From positions 32,001 through 96,000 of the IMG/VR virus record IMGVR_UViG_3300045988_169928: a DNA stretch of 64,000 nucleotides; one strand, written 5' to 3'. Shown piece after piece: positions 1-64,000 of the stretch. This stretch comes from a virus. The notes under the pieces were generated by a model. That model searched no databases and was not told where the DNA came from. It saw nothing but the letters and a program-made list of their open reading frames with translations. The position numbers were made by a program, and so were the translations under genes. Numbering within the stretch: the first letter of the stretch is position 1; the number at the start of each line of letters is the position of its first letter.

Positions 1-3000
1 GAACTGCGAAATTTGATCCATAACTTGGACTTTGAACGTGCCAATACAAACTACTACCATATCCATGGGCATTTCCATAAGAATCAAACCAAATACCAGA
101 CGCTGAATTTGATTCGTCCCAATTAACATTGTATTGAGGTTCAATAGTATGTTCTAGTAAAGTGCTATAAGGGAGGGAACCATAAAAGGACAGTGCTGGT
201 TGGGTTGCCGGATTTCCAAAGTTCATCTCACCAGAAATACCAATCCCTGATTTACCATTAATTGAAATGTGCATTCCACCACGATAACTATCCAAAAATG
301 AATAGCTGGAATTAATTTCCAAACCTTCACTGGTTAGTTGTGTTTGCCCTGCAATTCTAACACCCAAAAAGTTACCAGGATTACTAATATGACTTAATTG
401 TAATGATCCCAAGGGGCTAAACTTAGTCTGATACTCATTCACATATTGAGTTGAACTAGTGGTCGTTTGTCCCACAAAGATACCCATACGAACACTATCT
501 ACAGAAACAACATAGGCTTTTTCATTACTACTAATACCCTTACTAATTAAATTTAGTTGTAATAGATTATTGTTAATATACTGTTTATACTCATCTTTCC
601 AAACAAAGTAAAAGTCATACGTATAATAACCGGGCATTAGTGGTTGAAATTCACCATCAATTTCAGTGTAAATACTATCATTACCGGGCTTGGCTACCCC
701 TAGGTTAATTTGTGCGAAACTAGCATTGGTTCCACTCTCGTAGTTAATAGGAATCGAAACAACAACCTTATCACCAGCAGTTAGGTTGTCTGAACGTATA
801 AGCCCCAATACCCCAAATTGGGAAGCGTCTAAGTGTGGATAAGGCATACCAAAGCGGCCACCTAGGGAAGTTAATGTATCTAATCTACCACCAATTAGCT
901 TAGATGTAAATTGGCTAAGATCAACTGCAAATGGATCGGTGACTGAAAGAGGTACCCCGTAGTTATCCCCTTGATTACCTCCCGGATTTGCTGATTCAAC
1001 ATAAACACTATGCAAATAAACATCACTTGATGGAGTATAAGCGACAATACTGTAACCACTTTGTTGGTAGCTGACTGGATTTCCGAAGAAATAGTGTGTA
1101 TTTTGAAGAGCAGTATCTGAATCTGAAACTTCAATAGTAACTCTGGCCCCATTATGCAAACCACAATGCCAAATATAAGCCCCAAAAACATAGGTTACGT
1201 TTGCAGATAGTTTAATTGTTTTATTTTGGGTCGGATATAAATCCGAATTCGATCCAAAAGTAAACAAAGATCCAACTAATCTAGGGAACTCAACAGTTGA
1301 TAAAGTCCAGCTAAGAGTATCGGAACCACCCCAGCCATTCATACCATTGCTATTCATACTTTGATTTACAGAACTGGTAATTGAATCAGTAATATTATAG
1401 TTAATAGTATACTGATTCATACTTCCTTGTTTGTCTTTATCCCAAATTGGAATATAATTTCTAGTGTCTGATACCCCATTAACTGGGGCACTGAACCGGT
1501 GGTTCCAACCATAAGAATCAGCATAAATATCACTTGTCACACCCAAAGCCCGCATAGCGTTATTAGGGGCACTACCAGTACCATTAAAGTTAACTTGACC
1601 AGTTGTCCAAGCGTTATTTAAACTAAGGTAAGAAGAGTTAACACCTGCTATTGAATTCATCAAGTTCAAGTCTTGGGACATACCAAAAGTGGTTTCACCA
1701 ATACTTGATACATGATAACGATACTTATCGGCTTCACTTAGCTTTGAATGATAAGCAGTCCCAATATCTAATTCAGACCCTTCAATTACACCATCTGAAT
1801 AAGTCCCATTAGAAATTTGAGCGTTTTTCGAGGTAGAGGTCATTGCCCCATTGCCATCAATTTTAAAACCTGAACCAAACACAATCTCACTATTTTGACT
1901 CGTCAAGGTAAGTTTATCAACAGACACATTACCATGAATTACAGCGTCTTGAGCGATTAAGGTACCAGATGAGGTTATCCACGTCTTAGTATTCCCAGAT
2001 TTATCCTTTGTAGCAAACAGACCAGCGTCACCAGCTAGAGAATCATTACTACCATAAGTGCCTGCTGTGCTTTGGCTACCAACTGATGGCCCTTGAATGG
2101 TTAAGCCACCCTTGGAAATGACAACACTACCACCACCTTGGGGAGAAACTTCCATTCCATTTTGGTCAATGGTAAAGGAGCCGTTTGCCGCTACAATCGA
2201 ACCATTAACAGACAACGTACCACTTAAAGTAAGATCTTGTCCTGAAAAGTCAACCCCTGATATATTACCTGTTGAGATGGTAGAACCTGTAATAGTAAGA
2301 TTACCATTGGTATCAACATGGAACACATCTACTCCCGACTTCTTAATTGCAAAACCATTACTTGAGTTAACTATTACCTGTGTTTTGTCTGCTGTGGCAG
2401 TTAAACCATTGTCATTAAGGGTGACACCCTTATAAGTTACGTCCTTACGAACAGCATTGGAAGATACATCGGCAATATTAGATGAATAATTAGTAGACAA
2501 CTTGTCTACCGTTACCATAAAGTTAACCCGGTTTACCTCATCTGGAGAGAAACTATATCCAGCCCGGAAGTAAGCAGTCTTAGCCGGCGCATTAGCATAT
2601 GCAACCAGTCGAGTGTTATTGGTACTAGAAATATGACCATTTGATACATAAGCGGTTAAGGTGGAAACTTGACCGTCCCCCTTCGAGCTACTTACCAACG
2701 TTTCATTGCTAGACCCTTGATAAGCAGGAGTGTGCCCGACAAAGGCAAAGGAAACCCGTCCCTGTAAATCAGCAGGTGCATAGGTAGAAGGCAATCCATA
2801 CGACTGTAACAAGGTACATAGATCTTGTGACGCTGTTTGGAAGTCGGTAGAATCTTGAATAAAGCTATCTCGGGTTGCAATTGCTACTACTAGATCTTGA
2901 CTAGAAATTGATTTTAAGTAGTTTACTAAAGCATTAGCATTATCAACCGTAGCAAACGTGTCCCAATATTGTGTATCTACCCTTCGTCCAGAATATGGAT

Positions 3001-6000
3001 CAAAAGTGGCAACAGTAGTGCCTCGCCCAGAAACAGCTAACTTAGATTGTAATAAACCAGACGTTTGAATATAAAGGTCTTGATAATTAGTTGTCGCGGC
3101 TTGAGAAACAATACTAATTTTTAGCATTCGTTCATTGTAGTAAACCCCATTCAAACTTTGTGGGTTAGTAAATTGACTATTATTACCATCTAAAGTGGAA
3201 TTTCCTTGATGGTTATTAGTACCATTAGAAATAAAATTGTGATCACTATCTGCAAACTCAACACTAGCACTAGTAGTTATTCCCGGATAAGCAGGATAAT
3301 CGTAGTGAGTTAGGAATACCCGTTGGCCCTCACTAATTGGATACCAAGGTGTATAGTATTTATTTTGTAACCAACTAGCATAGATACTGTCAGAAGGGTT
3401 AGGCGACCAAGGGTGGGCAACGGTACCTTCCTCGACCATTGGTAATCGTACATAAGCATCACAACTTTCACTCTTAGCATGGTAGATGATATGTGCTTTG
3501 TTTGCACTATTAACAGTTCCGCTGACAGCATATCTTGTCCAGTTGCTAGTTAAGGTGACTACTTTTGTAAAATCACCTTCACGACCAATCATAAATGTGC
3601 CAGACCCTTTCATTTCGACTGAGAACGTTTCTGAATCACCAATCGCAAATGGTTCTGTACTATTAGCATAGATAGCATTCCATCTACCATAGAATCCACC
3701 ACTGCTTGTGGTGCTTGTGATATGTGCTGTTGCTATGCCATCACTACCGGTATTCCAATCAACGGTTGGATTGTTTATATCTGTATTTGCAAAAGATTTT
3801 GAATTAAGCCATAGGTTTAGTCCGCCTCTATTGACAGAACTACCTTTTTGCAAAGTAGTTAAGTCCCAATAGTTACTACCCTGTGCTACCGTAATACTAT
3901 CGTCCCTAGTGTAATCTTTAATTGCATTCCCAGCAACTAACTTTACACTCCTAAAGGAAACGGTACCCTTAGTTTCACTATTGTAAACTTGACCCAATAA
4001 AGCAGTTAAAACAGACCCTTTATCCCACGTACCAGAAACAGTACACGTATAAGTTACCCAATCAGTAGTTAGTAATAACTTAGTCTCACTATCTGTACTG
4101 GTAAAGGTGCTAGTTTGGTTTGGAACACTAGGTGAAGTGGTAACTGATACTTGGGTGGTTTTATTCTGTAATTGTGAATATGCGTTCCCCCAAGCAGGGT
4201 ACATATGAACATAATCGCCGCTAACGGTACTTTTAGCTTGAACTTGGAATGTATAAGTAGTATCAGTTGAAGTATAGTCAAAAGGATAATCCCCATTGTA
4301 AGTGCTAGTCGAATCTAGAACAGGATTTGAGTAGTAAGTAACATCATCAACCATTAACAGGTTTTTATCACCATTGATATTGGCCTGTAAATTACTATCT
4401 AATGACTGAATAGTCAATTGTTGTAGTGTCCAATCGCTTTGAGTGAATGCACCGCTTGGTCTAGCAGTTGTACAGAAATAAGTTGACCCAGATGTTGTCC
4501 AAATATCCCCTAAATCATAGGGAGTAGTTGGGGTAGAGGTAAAGTTACGTTTCTTAGATGAATCAAACATCTTTACCCATGTGTACTTGGTAGGGTCATC
4601 TGAACTGGTTAGATTGTAATCAGTATAAGTACCAAAATAATTATAAGAATTATTACCAGGTGTATCTGTAAATCCTACACTACCATCTGCTGAATTAGCA
4701 TAAGCAATATGGAAATAAGTAGTTTGACCATCTGCACCTGGCTTACCTGGAACCCCATCGGCACCCTTAATTAAACTCCATGTATAATCAGTAGCTGTAC
4801 TTGACTCATTGCTACTTTCCTTGTTGTAAGCTATCCCGATATAGCTCATTCCCGTTGGTGAGTCGCTCATGCTACTCCCGCTACTATCAGTGGCATACTT
4901 AATCCACGTATAGTAAGTTTTGCCATCTACACCCTTAGCTCCTGGAATACCTTGGTCACCCTGATCACCTTTGGGACCTTGTACTAATTGCCAAGAGTAA
5001 AGTGCTGGATTAGTGCTATCAGTTTGTATGAAGTCCGTATAACTACCAATGTATTTTCTAGAACCAGGAGTATCAAGAGAAAAGTTTGTTTTACCATCAC
5101 TGCTATCAGCATAGGCAATATGGAGGTATGGTGTCTTACCATCAGCACCTGGCTTACCCGGTACCCCATCTTTACCATCTGCACCATCTGCACCCTTGAT
5201 TAATGACCAAGCGTATTTAGTAGGATCAGTGCTATCTTCAGATGTAAAGTCAACATACATACCAATATAAGTTCGATTGCTATCTGATACTGTAAAGTCA
5301 GTTTTACCGTCTAAAGAGTTAGCATAAGCAATATGAGTGTAACTTGACTTACCATCTGCACCAGCAGGTCCTTGAATACCTTGTTCACCTTTTGGGCCTT
5401 GAAGACCTTGTAAACCCTGTTCACCAGGGTCACCCTTTAGTCTAGACCATGTGTACTTAGTATGATCAGAGGAATCTTCTTCAGTAAAGTCAGTATAAGT
5501 ACCAACATATAAAGCATTAGCAAAGTAAGTTAAGTTAAAGCCATTAGTACCATCACTACTATTAGCATAGGCAAAGTGTACATAACTTGTTTTACCATCA
5601 GCACCTGGTTTACCCGGCACCCCATCTTTACCATCTGTACCATCAGTACCTTTCATTAATGACCACGTGTACTTAGTAGGGTCAGTGCTATCTTCAGATG
5701 TAAAGTCAACTAGCAAACCAATATAAGAAGCACCACTAAAGCTATCTACACTAAAATTACTCTTACCATCAGCACTAGTTGCATAAGCAATGTGGGTATA
5801 ACTAGTTTTACCGTCTGTACCAGGAATACCTTGTGGACCCTGGGTAGGAACAACTACCCATGTACCATTTTGATACTGTTTTAGTGTACCATCTGTATCT
5901 GTCCAAAAGTCACCATCATTAGGGTCAGCTGGGGCAGAACTAGCAACATAATTATTGTTAACATTATTATCAATAAACTGTACCCAATTCTTGCTAGAAA

Positions 6001-7945
6001 TATCCCATTTGTAAACATTGTACTTAGTCTTACCATCACTAGTAGAAGCAACATTTTGATACCATAAATCACCATCATTGTATTGAGTACCACTAGGTTC
6101 GGTGGCTTGATAGTAGTTATGAGGTAACTTATCTGCGGTTTCTTGGGCTTTTTCAGCGGCTGTCTTTGCGTCTTGGTAGCCCTTGAGGTTAGCTTCCTGC
6201 CAGACACTATTGGTATACTGCATAATATTGCTAGTACCATCAGAGTTAGTTTGAAGCCAAAGGTCGCCCTCTTTAACGTTAGCTCGATCTGGTTCTTGTG
6301 ACCCTTGATAGATAGAGTTAGCCTTATTAGAGGTTTCACCAACCTTCTGGTTTAACTGGGAAGTAAACTTGCTCCGATATGTTTCTAACAAGCCCATGAA
6401 GTCAGTAATTGCTTCATCAATCTTTACCCGATCAACTTTAACATTACCCTCGGTTTCAAAAATCCAATCGGTTAAGTTTTTTAAGGAGTTTTCATTCGTT
6501 TTGAGTTCGCTAACGTCAATTCCAACCGTAGTCCCATAGTCCATTAAGGCTTGGCACTGTGAATACAAAGCATTGAGTTGCTGTTGTAATTGGGCCTTAT
6601 CATGGGGGGTTAAAATGTCGGGGTCTGAACTAGCGTCCCCACTAATTTTAACCCCAGTTGAACCTGATGTTCCATTATTAACCTGAATCGAACCCGCTGT
6701 AATGGTTCCCATATCTGGACTAATATCAGACAGTTTAATAATGTTCATCTTATCAGCCGTGACTGTCTTATCCTTTAGCTTAGTACCATCAATGGTACTA
6801 TCTTCAATGTTATCCCCAGAAAAGTTCTTAACTGTAATCTTGCTAAAGTCCATGACCCCGCCGTCAAGGAACATACTAAGAGCGGATAGGCTATTTGAGT
6901 TAGAATCAAATAACTTAACATCATTGATATAAACCCCGTCCGTCCGAACTTCAAGATTAGTGGCTTGCTCCTTGGAATCAACTGTTGTGGAACTCTTTAA
7001 AGAGATAGTATCATCTTTGGTTTTCCCTAGGTCGAAAGTAACAGTCGTTGGGGCACTATCAAAATCAGCAGTATAGGTCTGATCTTCTTCACTAGCCCGA
7101 GGTAGGCCTGCCTTTTTCTTTTGGTGGCCGATATACTTGTTGAGTTGCATACCGTTCTTATCCATATGTAAGACGGTAGAAACTCCAGTAAAGGAGGTGT
7201 TAGTAAAGACTAACTCAAAATCCCCGGACTTATTAACATAAAACCGGGTAATGTGATTATCTGCGTCTAAGCCATTTGGGTTATCCTCATGGACAAGTAA
7301 CCAATCCCCGGCTTTTTCCCGTTGTGGGTCATGGATCTTTCCATCAATGGTTGAATAAGGAACCAAGGATAAGTCAGTATAAAGTTCTGAATAGTCTTGG
7401 GAAGTATCATCATCAATGACCATAAAGGAATAACCATTCAAACTTTCAAATAGCCGACCGGAACCCGATCGATAACTAATTTGACCAGAATGGTGAACGT
7501 GTTGTTCTGCTAGACCTGTTTCAGCAATGTAACCATCTTTATCATCACCACTATCAAATAGGGTTGGTGAAATAGCTTCGTATTGTTCCCCATTAGGAGC
7601 ATATACCCCAATTACAATTGGTGACGTCTTGTGACCATTAAGATAAGCGATGGCTACAGTATCACCAATCTGAACTGGGCGGTAGTGTCCATAAGTACGA
7701 CCTTCACTATCTTGGCCAAAGTAATCAAGTGGAATCCGAGCGCTCCCAGTCCCATTACCACTACCATCAGCAACAATACTAGATACCCCGCTAGTCAACT
7801 TAAAGTCTAGGGTTCCTTGGTGATAGTAAACCTTAGTAACTTTACCCAAGACAATTAAACTAGCGTCCTCACTGGAACCAATATTTACCTTAGATAAACT
7901 AGCTTGGTGTGTCGTGGGGTCAAGATTAAAGATATTATTACTCAT
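1..7945 (-). CDS. Giant tail fibre / adhesin-like structural protein. Only the 5' part is here; the gene runs past the window start, so more than 2,640 codons lie in the window. It has collagen-like Gly-X-Y runs and about six tandem ~75-aa repeat modules, followed by a Gly/Ser/Thr-rich, beta-helix-like C-terminal region.
   Basis: I translated the reverse strand by hand from the ATG at complement 7943-7945 (mRNA-sense AAGGAGG sits 10 nt upstream) and met no stop down to position 1. The ORF track shows only short ORFs here because edge-crossing ORFs are omitted. Collagen-like segments include GPQGIPGTDGKT and GDPGEQGLQGLQGPKGEQGIQGPAGADGK. Repeated modules of the form YTHIAYA.S.DGK..F.....YIG.Y.DFT.EDS.DPTKYTWS..KG show up as DNA tandem repeats at about 4690-5900. 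Confidence 0.7.
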   Translation of the reverse strand, partial: MSNNIFNLDPTTHQASLSKVNIGSSEDASLIVLGKVTKVYYHQGTLDFKLTSGVSSIVADGSGNGTGSARIPLDYFGQDSEGRTYGHYRPVQIGDTVAIAYLNGHKTSPIVIGVYAPNGEQYEAISPTLFDSGDDKDGYIAETGLAEQHVHHSGQISYRSGSGRLFESLNGYSFMVIDDDTSQDYSELYTDLSLVPYSTIDGKIHDPQREKAGDWLLVHEDNPNGLDADNHITRFYVNKSGDFELVFTNTSFTGVSTVLHMDKNGMQLNKYIGHQKKKAGLPRASEEDQTYTADFDSAPTTVTFDLGKTKDDTISLKSSTTVDSKEQATNLEVRTDGVYINDVKLFDSNSNSLSALSMFLDGGVMDFSKITVKNFSGDNIEDSTIDGTKLKDKTVTADKMNIIKLSDISPDMGTITAGSIQVNNGTSGSTGVKISGDASSDPDILTPHDKAQLQQQLNALYSQCQALMDYGTTVGIDVSELKTNENSLKNLTDWIFETEGNVKVDRVKIDEAITDFMGLLETYRSKFTSQLNQKVGETSNKANSIYQGSQEPDRANVKEGDLWLQTNSDGTSNIMQYTNSVWQEANLKGYQDAKTAAEKAQETADKLPHNYYQATEPSGTQYNDGDLWYQNVASTSDGKTKYNVYKWDISSKNWVQFIDNNVNNNYVASSAPADPNDGDFWTDTDGTLKQYQNGTWVVVPTQGPQGIPGTDGKTSYTHIAYATSADGKSNFSVDSFSGASYIGLLVDFTSEDSTDPTKYTWSLMKGTDGTDGKDGVPGKPGADGKTSYVHFAYANSSDGTNGFNLTYFANALYVGTYTDFTEEDSSDHTKYTWSRLKGDPGEQGLQGLQGPKGEQGIQGPAGADGKSSYTHIAYANSLDGKTDFTVSDSNRTYIGMYVDFTSEDSTDPTKYAWSLIKGADGADGKDGVPGKPGADGKTPYLHIAYADSSDGKTNFSLDTPGSRKYIGSYTDFIQTDSTNPALYSWQLVQGPKGDQGDQGIPGAKGVDGKTYYTWIKYATDSSGSSMSDSPTGMSYIGIAYNKESSNESSTATDYTWSLIKGADGVPGKPGADGQTTYFHIAYANSADGSVGFTDTPGNNSYNYFGTYTDYNLTSSDDPTKYTWVKMFDSSKKRNFTSTPTTPYDLGDIWTTSGSTYFCTTARPSGAFTQSDWTLQQLTIQSLDSNLQANINGDKNLLMVDDVTYYSNPVLDSTSTYNGDYPFDYTSTDTTYTFQVQAKSTVSGDYVHMYPAWGNAYSQLQNKTTQVSVTTSPSVPNQTSTFTSTDSETKLLLTTDWVTYTCTVSGTWDKGSVLTALLGQVYNSETKGTVSFRSVKLVAGNAIKDYTRDDSITVAQGSNYWDLTTLQKGSSVNRGGLNLWLNSKSFANTDINNPTVDWNTGSDGIATAHITSTTSSGGFYGRWNAIYANSTEPFAIGDSETFSVEMKGSGTFMIGREGDFTKVVTLTSNWTRYAVSGTVNSANKAHIIYHAKSESCDAYVRLPMVEEGTVAHPWSPNPSDSIYASWLQNKYYTPWYPISEGQRVFLTHYDYPAYPGITTSASVEFADSDHNFISNGTNNHQGNSTLDGNNSQFTNPQSLNGVYYNERMLKISIVSQAATTNYQDLYIQTSGLLQSKLAVSGRGTTVATFDPYSGRRVDTQYWDTFATVDNANALVNYLKSISSQDLVVAIATRDSFIQDSTDFQTASQDLCTLLQSYGLPSTYAPADLQGRVSFAFVGHTPAYQGSSNETLVSSSKGDGQVSTLTAYVSNGHISSTNNTRLVAYANAPAKTAYFRAGYSFSPDEVNRVNFMVTVDKLSTNYSSNIADVSSNAVRKDVTYKGVTLNDNGLTATADKTQVIVNSSNGFAIKKSGVDVFHVDTNGNLTITGSTISTGNISGVDFSGQDLTLSGTLSVNGSIVAANGSFTIDQNGMEVSPQGGGSVVISKGGLTIQGPSVGSQSTAGTYGSNDSLAGDAGLFATKDKSGNTKTWITSSGTLIAQDAVIHGNVSVDKLTLTSQNSEIVFGSGFKIDGNGAMTSTSKNAQISNGTYSDGVIEGSELDIGTAYHSKLSEADKYRYHVSSIGETTFGMSQDLNLMNSIAGVNSSYLSLNNAWTTGQVNFNGTGSAPNNAMRALGVTSDIYADSYGWNHRFSAPVNGVSDTRNYIPIWDKDKQGSMNQYTINYNITDSITSSVNQSMNSNGMNGWGGSDTLSWTLSTVEFPRLVGSLFTFGSNSDLYPTQNKTIKLSANVTYVFGAYIWHCGLHNGARVTIEVSDSDTALQNTHYFFGNPVSYQQSGYSIVAYTPSSDVYLHSVYVESANPGGNQGDNYGVPLSVTDPFAVDLSQFTSKLIGGRLDTLTSLGGRFGMPYPHLDASQFGVLGLIRSDNLTAGDKVVVSIPINYESGTNASFAQINLGVAKPGNDSIYTEIDGEFQPLMPGYYTYDFYFVWKDEYKQYINNNLLQLNLISKGISSNEKAYVVSVDSVRMGIFVGQTTTSSTQYVNEYQTKFSPLGSLQLSHISNPGNFLGVRIAGQTQLTSEGLEINSSYSFLDSYRGGMHISINGKSGIGISGEMNFGNPATQPALSFYGSLPYSTLLEHTIEPQYNVNWDESNSASGIWFDSYGNAHGYGSSLYWHVQSPSYGSNFAV

Positions 7946-7960
7946 ATACACCACCCCTCC

Positions 7961-8500
7961 TTAAAATTTAAGCATATACTTAACTACCTTAGAATTGGTA
8001 TTAGTATAAGTTTCTAACATTCGATTCTCATAAAAGAGTAAGGAACCTGTACTTGATACAGCATTGGCCAAAAGAGCATGACTAGCTAAGTCTTTTTGAA
8101 AATCAACAACTCCAATTTGGGTGTACTTAAAGGTATCTAATTCTGATACTGATAGGGTTCCTACTAAACATACATAACGTGCGTCTTGAGTTGGGATCCC
8201 CGTACTAGGTAAAACCGTAGTCGGGTCTACAATTGACCACGCCTTTGACTTATAAGTAATGGTTGTGTCAGTATCGGTAGATGACGTAGAAGCAGTATTT
8301 GTGTCATAACACAGATAAAGATGGTCAACCTTTAAAAAGGCTTTGGGGTCTGTTAAAGAAGTAGTTGTTTCGTTCTCTGCTTCCAGGTTATTAGAATCTG
8401 GCCAGTCAGCTTCCTTAGCAAACTCAAAGTAGAGATGACTATGATTATTAATAAAATTGATTGCTTGTTGAATATGTCCAACTTGTGTTGTAATTGCCAT
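7961..8500 (-). CDS. Hypothetical protein lying between the two fibre genes; possibly a fibre assembly or accessory protein.
   Basis: ORF of 179 aa, tightly packed with only 15 nt to the downstream giant gene. I recognise no motif. Confidence 0.4.
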   Translation of the reverse strand: MAITTQVGHIQQAINFINNHSHLYFEFAKEADWPDSNNLEAENETTTSLTDPKAFLKVDHLYLCYDTNTASTSSTDTDTTITYKSKAWSIVDPTTVLPSTGIPTQDARYVCLVGTLSVSELDTFKYTQIGVVDFQKDLASHALLANAVSSTGSLLFYENRMLETYTNTNSKVVKYMLKF

Positions 8501-8511
8501 ATTTTCCTCAC

Positions 8512-10383
8512 TTAATTTGTTTCCATTGTGAATGTTTCAGCACTATTAGCTAATGTAATTATATCACTTGGGGCGTTAAATAAATACCCTAGGTAATTAA
8601 CTGATAGGATAGTGATATTAGCTACTGTTGGCCAAACCTGAAACATGAAGTTACCCCCATCTGATAGATATGGGGCTATACTTGATAGATTAACCTTAAA
8701 GATAGTGTAATCAGAATGAACTTCATATTCAATAATTGGCTTGACCCAAAGATGGAGATTGTAGTCATATAATTCTAAACGAACATCTTGGGTTAAATCA
8801 ATGTTGGCTTGGTTTTGCAAAACAAGTTCTAATCGTTGGGTATTAGAATTAGCTAAGTTATCTAGGATAAACTGCTTAGCAGTCTGTTCACTAGATTTAA
8901 TTGCTTGCTTGTATACGGTTAAGTAACCTAAAAGATCAACCCCACCTAACAGGCTAGTTTGTGTTTGATCAACGGTAAACGAACTAGCTTGACTATCAAT
9001 TGAACTAATCAAAGTTGGTTGGGTAGTAATTTGACTACCTAACTGTTGTTTTAGGTTTTGTGAGGTAATACCCAACTCTGCTTGTTGCTTAGTTTGTAAC
9101 CAACTATTATAGATACTATTAGAAGGATTAGGTGACCAAGGAGTAGCTATACTACCCTTTTCAATTTTGATGTGTTTAATCTTTAGCAAAGTTGATTTAT
9201 TGGCATAAATAACCCAGTTAACCCAGCCACTATTCCTATTAACAGTGAAAGTATTTGATATTCTTTGCCAATCGCTAGTTAAATTAACTTGACCTAAATT
9301 ACCGTTATCACTACCTTCATAATGAAAATTGCTTCCTTGAATAAAACCATTCCCACATACATCAGCGGATAATGTATATACTTGTCCTACCTCTGGTATA
9401 AATGTACTGGCCCAAGCACCCCAATAGGGACCAAGGCCACTAATTGGTGCATTATTAGCATATTGGACATAGTCTGTTTCATCATCATACTTCTGTATAG
9501 TCTGTGTTCCGTTGTTGTTATGGAAAGGAAACTCAAATTTTGCTGTTCCTGTTAATAAGTTAGTACCACCACCAGTCGTATCAATGACTGTATCATAATC
9601 TTCTTTGTTACTCCCAATATATACTACTGGGTTATAACTAGAGTTACTGGTTGCATACTGTTTTCCCGCATTTAGGTTATCCTTGTTATAGTTAAAAGGA
9701 TCACCTACATAGGTTGCTAAGTCGAGCTTACTATTTAGATAGGCGGAATTAGTCTGGGTAAAGTTAGCATAGTCTGTATCTGAACTTTCAATAATTTGAG
9801 TGGTTGGTAAACTCAAGTCTAAAATCGGTGCTGTATTATTAATTACATTGACTAAACTTGTTACTACCCAATATACACCGGCCGGTCGAAATAGATTGAT
9901 AATCTCATTTACAATCTCACTGTAAGGGCCTTCAATTTGAACATCAATTACTGCATAACGATAGTAGGGATCAGTAAAAAATTTATGTGTATTATAATGA
10001 CTAGCATTCCAAACAAACATATCTCGCCAAGGTTCATAAATGTAGATATGATCTTGGTTAATCTTTAAGAAATCAGTTAAGGCTTTAGTTAAGGCCGGAA
10101 TGGTGTTCCGTTCATGCAAAACATGATTAACCAAAGCGGTTCGATAATCATCATCGCTTCGGTTATCCCGGTGTAACCCTAACCAACGACCCCAGTAATC
10201 AAGCCATCTACCATTAGCGGTATCAAGATATGTTTCTAGTTTAGAACTGTATAGGTCTAATTCTGTTTTATCTAACTCACTCTGTAAACTACTAATAAAA
10301 GCGTCATTAGCTGAACCATCGTCCTTAGTAATACCTTGGACGTTAAACCCCCAAAAGGGTTGTAAATTATCTTTAATTGCCAT
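8512..10383 (-). CDS. Tail fibre or baseplate-distal protein. It shares a conserved segment (..PWSPNPS.SIY.SWLQ..) with the giant fibre.
   Basis: ORF of 623 aa. The motif ATPWSPNPSNSIYNSWLQ at about 9105-9155 matches HPWSPNPSDSIYASWLQ in the giant gene at about 3375-3425 at both protein and DNA level. Confidence 0.55.
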   Translation of the reverse strand: MAIKDNLQPFWGFNVQGITKDDGSANDAFISSLQSELDKTELDLYSSKLETYLDTANGRWLDYWGRWLGLHRDNRSDDDYRTALVNHVLHERNTIPALTKALTDFLKINQDHIYIYEPWRDMFVWNASHYNTHKFFTDPYYRYAVIDVQIEGPYSEIVNEIINLFRPAGVYWVVTSLVNVINNTAPILDLSLPTTQIIESSDTDYANFTQTNSAYLNSKLDLATYVGDPFNYNKDNLNAGKQYATSNSSYNPVVYIGSNKEDYDTVIDTTGGGTNLLTGTAKFEFPFHNNNGTQTIQKYDDETDYVQYANNAPISGLGPYWGAWASTFIPEVGQVYTLSADVCGNGFIQGSNFHYEGSDNGNLGQVNLTSDWQRISNTFTVNRNSGWVNWVIYANKSTLLKIKHIKIEKGSIATPWSPNPSNSIYNSWLQTKQQAELGITSQNLKQQLGSQITTQPTLISSIDSQASSFTVDQTQTSLLGGVDLLGYLTVYKQAIKSSEQTAKQFILDNLANSNTQRLELVLQNQANIDLTQDVRLELYDYNLHLWVKPIIEYEVHSDYTIFKVNLSSIAPYLSDGGNFMFQVWPTVANITILSVNYLGYLFNAPSDIITLANSAETFTMETN

Positions 10384-10387
10384 TTAA

Positions 10388-11941
10388 TCAACCCTCGTCA
10401 ACAACACTATACAGGACTTTAGTATTTCCATTTACATAGTAGATGGTAGTCTTTGTCCATAAGTAAGGTTTGTCATCAGTCGTTTGTACATAATCACTAG
10501 ACCAGTCACCATCCGGTCGAACGGTTTCAGAATTAGCTGTCTGATAAGTAACCTCTGTCCGCCGAATACTTGTGTTATCCAATAATTCGTTAGCTTCATA
10601 GAATTGAACGTTAATGCTACCAACCCTTAGTAATTCATTGGGGTTAGTACGGTAAACGTCTACAATTTCAACCCCACGGTCAATTGTCTTGTTACCATCA
10701 GAATCTAAACTAACTGCCTGTTGCCAATTGTTACCATTCGAGGAAGCAAAGTCCTTGCGATCTCGCTTTAACCCAATTTCCCCGTAGGTGTCATTAGCTG
10801 TAATATCCACCGGTTGAAGATAAGGGTGATTAATCATTGTTCCCTTAACATTAGTCATTGAATCATCAGAGATGGTTGCATATTGAAGCATAGTATCATC
10901 TGGATAGGCGGTAATATTAACCTTGGTATCAGCAATCCCGGTATCGGAAATATCCATTACTTGCTGTTCAATATCAGAGATATAGATATTCTCACCAGCG
11001 GTAAACTGATTAATGTAGTTTTGAATGGTAGCACTAACCGTAGTTAAGAAGTCATCTGTTTGTAAAGTTTCATAATTAACTTGAACCCCAATCGATAAAG
11101 CTAAATTAGTTTTATGCGTTGGCATAACGGTTACTCGAATCCCCGCCGGCCGATATGGTTCCACGGCCTCTGCAATTTGTTGGGCTAAATCATCACTTAA
11201 ATTACCGTTAGCATCATGACAGAATAAAATAACTGAACCATATGTTTCTTCATACTCATACACTCCGGCTACGTTATTTACACTTTCTGCCGCATAAACT
11301 AATGACTGGTTAGTACCCTTAGCAATGGCCTGAATCATCTTACGGAAACGTACTTGTTCTTGATCGGTGGTTTCTTCATCGTTCCCAGTTGTAAATGCTT
11401 GAATATTAGTGACACTAGCATAGCTTCCTACGTCCGTACTAGAATCAATTACATTAGCTGGGATATTCCCGTAAGACCCTTGAACCGTACAGTAAACAGA
11501 TATGGTAAAGGTTTGGGTTCCCTTGGGAATTGTATAATCATTTTTAGTTACATAAACCTGTTCATAGGCACTATTACTAGAATAGAACTTAGTACCCCGG
11601 TTAATAATTGAAGCATTAGCCAAAGGGGCGTTCAGTGTGATTGTAATGTCCCCATAGGCCGTTGTAGCGTTTTGCTTAGAAAACCCAAAGGCACTTGTCA
11701 AACCGTCTACAATCGCTTCCTGTAAGTTCTCAAGGGTATAGTAATAGAGCTTCTCAATCTCAATTGATTCTGCTTCAATTAAAGTCCTAGTAATTGAACC
11801 CTCGGTGAAGTCATTTAAATAATCTGTGTGCGTAGTAATGTAATTAATCTGATCAGTTACCATATCGGTTGCTTTCTTAAAAGCAAAGCCGTTGGTACTA
11901 ATTGTTACTGTATTAGAATTGGTATCGACAGATACGGCCAT
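10388..11941 (-). CDS. Baseplate J-like (wedge) protein.
   Basis: ORF of 517 aa. The N-terminal region (DFTEGSITRTLIEAESIEIEKLYYYTLENLQ...) resembles the Baseplate_J family pattern. Its position in a baseplate block upstream of the fibre genes fits. The call rests on recall of the family, not on an alignment. Confidence 0.5.
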   Translation of the reverse strand: MAVSVDTNSNTVTISTNGFAFKKATDMVTDQINYITTHTDYLNDFTEGSITRTLIEAESIEIEKLYYYTLENLQEAIVDGLTSAFGFSKQNATTAYGDITITLNAPLANASIINRGTKFYSSNSAYEQVYVTKNDYTIPKGTQTFTISVYCTVQGSYGNIPANVIDSSTDVGSYASVTNIQAFTTGNDEETTDQEQVRFRKMIQAIAKGTNQSLVYAAESVNNVAGVYEYEETYGSVILFCHDANGNLSDDLAQQIAEAVEPYRPAGIRVTVMPTHKTNLALSIGVQVNYETLQTDDFLTTVSATIQNYINQFTAGENIYISDIEQQVMDISDTGIADTKVNITAYPDDTMLQYATISDDSMTNVKGTMINHPYLQPVDITANDTYGEIGLKRDRKDFASSNGNNWQQAVSLDSDGNKTIDRGVEIVDVYRTNPNELLRVGSINVQFYEANELLDNTSIRRTEVTYQTANSETVRPDGDWSSDYVQTTDDKPYLWTKTTIYYVNGNTKVLYSVVDEG

Positions 11942-11952
11942 TTAGTTCCCTC

Positions 11953-12666
11953 CTATCTTAATGAGATATTCCCCGTCTTGGAACGGTACAGATACAAGTC
12001 AAAAGCCTGATCATAGTTAATCGGGGTGACAGTAGCATTGATAAATATTTCATCATAAGTGAGTTGACTTTTAGTAATCTTACAGTCTGCAACCCTTGAA
12101 TCAGTTGTAATGGTTCGCCTTAGCTCCACAGCCGCCTCACTCAATAATTTATCATTCATTGGTTGGCCTAACATATCGACTAAACGAGAACCATAGTTAG
12201 GGTGCATAAGTAAGGTTCCCCGTCTAGTTAAGATTCTTAAAATCAAAGACTGCTGTAAATTAGCTAACCCAGATACTCGCTCAAAGGTATAACCATTATC
12301 ATCACTCTGTAATACCCCCATCTGTTCTGTTAATAACGAATCAGTTGAGATATTTAGTTTTAAGTCCATACCCAATGAAGTATCATAATAATAATTCTTA
12401 TAGTGAGCGGTGTTGCTTTCTTCAATTAGGTTTGAATTAGCAGTATCTATATCATTACTATTAGGTAATAGTAAAGACTGTCCCCATGTTAAGAGATGGT
12501 CTGGGTCTTTGAGTTGTTCCTCTGGACTGTCTACAATATACGGGTACTTTAAGTGATTCAGTTTGGCTAATGTTTGCCACTGATCTATATCATTATACAA
12601 CTTTTGGGCAATAACCCGTAAGTCCTCACCAGCCTTGATTACATAATGCTTGTATACTGACAACAC
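11953..12666 (-). CDS. Baseplate protein with an N-terminal LysM-like motif (P2 gpX-like).
   Basis: ORF of 237 aa. YVIKAGEDLRVIAQKLYNDIDQWQTLAKLNHL fits the LysM pattern, and the gene sits in the baseplate block. Confidence 0.4.
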   Translation of the reverse strand: MLSVYKHYVIKAGEDLRVIAQKLYNDIDQWQTLAKLNHLKYPYIVDSPEEQLKDPDHLLTWGQSLLLPNSNDIDTANSNLIEESNTAHYKNYYYDTSLGMDLKLNISTDSLLTEQMGVLQSDDNGYTFERVSGLANLQQSLILRILTRRGTLLMHPNYGSRLVDMLGQPMNDKLLSEAAVELRRTITTDSRVADCKITKSQLTYDEIFINATVTPINYDQAFDLYLYRSKTGNISLR

Positions 12667-12674
12667 GCCACCCC

Positions 12675-13244
12675 CTATTTTGTATGCCCATAAGTGGACA
12701 ACACATAAGCTAATCGATTTTCCAGATAACCTAAATCAATTTCAAACTTACGTAATTTATTAATAATATCCACGTAATAATCAGTTTCACGGTTCATTAT
12801 ATCTTGATGATCGCCAAACCAATCACATAACAAATTTAAATTCTTACGAATCCGTTGAATATCCACCTTAGAAATTTCATTTACTAATTCAACTTGGTTT
12901 ACCACAGCCCAGTTGAAAGCTACAATTTCCAAATATTGAGCTACCAACACCATATAAACCCCCGGGTGGGAATGAAATAAGTTAGTTTGTTCAATGTATT
13001 CCTCAAACTGACCGGTGGTAGATGAAGTATTAGTAAACTTAACTGGTAGGTAACTACTGGTAACTTTAGTAAACAGATATAGTAATCGAGAAGTTGATAA
13101 ATCCGGTTGCCCATACCCATTAAAATCAGATAAGTAACGGTCGGGTATTACAACCTTATCATCATTAGTTACATTTAATAGCTTATATAATAAATATTGC
13201 TTATAAGTAATACTTGGAAATACACTTGCTGTACTAACCGCCAT
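12675..13244 (-). CDS. Hypothetical baseplate or tail protein.
   Basis: ORF of 189 aa, operon position only. Confidence 0.35.
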   Translation of the reverse strand: MAVSTASVFPSITYKQYLLYKLLNVTNDDKVVIPDRYLSDFNGYGQPDLSTSRLLYLFTKVTSSYLPVKFTNTSSTTGQFEEYIEQTNLFHSHPGVYMVLVAQYLEIVAFNWAVVNQVELVNEISKVDIQRIRKNLNLLCDWFGDHQDIMNRETDYYVDIINKLRKFEIDLGYLENRLAYVLSTYGHTK

Positions 13245-13252
13245 CTACTCAC

Positions 13253-13843
13253 CTACTTTCCATCATTTAACATTTGTCGAACCGTATACCCAATATTAGA
13301 ATAATACAAATTAGATTGACCACTATTGTTTGCATATGGATCAGTAATTAACGTCTGTGACTTATCATCTGTACTGGCAGTATCTAATCTTCCTCGTACA
13401 ATCATGGTAATAGAATAACGTACTAAAATTGGTTCTGAAACATCTTGGGTAAAAGAATAACCATTTGGACTAATTGCCACATCATACCAATAATCATCAG
13501 TATAGTTCCAAAATTCAAGATAGTGTAAACTAGACGTTGCGGGAGGTGCCATACGAGAATCTGTATATGCGGTAAGGAAAAGCCGTAACTTTTTATAGTC
13601 CTCAAACCCTAAACCTTGACGCCAACCTGTTGTCCCAGAGATGGTAATTGTACGTTCCCCAGTACCTAGTTCCTGAACACTACCCCATTGAGCAGTATTG
13701 ATATAACTTGTTCGGGTTGCTACCTGTTCTTGGATATTTTGGGGATTGATAGCAAAATTAAAGGTATCAATTACATTCCCATTTACGTCAACTTGTTTAA
13801 ACGCTACCCGACTTAATCTGTGGTAGCCATCTGCAATTGCCAT
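13253..13843 (-). CDS. Hypothetical baseplate or tail protein.
   Basis: ORF of 196 aa, operon position only. Confidence 0.35.
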   Translation of the reverse strand: MAIADGYHRLSRVAFKQVDVNGNVIDTFNFAINPQNIQEQVATRTSYINTAQWGSVQELGTGERTITISGTTGWRQGLGFEDYKKLRLFLTAYTDSRMAPPATSSLHYLEFWNYTDDYWYDVAISPNGYSFTQDVSEPILVRYSITMIVRGRLDTASTDDKSQTLITDPYANNSGQSNLYYSNIGYTVRQMLNDGK

Positions 13844-13914
13844 TTATTTTATCCCCCCTTATTCAAATTTAATATACGAAAAAGGGAACCTATCAAGGCT
13901 CCCTTTATTAGTTA

Positions 13915-16900
13915 TTATGATACTTTCTTGCTTGGGTCGTATTGCAAGTAACAACTTAATTTACGCACTCTAGGCGTCCTGAAATTGTTAGGACTTTGCA
14001 AGTATAACCTTACCTTGAATTGTGTTGCTAAGTGGTTTTGATCAGTTGCAGTCGGTACTACCGCCTCATATACATAACGGGTAAAGTAGTTTGTCTGTGC
14101 CTTGGTACTGGTTGGTGTAGAACTGGTAGCATTAGTCTTAGTTGTAGTGCTTGAAGCTCCACCACCACTAGGAAAGTTATACCAAGTTGTCCCACCATCA
14201 ACTGAATACATTGGGTTGACTTGTGGTAAGGCAGTACCAACTTCTGGAATGTAGGCGTCATACTGGAGCTTTACATAATTGAAGGCGGCGTCACCGCTTT
14301 CATCGACATTGATACTTTCATAACTAGCGGCCTTTCCAGTTAATACAGCCACTAATGATAAATCTTCTGTGGTTAAAACAGGTGCAATATAGTCATCAGA
14401 ATTAAAGTCGGCCTTTAGTTGCATTGCAAAGGTATTCTTAAAGGAGATTACCTCGCCATCTACCGTTTGAATGCTATCATCGCTAGTAACCGCTGGAACC
14501 CCATCTGTACTTGTAGCCGAAGGCATAGCCTGATTATTGTTATTTACAGGCAACGCTAACCATGGACAGTTAGCTAAAGCAGTCGATACACTAGCCCCTG
14601 TGTAAGTTGAAGAATCACCTTGCAATACCCGAATATACCAATTCATAGACGTGTTTTGGTAGGTTAAGTAAGAGGTTAGAGCGGCCAACCGATCTAAGGC
14701 AGTTAGCCGGTTCTTATTAGTAGAACTCTTACCATCAAGATTATCCCCTAAGTCCTTTATCCATGTTTCACTAGACTTAACCCAGTCAGCAATCACAATC
14801 GGGTCAAAGAGAATCTCGCCATTCTGTTGGTACTTACATACGTTAACCGCAAACTTAATTGAGCTTGTTCCATCAGCAGTCCAAGTTTGGGCGTTGTTAG
14901 AAATAAACATTACCCCATTTGAGTTTGGTGCCGAGGTTAAAGTATCACCAACAGATACGGTAACTGTATTGGAAATCTGGACATTCTTACCAGTAGCATT
15001 CGGGTCTTTGTTACTGATTGCATTCGGGTTAGTGTTGTAAACCGTAGCACTGGTTCCGGCGCTAACAACCTTTTGACCCTTGGTTGCCGAGAACACTTCA
15101 TAAGCATTACTATCAGAAATCAAGACGATCGCATAACCCCGATTACCAGTCAAAGTAACTGAATCGGTAAATGTTACTCGAGTACCTAAACTCCCATCAT
15201 CGGAAACTTGAATCTGATCTGGCGTTAATGTAACACTAGTCCGAACCACGTTGTTAGGATAACCATCATCTGACAATTCCCGAATTTGAACAATTAAATC
15301 AGAAGTGTGAGCAGTGTCACTCTTATCAGCCTTCTTATAGAAGTAGAGGTCAACAGAGGATAATTGCCGAGTTTCACCAATGGTAAATGATTGGGCCAAC
15401 GGGTCAACAATATCAACTGAATATACCCGCTTTTCAATGATATTTTCAGTTGTCTTTAAAGTACCTTGGGCAATGTAGTTGGTGCTTGCCTGATCGTTGG
15501 CATTATCAATAATCTTAACCGTCCGAGTACCACAACGAATTACCCCACCCGGAATCGTAAAGGTACCACGGATTTCACCATTAGCATTAGTCTTAAAGGC
15601 TCCATTAGTACCTTTATAATCATCACTAGCAGGCGTTGGGTCAAGAACCGCTACCCCATCAATGGTGATCTTATATCCATCGGAAAAGGCCGGTAAGTTT
15701 TGAGCCACAAATGAAATGGTTCGTTGCCGAATATACTCAATGGCACTTTCAGTAGTGGTAGACCCACCATCGGTTAGCATATACCCGGTCTGTTGACCTT
15801 CGTTTATCCAATTAATACCTTGTAAGTTAGAGTATTGGTACTGTTGGCTAATAGCGTCAGCATAAGATTGTGTTTTACCCGTCCGTCCGACAGCTAAATC
15901 CCCATTAGTATGGTACCACCACTTATTAAGGCTAACCTTACCAGCATCAGTTTCCCGAGTAACAGTAGTAGAATCTGTATCAATCCAATTATCACTAGCT
16001 GGGTCAATTGTTAAAGTCCCATTAGCACTAAAGATATTAAATTCGTTAACATTGGTTGTCCCAGTTGAAATTGGCTGATTAATTGCCACTTCTTCATGAT
16101 ATGGTGGGGTAACTAATGACCCCTTAATTGCTACTTGTGAACTGTCAAAGTTAACATTAGGAGTTAAGTCAGCCATTGCTTGGCTAGGTAATAGGATTTC
16201 ACCATTTTCAAAGTCATAAGCAACCGTAGAATTTTCATCGTCCCGGTTATTAATCGTGTTAAAGCTATCAGAAAGAACATCTTTCATCAAGCTAGGATCT
16301 TCCGACCGAGCAACCGTTTGGTTCATGTTAGCAATTGCTAAATTGTATTCGGTGTTAGTTAGCCGGCGTCCCCATTGTTGTAGTGTTTCAAAGGTTTGTC
16401 GAGTTACAGTCTGCATAGTAAAGACTGCATTGTGGGAGTTAGGATAGATTAATACATAACCTAATTCCAAGGTATACGGGTCATTAACCACAGGTGGAGT
16501 AACTGACGCAAGTGGGGCCGGTTGCCCTTCGATAACCTTGAATGGATTTGAGTTATCCATTGTAATCCTAATCATATCAATTCGTGCTTCAAAGTACACA
16601 TAAGATACAATGATAGTCGAACCAGCTACCGGCTTAGCCCCATTTGAATCATCAATATCAATATACGTAGTTCCACCATCTGAAACCACAGTATAATCAG
16701 TACCTTGAACTGCATTAGTTGAATAGTCATAAACTACTGTATAGGACTGACCTTGATTAGGAACATTAGCACCAGCCAAAGGCTTACCAGAAAGATCTTG
16801 ACCCCAGTGAATAACGTTGTTAACGTAGGTAAAATCTACACCTGCTGTATATTGGTTGGTGTTATCATAAACCTGACGAATATAGGTAACATTATCCGGG

Positions 16901-18396
16901 GTAAACGTATCTAGATTGCCACCACCAACAGGGCGAGTATAGGTTACTGTTTTACGTGAAGTAAAGCTAACCCCATTAACCACCTTAACAGGTTGGTTAA
17001 TCAGCTCATACTTACTACCGTCACCCTTATAGTAGTGACCTTCATTGGTAGTAGTTCCTGTATCGTTAGCAATTCGTACCCTTAAATTAGTTGTCGAATC
17101 AGTGGCAATCGAATAACCTTGAACATATGCTTGACCCTTATCTACATCTAACAAAATCTTGTTAGCGTCCATTGGGTCTTGAGCACCCTTAGTTGAATCA
17201 GAGTTTAAGTGAGGGTGAACCTCAAAGCCTTCTGTTCGGAAAGACCCTGACTGGTCATAAGTCCGCTTAGCTAAAATCTTGGTGATATTAGTGTAGTCTG
17301 GACGAACCTCACTTTGGTTAATAACGTTATCTTGGAATACAACGAAGTCAACGGCTGAATTATCATTATAGGTTAATACCACTTGATAATTCAAACGGTC
17401 AGCCCCAGCTAAACCATTAGTAACCGTACCCGGGGTATCATCTAATAAATCCTTATCATCGGCACTAGTAACAATCGTTTCATTTAATGCTAAACCAATT
17501 GTTTCCTTACCAGTCCCGGTAATGGAAAATGTTTGTTCATCAAATTCACGAACTAGCCCACCTAACCATACTCGACCAGCGGTAACTTTGTAATTCTTAA
17601 CCTTCTCTGTGCTAGAAGCAGTGGTTGTGTCCTTACTAGAAATTACATAAGGCTTTTCGGTTGTTCCTTCCACAACCATTGGGTTATTAATTACAACCCC
17701 TACAATGGAATTTGAGTTGTCATACCCCGCATTAATATATAATGCTAAGTCTGTATTACCAGAAATCAGGGTATCGAACACAACAACCACTTTGTGTGCA
17801 GTAGTAGTATTAATGTTTACCTGATTATTATTTGAATCAATGTTGTAGTTCGCACTCGCCATATCTGTTAATGACGAATTAAGCATTGCTACTCCATCAA
17901 GTGTCCACTTCTTTAAAGTAAGTTGAGAACTATCAAAGTCCAGATTTAACTTATCTAGAATACCCGTAGTCTTGGTAACGTTAAGGGCAATAGTTAGACC
18001 TAAGCCCTTAGTAACATTAACACTGAAACCCATTGCTGATTGGTCTGTGCTAACGTTAGCCGCACTGGTAAAGTTAATGTTACCCTTAGCTACATAATCA
18101 GTCGTAGAAAGGGTTGCATTAGTAGCACTAAGAGTGGCGACACTAAATAGGTTTTGACTATTACTGGTAGAAGAAGCCGTAGTAGCTACCGGTACCACCT
18201 GCATACCAGAAACTACCGCACCCTCGGCAAACACGGTTGATCCTAGCATATTTAACTGGTCATTTTTAATTGATTGTTCTTCTAATAACTCTTGGGAAAG
18301 GGCGGGGCGTCCCGGACGAAATAGCACCTCGCTAAAACGCTTTGCCCGATTAAATTTATTATTGTAAGGCAAAACGCTTGTATCAATTGTTGCCAT
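13915..18396 (-). CDS. Large tail or baseplate structural protein, possibly hub/Tal-like.
   Basis: ORF of 1,493 aa, two genes downstream of the tape measure protein. I see no recognisable catalytic motif. Confidence 0.5.
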   Translation of the reverse strand: MATIDTSVLPYNNKFNRAKRFSEVLFRPGRPALSQELLEEQSIKNDQLNMLGSTVFAEGAVVSGMQVVPVATTASSTSNSQNLFSVATLSATNATLSTTDYVAKGNINFTSAANVSTDQSAMGFSVNVTKGLGLTIALNVTKTTGILDKLNLDFDSSQLTLKKWTLDGVAMLNSSLTDMASANYNIDSNNNQVNINTTTAHKVVVVFDTLISGNTDLALYINAGYDNSNSIVGVVINNPMVVEGTTEKPYVISSKDTTTASSTEKVKNYKVTAGRVWLGGLVREFDEQTFSITGTGKETIGLALNETIVTSADDKDLLDDTPGTVTNGLAGADRLNYQVVLTYNDNSAVDFVVFQDNVINQSEVRPDYTNITKILAKRTYDQSGSFRTEGFEVHPHLNSDSTKGAQDPMDANKILLDVDKGQAYVQGYSIATDSTTNLRVRIANDTGTTTNEGHYYKGDGSKYELINQPVKVVNGVSFTSRKTVTYTRPVGGGNLDTFTPDNVTYIRQVYDNTNQYTAGVDFTYVNNVIHWGQDLSGKPLAGANVPNQGQSYTVVYDYSTNAVQGTDYTVVSDGGTTYIDIDDSNGAKPVAGSTIIVSYVYFEARIDMIRITMDNSNPFKVIEGQPAPLASVTPPVVNDPYTLELGYVLIYPNSHNAVFTMQTVTRQTFETLQQWGRRLTNTEYNLAIANMNQTVARSEDPSLMKDVLSDSFNTINNRDDENSTVAYDFENGEILLPSQAMADLTPNVNFDSSQVAIKGSLVTPPYHEEVAINQPISTGTTNVNEFNIFSANGTLTIDPASDNWIDTDSTTVTRETDAGKVSLNKWWYHTNGDLAVGRTGKTQSYADAISQQYQYSNLQGINWINEGQQTGYMLTDGGSTTTESAIEYIRQRTISFVAQNLPAFSDGYKITIDGVAVLDPTPASDDYKGTNGAFKTNANGEIRGTFTIPGGVIRCGTRTVKIIDNANDQASTNYIAQGTLKTTENIIEKRVYSVDIVDPLAQSFTIGETRQLSSVDLYFYKKADKSDTAHTSDLIVQIRELSDDGYPNNVVRTSVTLTPDQIQVSDDGSLGTRVTFTDSVTLTGNRGYAIVLISDSNAYEVFSATKGQKVVSAGTSATVYNTNPNAISNKDPNATGKNVQISNTVTVSVGDTLTSAPNSNGVMFISNNAQTWTADGTSSIKFAVNVCKYQQNGEILFDPIVIADWVKSSETWIKDLGDNLDGKSSTNKNRLTALDRLAALTSYLTYQNTSMNWYIRVLQGDSSTYTGASVSTALANCPWLALPVNNNNQAMPSATSTDGVPAVTSDDSIQTVDGEVISFKNTFAMQLKADFNSDDYIAPVLTTEDLSLVAVLTGKAASYESINVDESGDAAFNYVKLQYDAYIPEVGTALPQVNPMYSVDGGTTWYNFPSGGGASSTTTKTNATSSTPTSTKAQTNYFTRYVYEAVVPTATDQNHLATQFKVRLYLQSPNNFRTPRVRKLSCYLQYDPSKKVS

Positions 18397-18440
18397 TAAT
18401 TTTAGTCCTTTCTATAAGGTTTGTTCTACTTTAATATAGT

Positions 18441-18785
18441 CTAGTGTTCCTCATTGACTACTTGTAGTTCTTCTTGATCGGTCTTTTTTCCATACTCAAA
18501 AATCTTCTTGGGGTTAAAGCCGTCCCAATAATCAATAGGGTTGTTATCCTTGTCCACAACCTTAACTACCGGGAATGACATTGCATTATAACGGGTCTTT
18601 AACTTATCTACCAAGTGTTCCCGATAAGCAACCTTGTCCGGGTCATCAGTCGTGAAATCAGCTAGATTAGGCTTTGATTCATCACCATAGTAGTTAGTAG
18701 CAACAGCGGACTTCATGCCCCGCAACAGGGCCATCGTACGCATACAATTAGAACAGTCTGTCTTTTCATAGATTACAAAGTGCAT
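18441..18785 (-). CDS. Glutaredoxin / NrdH-like small redoxin.
   Basis: ORF of 114 aa. The N-terminus VIYEKTDCSNCMRTMALL (CxxC) and the later FPVVKV fit a thioredoxin fold of the glutaredoxin type. Confidence 0.55.
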   Translation of the reverse strand: MHFVIYEKTDCSNCMRTMALLRGMKSAVATNYYGDESKPNLADFTTDDPDKVAYREHLVDKLKTRYNAMSFPVVKVVDKDNNPIDYWDGFNPKKIFEYGKKTDQEELQVVNEEH

Positions 18786-18797
18786 TCTAGTTCCTCC

Positions 18798-21700
18798 TTA
18801 ATGTGAGTAGTAGTCTAACATTATCTGTTGTTGGCTATTATTAACCCACGCATTAAATGTATCGTTAATGATACTATCTATAATATCATTTTTATTCCGG
18901 CTTTGAACGGCTTGTGACGTATCTATTTTAACTTTTATTTTCGGAGCATTTCTCTTTACCCTATGAACAACGCTATTAGCTTGGTTAAGGGTTGTGTAAC
19001 GAGTCTGCAAAGCCCTCAAGTCAAGCACAGATACTGGGGCACTTTCTCGGCTAGTACACATACCTTGAATAGGGCCTGTCATACTCCCCCCGGTAGCATG
19101 AGTTACTAAGCCCCCATTAGCATAACCTCGGGTAGGGCCAGAAGGCGACCAACCAGCGTGACCATAGAGATAGCTGGCCCAGTTAGCAATGTTAAAGAAA
19201 GCATAAAGTTGATCAACCCCGGAAAGGATATTATCGTGACCCTTAACTTTATACTTGTTAAAGGTTCCTTGAATCATCTGTAATAGCCCTTTAGCCGGGT
19301 CACCATTAGCTGAATTAACATCTTGAATTTGTTGAGTAATTGTTTGATCATAGTTTGATTCACCAGCAATTAACTTCATTAAGTTTTCTAGCTGTGAATC
19401 ACTAATGTCAACCCCCATTGCCTTAGCAACTTCCTTGGCCTTCTTTAACCAGTATTCCTTTGACTTAGTTGCCCCATCATTGGAAACGTCACCAGCAGTC
19501 TTAGAATCACTTGAACCATTCTTGGCCGCATTCTTAACTTTCTTATATATCTCGTTGAACCACATTCTCAAATGTTTAATTAATTGCTTTTGAGAAGCAT
19601 TAACATCTTTGTGTTTAACACGATATACGCCTAGCTCGGACAGAAAATGTAAAATCCCGTCCTTAATACTAGTAAGAATACTTTTATGCTTAGCTGACTT
19701 TTTACGTGGTGTATATGCTTGACTATTTTGTGTACGTGATTGTGTACGTGATTGTGTACTGGTCATCTTGGCTTTGTTATCCTTGTCTTTGGTACTTGCC
19801 TTAGCATTGCCTGACATTAATAACAAACCAGTTCCAATCCCAACCCCTATACCAACAATGGTACCAACTTTACCTGTCTTAGGCATTTTAGACAGAACCG
19901 AAAGCCCAGATTTAGCAACACTCTTTATACCAGCCCCCATTGTCGCCATTGTACCACCTTCAATAGCGGCATTGATAATACCATCACCAGCTCCCATCAA
20001 GGCACTTCCACCAATAATTCCCATTGCACCTATCTTTGGGTGAGAATTGACAAAAGAACTTAGATTACGTCTTAAACCATCTAGTGATTGGGACGCTTTA
20101 ATTTGTGATGATTGAATTGCTTGCTGTTGGGAGCGAATGGAGCTAGTACCAGTCTTATGATACTTCTTACTATTTACCCCTTTACCTTTAGTCTGTTTCT
20201 TAACGTTAGCACGGGTAAACTTGCCATCAGCATACAACTTGACTAATGAATTAGCCTGTTCATATGATAGTGAGTTTCCAGACAAAGTTACCAAGTTTTG
20301 AGTAGTAACTGCAATTGCCCCGGACTTGCTACTGGTTTGCTGTCTAGCAGTCCGATATAAGTTACCAATAGGTGTCTTGTATAGATAAGGGTCTGACTTA
20401 GCCCGTTGTGCAGTCTTTAAGGCTACCATATTACCGGATTGATTATACCCAGTAAAGTTCTTGTTATCTAACCATAATGATAACTGTTGGTTTTGGTTAT
20501 TAGCATTATTAGATACATTAGCTAAACCAGAATAGGCTTGGGCACCCGCACTACCTTGCCAAGAAGAACCAGTCTTACTCATCATTGACTGGAAACCAGC
20601 AATATTAATCTGATCATTAGTGGTCAACTTACCACTAGTTGCCGCTGTCTGATACATACTAGATAAGGCTTTTAATTGGGAATCAGCCTTCGCACTAGTA
20701 TGAGAATTGGTTAAGCTATTCTGAATTGCGTCTGCTAAACGTTCACTATCACTTGCTGACAAGCCTTGCGTATTAGTAAGCCCAGCCACACCTAATAAAT
20801 TAACAACTGTATCGTTACTTGCCCCGTTTGTAAGAGCCAAAGCTCCCCAAGTGTTAGTAAGACGAGAAATAGACTTGTTTGATAAATTACCTTTACCAGT
20901 ATTGCGAGTATACGCCCCTAAATAAGCTGAACTTTCTGATAAGTCCATTCCTAACTTATTATTACCCAAGGTGTTGACAATGCTGTTATCACCACCGCCC
21001 CGTGCATACATAGCACCGGCAATATTGTTAAAGTTAGTAAGACGGGCATTACTACCTTGTGATACATAATAAGGGCCAGCAATTAAAGCGGTTCTAACTG
21101 CTTGACGAATTAAGAAAGAATGGTGATTGTGGATATACCCAGCAATAGAATCATTGCTAGGTAATACCTTAATGGTATCTTTGGTATCAGTATTATTAGT
21201 AACATTATCAATACTGGTCTTAGCGTGAATTGCTTCACCAGTCCTAGTAACCGCTTCTTGAGCTTGAGTTAGCCGATTAGACAACTCATCTAGATACTTA
21301 CCACTCTTTGATAAGTTATTTAATTGCTCCCTAATTCCTGCTAGGGTGTTTACATCATCGACACTTAAACTATCTTGGCCCTTAATTTGATCTTGTCGAG
21401 AACTTAATTCGTCAATCTGGGATTGAATGTTATTCCGTTGATCAGTTACTTGGCTATCTAAATCAGTTATTTTTTCTCGGGTATACTGATTATTTGATAC
21501 ATACTCCTGATACTTTTGGTAAGTAACAACCCCAGAATCGACACTCTGATTCCAACGATTAGATTGAGTTGTTGATCTTAAAACGATATTCTTAACTTCT
21601 TTACCTAATTCAGAATTAACAAAATCGTTGGCTTGTTGTTGATCAGCATACTCTGAACTCTGATATACCTTTGATGAAGATAGATTAAATGACTGAATAT

Positions 21701-22052
21701 CTTGATATTTATCACTGTTGGCTAAGGAATTAATTTGACCAATTCCTTGGGTAGCTTTATCTAAGGCGTCAACCAATTGTTGATAAGCCTGTCGGTTATA
21801 AAGGGTGGTACTATTTAATTCACCCTCAAGGTTATCTTGTTGTTCCTTGAGTTGGTTAAGTGCGTCTACTAGATCACGTTGTAAATTCGTAGACCGCTTA
21901 TTAGAGATTGTATTATTGTTGTTAACCCCGGATTTATAAACCCGGTCAATTTCTTTCTCAAGCTGTTTAACTCGTTTTTGTAAAGGAACAGCAGTCCCAC
22001 TTGCCAGCTTTAATGTTAAATCATATTCAGTCATTATTTCACCACCTATCAA
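18798..22052 (-). CDS. Tape measure protein with a C-terminal lytic transglycosylase (SLT-like) domain.
   Basis: ORF of 1,084 aa with coiled-coil, Q-rich stretches. Gly-rich membrane-like segments (GAMGIIGGSALMGAGDGIINAAIEGGTMATMGAGI and GTIVGIGVGIGTGLLLMSG) are typical of tape measure proteins. The C-terminal IAGESNYD..GLLQMIQGTF..Y is an SLT-type motif. Confidence 0.8.
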   Translation of the reverse strand: MIGGEIMTEYDLTLKLASGTAVPLQKRVKQLEKEIDRVYKSGVNNNNTISNKRSTNLQRDLVDALNQLKEQQDNLEGELNSTTLYNRQAYQQLVDALDKATQGIGQINSLANSDKYQDIQSFNLSSSKVYQSSEYADQQQANDFVNSELGKEVKNIVLRSTTQSNRWNQSVDSGVVTYQKYQEYVSNNQYTREKITDLDSQVTDQRNNIQSQIDELSSRQDQIKGQDSLSVDDVNTLAGIREQLNNLSKSGKYLDELSNRLTQAQEAVTRTGEAIHAKTSIDNVTNNTDTKDTIKVLPSNDSIAGYIHNHHSFLIRQAVRTALIAGPYYVSQGSNARLTNFNNIAGAMYARGGGDNSIVNTLGNNKLGMDLSESSAYLGAYTRNTGKGNLSNKSISRLTNTWGALALTNGASNDTVVNLLGVAGLTNTQGLSASDSERLADAIQNSLTNSHTSAKADSQLKALSSMYQTAATSGKLTTNDQINIAGFQSMMSKTGSSWQGSAGAQAYSGLANVSNNANNQNQQLSLWLDNKNFTGYNQSGNMVALKTAQRAKSDPYLYKTPIGNLYRTARQQTSSKSGAIAVTTQNLVTLSGNSLSYEQANSLVKLYADGKFTRANVKKQTKGKGVNSKKYHKTGTSSIRSQQQAIQSSQIKASQSLDGLRRNLSSFVNSHPKIGAMGIIGGSALMGAGDGIINAAIEGGTMATMGAGIKSVAKSGLSVLSKMPKTGKVGTIVGIGVGIGTGLLLMSGNAKASTKDKDNKAKMTSTQSRTQSRTQNSQAYTPRKKSAKHKSILTSIKDGILHFLSELGVYRVKHKDVNASQKQLIKHLRMWFNEIYKKVKNAAKNGSSDSKTAGDVSNDGATKSKEYWLKKAKEVAKAMGVDISDSQLENLMKLIAGESNYDQTITQQIQDVNSANGDPAKGLLQMIQGTFNKYKVKGHDNILSGVDQLYAFFNIANWASYLYGHAGWSPSGPTRGYANGGLVTHATGGSMTGPIQGMCTSRESAPVSVLDLRALQTRYTTLNQANSVVHRVKRNAPKIKVKIDTSQAVQSRNKNDIIDSIINDTFNAWVNNSQQQIMLDYYSH

Positions 22053-22090
22053 TCGTAATATACAAGAAAAGACCTACTTTTCGGTAGGTC

Positions 22091-22705
22091 TTAATCATTA
22101 TCTTGATACTGTTTAGAATCTTTAAGAATGTCGTCCCAATTCTGTTGAATCTGTTGGTGGGCACTTTCTTGTTTCTTTTGATGTTCATACAGGGCAGTAT
22201 TGATCTTTTCAGTAATTTCTTTATCATACTGTGATAAGTCCTTAGCTTGCATACCAGCATTAATATCTGTCTTTTGCTTTAATTGTAAGGACTGTTGATA
22301 AAGTTTATCTAGATCTTCATCACCCTCAAGAAGATCTTCTTCCTTGTTAGAATAGAACTTCTTTTCAAAACTATCATCAGAGTACGAAGCCGTTTCTTCC
22401 ATACCCTTAGCGGCCAATTCTTGTTCATGAACGTCCTCATTCATAGACTGAATGATAAATTCACGCTGTGCATAGGTTAATGACCTAAGTTTAGGGTCAT
22501 TAGGAAGAACCCTAAAAAATTTCATGATTGCCCACAAGTTACGACCAGAAACTGACTTAACTAGTGGTTCAATCCCACCAACCTTATTGATTGCGGGACT
22601 AACTAATGGGTTGTAATTCTCAACTTCATCATCTTTATTGTGCTTGGGTGTCCAGAAAGGAGTATAACCATTCTTGATAGTCCCCCCATACTTGGAATAA
22701 CACAT
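22091..22705 (-). CDS. Tail assembly chaperone, frameshift-extension (T-like) frame.
   Basis: ORF of 204 aa overlapping the upstream ORF by 71 nt in the +1 frame, directly upstream of the tape measure gene. This is the canonical G/GT position. Confidence 0.5.
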   Translation of the reverse strand: MCYSKYGGTIKNGYTPFWTPKHNKDDEVENYNPLVSPAINKVGGIEPLVKSVSGRNLWAIMKFFRVLPNDPKLRSLTYAQREFIIQSMNEDVHEQELAAKGMEETASYSDDSFEKKFYSNKEEDLLEGDEDLDKLYQQSLQLKQKTDINAGMQAKDLSQYDKEITEKINTALYEHQKKQESAHQQIQQNWDDILKDSKQYQDND

Positions 22706-23279
22706 CTGTCCGATAAGTGTTATCTAAATTAGTAAACCATACAGGGACATTATCACCAACTACTTGGAAGTAGGCAATAGCTAGGAATAAATCCTTTGCA
22801 TTAGCTAGGAAGCCATCACCTAAACCATTAGTCAACTCAACGTAATTTCCTTGAATCTTGGCCTGTTCTGCTACGCTCGGTGCGTGCATTTTAACCACAA
22901 TCTTCTTTTGCTTAGTTCCATTGGTAGGGGAACTAACATCATAAGTATATTCCTTGACAAAATGATAAGCGTCATTCGAGCTAGTAATATCAGCTAATGC
23001 TTCTTGTTCCTTGGAATAACGCTTAGAACTATTCTTAGCGTCAAGCTGATCAGTTAAATCAGCATTTTCTTCCTTGGCCTTCTTTAACTGTTCCTCTAAT
23101 TGCTTAACTCGTAAATCCGTGTCTACCGGAGTATCTTTCTTCTCAACCTTCTTTTCTTCCTCTTTAGGAGCCGTTCCACCTACTGGTGCCCGACCCGTCC
23201 GCTTAGCAATTTCAGCTTGCTGACGTTCCTTCTCCCGCATTTCCTTTAGAATCTGTTCTCGTTGTTGACTTGTTGCCAT
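22635..23279 (-). CDS. Tail assembly chaperone (G-like).
   Basis: ORF of 214 aa with an acidic, coiled-coil N-terminus. It precedes the tape measure gene and overlaps ORF 22091..22705. Confidence 0.5.
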   Translation of the reverse strand: MATSQQREQILKEMREKERQQAEIAKRTGRAPVGGTAPKEEEKKVEKKDTPVDTDLRVKQLEEQLKKAKEENADLTDQLDAKNSSKRYSKEQEALADITSSNDAYHFVKEYTYDVSSPTNGTKQKKIVVKMHAPSVAEQAKIQGNYVELTNGLGDGFLANAKDLFLAIAYFQVVGDNVPVWFTNLDNTYRTDVLFQVWGDYQEWLYSFLDTQAQ

Positions 23280-23537
23280 CTAATCTTCACCTCGTTGTTT
23301 CCTGATACTTGTATCAAGTTTTCTGATTTCCTTAATTATATCATCTAAAGGTAAACCAGAAACCTTAGCCAAAGCATAATAGAACCTTACAGACTTATTA
23401 TAAATATTTCCTTGATAAGCAAGGTCAGAATTTAAAACATTAAGAGGTACTTTAAGAATCTTTGCAAACTGTTCTTTGTCAATATCATGATTCTTAACAT
23501 ACATACCAATTGCGTTTAATCGATCTGGACTAACCAT
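23280..23537 (-). CDS. Small protein, possibly HTH, translationally coupled to the chaperone gene.
   Basis: ORF of 85 aa. Its stop abuts the ATG of the 214-aa gene. Confidence 0.4.
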   Translation of the reverse strand: MVSPDRLNAIGMYVKNHDIDKEQFAKILKVPLNVLNSDLAYQGNIYNKSVRFYYALAKVSGLPLDDIIKEIRKLDTSIRKQRGED

Positions 23538-23544
23538 AGTATCA

Positions 23545-23769
23545 TTACTTCCCTTCTTCTAACTTTAAGCATTCTTTCATTACTTCGCCTGTCGTTTTGT
23601 TGACAAACTTAGCAAGGCTTTCCATATGGCAAAAACGGATATTACCAAACTTAGAATGAGCACGGTAATTAACTGACTGCTTGAACACACCCTCAAATTC
23701 AGCTAGTTTCACCTGACTAATTCCGTGCTTCTTGAGATACTTTCCATAACCGTTTAACAATTTAATCAC
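23545..23769 (-). CDS. XRE-family HTH transcriptional regulator (Cro/CI-like).
   Basis: ORF of 74 aa. ISQVKLAEFEGVFKQSVNY matches the HTH_3 pattern. It is the first gene of the minus operon; a TTGACA / ATAATA promoter lies upstream on the minus strand (rc of about 23795-23826). Confidence 0.55.
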   Translation of the reverse strand: MIKLLNGYGKYLKKHGISQVKLAEFEGVFKQSVNYRAHSKFGNIRFCHMESLAKFVNKTTGEVMKECLKLEEGK

Positions 23770-23874
23770 TCCTTTGTTCCTTTATGACATCTTTATTATG
23801 CAACAATCATAGCTAATTGTCAACACTTTTTTTAGATTAACAGGTTATATTAAGTAAGAAATGGTGGTGATTAA
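23770..23874. promoter_or_regulatory. Divergent promoter region between the minus tail operon and the plus 23875 operon.
   Basis: The minus strand has TGTTGACA, an 18-nt spacer, then ATAATA. The plus strand has TATATT about 17 nt upstream of the RBS GGTGGTGA. HTH genes sit on the minus side. Confidence 0.45.
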
Positions 23875-24849
23875 ATGGAAAATGAAACAGTCGAACGTCT
23901 GAACCCACTCTATGTTCAGTCACAAATGAAACCAATCGAGATTAAAGGAGTTGTCCAATTAATCGAACAACACTCGATTGAAAGTATCTATGAACAGTCC
24001 TACAAGTGTCCCTGTGTCGATCCACAAACCTTACAACCAAGACCAGATTGCCCAATCTGTCATGGGCAGGGCTTTATCTTCATGCACCCTAAATCTTTGG
24101 ATATTGCTTTTGTATCTGACCAAAAACAGTTCAGTCTAAATACCCAAGGAATAGATCAAAATGGGGCAACTTTGGCAACTCCTCAAATTACTATTAACCA
24201 AGTTGAGCAAGGAATTAAACCCGGAGATCGTATTACAGTCCCCGGTTGGACTACTACTGAAAACTATATCTTCAACGTAGACCAGCAACGATTGAATAAT
24301 GGTATCTATTTACCATATAAAGTACAATCCATTAATGAAGCCTATGCCATTTCAGGTGGTAGTTTATCCCGGTTAAAAGAGGGTGATCTAACCCTTGATG
24401 GTGACTTCTTAAAAGTAACCAACGATCAACTATTGAATAGCACTATCTCCCTAAGCCTAGAGGTAGTTAAACGTTTCTATGTAGTTAGCCTTGATAAGGA
24501 ATTACGTTACCAGAAATACTTAAACCTAGCTCAAAAGTTGTGGGCGCTTGGTAATGGTACTGGCGAAATCAGCAGTGATGAAACTGATGATTATACGACC
24601 CTTAATAGTTACCTTAGTAACCAACAGGCTATGCAAATGGATAAGGTTAAATTTCCACAAGTTCAAAAACGAGATGGGAAGCTAATTGATACTGGCAAGA
24701 AACAAATCTACCGTTTGCCACCCCAGTTAAGATTAAAGCGGGAAAACTTATATTTCTCAAATATTAATCTTACTAATAAGGAAAGCAATGGTAATACAGC
24801 TATTACTGACCCACGGGTTACTGAAATGAATGACTTCTTAGGTGATTAA
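23875..24849 (+). CDS. Hypothetical protein with a CxC..CxxC zinc-ribbon motif.
   Basis: ORF of 324 aa containing KCPCVDPQ..PDCPICHG. Confidence 0.4.
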   Translation: MENETVERLNPLYVQSQMKPIEIKGVVQLIEQHSIESIYEQSYKCPCVDPQTLQPRPDCPICHGQGFIFMHPKSLDIAFVSDQKQFSLNTQGIDQNGATLATPQITINQVEQGIKPGDRITVPGWTTTENYIFNVDQQRLNNGIYLPYKVQSINEAYAISGGSLSRLKEGDLTLDGDFLKVTNDQLLNSTISLSLEVVKRFYVVSLDKELRYQKYLNLAQKLWALGNGTGEISSDETDDYTTLNSYLSNQQAMQMDKVKFPQVQKRDGKLIDTGKKQIYRLPPQLRLKRENLYFSNINLTNKESNGNTAITDPRVTEMNDFLGD

Positions 24850-24851
24850 TC

Positions 24852-25565
24852 ATGGCTAGTATTGGTAACTTAATCGGGCGTGAAGGTATTAACGCTTTAA
24901 AGAAATACCTTGAAGATGATATTAGTAAAGAAAAATATGTTAATTCATATGCTAAAGGGTTACAAAAGCAACTAGAACAAACTTTTGGTAAACAAGCAAT
25001 TAAACTTAGCACTAATGGTTTGAAGGTTGCCTATAAAATAATTGAAGATACTAGTACCAATGAACAAATTAGGTTCATTGATCTAAAGCCATACTTCATG
25101 CAGTCACCCAAAGCTAAGCCAACCAAAGATGGTGGCTGGTATCTAAAGATTCCAGTTGGTGGTTTCCAATCCACTACCAAAATGCGAATGGCCTATGGAC
25201 GGTCACTGTGGGACGATATTAGCCACTTAAACTTTGGGGAAACTGGTGGCCAGAATGCTAATATTGAACGCTTTAAGAAAGTCCTTAATAGTTCTGGTGA
25301 AGGCGAGGGGGTACTAGCTTACCAATGGAAGTCCACCAACATTACCCGTATTCAATCAGGTGGTGGTAAGTATGGACACTACATTACTTTCAGAACCGTG
25401 TCCAATAAGTCCGACCCTATGAGTTGGGTTGTGGGGCGTAATGCTATGCAACAACAAGTCAACGCCCGGTCTTTTGACCCTCAAAAGGCTAAAATAATAT
25501 CTAATATCATTCGTGAAGCCATTATTAGAAACATTGAACAGTACAACCAAAAGGAGGATATGTAA
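24852..25565 (+). CDS. Hypothetical protein.
   Basis: ORF of 237 aa, tightly coupled to its neighbours. Confidence 0.4.
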   Translation: MASIGNLIGREGINALKKYLEDDISKEKYVNSYAKGLQKQLEQTFGKQAIKLSTNGLKVAYKIIEDTSTNEQIRFIDLKPYFMQSPKAKPTKDGGWYLKIPVGGFQSTTKMRMAYGRSLWDDISHLNFGETGGQNANIERFKKVLNSSGEGEGVLAYQWKSTNITRIQSGGGKYGHYITFRTVSNKSDPMSWVVGRNAMQQQVNARSFDPQKAKIISNIIREAIIRNIEQYNQKEDM

Positions 25566-26401
25566 TGGCCATTGTAAACGTAGATCAGTTACTATTAGAT
25601 GAAACCAATTCAATCTTAACTGGTGTCCTTGCTAATAGTAACTATCTAAAAAACAATATTCTTAATTCTCTCCCCAGTGATATGGTAGATTCATTTATTA
25701 ATGAGTATTGTACTGATAGCAATCACCTTGGAAAGAAGATTAACACCTACTTTGCCTTCCCAACTACTGCCCCAACGACCGCATTCCTCTTATTTCAATT
25801 TAAAGGGTCAGAAGAAGATGATGAATCTAGTGCCCTCGGGAGTGTTGAAGGACAAACCATCTCTAATAGTGTTGGCCAAGCTATTCATGAAAAGTTAGTT
25901 GTTAAAACCAAAAATGCAACAGCTTGGGTTGAACCTACTCAACAAATTCATAGTGTTATCTCAATCCCCCAAACCACTAATTATAACTTGCAAGATAATA
26001 AAGTTTATCTAACATATATTCCACCTTATGGTGATGGACAACACAAAATTGACCTGTATTACAATACAAAGGTTGAAAAAGATGGTTATAGCAGTCCAAT
26101 TGGTATCAATACTAATGAAGGGGTAACAATTGACTTTGTATGTAGCAACATTAGTACCATTCGTTGTTTGTCTGCTATCTTTACTTATATTCGTATATAC
26201 TTAAAACAAACCTTGGAAGAAAACTATAATGTTTACCTTCCAACAATTGAGATGAATGGTATGGACGTAATTGAAGATACTAAAAGTAATGGTTTAGATA
26301 GCCAACCACTATTCTACCGGCGCTTAACAGTTACCTACAAAGTTACCCAAACCATTGATCAGAATACTAGTCTCATTGAAAATATTAAAACAGGGTGGTA
26401 A
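25565..26401 (+). CDS. Hypothetical protein.
   Basis: ORF of 278 aa; its start overlaps the preceding stop (ATGTAATGG). Confidence 0.4.
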   Translation: MAIVNVDQLLLDETNSILTGVLANSNYLKNNILNSLPSDMVDSFINEYCTDSNHLGKKINTYFAFPTTAPTTAFLLFQFKGSEEDDESSALGSVEGQTISNSVGQAIHEKLVVKTKNATAWVEPTQQIHSVISIPQTTNYNLQDNKVYLTYIPPYGDGQHKIDLYYNTKVEKDGYSSPIGINTNEGVTIDFVCSNISTIRCLSAIFTYIRIYLKQTLEENYNVYLPTIEMNGMDVIEDTKSNGLDSQPLFYRRLTVTYKVTQTIDQNTSLIENIKTGW

Positions 26402-26404
26402 AAC

Positions 26405-26611
26405 ATGGTCGAAAAGAAAACAGAAAGCAAAGTTAAAGTATTTAGCCTAGACAAGTTTATTCAAACAGCTAAGTCACTTCCTAAGTACAAAGGAGTAACT
26501 GATATTCAATATGCGGGTTTTATCCGTTTAATGGAAACCCAAGATCGGCAGTTCAGCCTTGAAGGCGGAGCCGATTATGTAAAAGACCTAGACGCTTATC
26601 TAGGTTTGTAA
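26405..26611 (+). CDS. Small hypothetical protein.
   Basis: ORF of 68 aa. Confidence 0.35.
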   Translation: MVEKKTESKVKVFSLDKFIQTAKSLPKYKGVTDIQYAGFIRLMETQDRQFSLEGGADYVKDLDAYLGL

Positions 26612-26717
26612 ATAAATAAGCACCTACCAAACTTAATGGTGGGTGCTTTTATTATGCCTGTATTTGGCCTTGAGAAGCTCATACAGCCATCTTAGATATA
26701 TGTGTGGTTAATTATAC

Positions 26718-27653
26718 CTAGATCTCGTTATAACGGTTAATCAGCTCCTCTGGAGCTACTTCGTCATCATCAAAGCCTTCAACATCATGGTAAAGACTTT
26801 GCAAGTTCTTGAGAATCTTTTGGTCATGGAAGTTAGCCTTACCATAGTAGTTGTTAATAGACTTGGTGATAACGTCCTTTAATTCACTCGCCTTAACTAC
26901 ATCTTCATCTACGGACTTAGCAACTTCATCAGAAGCAGGGTCAACCGACTTACCTTCTGGGAAGCTCTTAGATACTTCTTCCTTTTCATCTTCTTCATAG
27001 ATAGACTTAGCTACCTTGTCAATCGACTTAGCTACTTCGGCCTTCTTGCTTTCTCCGTCCGTAGACTTAGCTACTTCTTCTTCGGACTTTTCAACGCTGT
27101 CCTCTGGTTCTTCAACCGACTTTTCAACTTCCTTATCTGGATCTGGTTCCTTAACAGACTTTTCAACCATACCAAGCAAAGATTGGTTCTGAACAACGAC
27201 AGACTTAACCAAACCAATTAATTCGTTAGTAGCACCAATCAAAGACTTAACCATTTCATCGTCCTTTGGTTCATCTACTGACTTTTCAACGTCTGGGTCT
27301 ACATCTTCGGACTTCTTAGCCTTGTGACAAGATTCTTCTACTTCGTCATCTTTACTCTTGATAGCGTCCTCATCATCTGCACCATCTTCATCATCTGCAC
27401 CATCTTCATCGCCCGAATCATCAGACTTATTGGACTTCTTAGCCATCTTTTCCTTTTCCGGCTTGTCGTCTTCGTCACCGTCACCATCAGGAATTTGGCC
27501 ATCATGAATTTGAACAGATTCCTCTACTTCATCATCTTCGGCGTCATCTTTCTTGAGTTCCTTATGTTCAAGGGACTTGGCTTCGTTTTCTTCGAGGGAC
27601 TTCTTAATTTCATCAATGTGTTCAAAAACGTCTTTTAATTCCATATCTTTATA
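26718..27653 (-). CDS. Acidic repeat-rich protein, probably a scaffolding protein.
   Basis: The true start is the ATG at complement 27651-27653, with an AAGGAGA RBS. The ORF track extends it to 27746 through the protease stop. It is rich in E/D/K with VEKSV / VAKS repeats and lies immediately downstream of the prohead protease. Confidence 0.5.
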   Translation of the reverse strand, partial: YKDMELKDVFEHIDEIKKSLEENEAKSLEHKELKKDDAEDDEVEESVQIHDGQIPDGDGDEDDKPEKEKMAKKSNKSDDSGDEDGADDEDGADDEDAIKSKDDEVEESCHKAKKSEDVDPDVEKSVDEPKDDEMVKSLIGATNELIGLVKSVVVQNQSLLGMVEKSVKEPDPDKEVEKSVEEPEDSVEKSEEEVAKSTDGESKKAEVAKSIDKVAKSIYEEDEKEEVSKSFPEGKSVDPASDEVAKSVDEDVVKASELKDVITKSINNYYGKANFHDQKILKNLQSLYHDVEGFDDDEVAPEELINRYNEI

Positions 27654-27663
27654 AATCTCCTTA

Positions 27664-28518
27664 TTAATCATTACCTGGATTGATTGAATTTTCAAGTTGT
27701 CTAAGACGATTATCTGTATCTGCTTGTTGATCAACTGTTCGCACAATTAACCGGGCGTCTGCTTCGGATAACCCACTAAATAACTGAACAAAGATAACCC
27801 TTGCGTCCTCGTCAGCGTCATTCTTATCTAATTCTTCGGCTAAACTAGTTGCCACCGTTTCCAATCCAAGTTTCTTGGCCTGCTTTAAGTTAAATACTAG
27901 ATTGTTAAAGGTGCCTAAAAAAGATTCCTTACGAAAGGCGGCCCCACCTTGAACTGTTGCACTATTTACGTCATACCCAGCAGTCATAGTTTCCATGTCT
28001 TTGATTACTTGGTCGCTACTCTTGTTTTTAGAGTTAAACAAAGACTTGTTTAGTACCTGCCAACTACAAGCGGGGTTAGCCGGGTGTGTAGTTACTGCTA
28101 CCCCAGTAATCTGAACCTGACGAATAATTGAATCATCTTCATCGTCCCGTTCAATAACTTTACCTTCAACTGAAAAACCTAAATGACGATCAATATCATT
28201 TTCCTCAATGTTTTTGTACAGCTTAATAATATTCTGTACCTGTTCCATATTAGAAAATAGCTTAGCCTCTAGAAATAAACCCTTGTTATCTAAATGTGTA
28301 TTCTCCGTTGGTACCCCGATAATCTGATCAGTATCATGTTCATAGTCGATATAACCATGATCTAACAAATATTCATAGTGAATACCATTAGGGTCAATTG
28401 TTTCTCCCTGATAATCTCTGTCCCCTGTCGATGAGTAGCCACTAATCGTAATGACTTTATCATCATCAGACTTGGCAACTTTATCAAATGGGAGAAACAC
28501 ATCAAATTTTGCCACCAA
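27664..28518 (-). CDS. Prohead maturation protease (HK97 / S78-like).
   Basis: ORF of 284 aa. The N-terminal ...VITISGYSSTGDRDYQGETIDPNGI, then YLLDHGYIDYEHDTDQIIGV...GLFLEAKLF and GFSVEG, match conserved blocks of HK97-family prohead proteases. Confidence 0.75.
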   Translation of the reverse strand: MVAKFDVFLPFDKVAKSDDDKVITISGYSSTGDRDYQGETIDPNGIHYEYLLDHGYIDYEHDTDQIIGVPTENTHLDNKGLFLEAKLFSNMEQVQNIIKLYKNIEENDIDRHLGFSVEGKVIERDDEDDSIIRQVQITGVAVTTHPANPACSWQVLNKSLFNSKNKSSDQVIKDMETMTAGYDVNSATVQGGAAFRKESFLGTFNNLVFNLKQAKKLGLETVATSLAEELDKNDADEDARVIFVQLFSGLSEADARLIVRTVDQQADTDNRLRQLENSINPGND

Positions 28519-28622
28519 ATCACCACCAATACATACTATATACTACTAATAATATAAACACGATTAAATTATTAGCCAATAAAAAAACCTAGGTAAGATA
28601 CCTAGGCTCTTATTAGTTATAC

Positions 28623-30113
28623 CTACGACAATTCAAACAGGGATTCAGCGTCACTAGCATATAATACGTTGTGGAGCTTCACAATTCGCTTAGGGTAAAT
28701 TACCTGTAATGCGCCGTACCAGAGCATTGCAAAGTTCGTAGCAGTGGTCGTTACAGCCAGTGGGAACTTCATAATTGGTGCAAACTCAAGGTAACGAATG
28801 TTTTCTGGACGCCGGTCAAGAATGAATACGTCAGCCGTACCCGGAATAGTTTCGTTAACATCGGTGTAAGTCAAAGTCCCGTTTTGGAACTTGGACATCG
28901 GTACCCGGTCAATCAGACGGAAATCTTCATCGCCCGGTACATCAGACTTCCGGTAGATGGCTACATAGTGCGGAAGGTCAGTTACCAATGGAGAAAGAGT
29001 AATCGTAAGAGTTACCCCGTCAGTTGCGGCAGTCGGAGTAGCCGTAGCAATATCAGATGGAAGGCTGTCGTGAGCGCCAACAGCAACTACCCGATATTGA
29101 AGTTCAGTCCCTACTTCCTTGCTAAGGATTGTCCGACCCTTTGCGTCCTTCTTATCGTCAGTTAAGAAGGCACCACCTTGACCAGCAACTTGCTTAGCTT
29201 GAACCGTAGGAGCGGCCCCAGCATTAACATCTGGAGTGGATTCAGTATCAAGTACCAAGTCAAGATCCATGATAGTAGAACCATGCAGGTTAATATCCCC
29301 ATTAGCGGAGATGAACCGGGTAATATCAAACCCAACTTGCATTCCGTGGTCAGCCGGGTTCGGTTGAAGAATCCGTTGGGAACCAAGGTGTTGGTTAATG
29401 AAGTCAGCCTTGACACCAATCGGCATATAAGCGTCAGTTGCCTTCCCGTAACCACGCTTACCAATCATCGTAGCGGCTTCGTTCAGCTTACCCGGATTTA
29501 AAGCGCCACCATGAAGGTCAATGACGTTATCTTGATCCATCAGCTTGGAGATACCGTCAAATTCGTAACCTTCACCATCTTGGGTAGCAAGGTCAGAATC
29601 TCCATAGAAGGTAGCATATTCAATTGCCTTAGCAATCGTATTTACCCCACTAATTTCCAGCAGGGTTTGGGTGTCAACCGTAGTGTTAGCCCATTGCATA
29701 GCAAAGGAAGCACCCTTAGTGTCAACTACGAACTTAACGTTAACGGTCTTTTGACGTGCGTTAGGCGTGTTAACACTTAACTTAGCAATTTCTGGTTGGA
29801 ACAGTTGGTGTCCCGTCCGCCCATGGTTGTAGTATACGGTGTACTTTTGAACGGTTTGGTTAACCGGAACCCGTTCCAAGTCCTTGTAAATGGTGAAGTC
29901 ATTTTCACCAAAAGTAGTAATGTTCAGAGTTGGGTCAAGACTTTCCAACCGGTAAGCCGCCCCATCAACTTGTGTGTCGGGGGTAATACCATAACCGGCC
30001 TCTAAAGCCTTACTAATTTCTGAAACCATACCATCGTTCTTGGCAATTTCTTCGGAACGATTCGTGGACTTAAATACAGTATCCGCGTGACTCTTTGTTT
30101 CTAGCTTAGGCAT
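28623..30113 (-). CDS. Putative major capsid protein.
   Basis: ORF of 496 aa between the portal and protease genes. It has its own terminator and promoter region upstream, consistent with high expression. I have no family-level motif to confirm it. Confidence 0.45.
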   Translation of the reverse strand: MPKLETKSHADTVFKSTNRSEEIAKNDGMVSEISKALEAGYGITPDTQVDGAAYRLESLDPTLNITTFGENDFTIYKDLERVPVNQTVQKYTVYYNHGRTGHQLFQPEIAKLSVNTPNARQKTVNVKFVVDTKGASFAMQWANTTVDTQTLLEISGVNTIAKAIEYATFYGDSDLATQDGEGYEFDGISKLMDQDNVIDLHGGALNPGKLNEAATMIGKRGYGKATDAYMPIGVKADFINQHLGSQRILQPNPADHGMQVGFDITRFISANGDINLHGSTIMDLDLVLDTESTPDVNAGAAPTVQAKQVAGQGGAFLTDDKKDAKGRTILSKEVGTELQYRVVAVGAHDSLPSDIATATPTAATDGVTLTITLSPLVTDLPHYVAIYRKSDVPGDEDFRLIDRVPMSKFQNGTLTYTDVNETIPGTADVFILDRRPENIRYLEFAPIMKFPLAVTTTATNFAMLWYGALQVIYPKRIVKLHNVLYASDAESLFELS

Positions 30114-30211
30114 ATGTTCTAATAACTTCCTTTCATCTAGATGAATATCTATTTATTAATTCTAAGTACAATATAGATAAACCCTTGTTCTAAAATTAAT
30201 ATAAGAAATTA

Positions 30212-30248
30212 TAACAAAAACAAAAAGACCATGAACGTTAATTCATGG
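30212..30248 (-). terminator. Rho-independent terminator after the portal gene.
   Basis: Hairpin CCATGAA-cgttaa-TTCATGG (30229-30248). On the minus strand it is followed by cTTTTTgTTTTTgT (plus-strand acaaaaacaaaaag at 30214-30228). Confidence 0.6.
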
Positions 30249-30364
30249 CCTCTTTGCATTGTAGAAAGACAAATCAAAGAAAAGAAAGAAGTTTTATCAC
30301 TCGGCTTGACTAAAGCCTTGACTATATATTAACACACTCTATCAAATTGTCAACACTTTATCGA

Positions 30365-31915
30365 TTATTTTTCTTTAGTTTCTTGCTTTTGCTTTTCTTC
30401 GGCCATTTCAGCACCAGATACTCCCTTGTCAGGGTTACTCTTATCCTTTTGCTGTAATTCCTTATTGGAATCTGGGTCATTTTTAGCAATGGTATTAAGG
30501 TACTGAATATAAGCAGGACTACCCGGAACATCACCATTCTCTACTGGCTTCAATCCCATCATGGCCCGACCTTCATTAATAGTTAAGCCAACTTCTTCCT
30601 TAGACTTAATTAAAGCAACTTCTTTTTCAGCCTTTTCTTCGTCACTCGGTGTGAAAATAAATTGATATTCATTATCAACATAAGCAAGAATACTGTCAGT
30701 CATTAACCGTTCAATATTCTTGAGCAAGGGAATTAAACCTGATTCCTTAGAAGCGGTTAACTTAGCTTGAGCCGTCTTACCTTCATTTAAAACAGAAGAT
30801 CCTTTACCACTACCATTTACCCCACCACGGTTATTAACATTAATTTCTTCGGGTTGAATATTAAAAACAGCACAAATCTCATTTGTTAAATACCCTAAGA
30901 ATTGGGTAAACTCCATGTCTTTAGAGTTCTGTTGCATATTAACATACTTGGCGTCATGACCAAACATGATCGGAATCTTCCAACTACCATTAACCGACTG
31001 GGCCGGGGTTAAATTACGCCGTAAGGCGTCTAGACTGGCCCGACTTCCCGTTGTTCCATCACCGGGGTCAATCAACAGCATACCCCGAGTTAAACCACCT
31101 TGGGAGAAGAAACGGGCGTTAAACTGTTCAGCATTGGTTCGGTAATTCAATTGGGGAATGGTTGCTTCCACCGGACTTTTACCATAACCACCAGAACGAA
31201 CGTTTGGTTGAGACCAGAAAGTCTTAAAGACTAAATCCTTGCTAGTATACGTGCTTTGCTTTTTGTGGTCAACATACTGGACATACGTCTTTGGGCGGTC
31301 AACAGATTTAGGGAACCGCTCAATTAAAATGTTACCAGCACTAACATGGTTAAAGTGGTTCAGTTGATTGCTAGACTTAGATTCAAAGATACGCTCAATA
31401 TTAACCTGATCAAAGACGTAGTAGTCATAGATAACCTTAGCAAGAAACTCACTAAAATTGTCACGCCAATCAAATTGATCTTTACCCGTATAATAGATAA
31501 ACCGTTCAAGTTCCTTAGAACGTTCCTGTTCCTTTTTGGTCATAGAAGAATAGGTTTTACCCTTCTTAACTACCCTAAACCCATCACCAGTTGGACTTAA
31601 ATGTGCGGGAGTAGCATAACGAACAACTTGGTTAGTTCGAGTACGGATAATTGATTGAACCAGAATATCTTCTGCATACTGGGTCAATTGGGCCTTCTTA
31701 CGCAAGAAATAGTCTTGGTCAATCTGTGTACGCTGACCACTCCTTTGGTTTTCCCGGTCATTACCAATCGTAATAGATAAATCATCTAGTCGTTGGTCAG
31801 CTTTCCCCGGAGTAAACTTCTTGGCTAAGTCATTCTGATAGGACTTAGTTAGTTCCTCTGGACTAAAGTAATTCTTTTGTTCTCTAAACATATCAAATAA
31901 TCCCATGATTATCAC
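30365..31915 (-). CDS. Portal protein.
   Basis: ORF of 516 aa directly downstream of the large terminase (4-nt overlap), about 60 kDa with an acidic C-terminus, consistent with portal proteins. Confidence 0.7.
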   Translation of the reverse strand: MIIMGLFDMFREQKNYFSPEELTKSYQNDLAKKFTPGKADQRLDDLSITIGNDRENQRSGQRTQIDQDYFLRKKAQLTQYAEDILVQSIIRTRTNQVVRYATPAHLSPTGDGFRVVKKGKTYSSMTKKEQERSKELERFIYYTGKDQFDWRDNFSEFLAKVIYDYYVFDQVNIERIFESKSSNQLNHFNHVSAGNILIERFPKSVDRPKTYVQYVDHKKQSTYTSKDLVFKTFWSQPNVRSGGYGKSPVEATIPQLNYRTNAEQFNARFFSQGGLTRGMLLIDPGDGTTGSRASLDALRRNLTPAQSVNGSWKIPIMFGHDAKYVNMQQNSKDMEFTQFLGYLTNEICAVFNIQPEEINVNNRGGVNGSGKGSSVLNEGKTAQAKLTASKESGLIPLLKNIERLMTDSILAYVDNEYQFIFTPSDEEKAEKEVALIKSKEEVGLTINEGRAMMGLKPVENGDVPGSPAYIQYLNTIAKNDPDSNKELQQKDKSNPDKGVSGAEMAEEKQKQETKEK

Positions 31916-33753
31916 TCACCAAATTCCTTTACATCTGTCACCCCATACTCACGTTGTAAGTCGGTCTGTTCTCCATTAAATAATTCCGGTGATAAAAACT
32001 GCATTTCAATAGCGTTCCGATGTGCTAACGCATACTCTTTCATCAACTTATCTAGACCCACAAAGGAGTAGACTAATGTTTGCATTGCATGATCAGGCCC
32101 TTTACGTAAAATAACCTTGTCATATACAATCGTATGTGTAGCCGGATCTTCCTTTTCATCAGTTCTAAAGACAACATTTTGGACGTGCTTAATAAAAGTT
32201 TGAATAATTGGGTCTAACCGTGAACCCCGCCAAAACTTAATATCGCCACGCTTAATGTTAGCAATCATCATCATATTCTGTGTGTACTTATCAATAGTAA
32301 CTGTATTATCAGCGTCACTGAAATGTGAATTGTAGTCACCATTGGTTTTAGCTGATCTAACCTTAACAGAGTATACCCTTTCAGAGCCATAGTAAGCTAA
32401 CAACTTTTGATCATATGACCCAGAAAAACCTAAGTCTGGACAAATAATATCAGGGTTGTACTGATTAATCTTTCTAACCACTTGGTTTAAATCTTGTTCA
32501 ATATGTTCAGCACCAGTTGACCGAGGAATAAAAGTAATATCCATAAGTCTAATTTGACCGGTGGTAGTCATTCCAATAGTCACAACAGTATGGTTATGTT
32601 CTCCCCAATCAATCCCGGTTGCTACGAACCGATATTCGTCTGTTCTCTGTTCGGGCTTTTCATAATCAATTTCATTAGAGTATACATCATAATCGTGAAA
32701 GGCCACGGACTTATCTTCATAAGGCATACCTAAAGAATAGTTATAGAAAAACTGTTTTGATGGTGCCCGTAACTCATCTTGCTTGAGCTGATCGGCACTC
32801 ACCCACACGGCGTCCATTTGAGAAATAGAATACCCATGTGTCCGTCCGGCTAGTGGTCGTTCAGTTACCCAATGACCACTATACCAACGATCTAAAGGAC
32901 GCCCACACTTAGCACAGACAAACTGGAAGGTACCGGGTTGTACTGTTAAACCAATATCATCAACCCCATCTGGGTTAATTTGTTGAATATTCTTTTCATA
33001 GTCCAATACTTGTTCATACCCACAATGTGAACATTTGTGGTACCAGCGCCGTTGATCAGATTGTTCAAATAGTTTGTGGATCCCGTATGATGGGACGGTC
33101 GGGGTACTCCATCGGCGCAACATTTTATACTTTGAAGAAGTCATACCTTGCAAAGCTGATTGTTCCGCTAATGGGTTTAGCCTGTCATACTCATCAAGAG
33201 AAACGAAATCCAAGTCCATACCTTCCATAGTAGCCCCGCTAGAACTGGAGCGGAAAACTAAATTTGAATCTCTAATCTTCATCTTCTTTAAAGTCATCGA
33301 TTTAGGATCATAAATCAATGAACGATAATAACCATGATTAAATTCAGGTTGTAAACGTTGGGCTACAAAGTCCTCCAACTGTCGATTAGTTGGGAAAGTA
33401 TACAAAGCATTGACCCGATCAAATGAATGTGTATCTAACCACCAGATTAATTGTTCAATCCCTAATTCAGATAACCCTAACTGCCGGGACTTAATAATAA
33501 TCACATCTTGATAGGTGTCATTTAAAATACCAACTTGAAATGTACGGTGAGCCAAAGCCCGATTAATATTATGGTCAGGAATATTAAAGGTAATCGGATT
33601 TCCCCGAATTGTATGGTTAGCAACAATATAGTTACTAGGCTTACTCATCATCAATACATAATTTAATTGATCCATCGTTACCCGATCATCTGGGGAAAGT
33701 TTAAACATCTTTCTGGTAGCTTTAACCAGTTGAGTACCATTCAATAATAACAC
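31912..33753 (-). CDS. Terminase large subunit.
   Basis: ORF of 613 aa. It has a deviant Walker A (IIIKSRQLGLSELG), a Walker B (LDFVSLDEYDRL) and a C-terminal RNaseH-like nuclease region (GIDWGEHNHTVVTIGM). Confidence 0.85.
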   Translation of the reverse strand: MLLLNGTQLVKATRKMFKLSPDDRVTMDQLNYVLMMSKPSNYIVANHTIRGNPITFNIPDHNINRALAHRTFQVGILNDTYQDVIIIKSRQLGLSELGIEQLIWWLDTHSFDRVNALYTFPTNRQLEDFVAQRLQPEFNHGYYRSLIYDPKSMTLKKMKIRDSNLVFRSSSSGATMEGMDLDFVSLDEYDRLNPLAEQSALQGMTSSKYKMLRRWSTPTVPSYGIHKLFEQSDQRRWYHKCSHCGYEQVLDYEKNIQQINPDGVDDIGLTVQPGTFQFVCAKCGRPLDRWYSGHWVTERPLAGRTHGYSISQMDAVWVSADQLKQDELRAPSKQFFYNYSLGMPYEDKSVAFHDYDVYSNEIDYEKPEQRTDEYRFVATGIDWGEHNHTVVTIGMTTTGQIRLMDITFIPRSTGAEHIEQDLNQVVRKINQYNPDIICPDLGFSGSYDQKLLAYYGSERVYSVKVRSAKTNGDYNSHFSDADNTVTIDKYTQNMMMIANIKRGDIKFWRGSRLDPIIQTFIKHVQNVVFRTDEKEDPATHTIVYDKVILRKGPDHAMQTLVYSFVGLDKLMKEYALAHRNAIEMQFLSPELFNGEQTDLQREYGVTDVKEFGE

Positions 33754-34167
33754 CTACCCTTCGTTTGCTTTTAAATTATCATCATTCTGTGCCTTAAACT
33801 GTTGATCTAACATCTTATCAACTTCTTCGCTAGATAAGTTCAATAAATCCTCTTGGTCAACAACCTTAGAACCATCACTAGGATCTTCTTTAACATCTAA
33901 ATCTTTACTTAGAATATTAACGACTTCGGGACTAGCTTGTGGTGTTCCTAGGGTACTATCTTGTTCCCCAGACTGTGTTAGTAACATATAAACACTAGCC
34001 AGATCTTTAATATCCTTAACATCTAAGTCTAGTTCGTTATTCTTAATCTTACCTAGTAATTTTTCAGACGCCAAGTCTAAGGACTGCTTAACATTATCAA
34101 GGGATTGGTCTTTATCCCCGGTTCCATTATCTGCTAAAGAATTACGTAATGAATCGATTAGTCCCAT
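33754..34167 (-). CDS. Acidic small protein abutting the large terminase; possibly a terminase small subunit.
   Basis: ORF of 137 aa immediately upstream of the large terminase. The composition is acidic, which is atypical for small terminase subunits, so confidence is low. Confidence 0.3.
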   Translation of the reverse strand: MGLIDSLRNSLADNGTGDKDQSLDNVKQSLDLASEKLLGKIKNNELDLDVKDIKDLASVYMLLTQSGEQDSTLGTPQASPEVVNILSKDLDVKEDPSDGSKVVDQEDLLNLSSEEVDKMLDQQFKAQNDDNLKANEG

Positions 34168-34463
34168 TAGCTATTGCCAACCCCCTTCCTTTTATTATAA
34201 AACAAATAACAAGTCTTAGAATCAAAGCATAAATTGGTTTCAAAGCCGGGTACTATCTGTAAATGCTTATGTTTAACCGTCACAATATACTTCTGGTTAG
34301 TCAACATATATTCTGTTAAATGACGACCACACAATGCACAAACCCTTAGAGTGTGAATAGAACGATTACATTTTTTAACTATTTTAGTATTAATGGCTTC
34401 ATTAGTGATTAGCTTTCGTTTCTTCTTATAATCTTCATACAGAATAATAAAACCCCCAATCAT
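34167..34463 (-). CDS. Small basic Cys-rich (zinc-ribbon-like) protein.
   Basis: ORF of 98 aa containing KCNRS...CALCG...C. Confidence 0.35.
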   Translation of the reverse strand: MIGGFIILYEDYKKKRKLITNEAINTKIVKKCNRSIHTLRVCALCGRHLTEYMLTNQKYIVTVKHKHLQIVPGFETNLCFDSKTCYLFYNKRKGVGNS

Positions 34464-34498
34464 ATATAATATATAAGATCGAGGGTATTTATATTAGA

Positions 34499-35110
34499 TT
34501 ATTTATCTGCTGAACTAGCTGGTTCGCTGGCACTCGTGGAAGCGGAAGCTGATTCTGGTTCACTTGCAACTGTTGAAGCCGAAGCGGGTTCACTTTGGCT
34601 ATCGCTAGTTGAGGCTGATTCTGGTTCGCTTGCAACCGTTGAAGCTGATTCAGGTTCACTAGCACTTGTAGAAGCGGGGGCTGATTCACTTTGAGTAGCT
34701 CTTGCACTAGCCGATTCGCTTTGGCTATCAGCCGTTGGAGCGGAAGCCGGTGCAGAATCACTGGCACTTGTTGAAGTAGAAGATGGTGCGGGATCACTTT
34801 GACTTGCGCTTTGCGGTTGGCTTGCACTCGCACTTTGCGGATAGGTTACACCGTCAACTGTTTCTCCAACAAAATCTTTGCCCGTAATCTTACTATAATC
34901 ATCTACTGATACATAACCGGGCGACCAGGTACTCCTAACAAAGTTATCAATGTTACCAGTCATGCTATACAACAACTGCTTGGAATCATAGTCAAGTTTG
35001 TGTCGTGCCTCTGAAAACATGGAATCTTGCAGTTCTTGGAGTTGTTGCTTAGACTTTGATAACAGTCCCATTAACTCATTAATCTTTTCTGAACGTTCCT
35101 CTGGCGTCAA
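34499..35110 (-). CDS. Hypothetical protein with a Ser/Ala/Glu/Pro-rich low-complexity C-terminal tail.
   Basis: ORF of 203 aa. The last ~110 aa are (SASQ / SEPESAS / ASTSASEPAS) repeats, encoded by ~45-nt imperfect tandem DNA repeats at about 34540-34800. Confidence 0.5.
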   Translation of the reverse strand: MTPEERSEKINELMGLLSKSKQQLQELQDSMFSEARHKLDYDSKQLLYSMTGNIDNFVRSTWSPGYVSVDDYSKITGKDFVGETVDGVTYPQSASASQPQSASQSDPAPSSTSTSASDSAPASAPTADSQSESASARATQSESAPASTSASEPESASTVASEPESASTSDSQSEPASASTVASEPESASASTSASEPASSADK

Positions 35111-35112
35111 AA

Positions 35113-35475
35113 TTATTCACCTTCCTGTGGGTCTGTACTACCACCTAGCAATAACCTTGTCAATAATGAAACACTGTTTTGTAAATCAACAAAGTTATTC
35201 TTTAAGGCAATAACATCATCAGCAATACTTGCGGATTGATTTTGTAATAGATTACTACTGTTAGCCGCCACTAATTCTTGGTTTGATCCTGTCCAACTAT
35301 TTGTATCAGGGTGCCAAACAGCGTCATCAAGAATAATCTCCTTGCCATTAACCATAGCAATCGGCGGAATTAACGTCCCATTACTCGGAACATCTGTCAT
35401 ATCAACCACAGTTAAATATTGGTAAGTAGTTGGGTCAAAGATAAATACTTGCTGTTTTTCCTGCTTTTCTGCCAA
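35113..35475 (-). CDS. Hypothetical protein.
   Basis: ORF of 120 aa. Confidence 0.4.
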   Translation of the reverse strand: MAEKQEKQQVFIFDPTTYQYLTVVDMTDVPSNGTLIPPIAMVNGKEIILDDAVWHPDTNSWTGSNQELVAANSSNLLQNQSASIADDVIALKNNFVDLQNSVSLLTRLLLGGSTDPQEGE

Positions 35476-35495
35476 AGTTTTACCCCCTTACTTAT

Positions 35496-36095
35496 TTAGT
35501 GAGCGGAACTTGCGGGTTCAGATGAACTGCTTGCTGGTTGACTGGCGCTTGTAGGGCTTGAGGCACTCGTAGCCGGTTGACTGGACGTACTTGCGCTTGC
35601 AGGTGCTTGACTAGCGGAACTGTTAGCCTTAACGTCAGCATTAAGTTCAGGAACACTCGTAAGGTATGCGTCATAAGTATGAATGTTGTAAGTCCCTAAA
35701 ATGTGAGCCTTGAGGGCTTGAAGAAGCGCTTGCCCATCGTCGCCAAAATAACTTACTTGACGAAGCGTGTTAAACCGTTCGTACGGTTGATCTTCCTTGT
35801 GTTCAACCTTGTAAGAAACTTGCTTCTTATCACTATCTAAAGTAATAACTAACTTACCCTTTGTAGGGTCAGAGAATTGTTGTTCAGTTACATGATATAC
35901 ATTACTCCCAACAATTGCAAAGAACTGCGGATAATCGCCCCCATCAACGTAAACGTTACCACTATCAGTAATGTTCTTAATTACCACAAACTTGTTGTTA
36001 AGATCAGCTAACTTAACGCCACCTACTGCCTTAATTAAATTAGTAAGGTTAATCTTCATTTCTTGTTCTGCCTGTTCGGCGGTCTTTAAAGCCAT
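35496..36095 (-). CDS. Hypothetical protein with a Ser/Ala/Pro-rich C-terminal tail.
   Basis: ORF of 199 aa ending ANSSASQAPASASTSSQPATSASSPTSASQPASSSSEPASSAH. Confidence 0.5.
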   Translation of the reverse strand: MALKTAEQAEQEMKINLTNLIKAVGGVKLADLNNKFVVIKNITDSGNVYVDGGDYPQFFAIVGSNVYHVTEQQFSDPTKGKLVITLDSDKKQVSYKVEHKEDQPYERFNTLRQVSYFGDDGQALLQALKAHILGTYNIHTYDAYLTSVPELNADVKANSSASQAPASASTSSQPATSASSPTSASQPASSSSEPASSAH

Positions 36096-36135
36096 TTATA
36101 AACCCCTTTTCTGTACTTGTTCTAATAATAATATA

Positions 36136-36167
36136 TCAAAAACAAAAGCCTAGGCTGTTACACCTAG
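36136..36167 (-). terminator. Candidate terminator downstream of the endolysin gene.
   Basis: Short hairpin CTAGG-ctgttaca-CCTAG followed on the minus strand by cTTTTgTTTTTg. The stem is only 5 bp. Confidence 0.35.
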
Positions 36168-36246
36168 ACTTTAACATGGAAAACTATTTGAAGGAGGATA
36201 GTATTAACTGTCTTTAGTATAACATACTATTACCATCTGTCAACCA

Positions 36247-37716
36247 TTAATAAGATAAAACTTGGCCCGGGTAAATCAAGTTAGCATTGGAAAGACCATT
36301 CTTAGCCTTTAATGAATACCAAGATACCCCTAACCGACTAGCAATACCAGATAGTGTGTCACCAGACCGGACTGTATAAGTACGTGAACTAGATTGACTA
36401 CCACTAATCTTTAAAACTTGACCCGGATAGATCCAGTTTGGGTTAGAAATACCATTTAGGTTAGCAATGGCACTAGCGGTTGTCCCATAACGACTAGCAA
36501 TACTAGAAAGGTTGTCACCACTCTTAACCGTATAAGTAGTAGCCGATGAACCATTAGAACTACCACTAACCTTAATTACTTGACCCGGATAAATCAAGTT
36601 AGCATTACTAATTCCGTTTAAACTAGCCAAGGCACTGGTTGACATTCCATAACGACTAGCAATCCCCGATAAGGTGTCACCACTCTTAACAACGTAAGAA
36701 TTAGTGGAAACATTATTAGCAATTGGGGCCGTGGCCTTATTTGAAACACTACCACCCTTATCACTATCAGCAACTCGGAGTGTTTGTCCCGGGTAGATCA
36801 AGTTCGGGTTAGAAATACCATTCAAGGTAGCTAAGGCGTTTACAGTCATGTTGTACTTGCTTGCAATGGCTGATAAGGTATCACCACTCTTAACAGTATA
36901 ACTGTGTGTATCTTGGTGCAGTTGTTGACCAGTTACAGTTGCCGGTGTCTTAGTTGCTGGGTGTTGAGCATTCCCGTTCTTATAACCATTCTCGGTAATA
37001 CCAGTAAAGTCTACATTTCCATCAAGACCACCAGCAATATAGGTTGATGTAAATTGTAACATCTGGACATTATCAAAGGACGGGAAATAGTTATAATTTG
37101 GTTCGGTGGTCACTTGATAATTTGGATATTCGGCCAACCATAACGGGTACTGATTAGCAATCTCTTGCAAGCCATCTGTCCCCAAGTGGTTAATCAAGAA
37201 TCCCTTATAACCGTAAAGAACAGCCGTGTAACCAGCGTCTTGCACCCGCTTTAACGCATACTCAACACTTGCCGTGTCTGGATTACCAGATTCCACGTCA
37301 AGGGCCACAATCGATCCTTTAGGTGTTTGAATCCTAGGAAGGTAGTAGTTAAGCATTTGGTCGGCTTGCCATGTACCACTAAACTGGGCAAAAATGTACG
37401 TATGGGCACGCTTGTTTTGGGCGATGGTATTAGCAACTTGAGAAGAATAAGTGCTTTGAGGTATAAAGGTACCATTGTAATACCCACCAATTTGGGAGAT
37501 TGAAAAGTCGTCTCGTGAATATCCCCAGATACCAGAATTACCTTGATACTTTGACCAGTCCACACCATAGTGCTTAATTGTTGCGGCATGGGCAACTAAC
37601 GTAGTAGATACCTTATTTTCAGCTAAAGGTACAGCACCAGTAGCAACCGGAGTTGATAGAGCAAGAGTAGCCATCGCTAATACAATTGGCACTGTGTATC
37701 GTTTTTTAAATGTCAT
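36247..37716 (-). CDS. Endolysin: N-terminal signal peptide, GH25 muramidase domain and four C-terminal LysM repeats.
   Basis: ORF of 489 aa. [28 protein letters not shown] is signal-peptide-like. [11 protein letters not shown] ... [14 protein letters not shown] is a GH25 signature. There are four copies of [14 protein letters not shown]......L..LNGISN.NLIYPGQ.L. Confidence 0.85.
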
Positions 37717-37804
37717 GAAAATTAAGTCCCCTTTCTTCTTTTAATTTAGCTAAAAAGCCCAAGTGATTAAACTTAGGCTTTAATGTTAGCTTATAAATTA
37801 ATAT

Positions 37805-38329
37805 TTACTTGGCTGGGGAATCTACCTTTGGTTCTGCTTCCGCTTCCGGCTTTGGTTGTGCTTCTACCTCCGGTTGTGCTTCAACTTCTTGCTTTGGTTC
37901 AGCTGGCTTGTTATCTACTACCAAATCCCCTGCACTCATGTATTGTGCGTGAGCCTGTTCAAGCGTATCTACCTTTGGTTCAACCGGCTTCTTGTATACT
38001 GCCAAAGTCCCGGCACTCTTGAGTTGTGAATAAGCCTGTTCAAGTGCATTCCCTAACACTTGTTCATCAACCTTATCATAACCTAACTTAGCTAATTCTT
38101 CCTTAGCGATTGCAAGGGCCTTAGCAAACTGTTCATTACCAGTTAAGCTATCCAAAACCCCGGTCTTTTCAGCTACTACCACAGCGTCCTTAGCGACCAT
38201 TGGTAACACACCAATCAAACCTGATAAAGCAGAACTCTTACCCATCGCCTTAGCAATATAACCAGTAATAACTGGCAAAGCCAACACAGCTAAAGCTACA
38301 ATTACATCGGCGAAATTACGTACTACCAT
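37805..38329 (-). CDS. Membrane-anchored protein with repeats; a component of the lysis cassette.
   Basis: ORF of 174 aa with an N-terminal TM segment (VIVALAVLALPVITGYIA). Two ~27-aa repeats (..LEQA.AQYMSAGDLVVDNKPAEPK) are followed by EVEAQP/EAEP repeats. It is translationally coupled to the upstream gene. Confidence 0.45.
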   Translation of the reverse strand: MVVRNFADVIVALAVLALPVITGYIAKAMGKSSALSGLIGVLPMVAKDAVVVAEKTGVLDSLTGNEQFAKALAIAKEELAKLGYDKVDEQVLGNALEQAYSQLKSAGTLAVYKKPVEPKVDTLEQAHAQYMSAGDLVVDNKPAEPKQEVEAQPEVEAQPKPEAEAEPKVDSPAK

Positions 38330-38707
38330 TTTGATTAATCTCCTTTGCCTGATCCAAGTTAGTATTTAGACGGCTCACCTTTTTGGTTAAATCATCTATC
38401 TGCTTATTTAATATATCAATTTTATCTTTAAGTTGTTGGTTTTCAAACTCTTTTTCTTCTCTTAATCGGCGTTCATTAATCAGATTGTTATTTGCGTCTG
38501 TCAACTTACTATTAAGTTCATCAACAGTCTTGTTTAATTTATCCACCCGGTTAAATAGTTCCCGTAAGGTTGAATTAAACTGTTCAATTAACTGATTATT
38601 GCTGTTAACTGTCACTTCCTTACGTTTAGCCACATAGGATAGAATGGCGGACAAACTAGAACCACCTAGAAACGAAACTAATAAGGTTACAATAGCATTA
38701 TTCATTA
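38316..38707 (-). CDS. Holin-like protein: one N-terminal TM segment plus a charged coiled-coil C-terminus.
   Basis: The likely true start is the ATG at complement 38705-38707 (MNNAIVTLLVSFLGG..) with a GGAGGT RBS, overlapping the upstream stop as ATGAATAA. The ORF track begins it at 38753. Confidence 0.5.
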
Positions 38708-39156
38708 TTACCTCCATTATCATCAGAACTAATGGAAGATAAACTAGATTCAATTAACAGGCGAACCACTACAAAGCCAATTAGAACCGTGCCGGCTGAA
38801 AACGGCGGGAGAAATGGTTTAACCATATCCTGAACAAGATAGGCCATGAATAACGCTAACCATACCCCCGTTCCTAAGGCCAAGACAATCTGATCTAGAT
38901 GATAACGATGGGTTCGGAGTAAACCAACCACCAATAACAAAAAACCAGTTAAAATTAATATCATGGATCCCCAAGGGCCACCAAAGAATGAAAAAGCGTG
39001 CAAAACCGGCTTAGTAGCGTCATCTTTAAAATATGGGTGGACTAAGAAAGACAAACCTACTAAGATTGATTCGACACCTGTGACAATCAGAAAGGTGTAT
39101 CGTCTAAAAAACATTTTTAATTTTACACCACCTACATTATAATTGAACTGAACCAC
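38698..39156 (-). CDS. Membrane protein with four predicted TM segments; holin or antiholin candidate.
   Basis: ORF of 152 aa. The four hydrophobic stretches are FLIVTGVESILVGLSFLV, SMILILTGFLLLVVGLL, IVLALGTGVWLALFMAYLV and VLIGFVVVRLLI. Confidence 0.5.
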   Translation of the reverse strand: MVQFNYNVGGVKLKMFFRRYTFLIVTGVESILVGLSFLVHPYFKDDATKPVLHAFSFFGGPWGSMILILTGFLLLVVGLLRTHRYHLDQIVLALGTGVWLALFMAYLVQDMVKPFLPPFSAGTVLIGFVVVRLLIESSLSSISSDDNGGNNE

Positions 39157-39187
39157 TATATAATATAGCTAGACAGGAGGTGCGAAC

Positions 39188-39397
39188 ATGAAGTGTGTAA
39201 CCGGTAAAATCTGTTATAAAGATCGGCTTGACGCTATTATTGCGCTTAGTCGGATTCAAGAGAAAACTAAAAAACTATATAAAAAAGAGTGGCACTACCC
39301 AATCAGGGCATACCACTGTAATTTGTGTCAATATTGGCATTTAACTTCCAAACCATATTTTAGAAAGGAAGATGATCAATCTCGCCATCACCCATAA
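39188..39397 (+). CDS. Small C4 zinc-finger protein.
   Basis: ORF of 69 aa with a strong RBS (AGGAGGTG, 5 nt before ATG). It contains C..C....C..C and is a lone plus-strand gene embedded among minus-strand genes. Confidence 0.5.
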   Translation: MKCVTGKICYKDRLDAIIALSRIQEKTKKLYKKEWHYPIRAYHCNLCQYWHLTSKPYFRKEDDQSRHHP

Positions 39398-39809
39398 GAG
39401 GCATATTATCTTCCTTGGGAACCCGGTGCTTAACTGGTTGATCTTGATCAGCGTTCTTCAATGATCTAATAATCTGACTAGCTTTTTGCTTAGTCAGATT
39501 ACTCAATTCATCTTCATCTTGAACGTGTAAGCCCGCTCGTTTCTGTAAGCTACGAATATAGCTGACTTGCTTCATTGTTACCAGGTTATTATGTGGTTGT
39601 GCTTCCTCTTGTTGTTCATAGGAAGATCCACTAGACGTCTTAGGGCTAATCTTTAGAGTAACCACTAGCTGTTTAGCTTGACCTAGTTGTTTCATACTTA
39701 GGATTGTAATATCATTATCCTGATTATCTTCCCACAAGTAGTTTAACTGTTTCTCTAAGTCAGGGGCAGTTTTCCAAGTAATCACTTTGCTAAGTAACAT
39801 ACGTATCAT
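39360..39809 (-). CDS. Hypothetical protein.
   Basis: ORF of 149 aa. Confidence 0.4.
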   Translation of the reverse strand: MIRMLLSKVITWKTAPDLEKQLNYLWEDNQDNDITILSMKQLGQAKQLVVTLKISPKTSSGSSYEQQEEAQPHNNLVTMKQVSYIRSLQKRAGLHVQDEDELSNLTKQKASQIIRSLKNADQDQPVKHRVPKEDNMPLMGDGEIDHLPF

Positions 39810-39822
39810 TCCTTTCTTGATT

Positions 39823-40005
39823 CTAAACTAATGATAGCTTTTGCAGGGTTTTTAATAATTTAGGGTTTCCCAATAATTCATTCATAGCTGATTTAAAGTC
39901 AATCTCAACAGTCTTGTTTACAACACTGCTTATCTCTTTACTGGGGACTTTAACGAATTGTCCTCTTAACTTTTGATTCATTATTTCAACTCCTTTCTTT
40001 ACCAT
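39823..40005 (-). CDS. Small hypothetical protein.
   Basis: ORF of 60 aa. Confidence 0.3.
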   Translation of the reverse strand: MVKKGVEIMNQKLRGQFVKVPSKEISSVVNKTVEIDFKSAMNELLGNPKLLKTLQKLSLV

Positions 40006-40020
40006 CTATTATATCAGTAA

Positions 40021-40833
40021 CTAACTATTTAATGAAAAACCAATTAACTTATTATATTTATCACGTTGTTTAACAGCTTCTTCCAATGTTTTGAACTCAC
40101 CTAAATACTTATCTTTGCGTCCACCATATGAAACCCATTTACTACGGCGCTTATCATAATAAATATAAGAGTGTCCACTCAAACCAGGGCGTACATCACG
40201 ATTACGCTGTTGTGTCTTATGTGAAGCCCATCTAATATTACCAGGAACATACCCCTTATGATTATCAATTCGATCAACAGTATAATCTGGACTAGGCTTT
40301 GGCCCTAACTCCTTAAAAAATCCAACTGGAGAATTAATCCAATCAGGATATACTTTAGGGCCGTCAACAATCAATTCATCATAATGCTTAAATGCCTTAT
40401 GCCGAGGATTAGTAGTTCGTGCAATCATAGCAATCCAACTCTGGTATCTAGGATCATTAGACAGTCCATTTTGAGACCGGGAAATATGACCACAGCTACT
40501 AGTATGTCCACTTTTAACATCACCAATTGTAGATATAAACAATTTACCACAGGTACACTGAATTTGATAATACCAATTAAAATACTTGTCATGATACATT
40601 GGTTTAATAACCTGAAGGCCATTAATAATTTGTCCAGAATAATCAACTTTAGGACACCAATGGCACTTAACTGTATCACCATTACGTAAATGATCAGCTC
40701 GTACATCAATGTGATGTCCACAATCACACTTACAGTGATAATAACGAGGACGATCCTTCAAACTTTCTATGACAACTAATTTACCGAACCGTTTACCAAC
40801 TGAAATTGGCGGATATTTATGGATATTAGCCAT
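40021..40833 (-). CDS. Free-standing HNH homing endonuclease.
   Basis: ORF of 270 aa. GKLVVIE..YYHCKCDCGH and a second TCGKLF...SGHTSSCGH are zinc ribbons typical of phage HNH_3 endonucleases. The C-terminal GYVPGNIRWASHKTQQRNRD is an HNH-type motif of the N..W......N form. Confidence 0.65.
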   Translation of the reverse strand: MANIHKYPPISVGKRFGKLVVIESLKDRPRYYHCKCDCGHHIDVRADHLRNGDTVKCHWCPKVDYSGQIINGLQVIKPMYHDKYFNWYYQIQCTCGKLFISTIGDVKSGHTSSCGHISRSQNGLSNDPRYQSWIAMIARTTNPRHKAFKHYDELIVDGPKVYPDWINSPVGFFKELGPKPSPDYTVDRIDNHKGYVPGNIRWASHKTQQRNRDVRPGLSGHSYIYYDKRRSKWVSYGGRKDKYLGEFKTLEEAVKQRDKYNKLIGFSLNS

Positions 40834-40956
40834 ATTAAATCAACCCCCTATAAAATAAAAATAGATATGCAAACTACTTATCGTCTGCATATCTATTATA
40901 AAACATACCTATTTAAATATCAATCAAAATAGTATTAATCATTGGGGTAGTAGAGA

Positions 40957-41574
40957 TTACCACCAGCCATTGGCTACCCAATGATCCTTAGCATTTTGCC
41001 AGCTACCGTATCGTTCTAAGCAGTAATTATCAGCTACTTGTTCTTGGTTTGCTGGCGAATAGTCACCATTTAGGTAAGAGCTGGAAAGTTGGTAGCGACC
41101 AGTATATTGACCGTTCTGGGCGGTGTAGGAGCCACCGGATTCACGCTGGGCAATCCATTCCTTAGCTTCCTGTTCACTGCTAGATTGGTTATTGCTAGTG
41201 GTGTTATCAACTGGTTGCTGGTTAGTTTGTGGTTGACTAACACTGGCAGTTTGGTTAGCCGGTTGATGACTAACCGGTTGTTGGTTTACTGACCCAGTTA
41301 AATTTAATTGTTGACCAACCTGAATAAAATCCTTATTAGCAAGGTTGTTATCCTTAACTAATTGATCAACACTGGTATTGTAGGTAGTGGCAATTTCACT
41401 TAAAGTATCACCAGATTGAACCGTGATAATGTTTCCATTGCGAGTGCTGGCGTCAGCTTCGTCACTGTTTGATGTTACGCCAATAGCAGTCACACCTAAC
41501 ATTAATCCAACACCTAATACTAACTTTAACTTATTATGATTAGACTTATTAGTTTCTTTTAAAATAAAAACCAC
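40957..41574 (-). CDS. Secreted LysM-domain protein with a C-terminal lysozyme-like domain (Apf-like, related to aggregation-promoting factors).
   Basis: ORF of 205 aa with a signal peptide (LKLVLGVGLMLGVTAIGVTSNSDEADA). The LysM is TVQSGDTLSEIATTYNTSVDQLVKDNNL. The C-terminus is WIAQRESGGSYTAQNGQYTGRYQL...ANGWW, a pattern seen in Lactobacillus Apf / SLT-like surface proteins. Confidence 0.55.
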   Translation of the reverse strand: MVFILKETNKSNHNKLKLVLGVGLMLGVTAIGVTSNSDEADASTRNGNIITVQSGDTLSEIATTYNTSVDQLVKDNNLANKDFIQVGQQLNLTGSVNQQPVSHQPANQTASVSQPQTNQQPVDNTTSNNQSSSEQEAKEWIAQRESGGSYTAQNGQYTGRYQLSSSYLNGDYSPANQEQVADNYCLERYGSWQNAKDHWVANGWW

Positions 41575-41659
41575 CCTTTCTATTATGTTAATAATATAAC
41601 CTTATAGGTTTAATTGCAATAACACAGTTATATCATTTACTTTACAAGTATTACATTTA

Positions 41660-42106
41660 TTACTTGTTCTGTAACACAAACTGAACGAGGAACTCATCAT
41701 TAAATTCTTGGAACTTTGGCGTACCATCGTCATTACTACCAACACATACCGCTTCCCGCTTAATAACCTTTAATGATGGTGAGGTTACTGGGGTTAGAAT
41801 CTTACTTAGTTTTAGATACAGCCAGTTAAACTCCTTTGGCAAGTAACCAATGTGTAATGGCTGATTAATGGCCTTAAACACCACCTTAACGGCGTTGTGG
41901 TCGTACTGGTTATCTGGTTCGGTAATCAGATCAATGGAATAGTTGTAAACCCTTTCTTGTTGACCGTTTTCATCATAACTAAAATCTGGCATTGCCTTCA
42001 TTAACAGTTCATCGACTTCATTCTGGTGAAAGGTAGTACCAACCACCTTAAAAGTGACTAAGATCTGATTATCGTCTAAATCATAGATTACAAAGTGACC
42101 CTTCAT
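41660..42106 (-). CDS. HIRAN-domain protein.
   Basis: ORF of 148 aa. VVGTTFHQNEV..L...L.TEPDNQYDHNAVKVVF.....IGYLPKE matches the HIRAN signature. Confidence 0.5.
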   Translation of the reverse strand: MKGHFVIYDLDDNQILVTFKVVGTTFHQNEVDELLMKAMPDFSYDENGQQERVYNYSIDLITEPDNQYDHNAVKVVFKAINQPLHIGYLPKEFNWLYLKLSKILTPVTSPSLKVIKREAVCVGSNDDGTPKFQEFNDEFLVQFVLQNK

Positions 42107-42121
42107 GTTGAAACAACCTCC

Positions 42122-42352
42122 TTAATTCTCATGGTGATAGACAATGGTTAATACAGTTGCATACTGTGCAATATCAACTAATTCAGTGTCAATCTTAAAA
42201 GCGTCAACCTTGACGTCTTGCTGGTCATACTTAGCTAACCATTTATTTAACTTATTAACACATTTTTTTACATCTTCATCACTATAGTATGGTTCAATAT
42301 ATGCTGATTTATTAACCTTATTACCATAGAAACTATTAGTTAGATACTCCAT
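42122..42352 (-). CDS. Small hypothetical protein.
   Basis: ORF of 76 aa. Confidence 0.4.
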   Translation of the reverse strand: MEYLTNSFYGNKVNKSAYIEPYYSDEDVKKCVNKLNKWLAKYDQQDVKVDAFKIDTELVDIAQYATVLTIVYHHEN

Positions 42353-42899
42353 AGTTCTTCTACCCCCACTTCATGTACCTTACGTCCGTCTGGGAATACC
42401 ACTGTGAACTCCTCTTTTAATAAGTTCACGCCAAGTAACCTAACTGGCTTACCTTGGTACATTACTGCTTGTCCAGTCTGAAAACAATGTTCTGCTTGAT
42501 TCATTTCCATCTTAACTACTGACCTTCTTATCCGAGAAACAGTGCTACTAACAGTAAACTAACCAGACTACCTACGATCACACTGGTGGTTAGGTTAATT
42601 AAATCATAGTTAAACTGATCTTCTTCTTTCATCTAGTCCATCTTACTTTCTATTTGATTGTCTTTATTATCTACCACTACGTCCTAATTGTCAATACTTT
42701 TTTCTAATCAATGGTAAAAATAAAGTTCTGACTATTTCTATCTTAATAATATTAACCTAGTTAGTTGTTCTAATCTTTATCCCTAATTAATGAATGTTTA
42801 TTCCAGTTTTTCAGTTATATTCATTTCTATTAATTCTTACAGTAAATACTGGTGTTATATCCTTGTTGTAAGAATATTCATTTCTAACTGTTATATGTA

Positions 42900-44050
42900 T
42901 ACTAGCTAACTCCGTCCTAGCTATTCTAACCTAACCTAAGAGTTAAACCAAGAATGTTAACCAAGAAGATAAAACTTTAAGGGTTAAACCTTTAAGAGTT
43001 ATCTCTTTCTGGATAACAGTTTACAAGGAAGTAACCTGTTATCCAAAGTTTAACCTTGACAATATGTGAACACCCGAGTTTGGGTTGAGGGAGTGAAGGG
43101 GAAGGTTAAACTTTTACCTCCTACTCCGGACAGAAAATACAGATTAATACATAGGAATTAACTGATGGAATAGGGGGTAAGAGTTGTAAGTGATTAATAT
43201 TGGGAAACACCGAGTTTGGTATATCGGTCGTTCGGGTATAGTACATCACAGGGGAACCTTTACTATGAAACGTATTTCAACTGGATCAATCTAACAGCTT
43301 TTTAAAACCTCCGGAAGTCCCGGTTTCTGATCATTGGTATTATCACTAATACCTTTAACCATAATTAGTTAAGCAGTGTTCACCATTCCTGATTACTTTT
43401 TAGCTTACCTAGTTCCAACAAGTGTCGGTCTGTTAGCTCCTCCCCTTGGTTACTTGTAACTTAATGTTTAGCATATCAAGACCAAACATCACCAGTTACA
43501 AGACCGTTAGGGAACTTCCCTACCAGCCGTGCCTTATAGTAGCACTCACTAATACTAAAGCTACGGCCCTAGGTTTTAATTGGTTCCCCCATGAATCAGG
43601 CTAATTTGTAGCTTCGCATGAATTTTATAGTTAGGCTCATGACACCATCTCAATCGGTTTTAAGACCCTTATTCCTCTCTGGCAACCTAGTAGCAAGTCA
43701 TATGCTATTCAGTTGTGATAGTCCAGTCTTGGATATAGAACCCGGAACTTGCTTGATTTATAGTTCCCAAACCTGTAATTGTAACGCGCCTCATGAGACC
43801 TTGCCTTGTGGGGGGCGTTCACCTCGTTATCCCATTGCCTAATCAAGTAGGCTTAACTCAAACGGTGAAGTTGATATTTAACTGTAAGATACTAGGACAC
43901 ACGGTTTTGCCCTTATCCTAGTAGGGTACTCGTAGCTATTTCAACGGGTATTGAACGTTCTACTCATACTCACCAATCTCTTGGTTTTAATTTAACCCTA
44001 GTATATCACAACCAACAATAGAGGCAAGGGATTTGCCTAAATTTATCAAA
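42900..44050. ncRNA. Candidate large structured ('ornate') non-coding RNA of the GOLLD/ROOL class. Strand and exact ends are undetermined.
   Basis: About 1.4 kb with no plausible CDS between divergent operons (42650..44067). It is GC-richer than its flanks and dense in nested inverted repeats, for example GGTTAAACCTTT..GGATAACAG[16 nt]CTGTTATCC..AAAGTTTAACC at 42982-43056. CCGAGTTTGG is repeated at about 43075 and 43211. It lies about 1 kb upstream of two tRNA genes. Confidence 0.4.
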
Positions 44051-44067
44051 AAAAATTTGAAATTCTC

Positions 44068-44096
44068 TTGACGTTGATAAAAAGTGGGTATAAACT
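44068..44096 (+). promoter_or_regulatory. Sigma70-like promoter for the 44128 operon.
   Basis: TTGACG (44068-44073) is followed about 15-17 nt later by TATAAA (44089-44094). The ATG at 44128 has the RBS AAGGAGA. Confidence 0.5.
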
Positions 44097-44127
44097 AGAA
44101 CCATGAAATAGAAAAGGAGACACAATT

Positions 44128-44451
44128 ATGCACTGGTACCGAATGAATTTAGGAACTAATTTCCCAGTTTTAAGCGAGAGAACCACCAGTGCCTTTGTCA
44201 ACGTATTACGGGATAATAACTCCCCAGAACATAAGGCTGTTGAAAACTACGACCACTTTGGCTTAGTTCACATTGGATTAGATGTTCACGGGGTATATTT
44301 ACAGACACAATCAAATAGCATTGAATGTGCCCACGAACGATTCACAGAGATTATCTTGCAAGTAATTAAATCTCTTAATATCAGCGAAGTTAACGATGAA
44401 ACTATTGAACACGCCGTAGTAGAACAAGGAATCATTAGACAAGGGCTATAA
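44128..44451 (+). CDS. Hypothetical protein.
   Basis: ORF of 107 aa with a strong RBS. Confidence 0.5.
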   Translation: MHWYRMNLGTNFPVLSERTTSAFVNVLRDNNSPEHKAVENYDHFGLVHIGLDVHGVYLQTQSNSIECAHERFTEIILQVIKSLNISEVNDETIEHAVVEQGIIRQGL

Positions 44452-44467
44452 AGCAGGTGAGGAACAT

Positions 44468-44989
44468 ATGAGTAAGAACAAACGATTAGAACAAATGCAA
44501 CAAAATCTAACTGAACCTGTTTATGGTATTGATCTTGATTTTGGGGTAGCAATTAACGGGTTGGTAGTTATCTACCAATACCGGACAGATAGCCATGCTT
44601 TAGAAATTCTAAAGGAAAACAACCTGTTGTATGGAATTGAAGATACCAGCGGGTTCCCTTTTGGCAGGACTATGACTGGTTTTCGTATGCAATGTCAAAC
44701 TACTGACTATAATGCCATTGCTGATTTAGTAGCTAAGATGGTTGTCAAGGGAGTTGAATCCACAAGCAAGCTCAAGGGTGCGGTTGAATATCAAAAGAGT
44801 ATCGATCGTTCTCTGTTGATTGTTTCTCCAGACTTCGTGATTCCTAGTGAAGTGTTGAAGATGTATCAAAACGTTAATTCAGTATCACGAATTAGTTTTG
44901 ATCATGCAAAGAGCGGTGTGGGTCGTTTAGCTGATATTGTGGAAGCTCACTGGACTAATCTTCAATTCCCTCAAAATTATCTTAGATAA
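44468..44989 (+). CDS. Hypothetical protein.
   Basis: ORF of 173 aa with the RBS AGGTGAGG. Confidence 0.5.
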   Translation: MSKNKRLEQMQQNLTEPVYGIDLDFGVAINGLVVIYQYRTDSHALEILKENNLLYGIEDTSGFPFGRTMTGFRMQCQTTDYNAIADLVAKMVVKGVESTSKLKGAVEYQKSIDRSLLIVSPDFVIPSEVLKMYQNVNSVSRISFDHAKSGVGRLADIVEAHWTNLQFPQNYLR

Positions 44990-44993
44990 AGTG

Positions 44994-45022
44994 TTGACAT
45001 TGTAATTAATCTTTGATAATAT
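44994..45022 (+). promoter_or_regulatory. Consensus sigma70 promoter upstream of the tRNA cluster.
   Basis: TTGACA (44994-44999), a 17-nt spacer, then TAATAT (45017-45022). Confidence 0.6.
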
Positions 45023-45179
45023 ATAAACCATCAGGCGGGAGAACCATCGGGTACAGGTGTTAAAATCTCCCTAAACTATCCAACTACCATCAGCTAAGGC
45101 GTACCCCCTGACAAGAGTATTGCTGGTGGTTAAGTGACAATGCTAACAAGTTCCAGAAGCCTTATAGTTAGCATAATAA

Positions 45180-45252
45180 GCTAATTTAGCTCAATTGGCA
45201 GAGCGCCTGCCTTGTAAGCAGGAGGCTACAAGTTCGATTCTTGTAATTAGCA
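45180..45252 (+). tRNA. tRNA-Thr (anticodon TGT).
   Basis: I folded the cloverleaf by hand. The acceptor is GCTAATT/AATTAGC with discriminator A. The D arm is GCTC-AATTGGCA-GAGC. The anticodon arm is CCTGC-CTTGTAA-GCAGG. The T arm is ACAAG-TTCGATT-CTTGT. Confidence 0.85.
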
Positions 45253-45316
45253 TTGTTGGCCATTTCTAACTTTCTCTTTTTTATCAATTCCCACTAGATC
45301 TTGTGGCCAACATTTT

Positions 45317-45405
45317 GGAGAATTACCCAAGTTGGTTGAAGGGGCACCCCTGCTAAGGGTGTAGGCCGGGAAACTGGTGCGAGAGTTCGAATCTCTCATT
45401 CTCCG
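45317..45405 (+). tRNA. tRNA-Ser (anticodon GCT), a class II tRNA with a long variable arm.
   Basis: The acceptor is GGAGAAT/ATTCTCC with discriminator G. The anticodon arm is CACCC-CTGCTAA-GGGTG. The variable arm is TAGGCCGGGAAACTGGTGC. The T arm is GAGAG-TTCGAAT-CTCTC. Confidence 0.85.
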
Positions 45406-45510
45406 TTGCAACATCAACATATTGTTGAACCGTTGCAAACCTGACCGATATTTGATAATTTTTAGCCCGTAAAAATTTTGCAGTCGCTATTAGTTCAGGT
45501 TGTTTAAGTG

Positions 45511-45545
45511 GGATAGTTATTAACTATCCTGCTTTTATTTATTAT
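45511..45545 (+). terminator. Rho-independent terminator after the tRNA cluster.
   Basis: GGATAGTT-att-AACTATCC followed by tgcTTTTATTTATT. Confidence 0.6.
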
Positions 45546-45613
45546 AATTTAAAAAAATGTATTGACAAAATGCTTGACCATGTTACTATTAAGTTTAAGG
45601 GGGTGGTCAAAAC

Positions 45614-45751
45614 ATGATAGCTGTAAGAGTTCTTTTCATAATTATGTTGATGTGGTTAGTAATGGACGCAATCATTAGTTCCCGTTGGTTCTTAAACTTT
45701 TGTATGAAACTAAGGCACCAATTCTATAAGAAAAGCAAGAAAAGAAAGTAG
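45614..45751 (+). CDS. Small hydrophobic protein of 45 aa, below the ORF-track length cutoff.
   Basis: ATG at 45614 with the RBS AAGGGGGTGG 8 nt upstream. The product MIAVRVLFIIMLMWLVMDAIISSRWFLNFCMKLRHQFYKKSKKRK has one predicted TM segment and a basic tail. Confidence 0.4.
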   Translation: MIAVRVLFIIMLMWLVMDAIISSRWFLNFCMKLRHQFYKKSKKRK

Positions 45752-45763
45752 GAAGATAACAAG

Positions 45764-48739
45764 ATGAAGATCAAGATTATTATTGATTCATATCAGGAAG
45801 ATATGTTCAAAGTGGTAAATAATCAAGTTACCCAACAGGTTGCTAGTTCTAAGCTAGGTCGTATCTTGATGAACGAAGTGATTAATCACCCCCAAAAGGG
45901 GTTAGATACGAAAGATCATGATTTAAGCGTTGGCTTCTTTATTCAGGAAGTTCCTCGCATGATTAACGAAGATACCTATGCTAAGCCTAAAGCTGATACC
46001 ATTAACAAGTATTTAACTAAACTTATCTTTAACATCAAACAGGATAAGCCCGATATTGTAGTTGTGTTTGGGTCTTGGTGTGCTAACGCTTTATGTAAGC
46101 GTACAGAAGTGAAGAAGAAACTATATGAGCTGACTAAGATTGACTTAGATGGGTTCACCACTTACTTTGCCTTTAGCCCTTCTCTCCGGCGGTTAAACCA
46201 ATTGTCACCAATGGAGCATGACCAATACCTAATTCAGAATCGGACTATTAATCGTTTCTTAAAGGGTGGGTTTGTCAACACCCTCCCCCAGTTTGGTAAG
46301 TATGAATTACTAGATGATTTTGATAAGGTAAAACAAACTTTCGATTATGTTTCATCGTTACCAGATAAGCACGTTATTGCGATGGACTTTGAAACTAATA
46401 CCCTAGAAACCTATCGTTCAGGGGCCAAGGCAATCATGCTAAGTATGTCGTGGGAAGAACACCAAGGGGTTTCAATCCCCCTCGAACACAAGTTGTATTC
46501 TAACCTTTGGACAAAAGAACAGTTCGACTATATCATTAATTGGATTTTATCCTTCTTTGATTCCCCACATTGGAAAGTCATGCACAACGCTAACTATGAC
46601 CTTCAAATGTTAATGGATATTTATGGACTAAAACACGCCCAAAGAGTTTTAGATACCATGCTAATGTATTATGAAATGTACACCGAAGAAAAGGGTGCGC
46701 AACGTGGTCTAAAGCACCTTGCCTATCTTTTTACGGACATGGGAGGCTATGAAGATGAACGTGATCTGGCTATGGAAGATTACCTACAAAAGCACCATGA
46801 TCGTTGGGAAAAGGAACAAAAAGAAAAGTTAGCTCGGGGTGAGATTAAACGGATTGTTAAATCACAGTATGAACCCCCTAAAAATGAAGTTGACGGCGGT
46901 AAATTTAACTTTGAATGGTTACCTTTAGATTTACTATATAAGTATGCTAGTGCTGATACAGACGTTACCTTACAGCTGTATCACAAGTTCTTGCCAAAGA
47001 TTAGAGAACACCAAAAATGGTTTGATATGGTCTTTAACTACTACCCTAAGTTAGTAGAAACTCTATCCTTTATGCAAAGCACTGGGTTCAAGGTTGATCG
47101 GGATAAGTTAAATAATTATCACGACCACTTCCTAAAAGAACAAGAAGATATTACTAAGAAGATTTATGATACAGTCCCCGAAGTCAAGGAACTAGAACAT
47201 ATACGTCAGGGTTATGTTCAGGAGAGGGAAAAGATTAAGCAGATTAAGCCTGCTGATCGAACCCCAGAACAGAAACAGAAATTTAAGGACTACTTCAAAT
47301 ACTCTAAAAAAACTAATGGCCTATATGGTTATCAATTTAACCCGGGTAGTCGTGATGATGTAAATTATGTATTATATAAGATGATGGGGTATGAACTACC
47401 ACCAGAAAAAGAATATCTGTCGGACAAGTATTCCCGATATGCTGGGAAGGAAGATCAGATTACTTGGAAGATGTATAAGTCTGATCGTAAGGTTGCTTTA
47501 CCATATATAAAGAATAAGTATCATGAACCATTGGCTGACTTATTACTTACTTACTCTAAGGATAAGAAGATGGTGAGTGGGGTTACTGATTCTTATGGTA
47601 GTTTGTTAGATGACAATAGTATTATCCACACTAAATTCCAGATTACAGGAACCTCGACTGGCCGTCTTGCTAGTCAAAACCCGAACATTCAGAATATCCT
47701 CAAGCCAACTTCTAACGTTTATGACCCTAATTATAATTATCCCGTTAAAGCATTATTCGTGTCTAGGTTTGATAATGGATATATTTTCAACATTGACTAC
47801 AAGTCCCTAGAATACTTTGTGGCTGGATTGATTACCAAGGATTTAGGGCTTATGCAGACGTTAATGGACGGAGCCGATATTCATAAGTCTAATGCTAGTA
47901 AGGCGTTCCATGTTCCTTTTGATGAGGTTACTGCTGACCAACGTTTTAAGGCTAAATCAGTAGGTTTCGGGCTTATGTATGGCGAGACAGAGCAAGGGTT
48001 AGCTGAAACATTGCATTCCAGCCTAGAAGAAGCTAAGGACACAATGCAAAAGGTGTTAGGGGCCATGCCGACCCTATCTAAGGTCATTGACGCCGTACAC
48101 AATTTTGTTGAACAACGCGGATATGTTGAAACTATTCGGGGGCACGTTCGCCGTCTCCCTGACGCAAAGTATGGTAGCTATGGTAGTAAGGCAAGGGCGC
48201 TTCGACAGTCCTTCAATGCGCTTGTCCAAGGTAGTGGGGCTAACGTTACTAACACAGCCTTGATTAAGGTTAGAGAAGTGCTACGGGGCTATAAGTCAGA
48301 ACTGGTTGCAACGGTTCACGATAGTATTGTGCTAGATGTCCACCCTGACGAAGTAATGATAGTTCCTAGATTAGTTAAGGAAATCATGGAACAGGTAGAA
48401 ATTCCTGCCTTCATTCTTAACATTGCTGATTTTCCTGATTTACGAATTGATGATAAGTACAAGATCAATGATAAACAGTTCCGTTTCCCACTCTTTGCGG
48501 AAATTGAATTTGGCCACGTATATGGAGAAGAACTCGACTATGATGTTGATCTAATAGGCCAAGTTGGTATGGACAGGTATTATGATTATGCGAAGAAGGT
48601 TAAGTATTCTAAGGATAAACTTAATACTGACTTAGGCAAAGAAGATGATGAAGATAAGAAGGAACAATTAGTTAAGGAACATGATGAATATCTTAACCAA
48701 CTAAAAACTGGTTTGGTAGGTGATAATAATGACTGTTAA
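45764..48739 (+). CDS. DNA polymerase I-type (family A) with a 3'-5' exonuclease domain.
   Basis: ORF of 991 aa. Exo I is VIAMDFETNTLE. Motif A is DYKSLEYFVAG. Motif B is RFKAKSVGFGLMYGE. Motif C is VHDSIVLDV. There is an N-terminal extension of about 190 aa. Confidence 0.9.
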   Translation: MKIKIIIDSYQEDMFKVVNNQVTQQVASSKLGRILMNEVINHPQKGLDTKDHDLSVGFFIQEVPRMINEDTYAKPKADTINKYLTKLIFNIKQDKPDIVVVFGSWCANALCKRTEVKKKLYELTKIDLDGFTTYFAFSPSLRRLNQLSPMEHDQYLIQNRTINRFLKGGFVNTLPQFGKYELLDDFDKVKQTFDYVSSLPDKHVIAMDFETNTLETYRSGAKAIMLSMSWEEHQGVSIPLEHKLYSNLWTKEQFDYIINWILSFFDSPHWKVMHNANYDLQMLMDIYGLKHAQRVLDTMLMYYEMYTEEKGAQRGLKHLAYLFTDMGGYEDERDLAMEDYLQKHHDRWEKEQKEKLARGEIKRIVKSQYEPPKNEVDGGKFNFEWLPLDLLYKYASADTDVTLQLYHKFLPKIREHQKWFDMVFNYYPKLVETLSFMQSTGFKVDRDKLNNYHDHFLKEQEDITKKIYDTVPEVKELEHIRQGYVQEREKIKQIKPADRTPEQKQKFKDYFKYSKKTNGLYGYQFNPGSRDDVNYVLYKMMGYELPPEKEYLSDKYSRYAGKEDQITWKMYKSDRKVALPYIKNKYHEPLADLLLTYSKDKKMVSGVTDSYGSLLDDNSIIHTKFQITGTSTGRLASQNPNIQNILKPTSNVYDPNYNYPVKALFVSRFDNGYIFNIDYKSLEYFVAGLITKDLGLMQTLMDGADIHKSNASKAFHVPFDEVTADQRFKAKSVGFGLMYGETEQGLAETLHSSLEEAKDTMQKVLGAMPTLSKVIDAVHNFVEQRGYVETIRGHVRRLPDAKYGSYGSKARALRQSFNALVQGSGANVTNTALIKVREVLRGYKSELVATVHDSIVLDVHPDEVMIVPRLVKEIMEQVEIPAFILNIADFPDLRIDDKYKINDKQFRFPLFAEIEFGHVYGEELDYDVDLIGQVGMDRYYDYAKKVKYSKDKLNTDLGKEDDEDKKEQLVKEHDEYLNQLKTGLVGDNNDC

Positions 48740-48953
48740 GATCAAGCTGTTCAAGCCCGAAGATCACTATACCGATACGGACGTGGATAACTTCATTAAA
48801 TCCCACTTCGTTTACCGGATTGAAACTTTCCCTCATGCTAATAAAGCTGGTGCTGGTCACTACGTAGCATTAACCTATAAAGAGAACGAGTATACCCCTA
48901 ATAGCTCACAGGGGGACAATACAGACACTTTAGCCAAGCATATGTACAATTAA
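48729..48953 (+). CDS. Small hypothetical protein.
   Basis: The ORF starts at the MTVKIKLF Met and overlaps the polymerase stop. Confidence 0.4.
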   Translation: MTVKIKLFKPEDHYTDTDVDNFIKSHFVYRIETFPHANKAGAGHYVALTYKENEYTPNSSQGDNTDTLAKHMYN

Positions 48954-48970
48954 TCGAATAATCACTAAAA

Positions 48971-49006
48971 GCCCTTAGAAACGATTCTAGGGGCTTTCTT
49001 TTTTAT
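48971..49006 (+). terminator. Rho-independent terminator.
   Basis: GCCCTTAGAA-acga-TTCTAGGGGC followed by TTTCTTTTTT. Confidence 0.7.
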
Positions 49007-49099
49007 AAAATAAAATGTATCTTTTTTTGTATTTGGTGTTTCAAAAAAATATAAATGTGATATAATAAAGTCATCAACAAATGAAAGAAGGGATTAAAA

Positions 49100-49294
49100 T
49101 TGAAGCAAGAAGATATGACAGAGTTAGATAAGGCTAAGGCTGTTATCGTTGACAAGAATAATAGCTTTGCCAAATTAAGAGAAGTGGCCGGTGGTTCTAT
49201 TTCACGTCTTAATGTCTACCGTCATAACCCTGAAAAGTTAAGAACAGCAAGGTGGATTGTTGTTCACAATCTAGCTAGTCTGTATCATGAATAG
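49100..49294 (+). CDS. Small protein, possibly DNA-binding.
   Basis: ORF of 64 aa with a TTG or ATG start. It follows a promoter with an extended -10 (TGaTATAAT at about 49060-49068) and precedes the antirepressor gene. Confidence 0.4.
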   Translation: MKQEDMTELDKAKAVIVDKNNSFAKLREVAGGSISRLNVYRHNPEKLRTARWIVVHNLASLYHE

Positions 49295-49305
49295 AAGGAA
49301 TAAAC

Positions 49306-50118
49306 ATGGAAAACAAATTACAACTATTTGATTTCAAAGGGCAACAAGTCCGCACAGTGATCATTGACAATGAGCCTTACTTCGTTGGTAAGGACGTTGC
49401 AATGATTCTTGGATATAAAGATTTAAGCCGTGCTCTTAATCAGCACGTAGAAAAAGAAAGCCGCAAGTCCTTGTCCCTCAAGGCTTCGGGCGATTCGTAC
49501 CCTAGCCTATGGGAAGGCAAAAACGATTTTTCAAATAAGATAGTAATTAATGAGTCGGGAGTTTATGATTTGATTTTTAATTCCCAATTACCGAAAGCTC
49601 ATGAGTTCAAACACTGGGTCACTAGCGAAGTCCTCCCATCAATTCGCAAGCACGGTGCCTATTTAACGCCAGACAAGATTGAGGAAGTCTTGTTGAACCC
49701 AGATACTTTGATTAAACTTGCAACAGAACTCAAGAAAGAACGTGAAGGGCGTGTGTTGGCTGAACAAAAAATCCAACAGGATCGTCCAAAAGTCTTATTC
49801 GCTGACGCAGTATCAGCAAGTGACACGCCTATTCTAATTGGTGAGTTAACAAAGATCTTAAAGCAAAATGGGATTGAGATTGGACAGAACCGATTGTTTG
49901 TTTGGTTAAGGAGTAAAGGCTACCTAATCTCACGGAATGGTACAGACTACAATACACCAACACAGAAAAGCATGGAATTAGGTCTATTTAAGATTAAAGA
50001 ACGCACCCGTGTTTCTAGTGACGGTAGTGTTAAGATCACTAAGACGTCAATGGTAACGGGTAAAGGTCAGCAATACTTTGTTAATAAGTTTTTAGGCGAG
50101 AAATATAGTATCAAGTAA
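49306..50118 (+). CDS. Antirepressor (Ant) with Bro-N and KilA-C domains.
   Basis: ORF of 270 aa. The N-terminus FDFKGQQVRTVIIDNEPYFVGKDVAMILGY is a Bro-N motif. The C-terminus resembles KilA-C (ILIGELTKIL...FVWLRSKGYLI). Confidence 0.7.
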   Translation: MENKLQLFDFKGQQVRTVIIDNEPYFVGKDVAMILGYKDLSRALNQHVEKESRKSLSLKASGDSYPSLWEGKNDFSNKIVINESGVYDLIFNSQLPKAHEFKHWVTSEVLPSIRKHGAYLTPDKIEEVLLNPDTLIKLATELKKEREGRVLAEQKIQQDRPKVLFADAVSASDTPILIGELTKILKQNGIEIGQNRLFVWLRSKGYLISRNGTDYNTPTQKSMELGLFKIKERTRVSSDGSVKITKTSMVTGKGQQYFVNKFLGEKYSIK

Positions 50119-50130
50119 AGGAGTTTTACA

Positions 50131-50880
50131 ATGAAATATAAAGAATTTATTCAAGCAGTTGATTCATTAACTAATGAGGCTTTAGTAGCAAACAAGGAGG
50201 CTATTCCTTGGAAGGTCGATATTGATGATCAAGATGTTAAAGTAGTTAATCAAAAGACGGGTCAGCCATTGCTTAAAATCAGTAAACATACTTATGGTAC
50301 TATGCTAGTATATCAACTAACTGATTCAACAGCAGTTAGTATCTTTGAGGAGGCGGTTTTGCTTAATGAAACTCCTCTAGATGAACGTGATGAAGTTGTT
50401 AATTACAATCCCTTACATGATTCCATTAACTTTTTGAAGGAAGTATCTAGCCAACTTACTCGAGGGTTGACCCAACAAAACTGGAACTCAAATGGGGAAG
50501 AATATCGGACGTTTTACTTTGTATGTTTCAAGTTGTGGGCAACCAAAGAATTTGTAACAGTTAATGGCCCACACTTACAAGGGTCTTTATCATTAAAATG
50601 TAAGTCTACGGACACTTTTGAGGATAAGATTAAGAGTTTGATTCATATGGCTAACATATTCAAAGACGCCTTATCTTTGCGTGAAGAAACCATTAATTCG
50701 GCTTTGGAAGTTCTAGATGACCATAAAGATGATCCATCACTCCAGTTTAGCATGGGTAGGATTATCATTAATAACAAGCATATTATTATCTCTACTGATT
50801 CTGGTGCCTACTTCATGTGGACAAATAAGCCAACCTATTTTGGATCACAAAAAAAGTTCCACGAAATCCTTGACGACTAA
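50131..50880 (+). CDS. Hypothetical protein.
   Basis: ORF of 249 aa. Confidence 0.45.
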   Translation: MKYKEFIQAVDSLTNEALVANKEAIPWKVDIDDQDVKVVNQKTGQPLLKISKHTYGTMLVYQLTDSTAVSIFEEAVLLNETPLDERDEVVNYNPLHDSINFLKEVSSQLTRGLTQQNWNSNGEEYRTFYFVCFKLWATKEFVTVNGPHLQGSLSLKCKSTDTFEDKIKSLIHMANIFKDALSLREETINSALEVLDDHKDDPSLQFSMGRIIINNKHIIISTDSGAYFMWTNKPTYFGSQKKFHEILDD

Positions 50881-50899
50881 ACTTTAGTATGCTATTATA

Positions 50900-51480
50900 A
50901 TAAATGTAAACTTGAAGTGGGTGAATAAGGGTCTTGCAAACCCGCCCCTCATGATTACCTGTAAAGCACCTAAGACGTGGTTAAATGGTAGCTTAACTAT
51001 TTCAATTGGTAACAGGTAATAGTGTTACCAACTAGAGAAAAAAATCTAGGGTGGTGGTAATCATGGAAATTAGCTTGAGGATTTAGGGTAGCCACGGACT
51101 GGCTAACCACAATACTATACCCGTAGTTAAATCGCCTTGAACAAGCGAATGACCCAAAGCGGGAGGTCTCATTAAGGTAGTTACCGATGAAGCGTGGTAA
51201 CACGTGTATAACAGTCCAGTGGTGTATGAGTAGCTAACGGTACATAAACAGCAAATTTATGTATATTACAATCTATGCTTACGCTTAGTGAAAGTTGGTG
51301 GGTACCGATCCCAGCCCAGCCTTGGCCATTTGCTATCAGAGCTGTTTGTTGACGAATAAATAGTAAGCCTGATAGGTGCTGTCACCTAATAAAGTCTGTT
51401 TGCTGATATTCCACGTAAACCAATACGCAAGTTTATAAAAGAAGCTCACTACCCAATATGGGTGGTGGGCTTTTATTGTA
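50900..51480. ncRNA. Second candidate structured non-coding RNA of about 0.6 kb, possibly ROOL/GOLLD-class.
   Basis: A 615-nt gap (50881..51495) in an otherwise tightly packed plus-strand operon. It is GC-richer than its flanks and has multiple stems, for example TTGGTAACA-ggtaatag-TGTTACCAA at about 51004-51029 and GTTACC-gatgaagcgt-GGTAAC at about 51180-51202. Confidence 0.35.
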
Positions 51481-51495
51481 TATTACAATTGATAG

Positions 51496-52428
51496 GTGGT
51501 GAAAAGAATGTCTTTAAAAGATATACAAGATTATTTTACAATTGTAGATGACGCAGGTAGCTTACAGAATTATACAGGCAACCCAGATTATGCGTTAGAT
51601 GATAAATGGAAGAATATCAGCCTAGATGATTTAGGGTTAAATAAAGATATTATTCAACAGGAATTACTTGGTTTAGGGAGGGATTTAGTAGACCCAGTAA
51701 CTGGTGAATCCTATTCAGATGAGTTCTATCAGAATATGTTAATTCGGGCAGTCTCACAAACAGAGAAGAAGTTTGACTTGGCAATTCTTCCTCGGTTACA
51801 AGTTGATCGGCTAGACTATCACCGGAATGATTTTAATGCGTTTGCTTATATGAATACAACTTTACGGCCAATTTTGACGGTAAAAGATTTAACATTGTAC
51901 TATAACAATCAAACGATTATGCGAGTTCCTATGGAATGGGTCAAGGTTAATAATCGTTCGGGTCAGATTCAGGTTTCTCCTAGTATCTTAATGCAAGGGT
52001 TAAATACAACCATTAACCCGACTATCTACCCAATCCTTTCTAACCCGTATGGTATGGCTCCAACACCATTCCAACAGATTGAAGTAAGTCCTCAAATGCT
52101 AGGGGTAACATCTGTTGTGGGTATGATGCCGGCTAGTGATCGAATTGGTGAGTTCCATGACTATCAGATTCAGCCAGACGTCCAATCCTATGTGGCTAAA
52201 CTAGCCGCAATTGAAATTCTAGAAAAGTGGGGTCGTAACATTATCGGGGCTGGGATTGCTTCCTATAATGTTTCGATGGACGGAATTTCAACGGGAATGA
52301 ACACCACAGCAAGTGCCGAAAATACGGCTACCACGGCTGATATTAAGTTACTACAATCAGATATGAAATCTTTAGCAGACGGTATCAAAGCATACTATGG
52401 TAACCCAGAAATTGGTTTTTACAATTAA
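51496..52428 (+). CDS. Hypothetical, probably structural, protein. Its last 18-22 codons are duplicated, with synonymous recoding, at the end of the next ORF.
   Basis: ORF of 310 aa (the probable start is the ATG at 51508, with the RBS AGGTGGTGAAAAG). The C-terminus is ..DMKSLADGIKAYYGNPEIGFYN. Confidence 0.55.
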   Translation: MVKRMSLKDIQDYFTIVDDAGSLQNYTGNPDYALDDKWKNISLDDLGLNKDIIQQELLGLGRDLVDPVTGESYSDEFYQNMLIRAVSQTEKKFDLAILPRLQVDRLDYHRNDFNAFAYMNTTLRPILTVKDLTLYYNNQTIMRVPMEWVKVNNRSGQIQVSPSILMQGLNTTINPTIYPILSNPYGMAPTPFQQIEVSPQMLGVTSVVGMMPASDRIGEFHDYQIQPDVQSYVAKLAAIEILEKWGRNIIGAGIASYNVSMDGISTGMNTTASAENTATTADIKLLQSDMKSLADGIKAYYGNPEIGFYN

Positions 52429-52489
52429 AGCTATTGATAAATAAAACAAACTTCTGTATTATTGATGATGTAGATACGGGGGGTTTATT

Positions 52490-53428
52490 ATGGTAAAACG
52501 TAAAACAGATAAACAATTTAAACAAGAGGTCTTTGACCTAGTAGGTAATGAATATACATTCTTAGATACTTATGTTAATACTATGACTAAGATAAGAGTT
52601 AAACATAATAAATGTGGGAATACCTACGAGGTAACACCTGATAATTTTCTACATGGCAATCGTTGTTCATATTGTGCAGGTAATGCTAGGAAAACAGATA
52701 AACAATTTAAACAAGAAGTATTTGACCTAGTAGGTAGTGAATACACATTTTTAGATAAATATGTTAATAGTCAAACCAAGTTAAGGGTTAAGCATAATAA
52801 TTGTGGAAATGTTTACAGGGTTATCCCCAATAATTTTCTTAGGGGTAAGCGTTGTTCATATTGTTATGGTAATACTAAGAAAACAGATAAACAATTTAAA
52901 CAAGAAGTCTTTGACCTAGTAGGTAATGAGTATACATTCTTAGATCCTTATGTTAGTAACGAGACTAAGATAAGAGTTAAACATAATAAATGTGGAAATG
53001 TATATAAGGTAATACCCACTAATTTTCTTAGGGGTAAGCGTTGTCCTTTTTGCACCGACACCCCTAAAGGTGAACTTATTATCATTAAAATTTTAGATAA
53101 GCTAGGTATTAATTATGATTACCAGAAAACGTTTGATGATCTGAAAGATGATAGGCTTTTATCCTATGATTTCTATCTTCCAGATCAGAATATCCTAATT
53201 GAGTACCAAGGACTACAACATTACCAACCAATTGATTACTTTGGTGGAGAAACTAAGTTTAAAATCCAACAGAAACATGACCAGATGAAGTTGAATTATG
53301 CTAAAAAACATGGATACAATTTAATCTTAGTTCCATACACAGTAGATACTTTACCTAAGATTATGAAGGATCTGGCCAATGGTATTAAGGCTTACTATGG
53401 AAATCCAGAGGTTGGTTTCTACAACTAA
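52490..53428 (+). CDS. Putative homing endonuclease: three tandem zinc-ribbon repeats, a PD-(D/E)XK domain (DUF559/Vsr-like), and a C-terminal 22 aa that copies the upstream gene's C-terminus.
   Basis: ORF of 312 aa with three ~62-aa repeats (KTDKQFKQEVFDLVG.EYTFLD.YV...TK.RVKHN.CGN.Y.V.P.NFL.G.RC.YC). YDFYLPDQNILIEYQGLQHY matches the DUF559 motif. The C-terminus IMKDLANGIKAYYGNPEVGFYN is a protein-level duplicate of the upstream gene's end but with divergent codons. Confidence 0.55.
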   Translation: MVKRKTDKQFKQEVFDLVGNEYTFLDTYVNTMTKIRVKHNKCGNTYEVTPDNFLHGNRCSYCAGNARKTDKQFKQEVFDLVGSEYTFLDKYVNSQTKLRVKHNNCGNVYRVIPNNFLRGKRCSYCYGNTKKTDKQFKQEVFDLVGNEYTFLDPYVSNETKIRVKHNKCGNVYKVIPTNFLRGKRCPFCTDTPKGELIIIKILDKLGINYDYQKTFDDLKDDRLLSYDFYLPDQNILIEYQGLQHYQPIDYFGGETKFKIQQKHDQMKLNYAKKHGYNLILVPYTVDTLPKIMKDLANGIKAYYGNPEVGFYN

Positions 53429-53508
53429 ACGTCTATTTAAGATAAAGTTTGCTAATATAGCTATATTGAAAGTAGTAAATTAAATCACTTAACAGAAAAG
53501 GGGATTAT

Positions 53509-55374
53509 ATGGCAACACTAACTAAATCATCTGAAACGATGAAGTTAATTTATCCTAAGGAAACTAATACACGTCCACACGTTGCAACACAATACAATGA
53601 TAACGCATTAAATAATGTTGCAGGTTCTTCGTCCAAGAATATCTTCCTATTAGGATCAGCAACAGAAGGCAACCCAGATAATATCTATGAAGTTAAATCA
53701 TCTTCCCAAGCTCGGGCCATTTTTGGGTCTGGTGATCTGGTTGAAGCAATGGAATTAATCTGGAACCCAACAGGTAGCTACTACCAAAATGGTGGGACAA
53801 TCTATGCACAACGGGTTGAAAATGCAACCCAAGCTCAATTGGTCAAGGGGCCTTTAACTTTTACTTCTACTGTTTATGGGGCAAGTGCTAATAAGGTATC
53901 TGTTTCATTTAACAAGAACCCTGTATCTGGGGCTTATGATTTCCATGTTGATTATGAACCCAAGATGTATTCCCAAACGTACATGAGTATTGGTAATCTC
54001 TTTACGATTGGTTATGACCCGACTTCTTCCAATGTAACGGGGGCTGGGTATAAGATTACAGGTGATCTTTCTGGTGCCCAAACCTTTGAGATTGTACTGA
54101 ATACGTCTGGTGCGTCACAACCAGTCCTAACGATGGATTTAACCAGTACCGCTTACAATAACATTGGTAAGGTTATTACAGCAATTAGTGCATTACCTGG
54201 TTTTACCGTTACCACATTAAAGAGCTGTGCTAACATTGATTCAACCACTTTGGACTTGACCAGTGGTAGTGGTTATCTTACTTTGGGGACTGGTTCCGCA
54301 CCAACCACGATTACCGACTTCTATGGTGACTTACTTTACACCACTCGCTATGATGATTATGTAGGTATTAGTGTTAATCGTTTAGGGGCACCAACAGGTG
54401 TAAGTGCCGAGGCTAGTGGTAGTGACACGGTAGTTACTGCTAATGCACAAGAGATCACTTTTGTACCATTTGACGCTACTAATCTTTCTGGCGGTAGCGA
54501 TGGTAATGTACCAGTTTCATGGGCTGATAAGTTCCAGAACGTTCATGAGGTCAATGCTTACTACATTGTTCCATTGACGAGTGAAGAAAACATTCACGCC
54601 GAACTGAAAGAGTTCTTAAATGAAGAAGAAATTCTTGGCTACAACTACTTTGGTTGGGTTGGTGGTGGATTTAATGAAAGTATGAGCGCCGCCATCAACC
54701 GGCAAACGGCTTTAAAGTCTGATCGTATTGCCTTAGTAGCTAACTCTGGGTATTACAATAGTCTCAGTGGGAAAGTCGTTCACGCACCTGCTTATCTAAT
54801 GGCCGCCTATGTAGCGGGGGTTGCTAGTTCCTTGGGTGTTGGCGATTCTGTTACCCACAAATATCTGGAATTAACTAGTCTTGACCAAAATTTCAATGGT
54901 GATGAATTGAACGCCCTTGATGATAATGGGGTTATCGCAATTGAGAAGGTAGTTAACCGCAACCAATCTGGTGGCTACCGGATTGTCGAAGATGTTACTA
55001 CTTACAACTCCACGAATGAACCAGTTAAGAACCTAGTTTCACTTCGGGAAATCACCGACTACTTATTTGATGATCTTCGTATCTATCTTGAAGATACCTT
55101 TATCGGTTCCAGCGTAGTAAATACGACAGGGAGTTTAATCGCTAGTTTTATTGAAGCATTCTTGAAGCAAAAGGTTAGTGAAGGTCTGTTAGCAAGTTAT
55201 GATCAGCAAAGCATTACTTGTACCATTGATGGTAATAGCGCCTACGTTGCCTTTAGTGCCGCACCTGCACGTGAAGTACGGACAATTCTCGTAAGTGGTA
55301 CTTACACTAACTTCACTAGCACAACTTCTCAAGACAATTCTAATTATACTACCAATAATGGTGTAACTGGTTAA
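53509..55374 (+). CDS. Tail sheath protein.
   Basis: ORF of 621 aa. The N-terminal block NIFLLGSATEGNPDNIYEVKSSSQARAIFGSG...GGTIYAQRV and the C-terminal block VHAPAYLMAAYVAGVASSLGVGDSVTHKYL resemble conserved contractile-sheath motifs. The call is from memory of the family, not from an alignment. Confidence 0.6.
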   Translation: MATLTKSSETMKLIYPKETNTRPHVATQYNDNALNNVAGSSSKNIFLLGSATEGNPDNIYEVKSSSQARAIFGSGDLVEAMELIWNPTGSYYQNGGTIYAQRVENATQAQLVKGPLTFTSTVYGASANKVSVSFNKNPVSGAYDFHVDYEPKMYSQTYMSIGNLFTIGYDPTSSNVTGAGYKITGDLSGAQTFEIVLNTSGASQPVLTMDLTSTAYNNIGKVITAISALPGFTVTTLKSCANIDSTTLDLTSGSGYLTLGTGSAPTTITDFYGDLLYTTRYDDYVGISVNRLGAPTGVSAEASGSDTVVTANAQEITFVPFDATNLSGGSDGNVPVSWADKFQNVHEVNAYYIVPLTSEENIHAELKEFLNEEEILGYNYFGWVGGGFNESMSAAINRQTALKSDRIALVANSGYYNSLSGKVVHAPAYLMAAYVAGVASSLGVGDSVTHKYLELTSLDQNFNGDELNALDDNGVIAIEKVVNRNQSGGYRIVEDVTTYNSTNEPVKNLVSLREITDYLFDDLRIYLEDTFIGSSVVNTTGSLIASFIEAFLKQKVSEGLLASYDQQSITCTIDGNSAYVAFSAAPAREVRTILVSGTYTNFTSTTSQDNSNYTTNNGVTG

Positions 55375-55382
55375 TTTTAGGG

Positions 55383-55507
55383 TTGACATATTGTAATAGT
55401 ATGTTATGATTAAGTTAATACTCCATATATAGTTTTGATGTCAGTCAAAGGACATTCCTAGTGGAAAGGCTGTCTTGTATTAGTTTACAAGGTGGTCTTT
55501 TTATTTT
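55383..55507 (+). ncRNA. Promoter P1 plus a ~90-nt transcript ending at terminator T1; candidate small RNA 1.
   Basis: TTGACA (55383-55388), a 16-nt spacer, then TATGAT (55405-55410). The terminator is CTTGTA-ttagtt-TACAAG followed by gtggtcTTTTTATTTT (55474-55507). There is no ORF. Confidence 0.45.
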
Positions 55508-55518
55508 AGAACAATCTA

Positions 55519-55700
55519 TTGACATTACCATATCAAAATGATACTATATAGTTACATTAATTTAGTCGTTAAGTTAATGTTGGTTAAGTTTACTAACCCC
55601 TTGGTAGCAAAGTATTGTGACGAGACTTGTGCGGTAGGTAGCTTGACATTATTCAGTGCAAAGGCTGTCTTGTATTGGTTTACAGGACAGTTTTTATTTT
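55519..55700 (+). ncRNA. Promoter P2 plus a ~145-nt transcript ending at terminator T2; candidate small RNA 2.
   Basis: TTGACA (55519-55524), a 17-nt spacer, then TACTAT (55542-55547). The terminator is CTGTCTTGTA-ttggt-TACAGGACAG followed by TTTTTATTTT (55665-55700). The 3' ~45 nt repeat the 3' end of sRNA 1. Confidence 0.45.
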
Positions 55701-55720
55701 AGATTTTTTAACAAAAAGTA

Positions 55721-55749
55721 TTGACACTATCTCTACTTGTGGTATTATA
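55721..55749 (+). promoter_or_regulatory. Promoter P3 for the 55796 gene cluster.
   Basis: TTGACA (55721-55726), a 17-nt spacer, then tgGTATTATA (55741-55750), which may be an extended -10. Confidence 0.55.
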
Positions 55750-55795
55750 TAGTTGTCGAAAGGATAAGGACAAAAAGAAAAGGAGAATCATAATT

Positions 55796-55951
55796 ATGGA
55801 TAAGAAGTACGAAGATTACAGTTTTGAAAACGACTTAGGTTATGACGAATACCTTTGGTATCGTGATCACCCAGAAGAAGCTAAGAAGGAAAAGGGATAC
55901 GAGTTTGACCAATGGCAAAAGCAAGCCATCATGGACGACAAGGCAGAGTAG
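55796..55951 (+). CDS. Small acidic protein.
   Basis: The likely start is the ATG at 55796 (MDKKYEDYSF..) with the RBS AAAGGAGA. The ORF track begins at an upstream Met at 55721. Confidence 0.45.
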   Translation: MDKKYEDYSFENDLGYDEYLWYRDHPEEAKKEKGYEFDQWQKQAIMDDKAE

Positions 55952-55963
55952 GAGGTTTACCCA

Positions 55964-56188
55964 ATGGCAAAAGGATCAAGACGGTATTGGCATAAGTACA
56001 TCGTTATGAGAGAGATGGCTCATAAAAATTTGTATCGAGGCATTGACACAGATTTGTCACTTCATGTCAACTTCGTTCGCGAGTTGAATCACCTACCCAA
56101 GTATCACGGTACCAAGTACCGCGGACTAAAAAGGTGGTTGGCAAAAGAAAATTCAACAGCAAAATTAACTAAGGAGGACAAAAGATGA
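55964..56188 (+). CDS. Small basic protein, paralog A.
   Basis: ORF of 74 aa. RRYWHKYIVMREMAHK...DTD...LPKYHGTKYRGLKRWLAK is a paralog of ORF 56610..56831. Confidence 0.55.
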   Translation: MAKGSRRYWHKYIVMREMAHKNLYRGIDTDLSLHVNFVRELNHLPKYHGTKYRGLKRWLAKENSTAKLTKEDKR

Positions 56189-56382
56189 AAATTTATGAGG
56201 TGTTCACAGAAGTTTTACAAGGGCCAAGCCATGTAGTAGTCGCTAACAATAAAAGCGAAGCTATTGAGATGACGATTAATTATCTCAACCAATCCCCAAC
56301 ACACCATGTATATAAGCCTTCTGATTTCTATGCTGGTGTTATTAATGTTGACAAGTTGTCAGAGCCAACAATTATTTGTTAG
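56185..56382 (+). CDS. Small hypothetical protein.
   Basis: ORF of 65 aa with the RBS AAGGAGGA. Confidence 0.45.
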   Translation: MKIYEVFTEVLQGPSHVVVANNKSEAIEMTINYLNQSPTHHVYKPSDFYAGVINVDKLSEPTIIC

Positions 56383-56394
56383 GAGTGATGATAG

Positions 56395-56613
56395 ATGGAG
56401 ATAGATAAGCATTTCATAGAACAAGAGAAATTAGATGAAGAAACAATTAACCAAGTTATTAAAGGATTTCAAAATGCAGGGGAACAATATAATGGCCTTC
56501 AATGTGCAATTGCAATGGAAATCCTATTAAGAACTCTATGCCCAGAAGAAGAACAAAGAACCTTGGTTAAGGAACTTGTAGATAACTTCTATAATGTTGA
56601 GGTGGATAAATGA
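56395..56613 (+). CDS. Small hypothetical protein.
   Basis: ORF of 72 aa. Confidence 0.45.
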   Translation: MEIDKHFIEQEKLDEETINQVIKGFQNAGEQYNGLQCAIAMEILLRTLCPEEEQRTLVKELVDNFYNVEVDK

Positions 56614-56831
56614 CAAAAATAAATCCTAGATCTAGACGTTCTTGGCACAAATACATTGTCATGAACGAGAAGGCTAACAAAAGCGTAGATCGATGTGTTG
56701 ACACGGATTGGCCAATGTTTATCAATTGGCAAGCGAAGCATATGCACCTACCAAAGTACCAAGGCACCAAGTACCGTGGACAAAGAAGATGGTTGGCAAA
56801 AGGAAAGGTAACTAAAGGAGATAAAAAATGA
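56610..56831 (+). CDS. Small basic protein, paralog B.
   Basis: ORF of 73 aa. RRSWHKYIVMNEKANK...DTD...LPKYQGTKYRGQRRWLAK. Confidence 0.55.
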   Translation: MTKINPRSRRSWHKYIVMNEKANKSVDRCVDTDWPMFINWQAKHMHLPKYQGTKYRGQRRWLAKGKVTKGDKK

Positions 56832-57235
56832 CTGGTCAAAGGTTTATTAGTTTTGCAAAGTATAAAGTTCTACAATGGCTATGGCACAATGTTGAAGATA
56901 TGGACGGTATCAGTTACAATGACATTTTCGTTGTTTGGTACTCTAAGACCTTACAGAACCGTAAGGTACTCCTAGGAACTTGCTTTACCAATCATTATTT
57001 TGAATGCACGTTCAATGGAGATAAGGGTGAAATGTATGTTGACGTATACGACAAGGTTCAAAATGAATGTTTCAAGGTTACACAATTAAATAATGCAGAG
57101 ACGTCTAACGGTAATAAAGAAGAAATGGACGTGTACAAGAAAGTACAAAACGTATGCGTTAAGGTTGGCAAAAAGAAATTTAGTATCAGAGATTTAATCT
57201 CAAAGTTAACTAAAGGTGGTAAAAATGGGAAATAA
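56828..57235 (+). CDS. Hypothetical protein with an internal duplicated motif.
   Basis: ORF of 135 aa. GDKGEMYVDVYDKVQNECFKV and GNKEEMDVYKKVQNVCVKV are internal copies. Confidence 0.45.
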   Translation: MTGQRFISFAKYKVLQWLWHNVEDMDGISYNDIFVVWYSKTLQNRKVLLGTCFTNHYFECTFNGDKGEMYVDVYDKVQNECFKVTQLNNAETSNGNKEEMDVYKKVQNVCVKVGKKKFSIRDLISKLTKGGKNGK

Positions 57236-57524
57236 TAAAACCTGTCCGTACTGTCACGAACAAAAGGACATAATTAACACACTGGATCATAGTCGGATTT
57301 ATGTTGCCGGTATGGAACAACCCGGTCAAGTTGTTCATATCTATGATAATCGACTGATCTGTGAGGAGCAGACAATCGAATCACGAAAAATTAATTTTTG
57401 TCCAATGTGTGGACGAAAACTTGACAATGGTAAAGAGAAACATAAAACAAAACCTAAGGCCGATAGTAAGAAACCAAAAACAAATTATATTGATGAAGTA
57501 TTAACGCAGTTTGAAAGAAAATAA
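57216..57524 (+). CDS. Zinc-ribbon protein.
   Basis: ORF of 102 aa containing CPYCHEQ...CPMCGRKL. Confidence 0.45.
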   Translation: MVKMGNNKTCPYCHEQKDIINTLDHSRIYVAGMEQPGQVVHIYDNRLICEEQTIESRKINFCPMCGRKLDNGKEKHKTKPKADSKKPKTNYIDEVLTQFERK

Positions 57525-57543
57525 ATCTAGGAGTGAAAGACTA

Positions 57544-57936
57544 ATGACAATGGATAATCAAGCAGAATTAGTAAACAAGTTGAGTGACCAAGTTCCCCAG
57601 ATGTTAGAGGATATTAATAAGCTAACTAAGAAGTTAGATGATTTAGAACGAAAGGCTAAGGAAACTCAAGCGTTGTGCAATGAGTTGAAGCAAGGTCAAC
57701 CTAAGCGACAAAAGGGTGGAGTTAAGATTAGTTTTGCCCCGCTAGATTCCGGTCTTAAATTCCAAGAATTGGTCTTTAGCAATGTTAGTGAAGCTGAATC
57801 AGCCTTGGGTTCTTCTCGTGGTTCCATTGGTAAGCGGTTGGCAGGTAAGATTAAGTCACTTTCTTTCAATGCGACTTATAAGGGTAAGGAAGGAATTGCA
57901 GTTGTTAAGGTAACACCACACATTGAATTACCATAG
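57544..57936 (+). CDS. Coiled-coil protein with a C-terminal NUMOD1-like HTH motif.
   Basis: The likely start is MTMDNQ.. at 57544 (RBS GGAGTGAAAG). FSNVSEAESALGSSRGSIGKRLAGK resembles the NUMOD1 / homing-endonuclease-associated DNA-binding motif. Confidence 0.4.
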   Translation: MTMDNQAELVNKLSDQVPQMLEDINKLTKKLDDLERKAKETQALCNELKQGQPKRQKGGVKISFAPLDSGLKFQELVFSNVSEAESALGSSRGSIGKRLAGKIKSLSFNATYKGKEGIAVVKVTPHIELP

Positions 57937-57938
57937 TT

Positions 57939-59066
57939 TTGGAGGCGAAACCAATGAAGTTACTGGTTGCTAGTGATATTCACTTAACTAATTACAACGC
58001 TTTTAACGAAGAAATTTCAGGCCAACCCCAAACTGGTTCCCGGCTTAACTATCTGTTAAGTGCTTTATCTTATTTTTTCTGTTATGGTCGAGATCGTGGT
58101 ATTATGCACTATGTAATTAATGGTGACTTATTTGATAAGCGCCAACGGGATAACCCAGCTACCCTAGCTTATATCCGGGCTTGGCTTGCTGGCTGTGCGA
58201 TTAATTTACCTAAGGAAGCGAAGGTATATTTTAATGTTGGTAATCATGACGAGTTAGGACGTGACGTATACCCAAATTCGTTAGTTGATTTTCCTTACTT
58301 AGATAGCCGATTTGTTGTTGTTAATAAAGTTCAGTTGTTTAGTCTGAATGATGATTCTAAATTATTCTTTGTTCCCTACACCGAGAATGTAGAGCAGAGT
58401 AAGAAGGATATTAAAGAATCAATTAAGTACATGAAAGGGCCAACTACTGTCTTTGCACACACTGGTGTTGAAGGCGGTGTCCAAGGACGTTGGCAACATA
58501 GACTAGAGGGTGCTTATAGTTTATCTGATCTAGGATATGACCAACCTAATGTTAAAGCCGTTATCTTGGGACATTATCACAACCGTTACTTTATTAAGAA
58601 ACAACCCAAGCCAGCTTGGTATGTTGGAGATTTACTGGGTTTATCTTTTAATGATTTAAATAAAGATGGTAGTGGGGCTGACCGGGGCTTTGATGAGATT
58701 GATACATTAACTGGTAAGCATACCTTTGTTAATCTGTCTAAGCTATACCCTACCTTTAATCAATTTGATTATGATGAAAGCAAGGTATCAGCATATCAGG
58801 AATTAGCTAAGGATAATTACCTCAAGTTAGTGTTTAGTGACAATAATACCCTGTCAGAGTTCATGAGTGGCCCATACAAGGACTTTAACCAAGCTCATGT
58901 ACAATTATCTATTAGCCCTGCTAAAACGTCTGAAAAAGCCTTAGACGAGGAATTAGAACACAATGCAAGTGACTATGAATTAGTTAAGTCCTATTGTGAG
59001 GATAAATATCCCGAGGTTACAAAGTCCGCACTCAACTACCTAATGAAAGCAAGGGAAAGTGATTGA
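57939..59066 (+). CDS. Calcineurin-like phosphoesterase; SbcD/Mre11-type nuclease.
   Basis: ORF of 375 aa with the motifs LVASDIHL, INGDLFDKRQ, VGNHDELG and LGHYHNRY. Confidence 0.7.
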   Translation: MEAKPMKLLVASDIHLTNYNAFNEEISGQPQTGSRLNYLLSALSYFFCYGRDRGIMHYVINGDLFDKRQRDNPATLAYIRAWLAGCAINLPKEAKVYFNVGNHDELGRDVYPNSLVDFPYLDSRFVVVNKVQLFSLNDDSKLFFVPYTENVEQSKKDIKESIKYMKGPTTVFAHTGVEGGVQGRWQHRLEGAYSLSDLGYDQPNVKAVILGHYHNRYFIKKQPKPAWYVGDLLGLSFNDLNKDGSGADRGFDEIDTLTGKHTFVNLSKLYPTFNQFDYDESKVSAYQELAKDNYLKLVFSDNNTLSEFMSGPYKDFNQAHVQLSISPAKTSEKALDEELEHNASDYELVKSYCEDKYPEVTKSALNYLMKARESD

Positions 59067-60892
59067 TTAAGTTATTAATTGGCAACATTAACATTAAATT
59101 AGTGTTTGAAGATCTACCTGATAAAGAGGTTAAGTGGGTTAAGAAACAAATTCATAATACTTTAGACCCGCTTGACCCACAGCGGTACCATAAGAAAGCC
59201 TACAACCAACGAGATAAGTTCGGGAGTCGTTTCTGGGACGGCCGCATAAAGGTCTGTGACTTAGATAATAATTTAGTTCCCACTGGTTTATATGATGAGT
59301 TAATTAAACTATTGGACACTGCCATTGTTCCCCAAGGCTTTCAGTATTCCTATGAAGATCAACGTAAGCCCCAACTATTAGTTAAAGTTCCTGATCAAAT
59401 TGATTTAAAGGACTTAATGGGTGATGGCAAGGATATAACCTTGCGTGACTACCAATATTCGTCTGTAAGAAGTGCTTTTGATAATCAAGTAGGGATTGTC
59501 TTGTTAGCCACTAACGCAGGTAAGACGAGTGTAGCTGTTAGTATATTCAAGTTTTTATTAGAGCAACGCCTCAAGGATAACGAAAAGCTGTTGTTCATTG
59601 CACCTAACACCAGTGTAATGAACCAGCTTTTTCATGATTATCAACGATATATTGGTGCAGATAAGGTTGGTATTTGGGGTGATAGTAAGAAGGATTTAAC
59701 TAAGCCAATTATTGTTGCTACTTACCAAACCCTTAACTCAACCCTCAAAAAACCAGAGGTTAAGTTAACCAAGAAGAAAGATAAGCATTTAGAGCGGTTT
59801 GCAGTTACTTATCACAATATGATTTTCGATCATGGAGATCCTTATACCAACTTGAAATTGTTAGCACTAAACTTGAAGCCCAAGTACAAGTATCAAGCTG
59901 ACGATCCCCAAGATCTAAAAGACATTTATTCAGTAGTTTCTAATTCAAAACAAACCAAAGAATACTTTGATGGTTTATATAAAAAGTATAAAAAGTTAGT
60001 ATATAAGAACCATAAAGATGAGTTTGAACGATATGACGAGTGTAGGGACTTATTAAATAGTGTGGTTGCTACAATTGTTGATGAGTGTCAAGGGGCTGGG
60101 GCACCATCATATTGGAACATTTTCCAAGAACTGAATAATTCCCGTATGCGGATTGGTTTAACTGGTACCATGCCTAAACAGGATAAGTTAAAGATGGTTC
60201 GTATTAAAGCCTTGCTAGGGATGCCCATTGCTAATATTTCTAATGACGAGATGATTAAACGGGGTTTCTCGGCTAAGCCTCATATTAAGATGGTTAAAGT
60301 TGATCAGCCGGTTGACCTTGAGCAAAGAGTAGGGGCGGAACTACAACGCCGGGCTAATCGAGGAATGATTACTGGTGACCTAGTTAATTACCAACTAGCC
60401 TATCGTTTAGGGGTTATTGATAATGAATACTACAATCAAGTAGTTTCTAACATTGCTTTTAAGGCCAGTGAACGGGTTAAGAAGCATGGTAAAGCAGTTA
60501 TGGTGATGGTTAATTCTCTGGAACACGGGGAGAACATTGCCAAGAAACTGGATAAACTCGGTGCTAAGTATGACTATGTAAAAGGTGAAGATGATACCGA
60601 AACTAGAGAGAAAGTCTTAGATCGGGTACGGAGTGGTGAATTACCAATTGTAATTGCCACTAAGATTTTTGAAGTAGGTATTAACTGTCCTAACATTCAG
60701 GTATTTGTTCAATGTAGTGGTGGTAAGTCTTATGTATCATTAATGCAACGGATTGGTCGGATTCTTCGTATTCAAGAAGATAAACATGACGTTTATGTAT
60801 TTGATCTAGTTAATACCAATTCCGATATATTGTACCGTCAGGCTCAAGAACGGTATCGTCAGTACCAACAGGAAGGATTTGACATTTCATGA
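59063..60892 (+). CDS. SF2 DNA helicase (DExQ).
   Basis: ORF of 609 aa. Walker A is LLATNAGKTSVA. The DECQ box is TIVDECQGAG. The C-terminal helicase domain is VIATKIFEVGINCPN...QRIGRILR. Confidence 0.75.
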   Translation: MIKLLIGNINIKLVFEDLPDKEVKWVKKQIHNTLDPLDPQRYHKKAYNQRDKFGSRFWDGRIKVCDLDNNLVPTGLYDELIKLLDTAIVPQGFQYSYEDQRKPQLLVKVPDQIDLKDLMGDGKDITLRDYQYSSVRSAFDNQVGIVLLATNAGKTSVAVSIFKFLLEQRLKDNEKLLFIAPNTSVMNQLFHDYQRYIGADKVGIWGDSKKDLTKPIIVATYQTLNSTLKKPEVKLTKKKDKHLERFAVTYHNMIFDHGDPYTNLKLLALNLKPKYKYQADDPQDLKDIYSVVSNSKQTKEYFDGLYKKYKKLVYKNHKDEFERYDECRDLLNSVVATIVDECQGAGAPSYWNIFQELNNSRMRIGLTGTMPKQDKLKMVRIKALLGMPIANISNDEMIKRGFSAKPHIKMVKVDQPVDLEQRVGAELQRRANRGMITGDLVNYQLAYRLGVIDNEYYNQVVSNIAFKASERVKKHGKAVMVMVNSLEHGENIAKKLDKLGAKYDYVKGEDDTETREKVLDRVRSGELPIVIATKIFEVGINCPNIQVFVQCSGGKSYVSLMQRIGRILRIQEDKHDVYVFDLVNTNSDILYRQAQERYRQYQQEGFDIS

Positions 60893-61137
60893 AAAAGAGA
60901 GCTACTATTTTATATAATATTCATACCAACAAGGGGTATCGATACGGTTCCCGTGCGGACGCCGCTATTGCGTGTAATGTAACTGGGGCCAAAGTGGGTA
61001 ACGTATGTAATTTAAAGGACAAGCATTTACTCGTTGACGATACCTACACTGCCTTTTATGCCGATGATTATACAGTTGATAATGTTCAAGAACGCATGGC
61101 CAAGATCAAAGAATCATACCCCGACTTGCTAGATTAA
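60889..61137 (+). CDS. Small hypothetical protein.
   Basis: ORF of 82 aa. Confidence 0.4.
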   Translation: MKKRATILYNIHTNKGYRYGSRADAAIACNVTGAKVGNVCNLKDKHLLVDDTYTAFYADDYTVDNVQERMAKIKESYPDLLD

Positions 61138-61156
61138 GTAAGAAGGTGGTGATTAA

Positions 61157-62158
61157 ATGGCTGATAGTAATAAGAGCAGTTCTAACTCAAATAATAGTAG
61201 TAATGCTCAAGCAGAATCAAGTAAGTTAATGCTTGTACCGGAGGAGATTACCCCGGTTGCACACGCAACAGACAAAGAAACTTTAAGGTATGCTCACAGT
61301 GTATCTTATGTGCCATCAGTAGTTATCTCGACCATTGAAGGGACATATCCTTTGGTTCCACGCAACTACTCACATTACTTGCCTAATGGCGCCAGAGAAG
61401 ATTTTATCGATGACATTATCAGTCTACAAACACAGAACTTGATGAGTAATGATATTCCAACTTGTACTATCACTCTTGGAGATCAATACGATTGGAGTTC
61501 TGTTTTGTCAGTTAATGATTTAATTCGTATCGATTTAGTTTTACCGGTTGGTAGTAGTGGTAATAATGATTCTCTTAAACCAAATGTTTCCCTTGCTAAC
61601 AAGCGGTGGCAGTTAAAGACTAGCGGTAGTGGAGATAATACTACTTATTCGACTGAATTTGAAGATACAATTTCTTACTTTCAAGGGGACGCTAATACCC
61701 AAGTTGACGCCATTAAGTACAACATTTACTATGGTCTGGTTTCGTCTTTGTCTAGAAACACTTCTTATAGTTCTAGCCAAACCACCTACACCATTGTTGG
61801 TCAAGGTATGGCAAAGATTCTTTCTAGTATTCAGTTAGCAAGTTTTAGTGAATTATCAGCTAACCTAAGTGGTTATCAAATGTTACCCGATGATGAAAAG
61901 ACCGGGATTGCTTTTGGTAATCATACCAGTGCCAATATCATAAAACAGATTATCAATCGGTTTATTCTTCAAAACCAAAGTGGAAGTAACACTTATGATT
62001 TTGAAAGTGTTAATGATAATTCATATGGGATTGGTATTACAACTCGTTCTACCGCAGTTCAGGTTGATTGGTGGGGCGATCTAATGGGAAATGCGATTAG
62101 CGAGGACACCTATTCAGCATATATGGATAGCATTGCCAATAATGGTGGCAATAGTTAG
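61157..62158 (+). CDS. Hypothetical structural (baseplate-associated?) protein.
   Basis: ORF of 333 aa with the RBS AAGGTGGTGA. It directly precedes the hub-like gene. Confidence 0.4.
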   Translation: MADSNKSSSNSNNSSNAQAESSKLMLVPEEITPVAHATDKETLRYAHSVSYVPSVVISTIEGTYPLVPRNYSHYLPNGAREDFIDDIISLQTQNLMSNDIPTCTITLGDQYDWSSVLSVNDLIRIDLVLPVGSSGNNDSLKPNVSLANKRWQLKTSGSGDNTTYSTEFEDTISYFQGDANTQVDAIKYNIYYGLVSSLSRNTSYSSSQTTYTIVGQGMAKILSSIQLASFSELSANLSGYQMLPDDEKTGIAFGNHTSANIIKQIINRFILQNQSGSNTYDFESVNDNSYGIGITTRSTAVQVDWWGDLMGNAISEDTYSAYMDSIANNGGNS

Positions 62159-62169
62159 GGGGTATAGTT

Positions 62170-64000
62170 ATGGCAGATAAAGATAAAGATAGTAAATCAA
62201 GTTCTAGTTCTAATAACGCTAGTCTTTACGCTAACATGATGAATATCCCACTTGCGGTTGCCGATGGTGATGATATTCCAATGCAAAATCTGGTTGAGTT
62301 TGATATATGGGAAAACTTAGATGAAAGTTACCCTCCTGATACTGGGACTTCTAATCCATATACAAACTACAATGGTTCCATCTTACAAATGATTAAAGAT
62401 GTATCATCGCAACCATTTAACGAAATGTTCTGGACAAATGTACGTGGGATTCCAACTTTTGTATATCGACCAACCCCTTTTGACCCCGAGAATTGGAAGG
62501 GTCTAACTACTAACACCATTCCAACTGAATTAATTACAGATATTAGCATTGAAAATAGTGATAGTGAGCAATCAGCAGTCTTTAAGATTACCCCTACCCA
62601 AAACCTTGGGGACACCACTTATTCAGGAGGAATCAATGCTAATCTTTATCCTTTGACTAACTTAGATCTAGTTCGCCGTTATGGCTATAAGCTCATGGAA
62701 GCTAATACAGATTATTTTAATGGTCAAACACTAGAATTAGATAGTCAGTCACATACGCCCGGAACCACCTATGCAGATAGTGAAGCGATGAAGGGTTACA
62801 CGGATAAGACGGCTCAACTACACTATCCCCCATATACTAGCATTGTGGACGCTTTCTATCTTACTAGTGGGCGTAAAGGTTCTAATGCTAACTTGTCAAT
62901 TCCAAAAGAGTATGGTGGTAGTACCGCTTATAATGCGGTAATGAATGCGTTAAAGGCAACCAATTCTAATGTGGCGTTCTTTAATTCAATTAGTAGTTAT
63001 GGTATTACTAAGGAGCAGGCTAATTCATTGTGGCTAAGTAAAAACTCAATGAGTACCACTAAGTATCTTAGTATCATTGCCCCGAATTATGTACCAACGA
63101 CTACTAATTTAGCTAAAGACACTACTTACTTGAAGTCATATAAAGCCATGAAACAAAACCCTAAAAAGGCGGCCAGTGAATTAATTGGCTTATTGGGGTA
63201 TTCGATTGGTAGTAAACAGGCTTATGAAATGGTTGAGTATGCAATTAATAATGGGGGAACCATTTCAGAAAGTGCCTACAACCAGATTAGAAGCCAATAT
63301 AAGATCACTGATACCGAAGATGGGGTTAGTGGATCTCCAATGAATGGTAATGATTCCGTTAATTTCTTCTTTGCTAGGTATAGTGAGAAGCTGTTTAATT
63401 GGTATGCGGATAACGCTAAGTTTTATTCAGGAACCATAACCTTTGCTGGGCTTGAAAGTGAGCAAACCACTTTTAAAGAGAATAACTTTATTGGTACTCG
63501 GATCTACTTTTATGATCGAGCAAATGGAACTTACTGGGAATTTTATTGTGAGGGTGAACAGTACAGCTTTGACTTTTCTAATGGTTTAATGGTTACTCTT
63601 ACCATTACTCGAGGGGTTCCTTTAGGTGATGATATTACCAATACTAATAAGCGTTTCTCGAATGAATGGTCTTTTTGGGGCACCTTTACCAACTTTGTTG
63701 GTGGGTACTTTGGGGAGCAGACCTTAGCGGCGGCGATTGAGAATGCCACACCAGATTCAGGTAGTTCTAGTTCATCTTCTGGTAGTGATGGTGATATTGT
63801 TTCCTTTGCTAAGAAGGTGGAGGGTAAGAATTGGTCTTACTCCCAAGCTAATCGAACTAATTTTGGGGATATTGGTAAACCAAAGGATAGTGGGTCAGCA
63901 GACTGTTCAAGTTTTGTATGGTATGTTTTAAAATCGTGTGGTTATCAAACAAGTGATAGTCCGTGGACAACTTTTTCAATGGAACCATATCTCGACCAAA
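62170..64000 (+). CDS. Baseplate hub / tail-associated lysin-like protein with an NlpC/P60 (CHAP-like) peptidase domain. It is partial and runs off the window end.
   Basis: ATG at 62170 with the RBS TAGGGGGT. The frame is open for 610 codons to the window edge. It is absent from the ORF track because it crosses the edge. IYFYDRANGTYWEFYCEGEQYSFDFSNGLMVTLTITRG resembles the gpD / gp27-like hub C-terminal block. A Ser-rich linker (SGSSSSSSGSDGD) follows, then ...GSADCSSFVWYVLKSCGY, a catalytic-Cys motif of NlpC/P60 or CHAP type. Confidence 0.55.
   Translation, partial: MADKDKDSKSSSSSNNASLYANMMNIPLAVADGDDIPMQNLVEFDIWENLDESYPPDTGTSNPYTNYNGSILQMIKDVSSQPFNEMFWTNVRGIPTFVYRPTPFDPENWKGLTTNTIPTELITDISIENSDSEQSAVFKITPTQNLGDTTYSGGINANLYPLTNLDLVRRYGYKLMEANTDYFNGQTLELDSQSHTPGTTYADSEAMKGYTDKTAQLHYPPYTSIVDAFYLTSGRKGSNANLSIPKEYGGSTAYNAVMNALKATNSNVAFFNSISSYGITKEQANSLWLSKNSMSTTKYLSIIAPNYVPTTTNLAKDTTYLKSYKAMKQNPKKAASELIGLLGYSIGSKQAYEMVEYAINNGGTISESAYNQIRSQYKITDTEDGVSGSPMNGNDSVNFFFARYSEKLFNWYADNAKFYSGTITFAGLESEQTTFKENNFIGTRIYFYDRANGTYWEFYCEGEQYSFDFSNGLMVTLTITRGVPLGDDITNTNKRFSNEWSFWGTFTNFVGGYFGEQTLAAAIENATPDSGSSSSSSGSDGDIVSFAKKVEGKNWSYSQANRTNFGDIGKPKDSGSADCSSFVWYVLKSCGYQTSDSPWTTFSMEPYLDQ

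Follow-up and report, generated by a model that had tools for sequence, protein, structure and literature searches.

A probable central spike fused to a long fibre, and recurrent CBM4/9-type cassettes, in the baseplate locus of a LfeInf-like Herelleviridae phage

The first 7,945 nt of the analyzed stretch of phage DNA (64,000 nt, hereafter the window) are occupied by a single giant open reading frame on the minus strand (1..7945). Machine translation of the reverse complement of this region yielded 2,648 codons and no in-frame stop, as expected from an earlier description made from the letters alone (hereafter, the sequence-only reading), which had the frame open from 7945 to the window edge and the gene continuing beyond it. 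Complete contigs end the gene at 2,751 codons, placing 103 codons and the stop past the left edge of the window. The ATG at 7945 lies 15 nt past the stop of the upstream gene and is preceded by a Shine-Dalgarno GGAGG read from the sequence (7956..7960, minus strand). With the upstream 179-aa ORF as an exact-match anchor, complete assemblies of the gene were retrieved from ENA and Logan, representing two independent assembly pipelines. The 7,945 nt recur at 100% nucleotide identity (0 mismatches) in four of them (L002, L003, L005 and L006, from three samples) and the same sequence is carried by several partial contigs, all assemblies of this phage deriving from short-read metagenomes of one sequencing project. 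Given the open frame, the strong ribosome-binding site and the identical sequence in four complete assemblies, the 2,751-codon ORF is a real gene of a Lactobacillus-infecting phage. The earlier proposal of a single virion protein of fibre type, very large and built with repeated modules and collagen-like runs, is likewise supported.

The genes next to it correspond one for one to the wedge, arm scaffold, arm segment and tripod of the phage 812 baseplate. Directly upstream of the giant gene lies a 179-aa arm-segment homologue (7961..8500, minus strand; Pfam BW3TFN, PF25691, E 9e-37). The 623-aa ORF at 8512..10383 (minus strand), a homologue of the arm scaffold and third member of the wedge module, matches phage 812 gp117/TmpF (9euf_H) at residues 18-215 (phmmer, E 5e-24) as well as phrog_1160, annotated as 'baseplate protein'. 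In phage 812, gp117/TmpF serves as the arm scaffold of the wedge module (PMC13433997). A tripod homologue is located at 13915-18396, and a weakly supported 333-aa hub candidate (E 8e-5) at 61157-62158, far from the giant gene. A further ORF of 1,084 aa had no match in the PDB and grouped in PHROGs with tape-measure/tail-lysin proteins. No RBP1 or RBP2 homologues were seen in the window.

Residues 28-262 of the giant protein (7160..7864, minus strand) comprise an OB-fold and a beta-prism domain of central-spike type, the plug of the baseplate hub. A phmmer search with the isolated N-terminus aligned them with residues 23-259 of phage 812 gp112 (PDB 9euf_B, E 2.4e-11), the match ending at residue 262. 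This hit was recovered with the isolated N-terminus only: the whole protein returned nothing from the PDB at E<0.01, including the solved peripheral RBPs of Herelleviridae (812 RBP1/RBP2, A511 gp108 type). The OB and prism domains of gp112 are seated within the hub channel of phage 812 (PMC13433997). The spike-type N-terminal domain is kept in 649 Herelleviridae phage records; gp083 of phage LfeInf is 90% identical across it and has a sub-threshold match to the Pfam OB family Phage_base_V at residues 82-114, and a related fused gene (P0058) likewise gives a sub-threshold match to that family. The N-terminus is of the spike type (gp5/gp112-like), not the gp27-like hub type of Tal, and neither a second OB/prism domain nor another spike candidate was found in the window. 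No C-terminal knob or glycerophosphodiesterase 'petal' was detected in the giant protein and no GDPD or other enzymatic Pfam domain in it or in LfeInf gp083, and a phosphodiesterase function was dropped as a candidate for want of any such domain. The sequence-only reading had presented the giant ORF and the 623-aa ORF, which it called a fibre gene, as two receptor-binding proteins; the matches to 9euf_B and 9euf_H identify instead a central-spike N-terminus and an arm scaffold.

Because this N-terminal homology points to the axial spike alone within the solved baseplate of phage 812, the giant protein is most likely an axial spike or fibre rather than a side fibre, a placement drawn from the homology of ~235 residues. 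The sequence-only reading implied a peripheral side fibre or RBP on the baseplate arms, for which the OB/prism-like N-terminus would be an arm-attachment domain. Some protein must supply peripheral receptor binding in a window without RBP1/RBP2 homologues; moreover, Kayvirus phages encode tripod and RBP genes at the corresponding location, and the giant protein shares a type of carbohydrate-binding module (CBM) cassette with the arm scaffold. The tripod homologue can, however, act as the peripheral binder, the window offers no alternative spike, and outside this group collagen-module arrays of the kind found here are known from siphophages, in their axial Tal fibre. The giant gene does lie outside the canonical spike position, which runs from the hub/weld genes to the tube-initiator gene, and comes after the arm-segment gene instead; the tripod homologue occupies the spike position, tripod and spike genes being swapped relative to Kayvirus. 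The canonical arrangement is found in the distant relative L019, and the distantly related P0056 gene has the same spike-fibre layout at that position, upstream of the tube-initiator gene, which also argues against an arm-borne protein. We regard a peripheral location as quite unlikely.

Following the axial spike domains, residues 263-702 (5840..7159, minus strand) form a stalk in common with LfeInf gp083 (~90% identical to gp083 residues 1-771). Visual inspection of its sequence suggested a helical or coiled-coil-like stretch at residues ~447-545 and three putative hairpin-like 'GDLW...W' repeats at residues 560-702, and stalk residues 324-513 show partial similarity to LP65 orf97 and Bromius gp024. 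A scan of IMG/VR with the N-terminal 715 aa returned LfeInf itself only.

The stalk leads into an array of six units (residues 703-1128; 4562..5839, minus strand), each consisting of a Gly-X-Y run of 4-10 triplets and a ~50-aa module of the BppA-junction type, as identified by profile, Pfam and J-1 matches. The modules begin at residues 716, 788, 869, 940, 1012 and 1077, preceded by runs of 4, 7, 10, 7, 7 and 5 triplets, respectively, and Pfam Collagen scores above its cut-off in the protein (E 5.9e-9). The sequence-only reading had noted about six repeats separated by Gly-X-Y runs at 5900-4690, and all six modules, together with both runs that it quoted, were recovered at nt 5839-4562. Its description of the DNA as tandemly repeated applies only loosely, the copies of the unit being just 60-77% identical. 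One pair of 180-nt segments, spaced 456 nt apart, reaches 86%, and Tandem Repeats Finder reported only short 9- to 27-nt arrays, the copies of the 200-240-nt units having diverged too far for it to detect. The module profile (A1) matches Tuc2009 BppA (5e7t_B) in two halves, residues 5-26 and 204-230 (E 4.6e-6), and the array is 56% identical to J-1 Tal gp17 across 341 aa. GC content is flat over the array and gives no compositional sign of import, despite one module that is 89% nucleotide-identical to its J-1 counterpart. Modules linked by collagen-like runs are the published architecture of the trimeric central fibre of J-1 Tal (PMC9124777), and the modules found here are BppA-junction-type domains with collagen-like linkers, already described in that siphophage tail-tip protein. 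The sequence-only reading proposed repeat number as a plausible host-range determinant. Every assembly of this phage, however, carries six units, and although module number among relatives ranges from 1 to 6, such differences would alter length rather than specificity.

Pfam BppU-like_C also matches the array (E 1.8e-11, summed), raising the prospect that the ~50-aa modules are docking sites for further proteins and the fibre branched, as opposed to a row of passive spacers. In LfeInf gp080 and several gp080-type relatives (among them L010, L011, P0042 and P0044) a CBM is inserted into the first module, an arrangement also found in Tuc2009 BppA; the module is therefore a platform able to display other domains. 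Nonetheless, the Pfam match contains no individually significant stretch, and the BppA segments homologous to the modules are its N-terminal and junction segments, not its BppU-binding part. Published modelling of J-1 Tal, moreover, gives its modules as small trimeric domains, three-stranded and in line with the fibre (PMC9124777), and the window has no candidate partner genes, with gp082 and gp081 missing. A docking role is accordingly very improbable.

Within the sixth Gly-X-Y run (residues 1057-1068; 4742..4777, minus strand), homology switches from a gp083-type module (M5) to the gp080 type: residues 998-1056 match gp083 705-763 (74.6% nucleotide identity) and residues 1069-1135 match gp080 223-289 (91%). 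LfeInf and three related lineages (L010; L011-13; L014-15) encode the corresponding region as four genes, of ~865, 373, ~57 and 1,880-2,030 aa. The new observation is that these four genes are one gene here, joined inside a collagen run. Lost from the fused gene are the terminal ~90-aa domain of the spike, the 373-aa and 57-aa genes, and the N-terminal adaptor and first CBM-bearing module of the fibre; the adaptor (MIVASN..TLSNVNDG) starts 13 fibre clusters. No homologues of gp082 or gp081 were found in the 64-kb window, and LfeInf gp082 itself had no PDB match and only a chance-level Pfam match to AcrIIA4; the C-terminal domain that it shares with gp083 is at most tentatively Ig-like, by impression. 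Also new is a second, independent fusion (P0058) in the same gene context but from an unrelated sample, which differs in module content and in its junction, where GPQGVPG is joined to IPGAPGKDGQT.

Two other origins of the long ORF were weighed. In the first, it would be an assembly artefact in which collapsed repeats joined gp083-like and gp080-like genes and the intervening genes were dropped; the region indeed contains repeats of 60-86% identity, the join falls inside one, and every assembly of the exact sequence comes from one short-read metagenome project. Such an artefact is hard to credit, however, when two independent pipelines gave one and the same sequence in four complete contigs and several partial ones, drawn from at least three samples. 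The repeats, at most 86% identical over 180 nt, are too diverged to collapse easily, the array is longer by four units instead of shorter, gp082 and gp081 sequences are missing from the entire window, and the fusion in P0058 arose at another junction.

The second alternative concerns direction. The four-gene split state of LfeInf-type phages looks ancestral, because distant spike homologues with 35-48% identity (P0006 and P0007) retain the gp083-type C-terminal domain, a direction inferred from distribution among relatives and not from a rooted phylogeny. Fission would instead make the single chain ancestral and have a block comprising the terminal domain, the 373-aa and 57-aa genes and the adaptor inserted into it, with function unchanged. 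The giant single-chain spike-fibres of LP65 and Bromius (both Lactobacillus Herelleviridae) and of P0056 are consistent with this scenario, but it is unlikely given where the P0006 and P0007 proteins end, the split layout in LfeInf and all three other close lineages examined, and the two fused LfeInf-clade genes, whose differing junctions and modules are explained more easily by two deletions than by one insertion.

Two beta-sandwich CBM-like domains follow the array. The first, CBM-A (residues 1205-1350; 3896..4333, minus strand), is a member of alignment A2 and is conserved in all gp080-type relatives; its model segment has a pLDDT of 55-75 and Foldseek returned CBM folds for it, which lends weak support. 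The second, the CBM-B cassette (residues 1374-1529; 3359..3826, minus strand), contains the block that the sequence-only reading reported as ~50 aa shared with the 623-aa ORF, where the equivalent cassette (residues 271-432; 9088..9573, minus strand) was delimited by alignment of five arm scaffolds and by DNA repeat D9. The shared block is real, but it belongs to a ~130-aa homologous domain (giant protein 1401-1529 versus 623-aa ORF 303-432; 32% identity, E 2e-12), with near-identity confined to the last 27 aa (18/27) and a DNA match of 53 nt at 87%. Cassette boundaries are of the same type in both genes, namely GGLNL at the 5' side and EEGTVAHPWSPNPSDSIYASWLQNK (nt 3359-3439) at the 3' side of CBM-B, and GGGTNLL and PWSPNPSNSIYNSWLQTK in the arm scaffold, with identical codons at the boundary. 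Profile A2 matches the CBM of 5e7t_B (E 5.9e-6) and xylanase CBM4-2 (E 1.7e-5), Pfam CBM_4_9 matches three of the seven A2 members (best E 4e-4), and Foldseek with a low-confidence model returned CBM4/22/11/30 folds, which we treat as supportive only. By sequence and fold comparison this is a CBM4/9-type beta-sandwich, with carbohydrate binding predicted from family membership only. The CBM profile also matches, marginally (E 0.2), the CBM-cenC domain of 812 chain 9euf_8, which we take from its length (640 aa) to be RBP1; no other link to the peripheral RBPs emerged.

Of 15 relatives, 7 lack the CBM-B cassette, and the others have unrelated types in its place between conserved flanks. The five aligned arm scaffolds contain 0, 1 or 2 cassettes of unrelated sequence, again between flanks that are >90% conserved, and the LfeInf arm-scaffold cassette matches the fibre cassette of P0052 (79% aa identity over 169 aa, 83% nucleotide identity over 504 nt). 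As judged from these alignments, the cassette is gained, lost, doubled and replaced among relatives in both genes, and has moved between fibre and arm-scaffold genes. A further new finding is that the shared block forms the conserved 3' boundary of a CBM4/9-type cassette that can be swapped. The domain exchange suggested by the sequence-only reading is borne out in relatives, by the LfeInf arm scaffold and the P0052 fibre, but no recent exchange took place within the window, because its two cassettes are different types (32% identity); what they share is the boundary only, which is equally shared in LfeInf. Given the cassette pattern among relatives, there is no need to invoke a diversity-generating retroelement or a programmed frameshift to explain the variation.

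Further along the fibre, residues 1641-1738 (2732..3025, minus strand) match the ILEI/GG-type lectin-like (FAM3-like) domain of Pfam PF15711 (E 3e-8; score 34.5 bits, gathering cut-off 27), which is also present in LfeInf gp080, P0058 and most relatives; its model segment reaches a pLDDT of 55-70 only. Residues 1739-2648 (1..2731, minus strand) form the distal fibre, the presumed receptor-binding end, which matches phrog_5499, annotated as 'host range and adsorption protein'. The C-terminal region is lineage-restricted and includes at least two putative beta-sandwich segments: an exhaustive search of 1.84 billion representatives with the last 609 residues in the window returned five matching clusters, from which P0060, an unrelated coiled-coil protein matched via a short repeat, was set aside. 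AlphaFold2 models, built on alignments of 13-17 relatives that are 76-93% identical, are poor (pLDDT 46.9 for residues 1129-1860 and 45.8 for residues 1861-2648), and the distal model gave only weak CBM16/22-like matches with Foldseek. A beta-helix-like, G/S/T/N-rich region had been proposed to follow the shared block; a strand-rich stretch of this composition does exist, but it lies at residues ~1850-2050, not immediately after the block, and is poorly modelled.

We consider it likely that the ORF encodes the central spike of a LfeInf-like (Hopescreekvirus, Herelleviridae) Limosilactobacillus myophage fused to a long adhesion fibre; the tail-tip plug of a contractile tail is here continuous with a long fibre whose sugar binding is predicted by homology. 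Three chains would build one axial fibre, with the OB/prism domains plugging the hub channel, the collagen-module array acting as a semi-flexible spacer of roughly 50 nm, and the CBMs, lectin domain and distal end binding cell-wall glycans ahead of the baseplate. The spike-fibre might be released upon triggering, as proposed for phage 812, and the fusions may have arisen through recombination between repeated collagen/module DNA. With at least two covalent fusions tolerated, LfeInf-type phages probably assemble the same axial fibre non-covalently from their separate proteins.

A broader proposal, which we put forward only tentatively and regard as doubtful, is that the axial fibre of LfeInf-type phages consists of three separate proteins linked end to end through plug-and-socket contacts, and that the CBM boundaries constitute a dedicated recombination frame. 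The socket would be the ~90-aa C-terminal domain common to gp083 and gp082, and the plug the adaptor M(I/S)IV(A/S)S..IT(L/I)(S/T)N(V/L)(N/S)DG common to gp082 and gp080; the fused genes of this phage and P0058 could then serve as natural 'Rosetta stone' fusions revealing this assembly. The recombination frame would be given by the conserved GG.NL ... PWSPNPSDS.Y.SWLQ boundaries. Were the proposal true, CBM cassettes from one pool would pass back and forth between the axial fibre and the six arms of the baseplate, so that host range is reprogrammed at two places on the virion.

Among known systems, the central spike protein gp112 of Staphylococcus phage 812, phage K ORF58 (PDB 9EUF, 9EUL; EMBO J 2026, PMC13433997), comes from the same virus family and has homologous OB-fold and beta-prism domains (~235 residues) followed by an elongated stalk; the wedge, arm-scaffold, arm-segment and tripod genes around it are homologous as well. 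At 848 aa, however, gp112 has a TNF-like knob and a phosphodiesterase petal at its C-terminal end, whereas the giant protein (2,751 aa) continues into the collagen-module array, CBMs, GG-lectin-like domain and long distal fibre. The Tal proteins of the Lacticaseibacillus siphophages J-1 and PL-1 (gp17, 'host interaction protein'; PMC9124777) share the ~50-aa BppA-junction modules and Gly-X-Y runs, an architecture published for J-1 as an axial trimeric fibre. J-1 Tal has 1,039 aa, a gp27-like hub N-terminus and a small RBP head at its end, and sits on a non-contractile tail; in the giant protein the array is grafted onto a gp5-like myophage spike and followed by ~1,600 more residues. The giant protein would work like a Tal extension, yet it is no Tal.

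The closest counterparts are gp083, gp082, gp081 and gp080 of LfeInf (NC_029058; also L010, L011 and L014), with shared parts 80-93% identical and the same flanking genes on both sides. Relative to these, the giant protein lacks the gp083 terminal domain, gp082, gp081, the gp080 adaptor and first CBM-bearing module, as well as one further CBM (gp080 366-501), and has four additional collagen-module units. Tuc2009 BppA (PDB 5E7T) and the 'evolved' Dit/Tal CBMs of lactic-acid-bacteria phages have a similar CBM4/9-like sandwich ending in an '...E-G-S-x-A-T-P-[WY]-x-P-x-x-S-E' strand, and the CBM of BppA lies between module halves, in precisely the arrangement of LfeInf gp080. Unlike in BppA, the six modules of the giant protein are bare, its CBMs lie in line further down the fibre, and the same cassette family also sits in a myophage baseplate arm scaffold. 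LP65 orf97 (2,112 aa) and Bromius gp024 (2,377 aa) resemble the giant protein in that each exceeds 2,000 aa and begins with this spike domain (38-39% identity across ~260 aa), but they lack collagen runs and BppA-type modules, their C-terminal parts are unrelated, and their genes keep to the canonical place behind those for the tape measure and hub. In a Harbinvirus phage of the Bromius group, a single thin distal fibre has been observed by EM (PMC6669764).

Every building block of the locus is already known, and the locus is of use for comparison and engineering more than as a new concept; it suggests how phages rebuild their host-recognition gear, via recombination at short repeated sequences. 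Limosilactobacillus matters in food and bioethanol fermentation and in the gut. To our knowledge, host recognition is poorly known for Herelleviridae of lactic acid bacteria, and we know of no work on it in the Hopescreekvirus group. The natural fused and split versions of the fibre predict which proteins touch and where chimeras can be joined, and a cassette with conserved boundaries in two virion proteins offers a design rule for host-range engineering of Limosilactobacillus phages. The locus also corrects how the baseplate genes map onto the solved baseplate of phage 812. As a separate observation, public annotation is misleading for two of the proteins discussed here, the spike being labelled a phosphodiesterase and the 57-aa gene a helicase subunit.

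Machine translation of the reverse complement of positions 1-7945 yielded 2,648 codons and no stops, confirming that the minus-strand frame is open from the ATG at 7945, which has GGAGG in front of it and lies 15 nt past the upstream gene's stop codon. The sequence-only reading had also placed the end of this gene beyond the window edge. A search anchored on the exact 179-aa protein that the adjacent gene (7961-8500) encodes recovered 19 contigs, four of them complete (L002, L003, L005 and L006, from ENA and Logan assemblies of three gut-metagenome samples). All four carry a 2,751-codon gene whose first 7,945 nt equal the window exactly, so that the last 103 codons are absent from the window. 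Lactobacillus phage LfeInf (NC_029058; Herelleviridae, Hopescreekvirus; host L. fermentum) shares 87-95% identity with this region. Overall, the original observation was confirmed and its interpretation partly supported.

Residues 28-262 of the giant protein match residues 23-259 of 9EUF chain B (E 2.4e-11), recorded as 'GP-PDE domain-containing protein/ORF58' of Staphylococcus phage 812, and its N-terminal domain was found in 649 Herelleviridae phage records. The chain B protein is the central spike gp112, whose OB and beta-prism domains bind within the hub channel while its coiled coil, knob and phosphodiesterase petal project along the tail axis (PMC13433997). Neighbouring ORFs map onto the phage 812 baseplate as arm segment (BW3TFN; 7961-8500), arm scaffold gp117/TmpF (8512-10383; E 5e-24), wedge (Baseplate_J; 10388-11941), tube initiator (13253-13843) and tripod gp119 (13915-18396; E 1e-145). 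The 623-aa product of 8512-10383, initially taken for a fibre, is hence an arm scaffold. Given the N-terminal match, the mapping of these neighbours and the lack of a second OB/prism domain in the window, the giant protein is most probably the axial spike. The phosphodiesterase domain that defines the 812 spike is absent from it, and its gene lies outside the canonical spike position, with tripod and spike genes interchanged; for these two reasons we do not claim orthology in every respect, but the protein does carry the anchoring domain of the spike and most likely acts as a spike-fibre on the tail axis. Lactobacillus myophages were already known to have giant proteins of the spike type, LP65 orf97 (2,112 aa) and Bromius gp024 (2,377 aa), and electron microscopy of a Bromius-group phage shows just one thin distal fibre, which bears knobs (PMC6669764).

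Gene order across 7945-23279 (minus strand) is unlike that of Kayvirus, the tripod homologue (13915-18396) occupying the place where 812 encodes hub, weld and spike, and the spike-type gene taking the tripod position of 812; neither an RBP1 nor an RBP2 homologue was seen in this tail/baseplate region. The sole hub candidate is a 333-aa ORF (61157-62158, plus strand) adjoining helicase and SbcD genes and distant from the baseplate genes. Its product matches residues 95-179 of the 812 hub ORF56 (E 8e-5; phrog_1015), but is much smaller than that 808-aa protein and has no lysin domain.

The six repeats separated by Gly-X-Y runs described in the sequence-only reading were recovered as modules starting at residues 716, 788, 869, 940, 1012 and 1077, preceded by 4, 7, 10, 7, 7 and 5 triplets, respectively, with a Pfam Collagen match above threshold. 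DNA identity among units is 50-77%, and one pair of 180-nt segments lying 456 nt apart is 86% identical, indicating a two-unit duplication. A profile of the six units matches residues 5-26 and 204-230 of Tuc2009 BppA (5E7T chain B; E 4.6e-6), the N-terminal and junction segments that pack together and flank its carbohydrate-binding domain (PMC4742702). This repeat architecture is known, having been published for the Tal gp17 of siphophage J-1, and is here grafted onto a myophage spike. Goulet and Cambillau described small three-stranded BppA-junction-like domains joined by collagen-like segments in a trimeric, axial fibre of ~65 nm, with six domains in Tal gp17 (PMC9124777); our sequence count is five modules between Gly-X-Y runs. 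The J-1 protein is 56% identical to the array over 341 aa, with 89% DNA identity between the fourth modules of the two. Window positions 4916-5251 (336 nt) share 82% identity with Tal genes from J-1, PL-1, iLp84 and PLE3, all siphophages of Lacticaseibacillus, and show no GC anomaly; this similarity indicates exchange between phages that differ in host genus and tail type.

LfeInf encodes four proteins in the equivalent region: gp083 (863 aa by translation, the span in the record including the stop), gp082 (373 aa), gp081 (57 aa) and gp080 (2,027 aa). The same layout occurs in three further lineages (L010, L011-13 and L014-15; 88-92% identity), and the adaptor M(I/V)VASN..TLSN(V/I).DG starts proteins in 13 clusters of fibre relatives. 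Residues 1-709 of the giant protein correspond to gp083 1-711 and are followed by four extra collagen-module units; module 5 is the sole gp083 module (74.6% nt identity), homology switches from gp083-type to gp080-type within the Gly-X-Y run at residues 1057-1068, and from residue 1069 the protein tracks gp080 from its residue 223 to the end (91% nt identity), having lost gp080 366-501 (one CBM). The ~90-aa gp083 terminal domain, gp082, gp081, and the gp080 adaptor and first module (which bears an inserted CBM, exactly as in BppA) are absent from the giant protein and occur nowhere else in the window. A second fused gene from a different sample, in the same gene context (P0058, 2,241 aa), has one module only and a collagen-to-collagen junction, GPQGVPG to IPGAPGKDGQT, unlike that of the giant protein. 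The gene of a more distant single-chain spike-fibre (P0056, 1,860 aa) precedes the tube initiator gene, as is canonical. Since the more distant spike homologues P0006 and P0007 end in the gp083-type terminal domain, the split state is probably ancestral, and the fusions are probably derived, as independent deletions between repeated collagen/module DNA. Module-level rearrangement of a like kind is found at the fibre N-terminus of P0041, P0046 and P0048.

The C-termini of gp083 and gp082 form a related ~90-aa domain (...QRATFDC.AESLN and ...KAQYTCEVNQ; LfeInf 13915-17643, P0006, P0007), and the N-termini of gp082 and gp080 a related adaptor (MSIVSSGQITITNLSDG and MIVASNNITLSNVNDG); neither has a Pfam or PDB match. 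These shared ends hint at an end-to-end joint among the three proteins. For LfeInf (NC_029058 13742-17643), RefSeq names gp083 'glycerophosphoryl diester phosphodiesterase' and the 57-aa gp081 'helicase subunit of the DNA excision repair complex'. Both names look wrong; gp083 has no phosphodiesterase domain, only the spike N-terminus being in common.

The block shared with ORF 8512-10383 is real, but is a homologous domain of ~130 aa (32% identity, E 2e-12) rather than of ~50 aa; its last 27 residues are identical at 18 positions, and the DNA at 87% over 53 nt. The block marks the boundary of a CBM cassette. A profile of seven copies (from the giant protein, the arm scaffold, and the fibres of LfeInf, L010 and L011) matches the BppA CBM (E 5.9e-6), xylanase CBM4-2 (E 1.7e-5), laminarinase CBM4 and an evolved Dit, and marginally (E 0.2) the CBM-cenC domain of 812 baseplate protein 9euf_8, taken to be RBP1; Pfam CBM_4_9 matches three of the seven members. 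Among 15 fibre proteins, seven have no cassette at this position and eight carry one, of at least six unrelated types, always flanked by conserved ...TTLQKGSSVNRGGLNL and LEEGTVAHPWSPNPSDS.YASWLQN(K/R). The five arm scaffolds compared have >90% conserved ends (~270 aa N-terminal, ~190 aa C-terminal), which enclose no cassette (L011), one (window, LfeInf, L014) or two (L010), unrelated in sequence and with a common 3' boundary. Arm scaffolds of close relatives measure 453, 617, 623, 633 and 776 aa (e.g., L010 6727-9057, L011 8074-9435, L018 1824-3185), differences due entirely to CBM cassette number; L018, the phage with the second fusion, has a cassette-free 453-aa scaffold.

The LfeInf arm-scaffold cassette resembles that of the P0052 fibre (79% over 169 aa, 83% over 504 nt); cassettes therefore move from phage to phage and between fibre and arm-scaffold genes. 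The fibre and arm scaffold of LfeInf itself have only the 73-nt boundary in common. In the window, the two boundary blocks use identical codons at 13 of 18 identical residues. The two cassettes there are of different types, so no recent exchange took place in this window. The proposed domain exchange between two receptor-binding proteins therefore holds as to exchange, through the LfeInf-P0052 match, but not as to the 623-aa partner, an arm scaffold.

Distally, the giant protein contains an ILEI/GG-type lectin-like domain (residues 1641-1738; Pfam, above threshold). A search of 1.84 billion representatives gave only five clusters related to its last ~600 in-window residues; the two structure predictions were of poor quality, and their Foldseek matches, mostly CBM sandwiches, carry little weight. 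In the mechanism we propose, three chains would assemble into an axial fibre held in the hub through its OB/prism domains, with the stalk and six collagen-module units setting the distal part far in front of the baseplate; the array would span ~50 nm (120 collagen residues at ~0.29 nm, plus six small domains). CBMs, lectin-like domain and lineage-specific end would bind Limosilactobacillus cell-wall glycans, after which arm-scaffold CBMs and tripods would secure and orient the baseplate. On triggering, the spike-fibre would have to exit the channel, as proposed for phage 812. Tolerance of covalent fusion on at least two occasions suggests that the separate LfeInf-type proteins build this same fibre without covalent links. 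The component kinds are known: the central spike of Herelleviridae, the collagen-module fibre of J-1 type, and BppA-type CBM cassettes. New are the fusion of the genes, the recurrence of that fusion, and a cassette system with two sites.

Elsewhere in the tail module, a 114-aa thioredoxin-like ORF (18441-18785, minus strand) sits between the tape-measure-type and tripod genes (Pfam Thioredoxin_2, E 1.4e-5, just under the cut-off). ORFs 22091-22705 and 22635-23279 (minus strand) overlap by 71 nt and both match tail assembly chaperone families, the usual arrangement of a programmed frameshift product; one PHROG's name for them, 'RNA polymerase beta subunit', seems mistaken. HNH/homing-endonuclease ORFs, such as 40021-40833 (minus) and 52490-53428 (plus), are dispersed in both the structural and the replication regions, and one lies immediately upstream of the gene for the tail sheath (53509-55374).

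What the first reader, a model, noticed from the sequence alone, without database searches (positions are those of the whole stretch)
42650..44067. A 1.4-kb ORF-free, highly structured region next to the tRNA cluster; candidate giant ornate ncRNA (GOLLD/ROOL-like).
Genes in this genome are packed with gaps of 0-60 nt, yet about 1.4 kb between the divergent minus (42352) and plus (44128) operons has no credible CDS. The only ORF-track hit there, 43618..43842, has no RBS. The segment is GC-richer than its flanks and full of nested inverted repeats. One example is GGTTAAACCTTT..GGATAACAG..CTGTTATCC..AAAGTTTAACC at 42982-43056. The 12-mer CCGAGTTTGG is repeated at about 43075 and 43211, and CATGAAT / CTCATGA motifs recur through 43590-43800. 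GOLLD and ROOL RNAs are established as large structured RNAs carried by Lactobacillales phages and prophages, often adjacent to tRNA genes. That context matches here, with tRNA-Thr and tRNA-Ser 1.1 kb downstream. I cannot place the Rfam consensus from memory, so class assignment and strand remain open.
Basis: partly seen in the sequence, partly recalled or inferred. Interest (0 to 1): 0.8.

Follow-up and report, generated by a model that had tools for sequence, protein, structure and literature searches.

The report
New giant structured phage RNA gene
The gene-free 1.4 kb holds a roughly 1-kb, highly conserved, intricately folded noncoding RNA gene of a Lactobacillus fermentum phage; it matches no known RNA family, which makes it a candidate new class of "giant" phage RNA next to the ROOL RNA this phage also carries.

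Summary
Window 42633-44127 has no credible CDS, and its right two-thirds (about 43047-43989) is a sharply bounded block that is better conserved than the flanking genes.

The window is a relative of Lactobacillus phage LfeInf (Herelleviridae). I collected 15 distinct homologs from LfeInf and metagenome contigs. They support a conserved multi-domain fold of 240 pairs. Of these, 43 carry double compensatory changes, against 10 +/- 2 in shuffles and 3-7 in slid controls. A GNRA tetraloop is kept while its stem covaries.

A sigma-70-type extended -10 promoter on the minus strand is conserved in all 15 lineages and points into the block. This predicts a minus-strand RNA of about 0.95-1.03 kb.

The element is not GOLLD or ROOL. 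No Rfam family matches it at E <= 10 in the window copy, or at E <= 1 in six relatives. A genuine ROOL lies elsewhere in the window, at 50893-51438.

The closest analogue is the about 1.15-kb early lncRNA of Staphylococcus phage K. It has the same genomic neighbourhood but no detectable sequence similarity.

Function is unknown. My best guess is an abundant, early, trans-acting structured RNA. The strand call is probable, not proven.

The parts
44022..44027 (-). -35 element (TTGCCT) of the RNA's own promoter
   Evidence: TTGCCT, TTGCCC, TTGTCT or TTGCTT is present in all 15 lineages, while the 16-nt spacer sequence varies.
44001..44009 (-). Extended -10 element (TGATATACT; family consensus TGnTAnAnT)
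   Evidence: TG plus TATACT, TAGAAT, TATAAT or TACACT. Only the tolerant positions vary. It is conserved in 15 of 15 lineages, including L027.
43992..43994 (-). Predicted transcription start (inferred, 7 +/- 1 nt after the -10)
   Evidence: Inferred from promoter geometry. Strict conservation begins 3-5 nt further on, at 43989.
43047..43989 (-). Conserved structured RNA core (about 940 nt)
   Evidence: The core is 89-98% identical in the 13 closer homologs, while flanking CDSs fall to 69-84%. L027 is a far more divergent homolog, with nhmmer E = 1e-79. The consensus has 240-263 pairs, and 43 carry double compensatory changes against 10.1 +/- 2.0 in shuffles. No Rfam match.
43892..43985 (-). 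5' domain: hairpins H1-H6, including the H3 hairpin UUCAAU-ACCC-GUUGAA
   Evidence: One H3 pair occurs as A-U, C-G and G-C. In L027, 3 of the 6 H3 pairs are swapped while the ACCC loop is kept.
43629..43883 (-). Domain A: multi-helix domain closed by long-range helices; holds the invariant hairpin GGGAAC-UAUAAAUCAAGC-AAGUUCC and the palindromic CUCAUGAG
   Evidence: Consensus fold. Several pairs are compensated in L027.
43582..43594 (-). 5' strand of the 13-bp long-range helix that closes central domain B
   Evidence: It pairs with 43246-43258 across about 330 nt. The helix is invariant in 13 sequences, and 3 pairs are compensated in L027 (GGGGGAACC/GGUUCCCC becomes GGGGGGUCA/UGACCCCC).
43246..43258 (-). 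3' strand of the 13-bp closing helix
   Evidence: As above (also inverted repeat I9).
43328..43361 (-). Hairpin H33 with GNRA tetraloop
   Evidence: The loop is GUGA, GCAA or GUAA in 12 of 13 sequences, and GUAA in L027. The stem covaries (AU:7/GC:5, plus 4 double changes in L027).
43283..43443 (-). Junction sub-domain bounded by the long-range helix 43430-43443 / 43283-43297
   Evidence: The long-range pairs covary (GC:9/AU:4 and AU:12/GC:1).
43081..43233 (-). 3' domain: hairpin H37, the 17-bp hairpin H38-40 and a C-rich tail (43081-43105); contains both copies of CCAAACUCGG
   Evidence: Consensus fold and repeat D1. This domain varies little, so its pairs are mostly untested.
42966..43046 (-). 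Compound hairpin followed by a U-rich tract: putative, non-canonical terminator of the RNA
Evidence: A hairpin followed by a U/C-rich tail recurs in most lineages although the sequence differs. The simple terminator scan did not detect it.
42695..42965 (.). AT-rich, poorly conserved spacer with indels; not part of the conserved RNA
   Evidence: 25-29% GC. Only 72-87% identical, with partial coverage and 50-130-nt indels. It holds the 13-nt direct repeat ATATTCATTTCTA twice.
42666..42694 (-). Strong sigma-70-type promoter of the leftward operon (TTGACA-17-GATAAT)
   Evidence: 11 of 12 consensus matches. Conserved in LfeInf and L007-L009.
44068..44096 (+). Promoter of the rightward (replication-side) operon, back-to-back with the RNA promoter
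   Evidence: TTGACG-17-TAAACT. The TTGAC is conserved in the seven sequences aligned across it.
43618..43842 (+). Spurious ORF (74 aa; called as 67 aa in metagenomes, and a different 50-aa ORF is annotated in LfeInf)
   Evidence: No codon-position bias (9/8/9), nonsynonymous 20 against synonymous 7, a stop in L013, and no RBS.

Best explanation
Window about 43990 to about 43050 (minus strand), probably extending to about 42966, is a stand-alone gene for a large structured noncoding RNA of 0.95-1.03 kb. It is specific to LfeInf-like (Hopescreekvirus) Herelleviridae phages of Limosilactobacillus fermentum.

Shown:
- The block is non-coding.
- It is the best-conserved segment of its neighbourhood.
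- Its substitutions preserve a multi-domain secondary structure with long-range helices, a GNRA tetraloop and variable-length peripheral stems.
- A host-type (sigma-A/sigma-70) extended -10 promoter on the minus strand at its right edge is conserved in every lineage.
- It belongs to no Rfam family.

Inferred:
- Host RNA polymerase transcribes it early in infection, leftward from about 43993.
- Transcription mostly ends at a hairpin plus U-rich tract near 42966.
- The RNA acts in trans through its three-dimensional fold, as a scaffold, decoy or RNA-only or RNA-protein assembly that serves host takeover.
- This would be functionally analogous to the abundant early lncRNA of phage K and to ROOL/GOLLD, and possibly homo-oligomeric like the latter.

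The biochemical function itself is not known.
For: Non-coding.

Conservation: identity to LfeInf runs at 85-100% per 100-nt bin through the core and reaches 96-100% over 43500-43999. In divergent lineages the core stays at 89-94% while flanking CDSs are at 69-84%.

Structure:
- MFE z = -4.2 on the minus strand.
- The 14-sequence consensus has 263 pairs, 99.4% paired. 14 pairs have double changes against 6.9 +/- 1.3 in shuffles (0/500) and 0-2 when slid.
- Out-of-sample test on L027: 33 double-compensated pairs against 9-19 when slid.
- The 15-sequence consensus has 43 double-change pairs against 10.1 +/- 2.0 in shuffles (0/300) and 3-7 when slid.
- The GNRA loop is preserved while its stem covaries.

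Promoter: -35, 16-nt spacer and TGnTAnAnT in 15 of 15 lineages.

Strand: alifold energy is -215.8 kcal/mol on minus against -179.4 on plus. In helices shared by both strands' predictions, G.U polymorphisms fall 6:1 in favour of minus.

No Rfam family.

Analogue with RNA-seq support: phage K lncRNA at 37679-38832, minus strand, with its own early promoter and the highest read count (PMC9241854; locus).
Against: There are no expression data for this phage.

Strand-neutral substitution tests only lean towards minus and are not significant. They give 18 against 10 pairs (p = 0.18), 13 G.U against 12 A.C in L027, and 7 against 3 in WC-only helices.

Many helices never vary among the 14 close sequences, so they are untested. 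56 of 235 projected pairs are broken in L027, partly through MAFFT misalignment and partly, probably, through mispredicted helices.

The terminator is non-canonical and the scan did not detect it, so read-through into the leftward operon is possible.

The family is narrow: about six lineages of one phage genus. None was found in 185,579 bacterial species genomes, and only LfeInf itself in IMG/VR.

The proposed trans-acting or oligomeric function is pure analogy.
Confidence: 0.8

Rival explanations
1. It is a very divergent member of GOLLD or ROOL.
For: It sits in a Lactobacillaceae phage, is large, and has tRNA genes about 1.1 kb away in every lineage. GOLLD has a variable half, so divergent members could be missed.
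Against: Permissive cmscan found no GOLLD or ROOL hit at E <= 10 on the 1.7-kb region, nor at E <= 1 in six homologs including L027. The same tool readily finds the real ROOL in this window at 124.6 bits. The element is about 940-1030 nt against about 580 nt for ROOL. Its conserved half is 5', whereas in GOLLD the 3' region is the universally conserved one (PMC12286853).
Confidence: 0.04
2. It is a long structured 5' leader, or processed precursor, of the leftward operon (the 34-aa, 56-aa, 76-aa, HIRAN and LysM genes through to holin and lysin). It would act in cis on expression or stability rather than as an independent trans-acting RNA.
For: It is on the same strand as that operon and directly upstream of it. 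The putative terminator is non-canonical. In phage K the analogous lncRNA runs straight into tRNA genes and the lysis module.
Against: A near-consensus sigma-70 promoter (11 of 12) lies between the RNA and the operon. About 270-400 nt of poorly conserved, indel-rich AT spacer separates them. A hairpin plus U-rich tract recurs just after the core. A 940-nt fold more conserved than the genes it would regulate is unusual for a leader.
Confidence: 0.12
3. The RNA is real but is transcribed from the plus strand.
For: The strand-neutral G.U against A.C counts are not significant. The plus strand also folds below its shuffles (z = -2.0). On the plus strand, the hairpin GGCAAGGGATTTGCC at 44024-44038 followed by a T-containing tail could act as a weak terminator.
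Against: There is no plus-strand promoter-like site upstream of the block. The invariant TTGACA at 43057 has no -10 partner. Only the arm of the 44024-44038 hairpin that forms the minus-strand -35 is conserved; the other arm decays in L013, L015, L018 and L020. The minus strand wins on MFE z-score, alifold energy and the G.U polymorphisms.
Confidence: 0.1
4. It is a DNA-level element with no functional transcript, such as a replication origin, a packaging site or a regulatory region between divergent operons.
For: It sits at the divergence point of the leftward and rightward operons, where cumulative GC skew reaches its minimum, and next to the replication module. An AT-rich stretch lies beside it. 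Two DnaA-box-like 9-mers occur in the 43008-43049 hairpin (read from the sequence).
Against: the repeat finder shows no iterons or repeat arrays, only short two-copy families. The DnaA-like boxes are not conserved in LfeInf or L007. 940 nt of near-invariant sequence with 43 compensated base pairs, long-range helices and a GNRA loop is the signature of a folded single strand, not of a duplex protein-binding site. A dedicated conserved promoter points into it.
Confidence: 0.04
5. It encodes one or more small proteins, such as the 67/74-aa ORF or the ORF annotated as LfeInf_040.
For: The 67-aa ORF is open in 13 of 14 sequences and gene callers pick it up. LfeInf carries a 50-aa CDS annotation in the region.
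Against: Substitutions show no third-position bias (9/8/9). Nonsynonymous variants outnumber synonymous 20 to 7. L013 has an in-frame stop. There is no RBS. The ORF stays open simply because the RNA sequence is nearly invariant.
Confidence: 0.02

Closest known systems
Staphylococcus phage K long noncoding RNA at 37679-38832 (called lnc001 in the text and lnc002 in Table 1 of Finstrlova et al. 2022, PMC9241854); a similar RNA is reported in phage vB_SauM-515A1 (PMC10383478)
   Same: Both phages are Herelleviridae. Both elements are ORF-free stretches of about 1 kb on the strand of the lysis-side operon, lying between that operon and the rest of the genome with tRNA genes close by. Both have their own sigma-70-type promoter (in phage K it is experimentally early and gives the highest read count). 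Neither matches any Rfam family.
   Different: There is no detectable sequence similarity by blastn or nhmmer, and no shared invariant blocks. In phage K the RNA abuts three tRNA genes on the same strand. Here the tRNAs are 1.1 kb away on the other strand. Structural homology was not tested. The phage K RNA has expression data but no published covariation model; for this RNA it is the reverse.
ROOL RNA (Rfam RF03087)
   Same: Both are large, ornate, phage- or prophage-borne ncRNAs of Lactobacillales of unknown function, often found near tRNAs. This same phage carries a bona fide ROOL at 50893-51438.
   Different: The region does not match the ROOL covariance model. It is about 940-1030 nt against about 580 nt. 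Its sequence and helices are unrelated.
GOLLD RNA (Rfam)
   Same: Both are giant (>800 nt) structured RNAs of phages and prophages, Lactobacillales included, associated with tRNA genes. Both have a conserved core with variable peripheral parts.
   Different: The region does not match the Rfam model. Conservation polarity is opposite: here the 5' half is 93-98% identical and the 3' half 85-94% in most lineages (up to 98% in the closest, L023), whereas GOLLD has a universally conserved 3' region (PMC12286853). No tRNA is embedded.
Unannotated 1.24-kb gap of Lactobacillus plantarum Harbinvirus phages (Semele 46539-47774 and relatives)
   Same: These are the nearest sequenced Lactobacillus Herelleviridae. 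The gap is ORF-free and lies at the divergence of a leftward operon and the rightward replication module. A minus-strand TGGTATACT extended -10 sits at its right edge, back-to-back with the rightward promoter. The gap is strongly structured (z = -5.2) and matches no Rfam family.
   Different: No sequence or block similarity to the window RNA. The better-folding strand there is the plus strand. Its conservation (96-97%) was not compared with a baseline and no covariation analysis was done.

Membership tests
ROOL (RF03087) | Match to the Rfam covariance model at or above the gathering score of 99.1 bits | tested here: not met
   No ROOL hit at E <= 10 in 42500-44200 on either strand, nor at E <= 1 in six homologs. 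Positive control: the true ROOL at 50893-51438 scores 124.6 bits.
ROOL (RF03087) | Length of about 550-600 nt with the ROOL multi-pseudoknot architecture | tested here: not met
   The conserved core is about 940 nt and the consensus helices are different.
GOLLD (Rfam) | Match to the Rfam covariance model | tested here: not met
   No GOLLD hit at E <= 10 or at E <= 1 in six homologs.
GOLLD (Rfam) | Universally conserved 3' region with a less conserved 5' region (PMC12286853) | tested here: not met
   Here the 5' half (43500-43995) is 93-98% identical. The 3' half is 85-94% in most lineages, and up to 98% in the closest.
GOLLD / ROOL | Phage or prophage location near tRNA genes | tested here: met
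   Herelleviridae phage. tRNA-Thr and tRNA-Ser lie 1.1 kb away, and tRNAs are present in all lineages checked. This is a contextual feature, not a diagnostic one.
GOLLD / ROOL | Homo-oligomeric nanocage assembly | not testable with these tools
   Needs cryo-EM, SEC-MALS or native gels of the in vitro transcript.
Other large bacterial ncRNAs in Rfam (OLE, HEARO/IS605-orfB, raiA, T-large, group I/II introns, RNase P, tmRNA, 6S, rRNA fragments) | Match to the respective covariance model | tested here: not met
   None of the 4227 families matches beyond noise; the best is TD-2 at E = 0.53 and 25 bits against a gathering score of 48.7. ARAGORN finds no tRNA or tmRNA inside.
Herelleviridae early lncRNA (phage K type; not a curated family) | About 1-kb ORF-free transcript unit on the lysis-operon strand with its own sigma-70-type promoter, near tRNAs | tested here: met
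   Transcription itself was not tested here.
Herelleviridae early lncRNA (phage K type; not a curated family) | Sequence or structure homology to the phage K RNA | tested here: not met
   blastn, nhmmer and invariant-block searches give chance-level results. Similarity at the level of secondary structure was not tested.
Structured ncRNA (generic) | Compensatory base changes that support a conserved fold, above controls | tested here: met
   43 double-change pairs against 10.1 +/- 2.0 in shuffles and 3-7 when slid. 14 against 6.9 +/- 1.3 in the tool's own test. Out-of-sample, 33 against 9-19.

The most novel reading that the evidence does not exclude
This is a third, previously undescribed class of giant ornate phage RNA, unrelated in sequence to ROOL and GOLLD and co-resident with ROOL in one virulent phage. 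It would be the LfeInf-lineage version of a general Herelleviridae feature: a lineage-specific, about 1-kb, early, highly expressed structured RNA encoded at the lysis-side/replication-side divergence point. Phage K's lncRNA and the Harbinvirus gap would be the other versions. On this reading the RNA acts through a self-assembled or ribonucleoprotein architecture in host takeover.
Probability: 0.25. Interest if true: 0.85.

Novelty: new variant of a known kind. Interest (0 to 1): 0.66.

Why it matters
Bacterial and phage noncoding RNAs approaching 1 kb with elaborate conserved folds are very rare. Examples are rRNAs, GOLLD, ROOL, OLE and a few others. Each new class has been a source of new RNA architecture, such as the nanocages formed by ROOL and GOLLD.

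This element has a defined promoter, sharp boundaries, a covariation-supported multi-domain fold and a cultivable phage-host pair: LfeInf and Limosilactobacillus fermentum. That makes it directly testable by RNA-seq, deletion and cryo-EM.

Its coexistence with ROOL in one genome, and its positional match to the most abundant transcript of phage K, raise a wider possibility. Large early ncRNAs may be a general and overlooked part of the Herelleviridae infection programme, which matters for therapeutic Kayvirus phages.

The narrow phylogenetic range found so far limits its generality.

Tried and rejected
- Rfam at gathering and permissive thresholds, on the window and on six homologs: nothing but tRNAs and the separate ROOL.
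- Hidden or recoded CDS: rejected. The small ORF was rejected by its codon-position pattern.
- IMG/VR scans by flanking protein and by four DNA patterns returned only LfeInf itself plus seed-only chance hits.
- The metagenome scan via DNA polymerase gave two contigs too short to reach the region.
- Two scans of 185,579 bacterial species genomes gave zero hits and three seed-only chance hits.
- The annotated-phage blastn search found only LfeInf.
- Kinship with the phage K lncRNAs and the Semele gap: none by blastn, nhmmer, shared k-mers or invariant blocks. Phage K lnc001 is not a ROOL.
- Ribosome or SD-mimic idea: the three GGAGG motifs of the RNA are enriched, but the two that can be checked are not conserved in L027 (alignment), so I dropped it.
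- DnaA boxes in the 43008-43049 hairpin are not conserved.
- Strand tests based on L027-specific transitions were uninformative because of alignment noise.
- Flanking proteins gave no functional clue: HIRAN, a LysM transglycosylase, and the rest unknown.
- Literature searches for LfeInf, Hopescreekvirus and new large phage RNAs found no description of this element.
- I did not build covariance models.
Full report
**What the window is.** The flagged region is 89% identical over 99% of its length to Lactobacillus phage LfeInf (KP054477; Herelleviridae, Hopescreekvirus; host L. fermentum). LfeInf is the only hit among 50,697 phage records. In LfeInf the equivalent 1.5 kb lies between a leftward block (terminase ... 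lysin, holin ... LysM, small ORFs) and a rightward block (two small ORFs, tRNA-Thr, tRNA-Ser, DNA polymerase, helicase). It carries only one doubtful 50-aa CDS. The next nearest phages share only about 40% DNA polymerase identity.

**Checking the observation.** The gap is real.
- All six frames of 42650-44067 carry 30-44 stop codons of all three kinds.
- The leftward operon ends at 42632, not 42352.
- GC is raised (39-44%) only in 43050-44000. The interval 42650-43050 is AT-rich at 25-29%.
- The inverted repeats and the CCGAGTTTGG repeat exist.
- The tRNAs are at 45180 and 45316.
- The region folds better than dinucleotide shuffles: z = -4.2 on the minus strand and -2.0 on the plus strand.

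**Known families.** Rfam 15 at gathering thresholds finds a genuine ROOL RNA in this window, but at 50893-51438 (124.6 bits), not in the flagged region. A permissive scan of 42500-44200 (E <= 10, both strands) returns only noise, with no GOLLD, ROOL, OLE, HEARO, raiA, intron or ribozyme. The same holds for six homologous copies, including the most divergent one.

**Homologs.** IMG/VR holds only LfeInf, and a metagenome scan through the polymerase gave contigs that were too short. Two indirect routes worked.
- Homologs of the adjacent 107-aa protein, at 72-97% identity.
- The spurious 67-aa ORF that gene callers predict inside the region, which forms a cluster of 25 variants.

Their contigs gave 14 distinct sequences. 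A last lookup through a 64%-identical homolog of the 173-aa protein gave a much more divergent copy, L027 (nhmmer E = 1e-79).

**Anatomy.** Alignments show a sharply bounded conserved block, window about 43047-43989.
- To its left lies an AT-rich, indel-rich spacer that is only 72-87% identical with partial coverage.
- In divergent lineages the block is clearly better conserved than the neighbouring genes. In L015 it is 89% identical against 69-79% for the CDSs. In L007 it is 93% against 76-87%. In L010 it is 94% against 77-80%.
- The 67/74-aa ORF is not a gene. Variable sites fall 9/8/9 over the codon positions, nonsynonymous outnumber synonymous variants 20 to 7, and one lineage has a stop.

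**Promoter and strand.** At the right edge, on the minus strand, a sigma-70-type promoter is conserved in all 15 lineages.
- The -35 is TTGCCT, TTGCCC, TTGTCT or TTGCTT.
- The 16-nt spacer is variable in sequence.
- The extended -10 is TGnTAnAnT (TATACT, TAGAAT, TATAAT or TACACT), so only the tolerant positions vary.
- This places the start near 43993, and strict conservation begins at 43989.
- No plus-strand promoter-like site precedes the block.
- The minus strand also wins on alifold energy (-215.8 against -179.4 kcal/mol) and on G.U polymorphisms in helices predicted on both strands (6:1).
- Strictly strand-neutral tests only lean the same way and are not significant (18 against 10, p = 0.18).

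I rate the minus strand at about 0.8-0.85.

About 90 nt past the core, a compound hairpin followed by a U/C-rich tract recurs in most lineages although the sequence differs. This is a plausible but non-canonical terminator, and it would give an RNA of about 1.03 kb. A separate near-consensus promoter at 42694-42666 serves the leftward operon.

**Structure.**
- RNAalifold on 14 sequences gives 263-282 pairs in about 40 helices.
- The pair-counting tool finds 99.4% of cells paired. 14 pairs are changed on both sides, against 6.9 +/- 1.3 in shuffles (0/500) and 0-2 with slid partners.
- Examples: one H3 pair is seen as A-U, C-G and G-C; the long-range pair 650-787 is GC:9/AU:4.
- L027 was not used to derive the fold. 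It keeps 33 pairs through double changes, against 9-19 in slid controls. These include 3 of 6 pairs of H3 with the ACCC loop kept, 3 pairs of the otherwise invariant 13-bp helix that closes a domain of about 330 nt, and the stems of H33 and H34.
- With all 15 sequences, 43 of 240 pairs show double compensation, against 10.1 +/- 2.0 in shuffles (0/300) and 3-7 when slid.
- Hairpin H33 keeps a GNRA tetraloop (GUGA, GCAA or GUAA) while its stem covaries.
- L027 carries large insertions in peripheral stems while core blocks stay invariant. This is the usual pattern for a large folded RNA.
- Caveats: many helices never vary among the close sequences, and 56 projected pairs are broken in L027. Part of the model is therefore untested or wrong.

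**Distribution.** Invariant blocks were used as probes. Bacterial species genomes and IMG/VR gave only LfeInf or seed-only chance hits. As far as these collections show, the RNA is confined to LfeInf-like phages, which are nevertheless frequent in gut and fermentation metagenomes.

**Closest known.** RNA-seq of Staphylococcus phage K, also Herelleviridae, found an lncRNA of about 1.15 kb on the minus strand at 37679-38832. [quoted passage not shown] It sits between gp191 and a tRNA cluster, followed by holin and endolysin (PMC9241854; locus). That is the same neighbourhood and design as here. There is no sequence similarity and no shared invariant block, and the phage K RNA also lacks an Rfam family. 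The L. plantarum Harbinvirus phages have a comparable 1.24-kb ORF-free, strongly structured gap at the equivalent divergence point, again without similarity.

The element therefore works like the phage K lncRNA and like ROOL/GOLLD, in the loose sense of a large phage-borne structured RNA. It fails every membership test for ROOL and GOLLD.

**Mechanism.**
- Shown: a non-coding block under strong purifying selection on a base-paired fold, with a dedicated host-type promoter.
- Inferred: early transcription by host RNA polymerase, an independent transcript of about 1 kb, and trans action through its 3D fold, as a scaffold, a decoy or an oligomeric or RNP assembly.
- An SD-mimic idea was dropped because the GGAGG motifs are not conserved in L027.
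- Rivals: cis-acting leader 0.12, plus-strand RNA 0.10, divergent GOLLD/ROOL 0.04, origin or other DNA element 0.04, small protein 0.02.

**Verdict.** This is a real feature and a candidate new class of giant structured phage RNA. No description was found in Rfam 15 or in the searchable literature. Interest is 0.66: high for RNA and phage specialists, but tempered by the narrow host range, the missing expression data and the unknown function.

Noticed in passing
window 50893-51438 (+): A genuine ROOL RNA (RF03087, 124.6 bits against a gathering score of 99.1, full-length model match). It sits in the gap between ORFs 50131-50880 and 51496-52428, in the replication-module side of the phage. This phage therefore carries ROOL as well as the new large RNA.
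   Followed up: partly
L026 10540-11775 (Lactobacillus phage Semele NC_047926, 46539-47774): A 1.24-kb ORF-free gap at the divergence of a leftward operon and the rightward replication module. It is 96-97% conserved in six L. plantarum Harbinvirus phages and partly conserved in LpeD and LP65. MFE z = -5.2 on the plus strand. There is no Rfam hit. A minus-strand TGGTATACT extended -10 lies at its right edge. It may be another unannotated large RNA.
   Followed up: partly
Lactobacillus phage Lpa804 (MG557979 / NC_048134) 17201-19252, hits H49/H50: An HNH homing endonuclease gene is inserted inside the Harbinvirus gap: 2052 nt instead of 1236. Homing endonucleases usually target conserved functional sequence, which is a further hint that the gap is a gene.
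   Followed up: no
L024 4680-5833 (phage K NC_005880, 37679-38832): The published phage K lncRNA region has two tandem near-consensus promoters (TTGACA-17-TATAAT-like) separated by a terminator. Near its 3' end it has several CCUCC-containing stretches, including CACCUCCUUUC, which is identical to the anti-Shine-Dalgarno end of 16S rRNA. On the opposite strand these read as SD-like sequences.
   Followed up: no
L004 906-4821 (metagenome contig ERZ1026846 NODE-5471): In a 97%-identical relative the DNA polymerase match spans 3916 nt for 991 aa. That implies an insertion of about 940 nt (intron or homing endonuclease?) that is absent from the window's polymerase gene at 45764-48739.
   Followed up: no
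L022 5659-5928: One relative carries a Tad2-like gene (PF11195, an anti-Thoeris family) between the 173-aa gene and the DNA polymerase. In the window that stretch holds the tRNA genes and no such gene, so this slot is a variable accessory position.
   Followed up: no
window 42817-42829 and 42874-42886; hairpin 42832-42872: In the AT-rich spacer, the 13-nt direct repeat ATATTCATTTCTA flanks an 8-bp hairpin (TTCTTACA/TGTAAGAA) whose C-G pair is compensated to A-T in L007. It could be an operator, a phage-specific promoter or a processing signal. It remains unexplained.
   Followed up: partly
window 43074-43083 and 43210-43219; 43636-43642 and 43790-43797: Within the RNA (plus-strand coordinates), CCGAGTTTGG occurs twice, and these are its only two copies in the 64 kb. 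L015 carries the same C-to-U change in both copies. The palindromes UCAUGA and CUCAUGAG are unchanged in the 14 closer sequences; L027 has CUCAAGAG. They are candidate tertiary or intermolecular contact sites. This is speculative.
   Followed up: no

Follow-up and report, generated by a model that had tools for sequence, protein, structure and literature searches.

A probable gene for a divergent, reduced ROOL RNA in an LfeInf-like Herelleviridae phage of Limosilactobacillus fermentum

Introduction

Few RNAs of bacteria and phages are as large or as elaborate as the ROOL RNAs, which form protein-free cages larger than the ribosome. Typical members of the family (Rfam RF03087), such as those forming the octameric cages of Enterococcus faecalis and env-120 (PMC12990946; PMC12286853), have a common multi-junction fold with two pseudoknots and a linker in the loop of helix P11, and share the motifs UGG..ACAAUA, UGAAG, GUAUAACA, GUAnnAGUAGC and GUGAAAGUUGG. 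They are associated with phages, keep the hairpins P7, P15 and P19, and often lie inside tRNA arrays. In the solved structures the linker segment is disordered within the cage, and the bridges between chains include B4, formed by loop L8 and junction J8/6 (PMC12286853).

A ROOL from L. salivarius ('Lsa ROOL') departs from this type. The RNA is reportedly as abundant as 16S rRNA, stable, dispensable in culture and made from a separate transcription unit (PMC5643018). Its cage, solved by cryo-EM (PDB 9J6Y), is a hexamer, which has been ascribed to an ultrashort apical helix (PMC12990946).

Two other groups of large RNAs invite comparison. GOLLD, another large ornate RNA, occurs in phages and Lactobacillales and likewise builds cages from RNA alone; in sequence and fold it is unrelated to the RNA described here. 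Highly expressed lncRNAs said in a review to resemble GOLLD and ROOL occur in the Staphylococcus Herelleviridae phages K and vB_SauM-515A1 (PMC10383478); these phages belong to the same family as ours, but their lncRNAs adjoin tRNA genes whereas the RNA described here does not.

Here we analyse a gap between two genes in a 64-kb stretch of viral DNA (64,000 nucleotides; 'the window'). We are highly confident that the gap is a stand-alone, plus-strand ROOL gene carried by a virulent, LfeInf-like phage (Herelleviridae) that infects Limosilactobacillus fermentum. The ROOL class is already known; this member of it is divergent and was previously unannotated.

Results

The gap at 50881-51495 extends from the stop codon of a 249-aa ORF (50131..50880) exactly to the GTG (51496) of a 310-aa ORF, hereafter the tail gene, whose true start is likely the ATG at 51508, located 3' of a ribosome-binding site.

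51494-51501, plus strand: ribosome-binding site of the tail gene, AGGTGGTG

The gap contains only short ORFs of 35-68 aa; the longest, of 68 aa, lies on the minus strand (50997-51203), those elsewhere have 35-39 aa, and none matched a PHROG family at E≤0.1. The 0.6-kb gap between two ORFs that the first-pass annotation had pointed out is therefore real, having only short, family-less ORFs inside, but the surrounding operon is not otherwise gap-free as had been stated, gaps of ~350 nt being present also at 48954-49305 and 55375-55720. The gap had further been called GC-richer than its surroundings. This holds locally, with 300-nt windows across the gap peaking at 0.42-0.447 and flanks at ~0.35, but is unexceptional on a larger scale: the gap as a whole has a GC content of 0.402 vs a window mean of 0.386, and values as high as 0.50 occur within the DNA polymerase gene. 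The plus strand of the gap folds with a z-score of -3.77, none of 100 shuffled sequences being as stable, and the minus strand with a z-score of -2.26.

The window was scanned against Rfam 15 at the gathering threshold and, more permissively, at E≤1 for a 1-kb region and at E≤0.1 for the whole window. At the gathering threshold, ROOL was the sole match other than two tRNAs, and the permissive scans contributed no further credible family.

50893..51438, plus strand: ROOL RNA (RF03087) as delimited by Rfam, model positions 1-574 of 574

The match is full-length, lies on the plus strand only and, at 124.6 bits, exceeds the gathering score (99.1), with an E-value of 3e-25 in the 64-kb window; an earlier suggestion that the gap holds a structured, plus-strand non-coding RNA of ROOL size has thereby become an end-to-end family assignment. 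The GOLLD model, also named among those to be searched, gave no match in the window at E≤0.1. The folded RNA probably spans 50905-51437. The model alignment has 159 consensus pairs, of which 118 are canonical; another 20 are deleted and the remaining 21 mismatched. The proportion canonical among the pairs present (118/139) exceeds the 46-59 obtained with 3' partners slid by 1-3 bases, in a comparison biased towards the former because the alignment was fitted to the structure. Both sides are changed relative to the consensus in 63 pairs.

Sequence searches placed the window close to a cultured, virulent phage, Lactobacillus phage LfeInf (NC_029058; Herelleviridae, Hopescreekvirus; host L. fermentum), to which it is related at the ~95% level. 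LfeInf was the sole close relative in a DNA search of 50,697 phage records and has the same ROOL region, at 96.2% identity, with no annotation there. A metagenome scan added one further relative, the truncated contig L078, at 93.5% identity. The window, LfeInf and L078 sequences are too similar to one another for a covariation test of their own.

As a ROOL, the window RNA is an outlying one. Its score is the second lowest among 16 ROOLs scored; 14 other ROOLs in viral contigs have scores of 172-367 bits and lengths of 556-594 nt. At highly conserved consensus positions it is identical in 109/191 cases and deleted in 25. The multi-junction fold, both pseudoknots, the P11-loop linker, the motifs listed above and the phage association are common to typical ROOLs and the window RNA, but P7, P15, P19 and a place in a tRNA array are features of which the window RNA has none: model positions 220-232, 450-459 and 543-554, corresponding to the three hairpins, are deleted. 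P7 (in the Kretsch numbering; P10 in another numbering of the same apical hairpin) is 'not always conserved' in ROOLs (PMC12286853). All three hairpins appear inessential for membership of the family, because the L. salivarius ROOL, an accepted member, is without the same three. Two short segments stand at the sites affected.

51109..51119, plus strand: 11-nt junction ACAAUACUAUA at the site of the apical hairpin P7 (model positions 220-232 deleted)
51407..51429, plus strand: 23-nt block UAUUCCACGUAAACCAAUACGCA, directly 5' of the P1 3' strand and identical in L. salivarius

An exact match to the 23-nt block in L. salivarius plasmids led to a locus between genes for PTS IIC and an HTH regulator, which is that of the lncRNA at LSL_1885 described by Cousin et al. 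2017 (PMC5643018). The RNA from this locus and the window RNA both score low against the Rfam ROOL model (117.9 bits and 124.6 bits, respectively) and have similar lengths (536 nt and 546 nt). The same three hairpins are missing in both (model positions 220-232/236, 450-459/460 and 543-554), an 11-nt junction (J6/8) replaces the apical helix in both, and UAUUCCACGUAAACCAAUACGCA is identical over its 23 nt at the equivalent position in L. salivarius (L186, 2501-2523). Both genes stand alone, with a terminator-like hairpin after them and no adjoining tRNA called or annotated. The two RNAs differ in being only 43.6% identical at shared model positions, in the sequences of loops L2, L8, L12 and L18, and in their setting, a megaplasmid of L. 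salivarius in one case and a virulent phage of L. fermentum in the other; moreover, expression and a hexamer have been demonstrated for the L. salivarius RNA, whereas the window RNA is known from sequence alone. There are 95 pairs canonical in both RNAs, and 52 of these differ on both sides. On the basis of the shared deletions, the 11-nt junction and the identical 23-nt block, the window RNA is classed by alignment as a reduced, 'Lsa-type' ROOL. In IMG/VR, the 17-nt core of the block occurred only in LfeInf and in three chance, non-ROOL matches. A pattern scan of species-representative genomes returned typical ROOLs only, mostly from gut MAGs (e.g., Phascolarctobacterium) and none from Lactobacillaceae.

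The sequence fits the ROOL architecture, with P1-P6, P8-P12, P17/18, two pseudoknots and a free linker, in a reduced form in which P7, the apical hairpin, and one other hairpin are absent and the conserved 3' hairpin is swapped for the 23-nt block. The elements concerned are as follows.

50905..50914, plus strand: P1 5' strand UGUAAACUUG, pairing with CAAGUUUAUA at 51428-51437
51006-51014/51023-51031, plus strand: helix P3b, TTGGTAACA/TGTTACCAA, folding at -10.7 kcal/mol (z -3.2)
51138..51140, plus strand: weak candidate for the B4 contact, UGA in loop L8, with partner UCA at 51169-51171 in J8/6
51182..51186, plus strand: P10 pseudoknot, between J6/9 and the 5' portion of the P11 loop, UACCG pairing with CGGUA at 51238-51242, in the alignment register
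51243..51276, plus strand: variable linker (P11 loop), with 8/34 differences from LfeInf
51277..51282, plus strand: second pseudoknot, the 3' flank of the linker with J17/18, GCUUAC pairing with GUAAGC at 51363-51368 by six Watson-Crick pairs

P1, with 10 bp of which one is G-U, closes the whole molecule, and the minimum free energy fold joins the same ends; in the longer register of the model's own P1, only 8/16 are paired. The sequence motifs that the first-pass annotation had quoted are all present, within 2 bases of where it placed them, and the fold gives them different standing. The TTGGTAACA/TGTTACCAA stem, 2 bases from its quoted position, is helix P3b, and CCAGCCCAGCC lies at 51311-51321. 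The repeat GTTACC/GGTAAC exists at 51180-85/51196-201 but is no helix of the ROOL fold, its arms being parts of the P10 pseudoknot strand and of hairpin P9.

Because covariance models cannot score pseudoknots, the pseudoknots provide a test separate from the model. The covariation table for env-120 (Kretsch et al.) contains two non-nested helices, 349-352:406-409 and 458-461:578-581 (PMC12286853). The counterparts of the P10 pseudoknot are uGcc:Ggca in the Rfam consensus and CCUC:GAGG, which covaries significantly, in env-120. Across distinct pattern-matching sequences, complementarity at the P10 site was 4/4 in 45/58, with 13 combinations, vs 11/58 in a control with the 5' strand reversed; ACCG:CGGU was exclusive to the window lineage among these 58. 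The second pseudoknot corresponds to UCUGA:UCAGA in the consensus, to UCUG:CAGA (which covaries) in env-120 and to GCGCAU:AUGUGC in L. salivarius. Its 5' strand in L078 is GCUUAU, with which pairing is still possible via G-U. The chance of a perfect 6-bp match in the two short windows of this pseudoknot is ~0.01 by a rough estimate. Judged by complementarity, both covariation-supported pseudoknots are kept via compensatory changes. The linker that they flank is 76.5% identical to that of LfeInf, vs 100% identity in the core, and is wholly different in L078.

Bridges seen by cryo-EM were mapped onto the window RNA by local context, using an env-120 sequence that was 9 nt short. B4 is the best-conserved inter-chain contact among ROOL bridges: the L8:J8/6 complements of typical ROOLs covary (GGA:UCC, UGGU:ACCA, UGGCA:UGCCA), and at least 3 Watson-Crick pairs were possible in 55/67 distinct pattern-matching sequences, a set that includes some chance pattern matches. 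In the window RNA the candidate UGA:UCA has 3 bp, as many as a loop of 9 nt and a junction of 13 nt would often give by chance; the L. salivarius counterpart is UGAU:AUCA, and L078 loses one pair and gains another. Mapping by local context gave no clear counterpart of bridge B1 and no firm assignment for B5 or B6, and loop L18, the carrier of bridge B6, is a 4-nt GACG vs the usual 5-9 nt with a central GC. Oligomerisation and stoichiometry are only inferred, because B4 is a 3-bp candidate, B1 has no clear counterpart and L18 is unusual. At the usual site of P19, the 23-nt block can form a weak mini-hairpin, CGUA-AACCAA-UACG (-1.9 kcal/mol).

Comparison with LfeInf gave the following numbers of differences by segment.

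ROOL 5' domain: 10/148
ROOL core, 51063-51242: 0/180
Linker, 51243-51276: 8/34
ROOL 3' domain: 1/162
249-aa gene: 43/750 (94.3% identity)
Tail gene: 25/921 (97.3% identity)

By-eye mapping of the 11 differences outside the linker placed three in stems where pairing is kept and one where it breaks a pair, the others being in loops or junctions. Such a substitution pattern is as expected for a structured RNA that is under constraint except in its linker. It also bears on the possibility that the gap is a non-functional spacer or insertion remnant, of which only a promoter and terminator would matter, the similarity to ROOL being that of a relic in decay. The low score for a ROOL, the three missing hairpins, and the location in an indel hotspot, in a region missing from more distant relatives, would all suit a relic. 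A relic would not, however, be expected to show 1/342 differences in the core plus 3' domain vs 43/750 and 25/921 in neighbouring coding genes, nor to keep its pseudoknots intact, and the reduced architecture is shared with the L. salivarius RNA, for which high expression and a solved cage structure have been reported (PMC5643018; PMC12990946). We consider decay very improbable. The probability that the gap instead consists of one or more small protein genes (the 68-aa minus-strand ORF at 50997-51203, or the ORFs of 35-39 aa) is negligible: these ORFs exist mechanically, but they have no PHROG match at E≤0.1, none is annotated in LfeInf, conservation tracks RNA domains rather than reading frames, and the ROOL model match lies on the plus strand.

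The tail gene belongs to PHROG 772, and its many homologues (60-92% identity) allowed a comparison of loci. In five contigs (66-87% protein identity) it follows 39-66 nt behind varied upstream genes, one of which is a DNA polymerase gene, and no gap and no ROOL were found in the 67 kb of loci from these contigs. Because all five, which include upstream sequence, show neither, the ROOL is lineage-specific at the tail-gene site. In the window, an Ant-like gene, the 249-aa gene and ROOL occupy the interval between the polymerase gene and the tail gene; the Ant gene is absent from LfeInf. The polymerase-tail interval is a variable accessory region. The gap is thus an indel, as had been raised as a question for comparison among related phages, the inserted DNA being an RNA gene rather than a remnant.

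The same comparison bears on the suggestion that the gap might be a degenerate intron. The size and the many stems would suit a group I or group II intron that has degenerated or left a remnant, but nothing else here does: models of both intron groups gave no match, whether in the 1-kb region at E≤1 or across the window at E≤0.1; the flanking ORFs are separate, complete and unrelated genes rather than gene halves; the five relatives have an uninterrupted tail gene immediately after other genes; and the entire gap is explained by the ROOL model. We regard the probability of an intron as close to nil.

The first-pass annotation had assumed that any RNA in the gap would be cotranscribed with its neighbours. 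The sequence disfavours this, as the ROOL has a conserved promoter-like site and a 16-bp terminator of its own.

50870..50898, plus strand: sigma-70-type promoter, -35 TTGACG (50870-75), 17-nt spacer and extended -10 TGcTATTAT (50890-98), with 10/12 consensus matches
51440..51480, plus strand: intrinsic terminator, a 16-bp stem followed by UUUUAUU, -24.8 kcal/mol (z -6.7)
51477..51489, plus strand: TGTATATTACAAT, between the terminator and the tail gene ribosome-binding site, with an exact second copy in the linker at 51260-51272

The promoter, identified as a consensus match only, has a TG preceding the -10, and its -35 overlaps the 3' end of the 249-aa ORF. The predicted transcription start is at ~50904-50907, i.e., at the first base of helix P1. 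Its hexamers are preserved in LfeInf and L078, with substitutions in the spacer. The terminator has a single difference from LfeInf, 51468 G to A, which changes U-G to U-A and so improves a pair. TGTATATTACAAT may serve the tail gene as a -10-like element; LfeInf retains it only in part, and the L078 linker does not have it. No tRNA adjoins the ROOL, the nearest being tRNA-Thr and tRNA-Ser at 45180-45406, 5.5 kb upstream. In view of its own promoter and terminator, the lack of an adjacent tRNA and the variable region in which it lies, the ROOL gene looks like an independent transcription unit, neither a cotranscribed spacer nor an intron, as far as these predicted signals go. Read-through into it from upstream may occur.

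Alternatively, the RNA might be a true ROOL that is cotranscribed with the upstream replication genes and then processed, the promoter-like site being incidental. We judge this the less probable arrangement, though one with a substantial minority of the weight. The ROOL shares its strand with all neighbouring genes, and chance promoter matches are many (15 vs 8.9 expected in a scan of a 2.5-kb region). Furthermore, tRNA genes occur within ~150 nt of 7/14 of the viral ROOLs (three of these seven abut or slightly overlap a tRNA; the other 7/14 have none), an arrangement that suggests cotranscription and processing. On the other hand, the near-consensus extended -10 puts the start exactly at P1, its hexamers are conserved despite spacer changes, there is no flanking tRNA to guide processing, and a transcription unit of its own has been reported for the related L. 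salivarius RNA (PMC5643018).

Discussion

Taking the window RNA as a stand-alone ROOL gene, its expression and assembly can be sketched from the predicted signals and from the solved ROOLs. Host RNA polymerase would most likely start at the ROOL's own extended -10 promoter at 50870-50898, giving a transcript of ~535-575 nt that would begin at helix P1 near 50905 and end at the intrinsic terminator at 51440-51480. By analogy with the solved ROOLs, the RNA probably accumulates to high levels and probably self-assembles, protein-free, into a closed, hollow, homo-oligomeric cage. A cage of six chains seems likelier than one of eight, given that this RNA, like its hexamer-forming L. salivarius counterpart, has no apical helix. 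As to what such a cage does, our best guess, held with low confidence and again by analogy, is that it encloses or sequesters translation-related components of the host during infection.

The occurrence of one reduced architecture in two such different replicons raises the thought that the Lsa-type ROOL is a moron-like RNA gene that, equipped with a promoter and terminator of its own, moves among Lactobacillaceae megaplasmids and virulent phages, the invariant 23-nt block being a functional site. We advance this tentatively, as a reading that is more probably wrong than right. Were it correct, the block might, for example, dock a conserved host factor or provide an inter-cage contact that replaces P19, a suggestion no firmer than the reading to which it belongs.

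Several points follow for ROOL biology. The public annotation of LfeInf, whose record shows nothing at the ROOL locus, is corrected. The reduced form of ROOL, reported to be hexameric and earlier described from L. salivarius megaplasmids, is now found in a virulent Herelleviridae phage of another genus, and a 23-nt element that is invariant across the reduced subclass is pointed out. Since this ROOL belongs to a simple transcription unit in a phage lineage that includes the cultured phage LfeInf, deletion and complementation should be feasible; and if the gene is indeed mobile, the culturable, virulent LfeInf would offer a clean knock-out system for the role of the ROOL cage.

Gene content around the ROOL

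On each side of the ROOL RNA there is a gene that distinguishes the window from its ~95% relative LfeInf, a Limosilactobacillus fermentum phage (Herelleviridae):

49160-50130 (ORF 49306-50118), + strand: Bro-N/KilAC anti-repressor-like gene
52430-53361 (ORF 52490-53428), + strand: HNH/homing-endonuclease-like gene, 312 aa, PHROG 559

The endonuclease-like gene sits between the tail sheath gene and the tail gene (the 310-aa ORF that follows the ROOL terminator); it is missing from LfeInf and is therefore a recent insertion. A similar endonuclease is found 3' of the tail-gene homologue in contigs L068 and L069. The anti-repressor-like gene occupies a position that in LfeInf belongs to another gene, of 180 aa and annotated 'DNA helicase'; this replacement is a second module swap, just 5' of the ROOL. 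In the public LfeInf record (NC_029058 / KP054477, region 24705-25309), no feature is annotated over the ROOL RNA, and the gene 3' of it is a 'tail fiber protein' in one record copy and a 'hypothetical protein' in the other.

Repeated and shared sequence blocks

The 13-mer TGTATATTACAAT has exactly two perfect copies in the 64 kb window, each with a TTTAT-like stretch on its 5' side, and there is also a one-mismatch copy:

51260-51272: copy 1, within the ROOL linker (the variable P11-loop segment)
51477-51489: copy 2, between the ROOL terminator and the ribosome-binding site of the tail gene
22052-22064, - strand: one-mismatch copy, immediately 5' of a 1084-aa structural ORF (- strand)

A role as a phage promoter or -10-like element is possible for the 13-mer; LfeInf conserves it only in part, and the linker of a third relative, the truncated metagenomic contig L078, lacks it.

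Near its 3' end, the window ROOL shares a 23-nt block (51407-51429) with the L. salivarius megaplasmid ROOL (L186 2501-2523), identical at every position; outside this block the two RNAs are only ~44% identical. Where typical ROOLs have the conserved hairpin P19, these two RNAs carry the block instead.

An ORF-poor region and a split polymerase call

The ~0.9 kb at 42511-43445, which may be the 'first gap' of the first-pass annotation, has few ORFs and separates the leftward from the rightward gene block. It is collinear with LfeInf (the enclosing block averages ~89% identity) and has only weak repeats; an Rfam search at E<=0.1 gave no match. In a relative of the phage (L067 517-3949), the family A DNA polymerase was called as two ORFs of 679 and 350 aa, ~340 nt apart; an intron, an intein-like interruption or a frameshift could account for the split.

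ROOLs on other elements

The viral contig L030 carries a ROOL within a tRNA array and, elsewhere in its sequence list, a ribozyme:

L030 63-131, - strand: type II hammerhead ribozyme, 58.4 bits

The ROOL core pattern matched twice in each of two human-gut metagenome contigs, at 2126-2172 and 9952-9998 in L102 (7.8 kb spacing) and at 2148-2194 and 4772-4818 in L139 (2.6 kb spacing). Two ROOL copies on one element are therefore possible in some cases.
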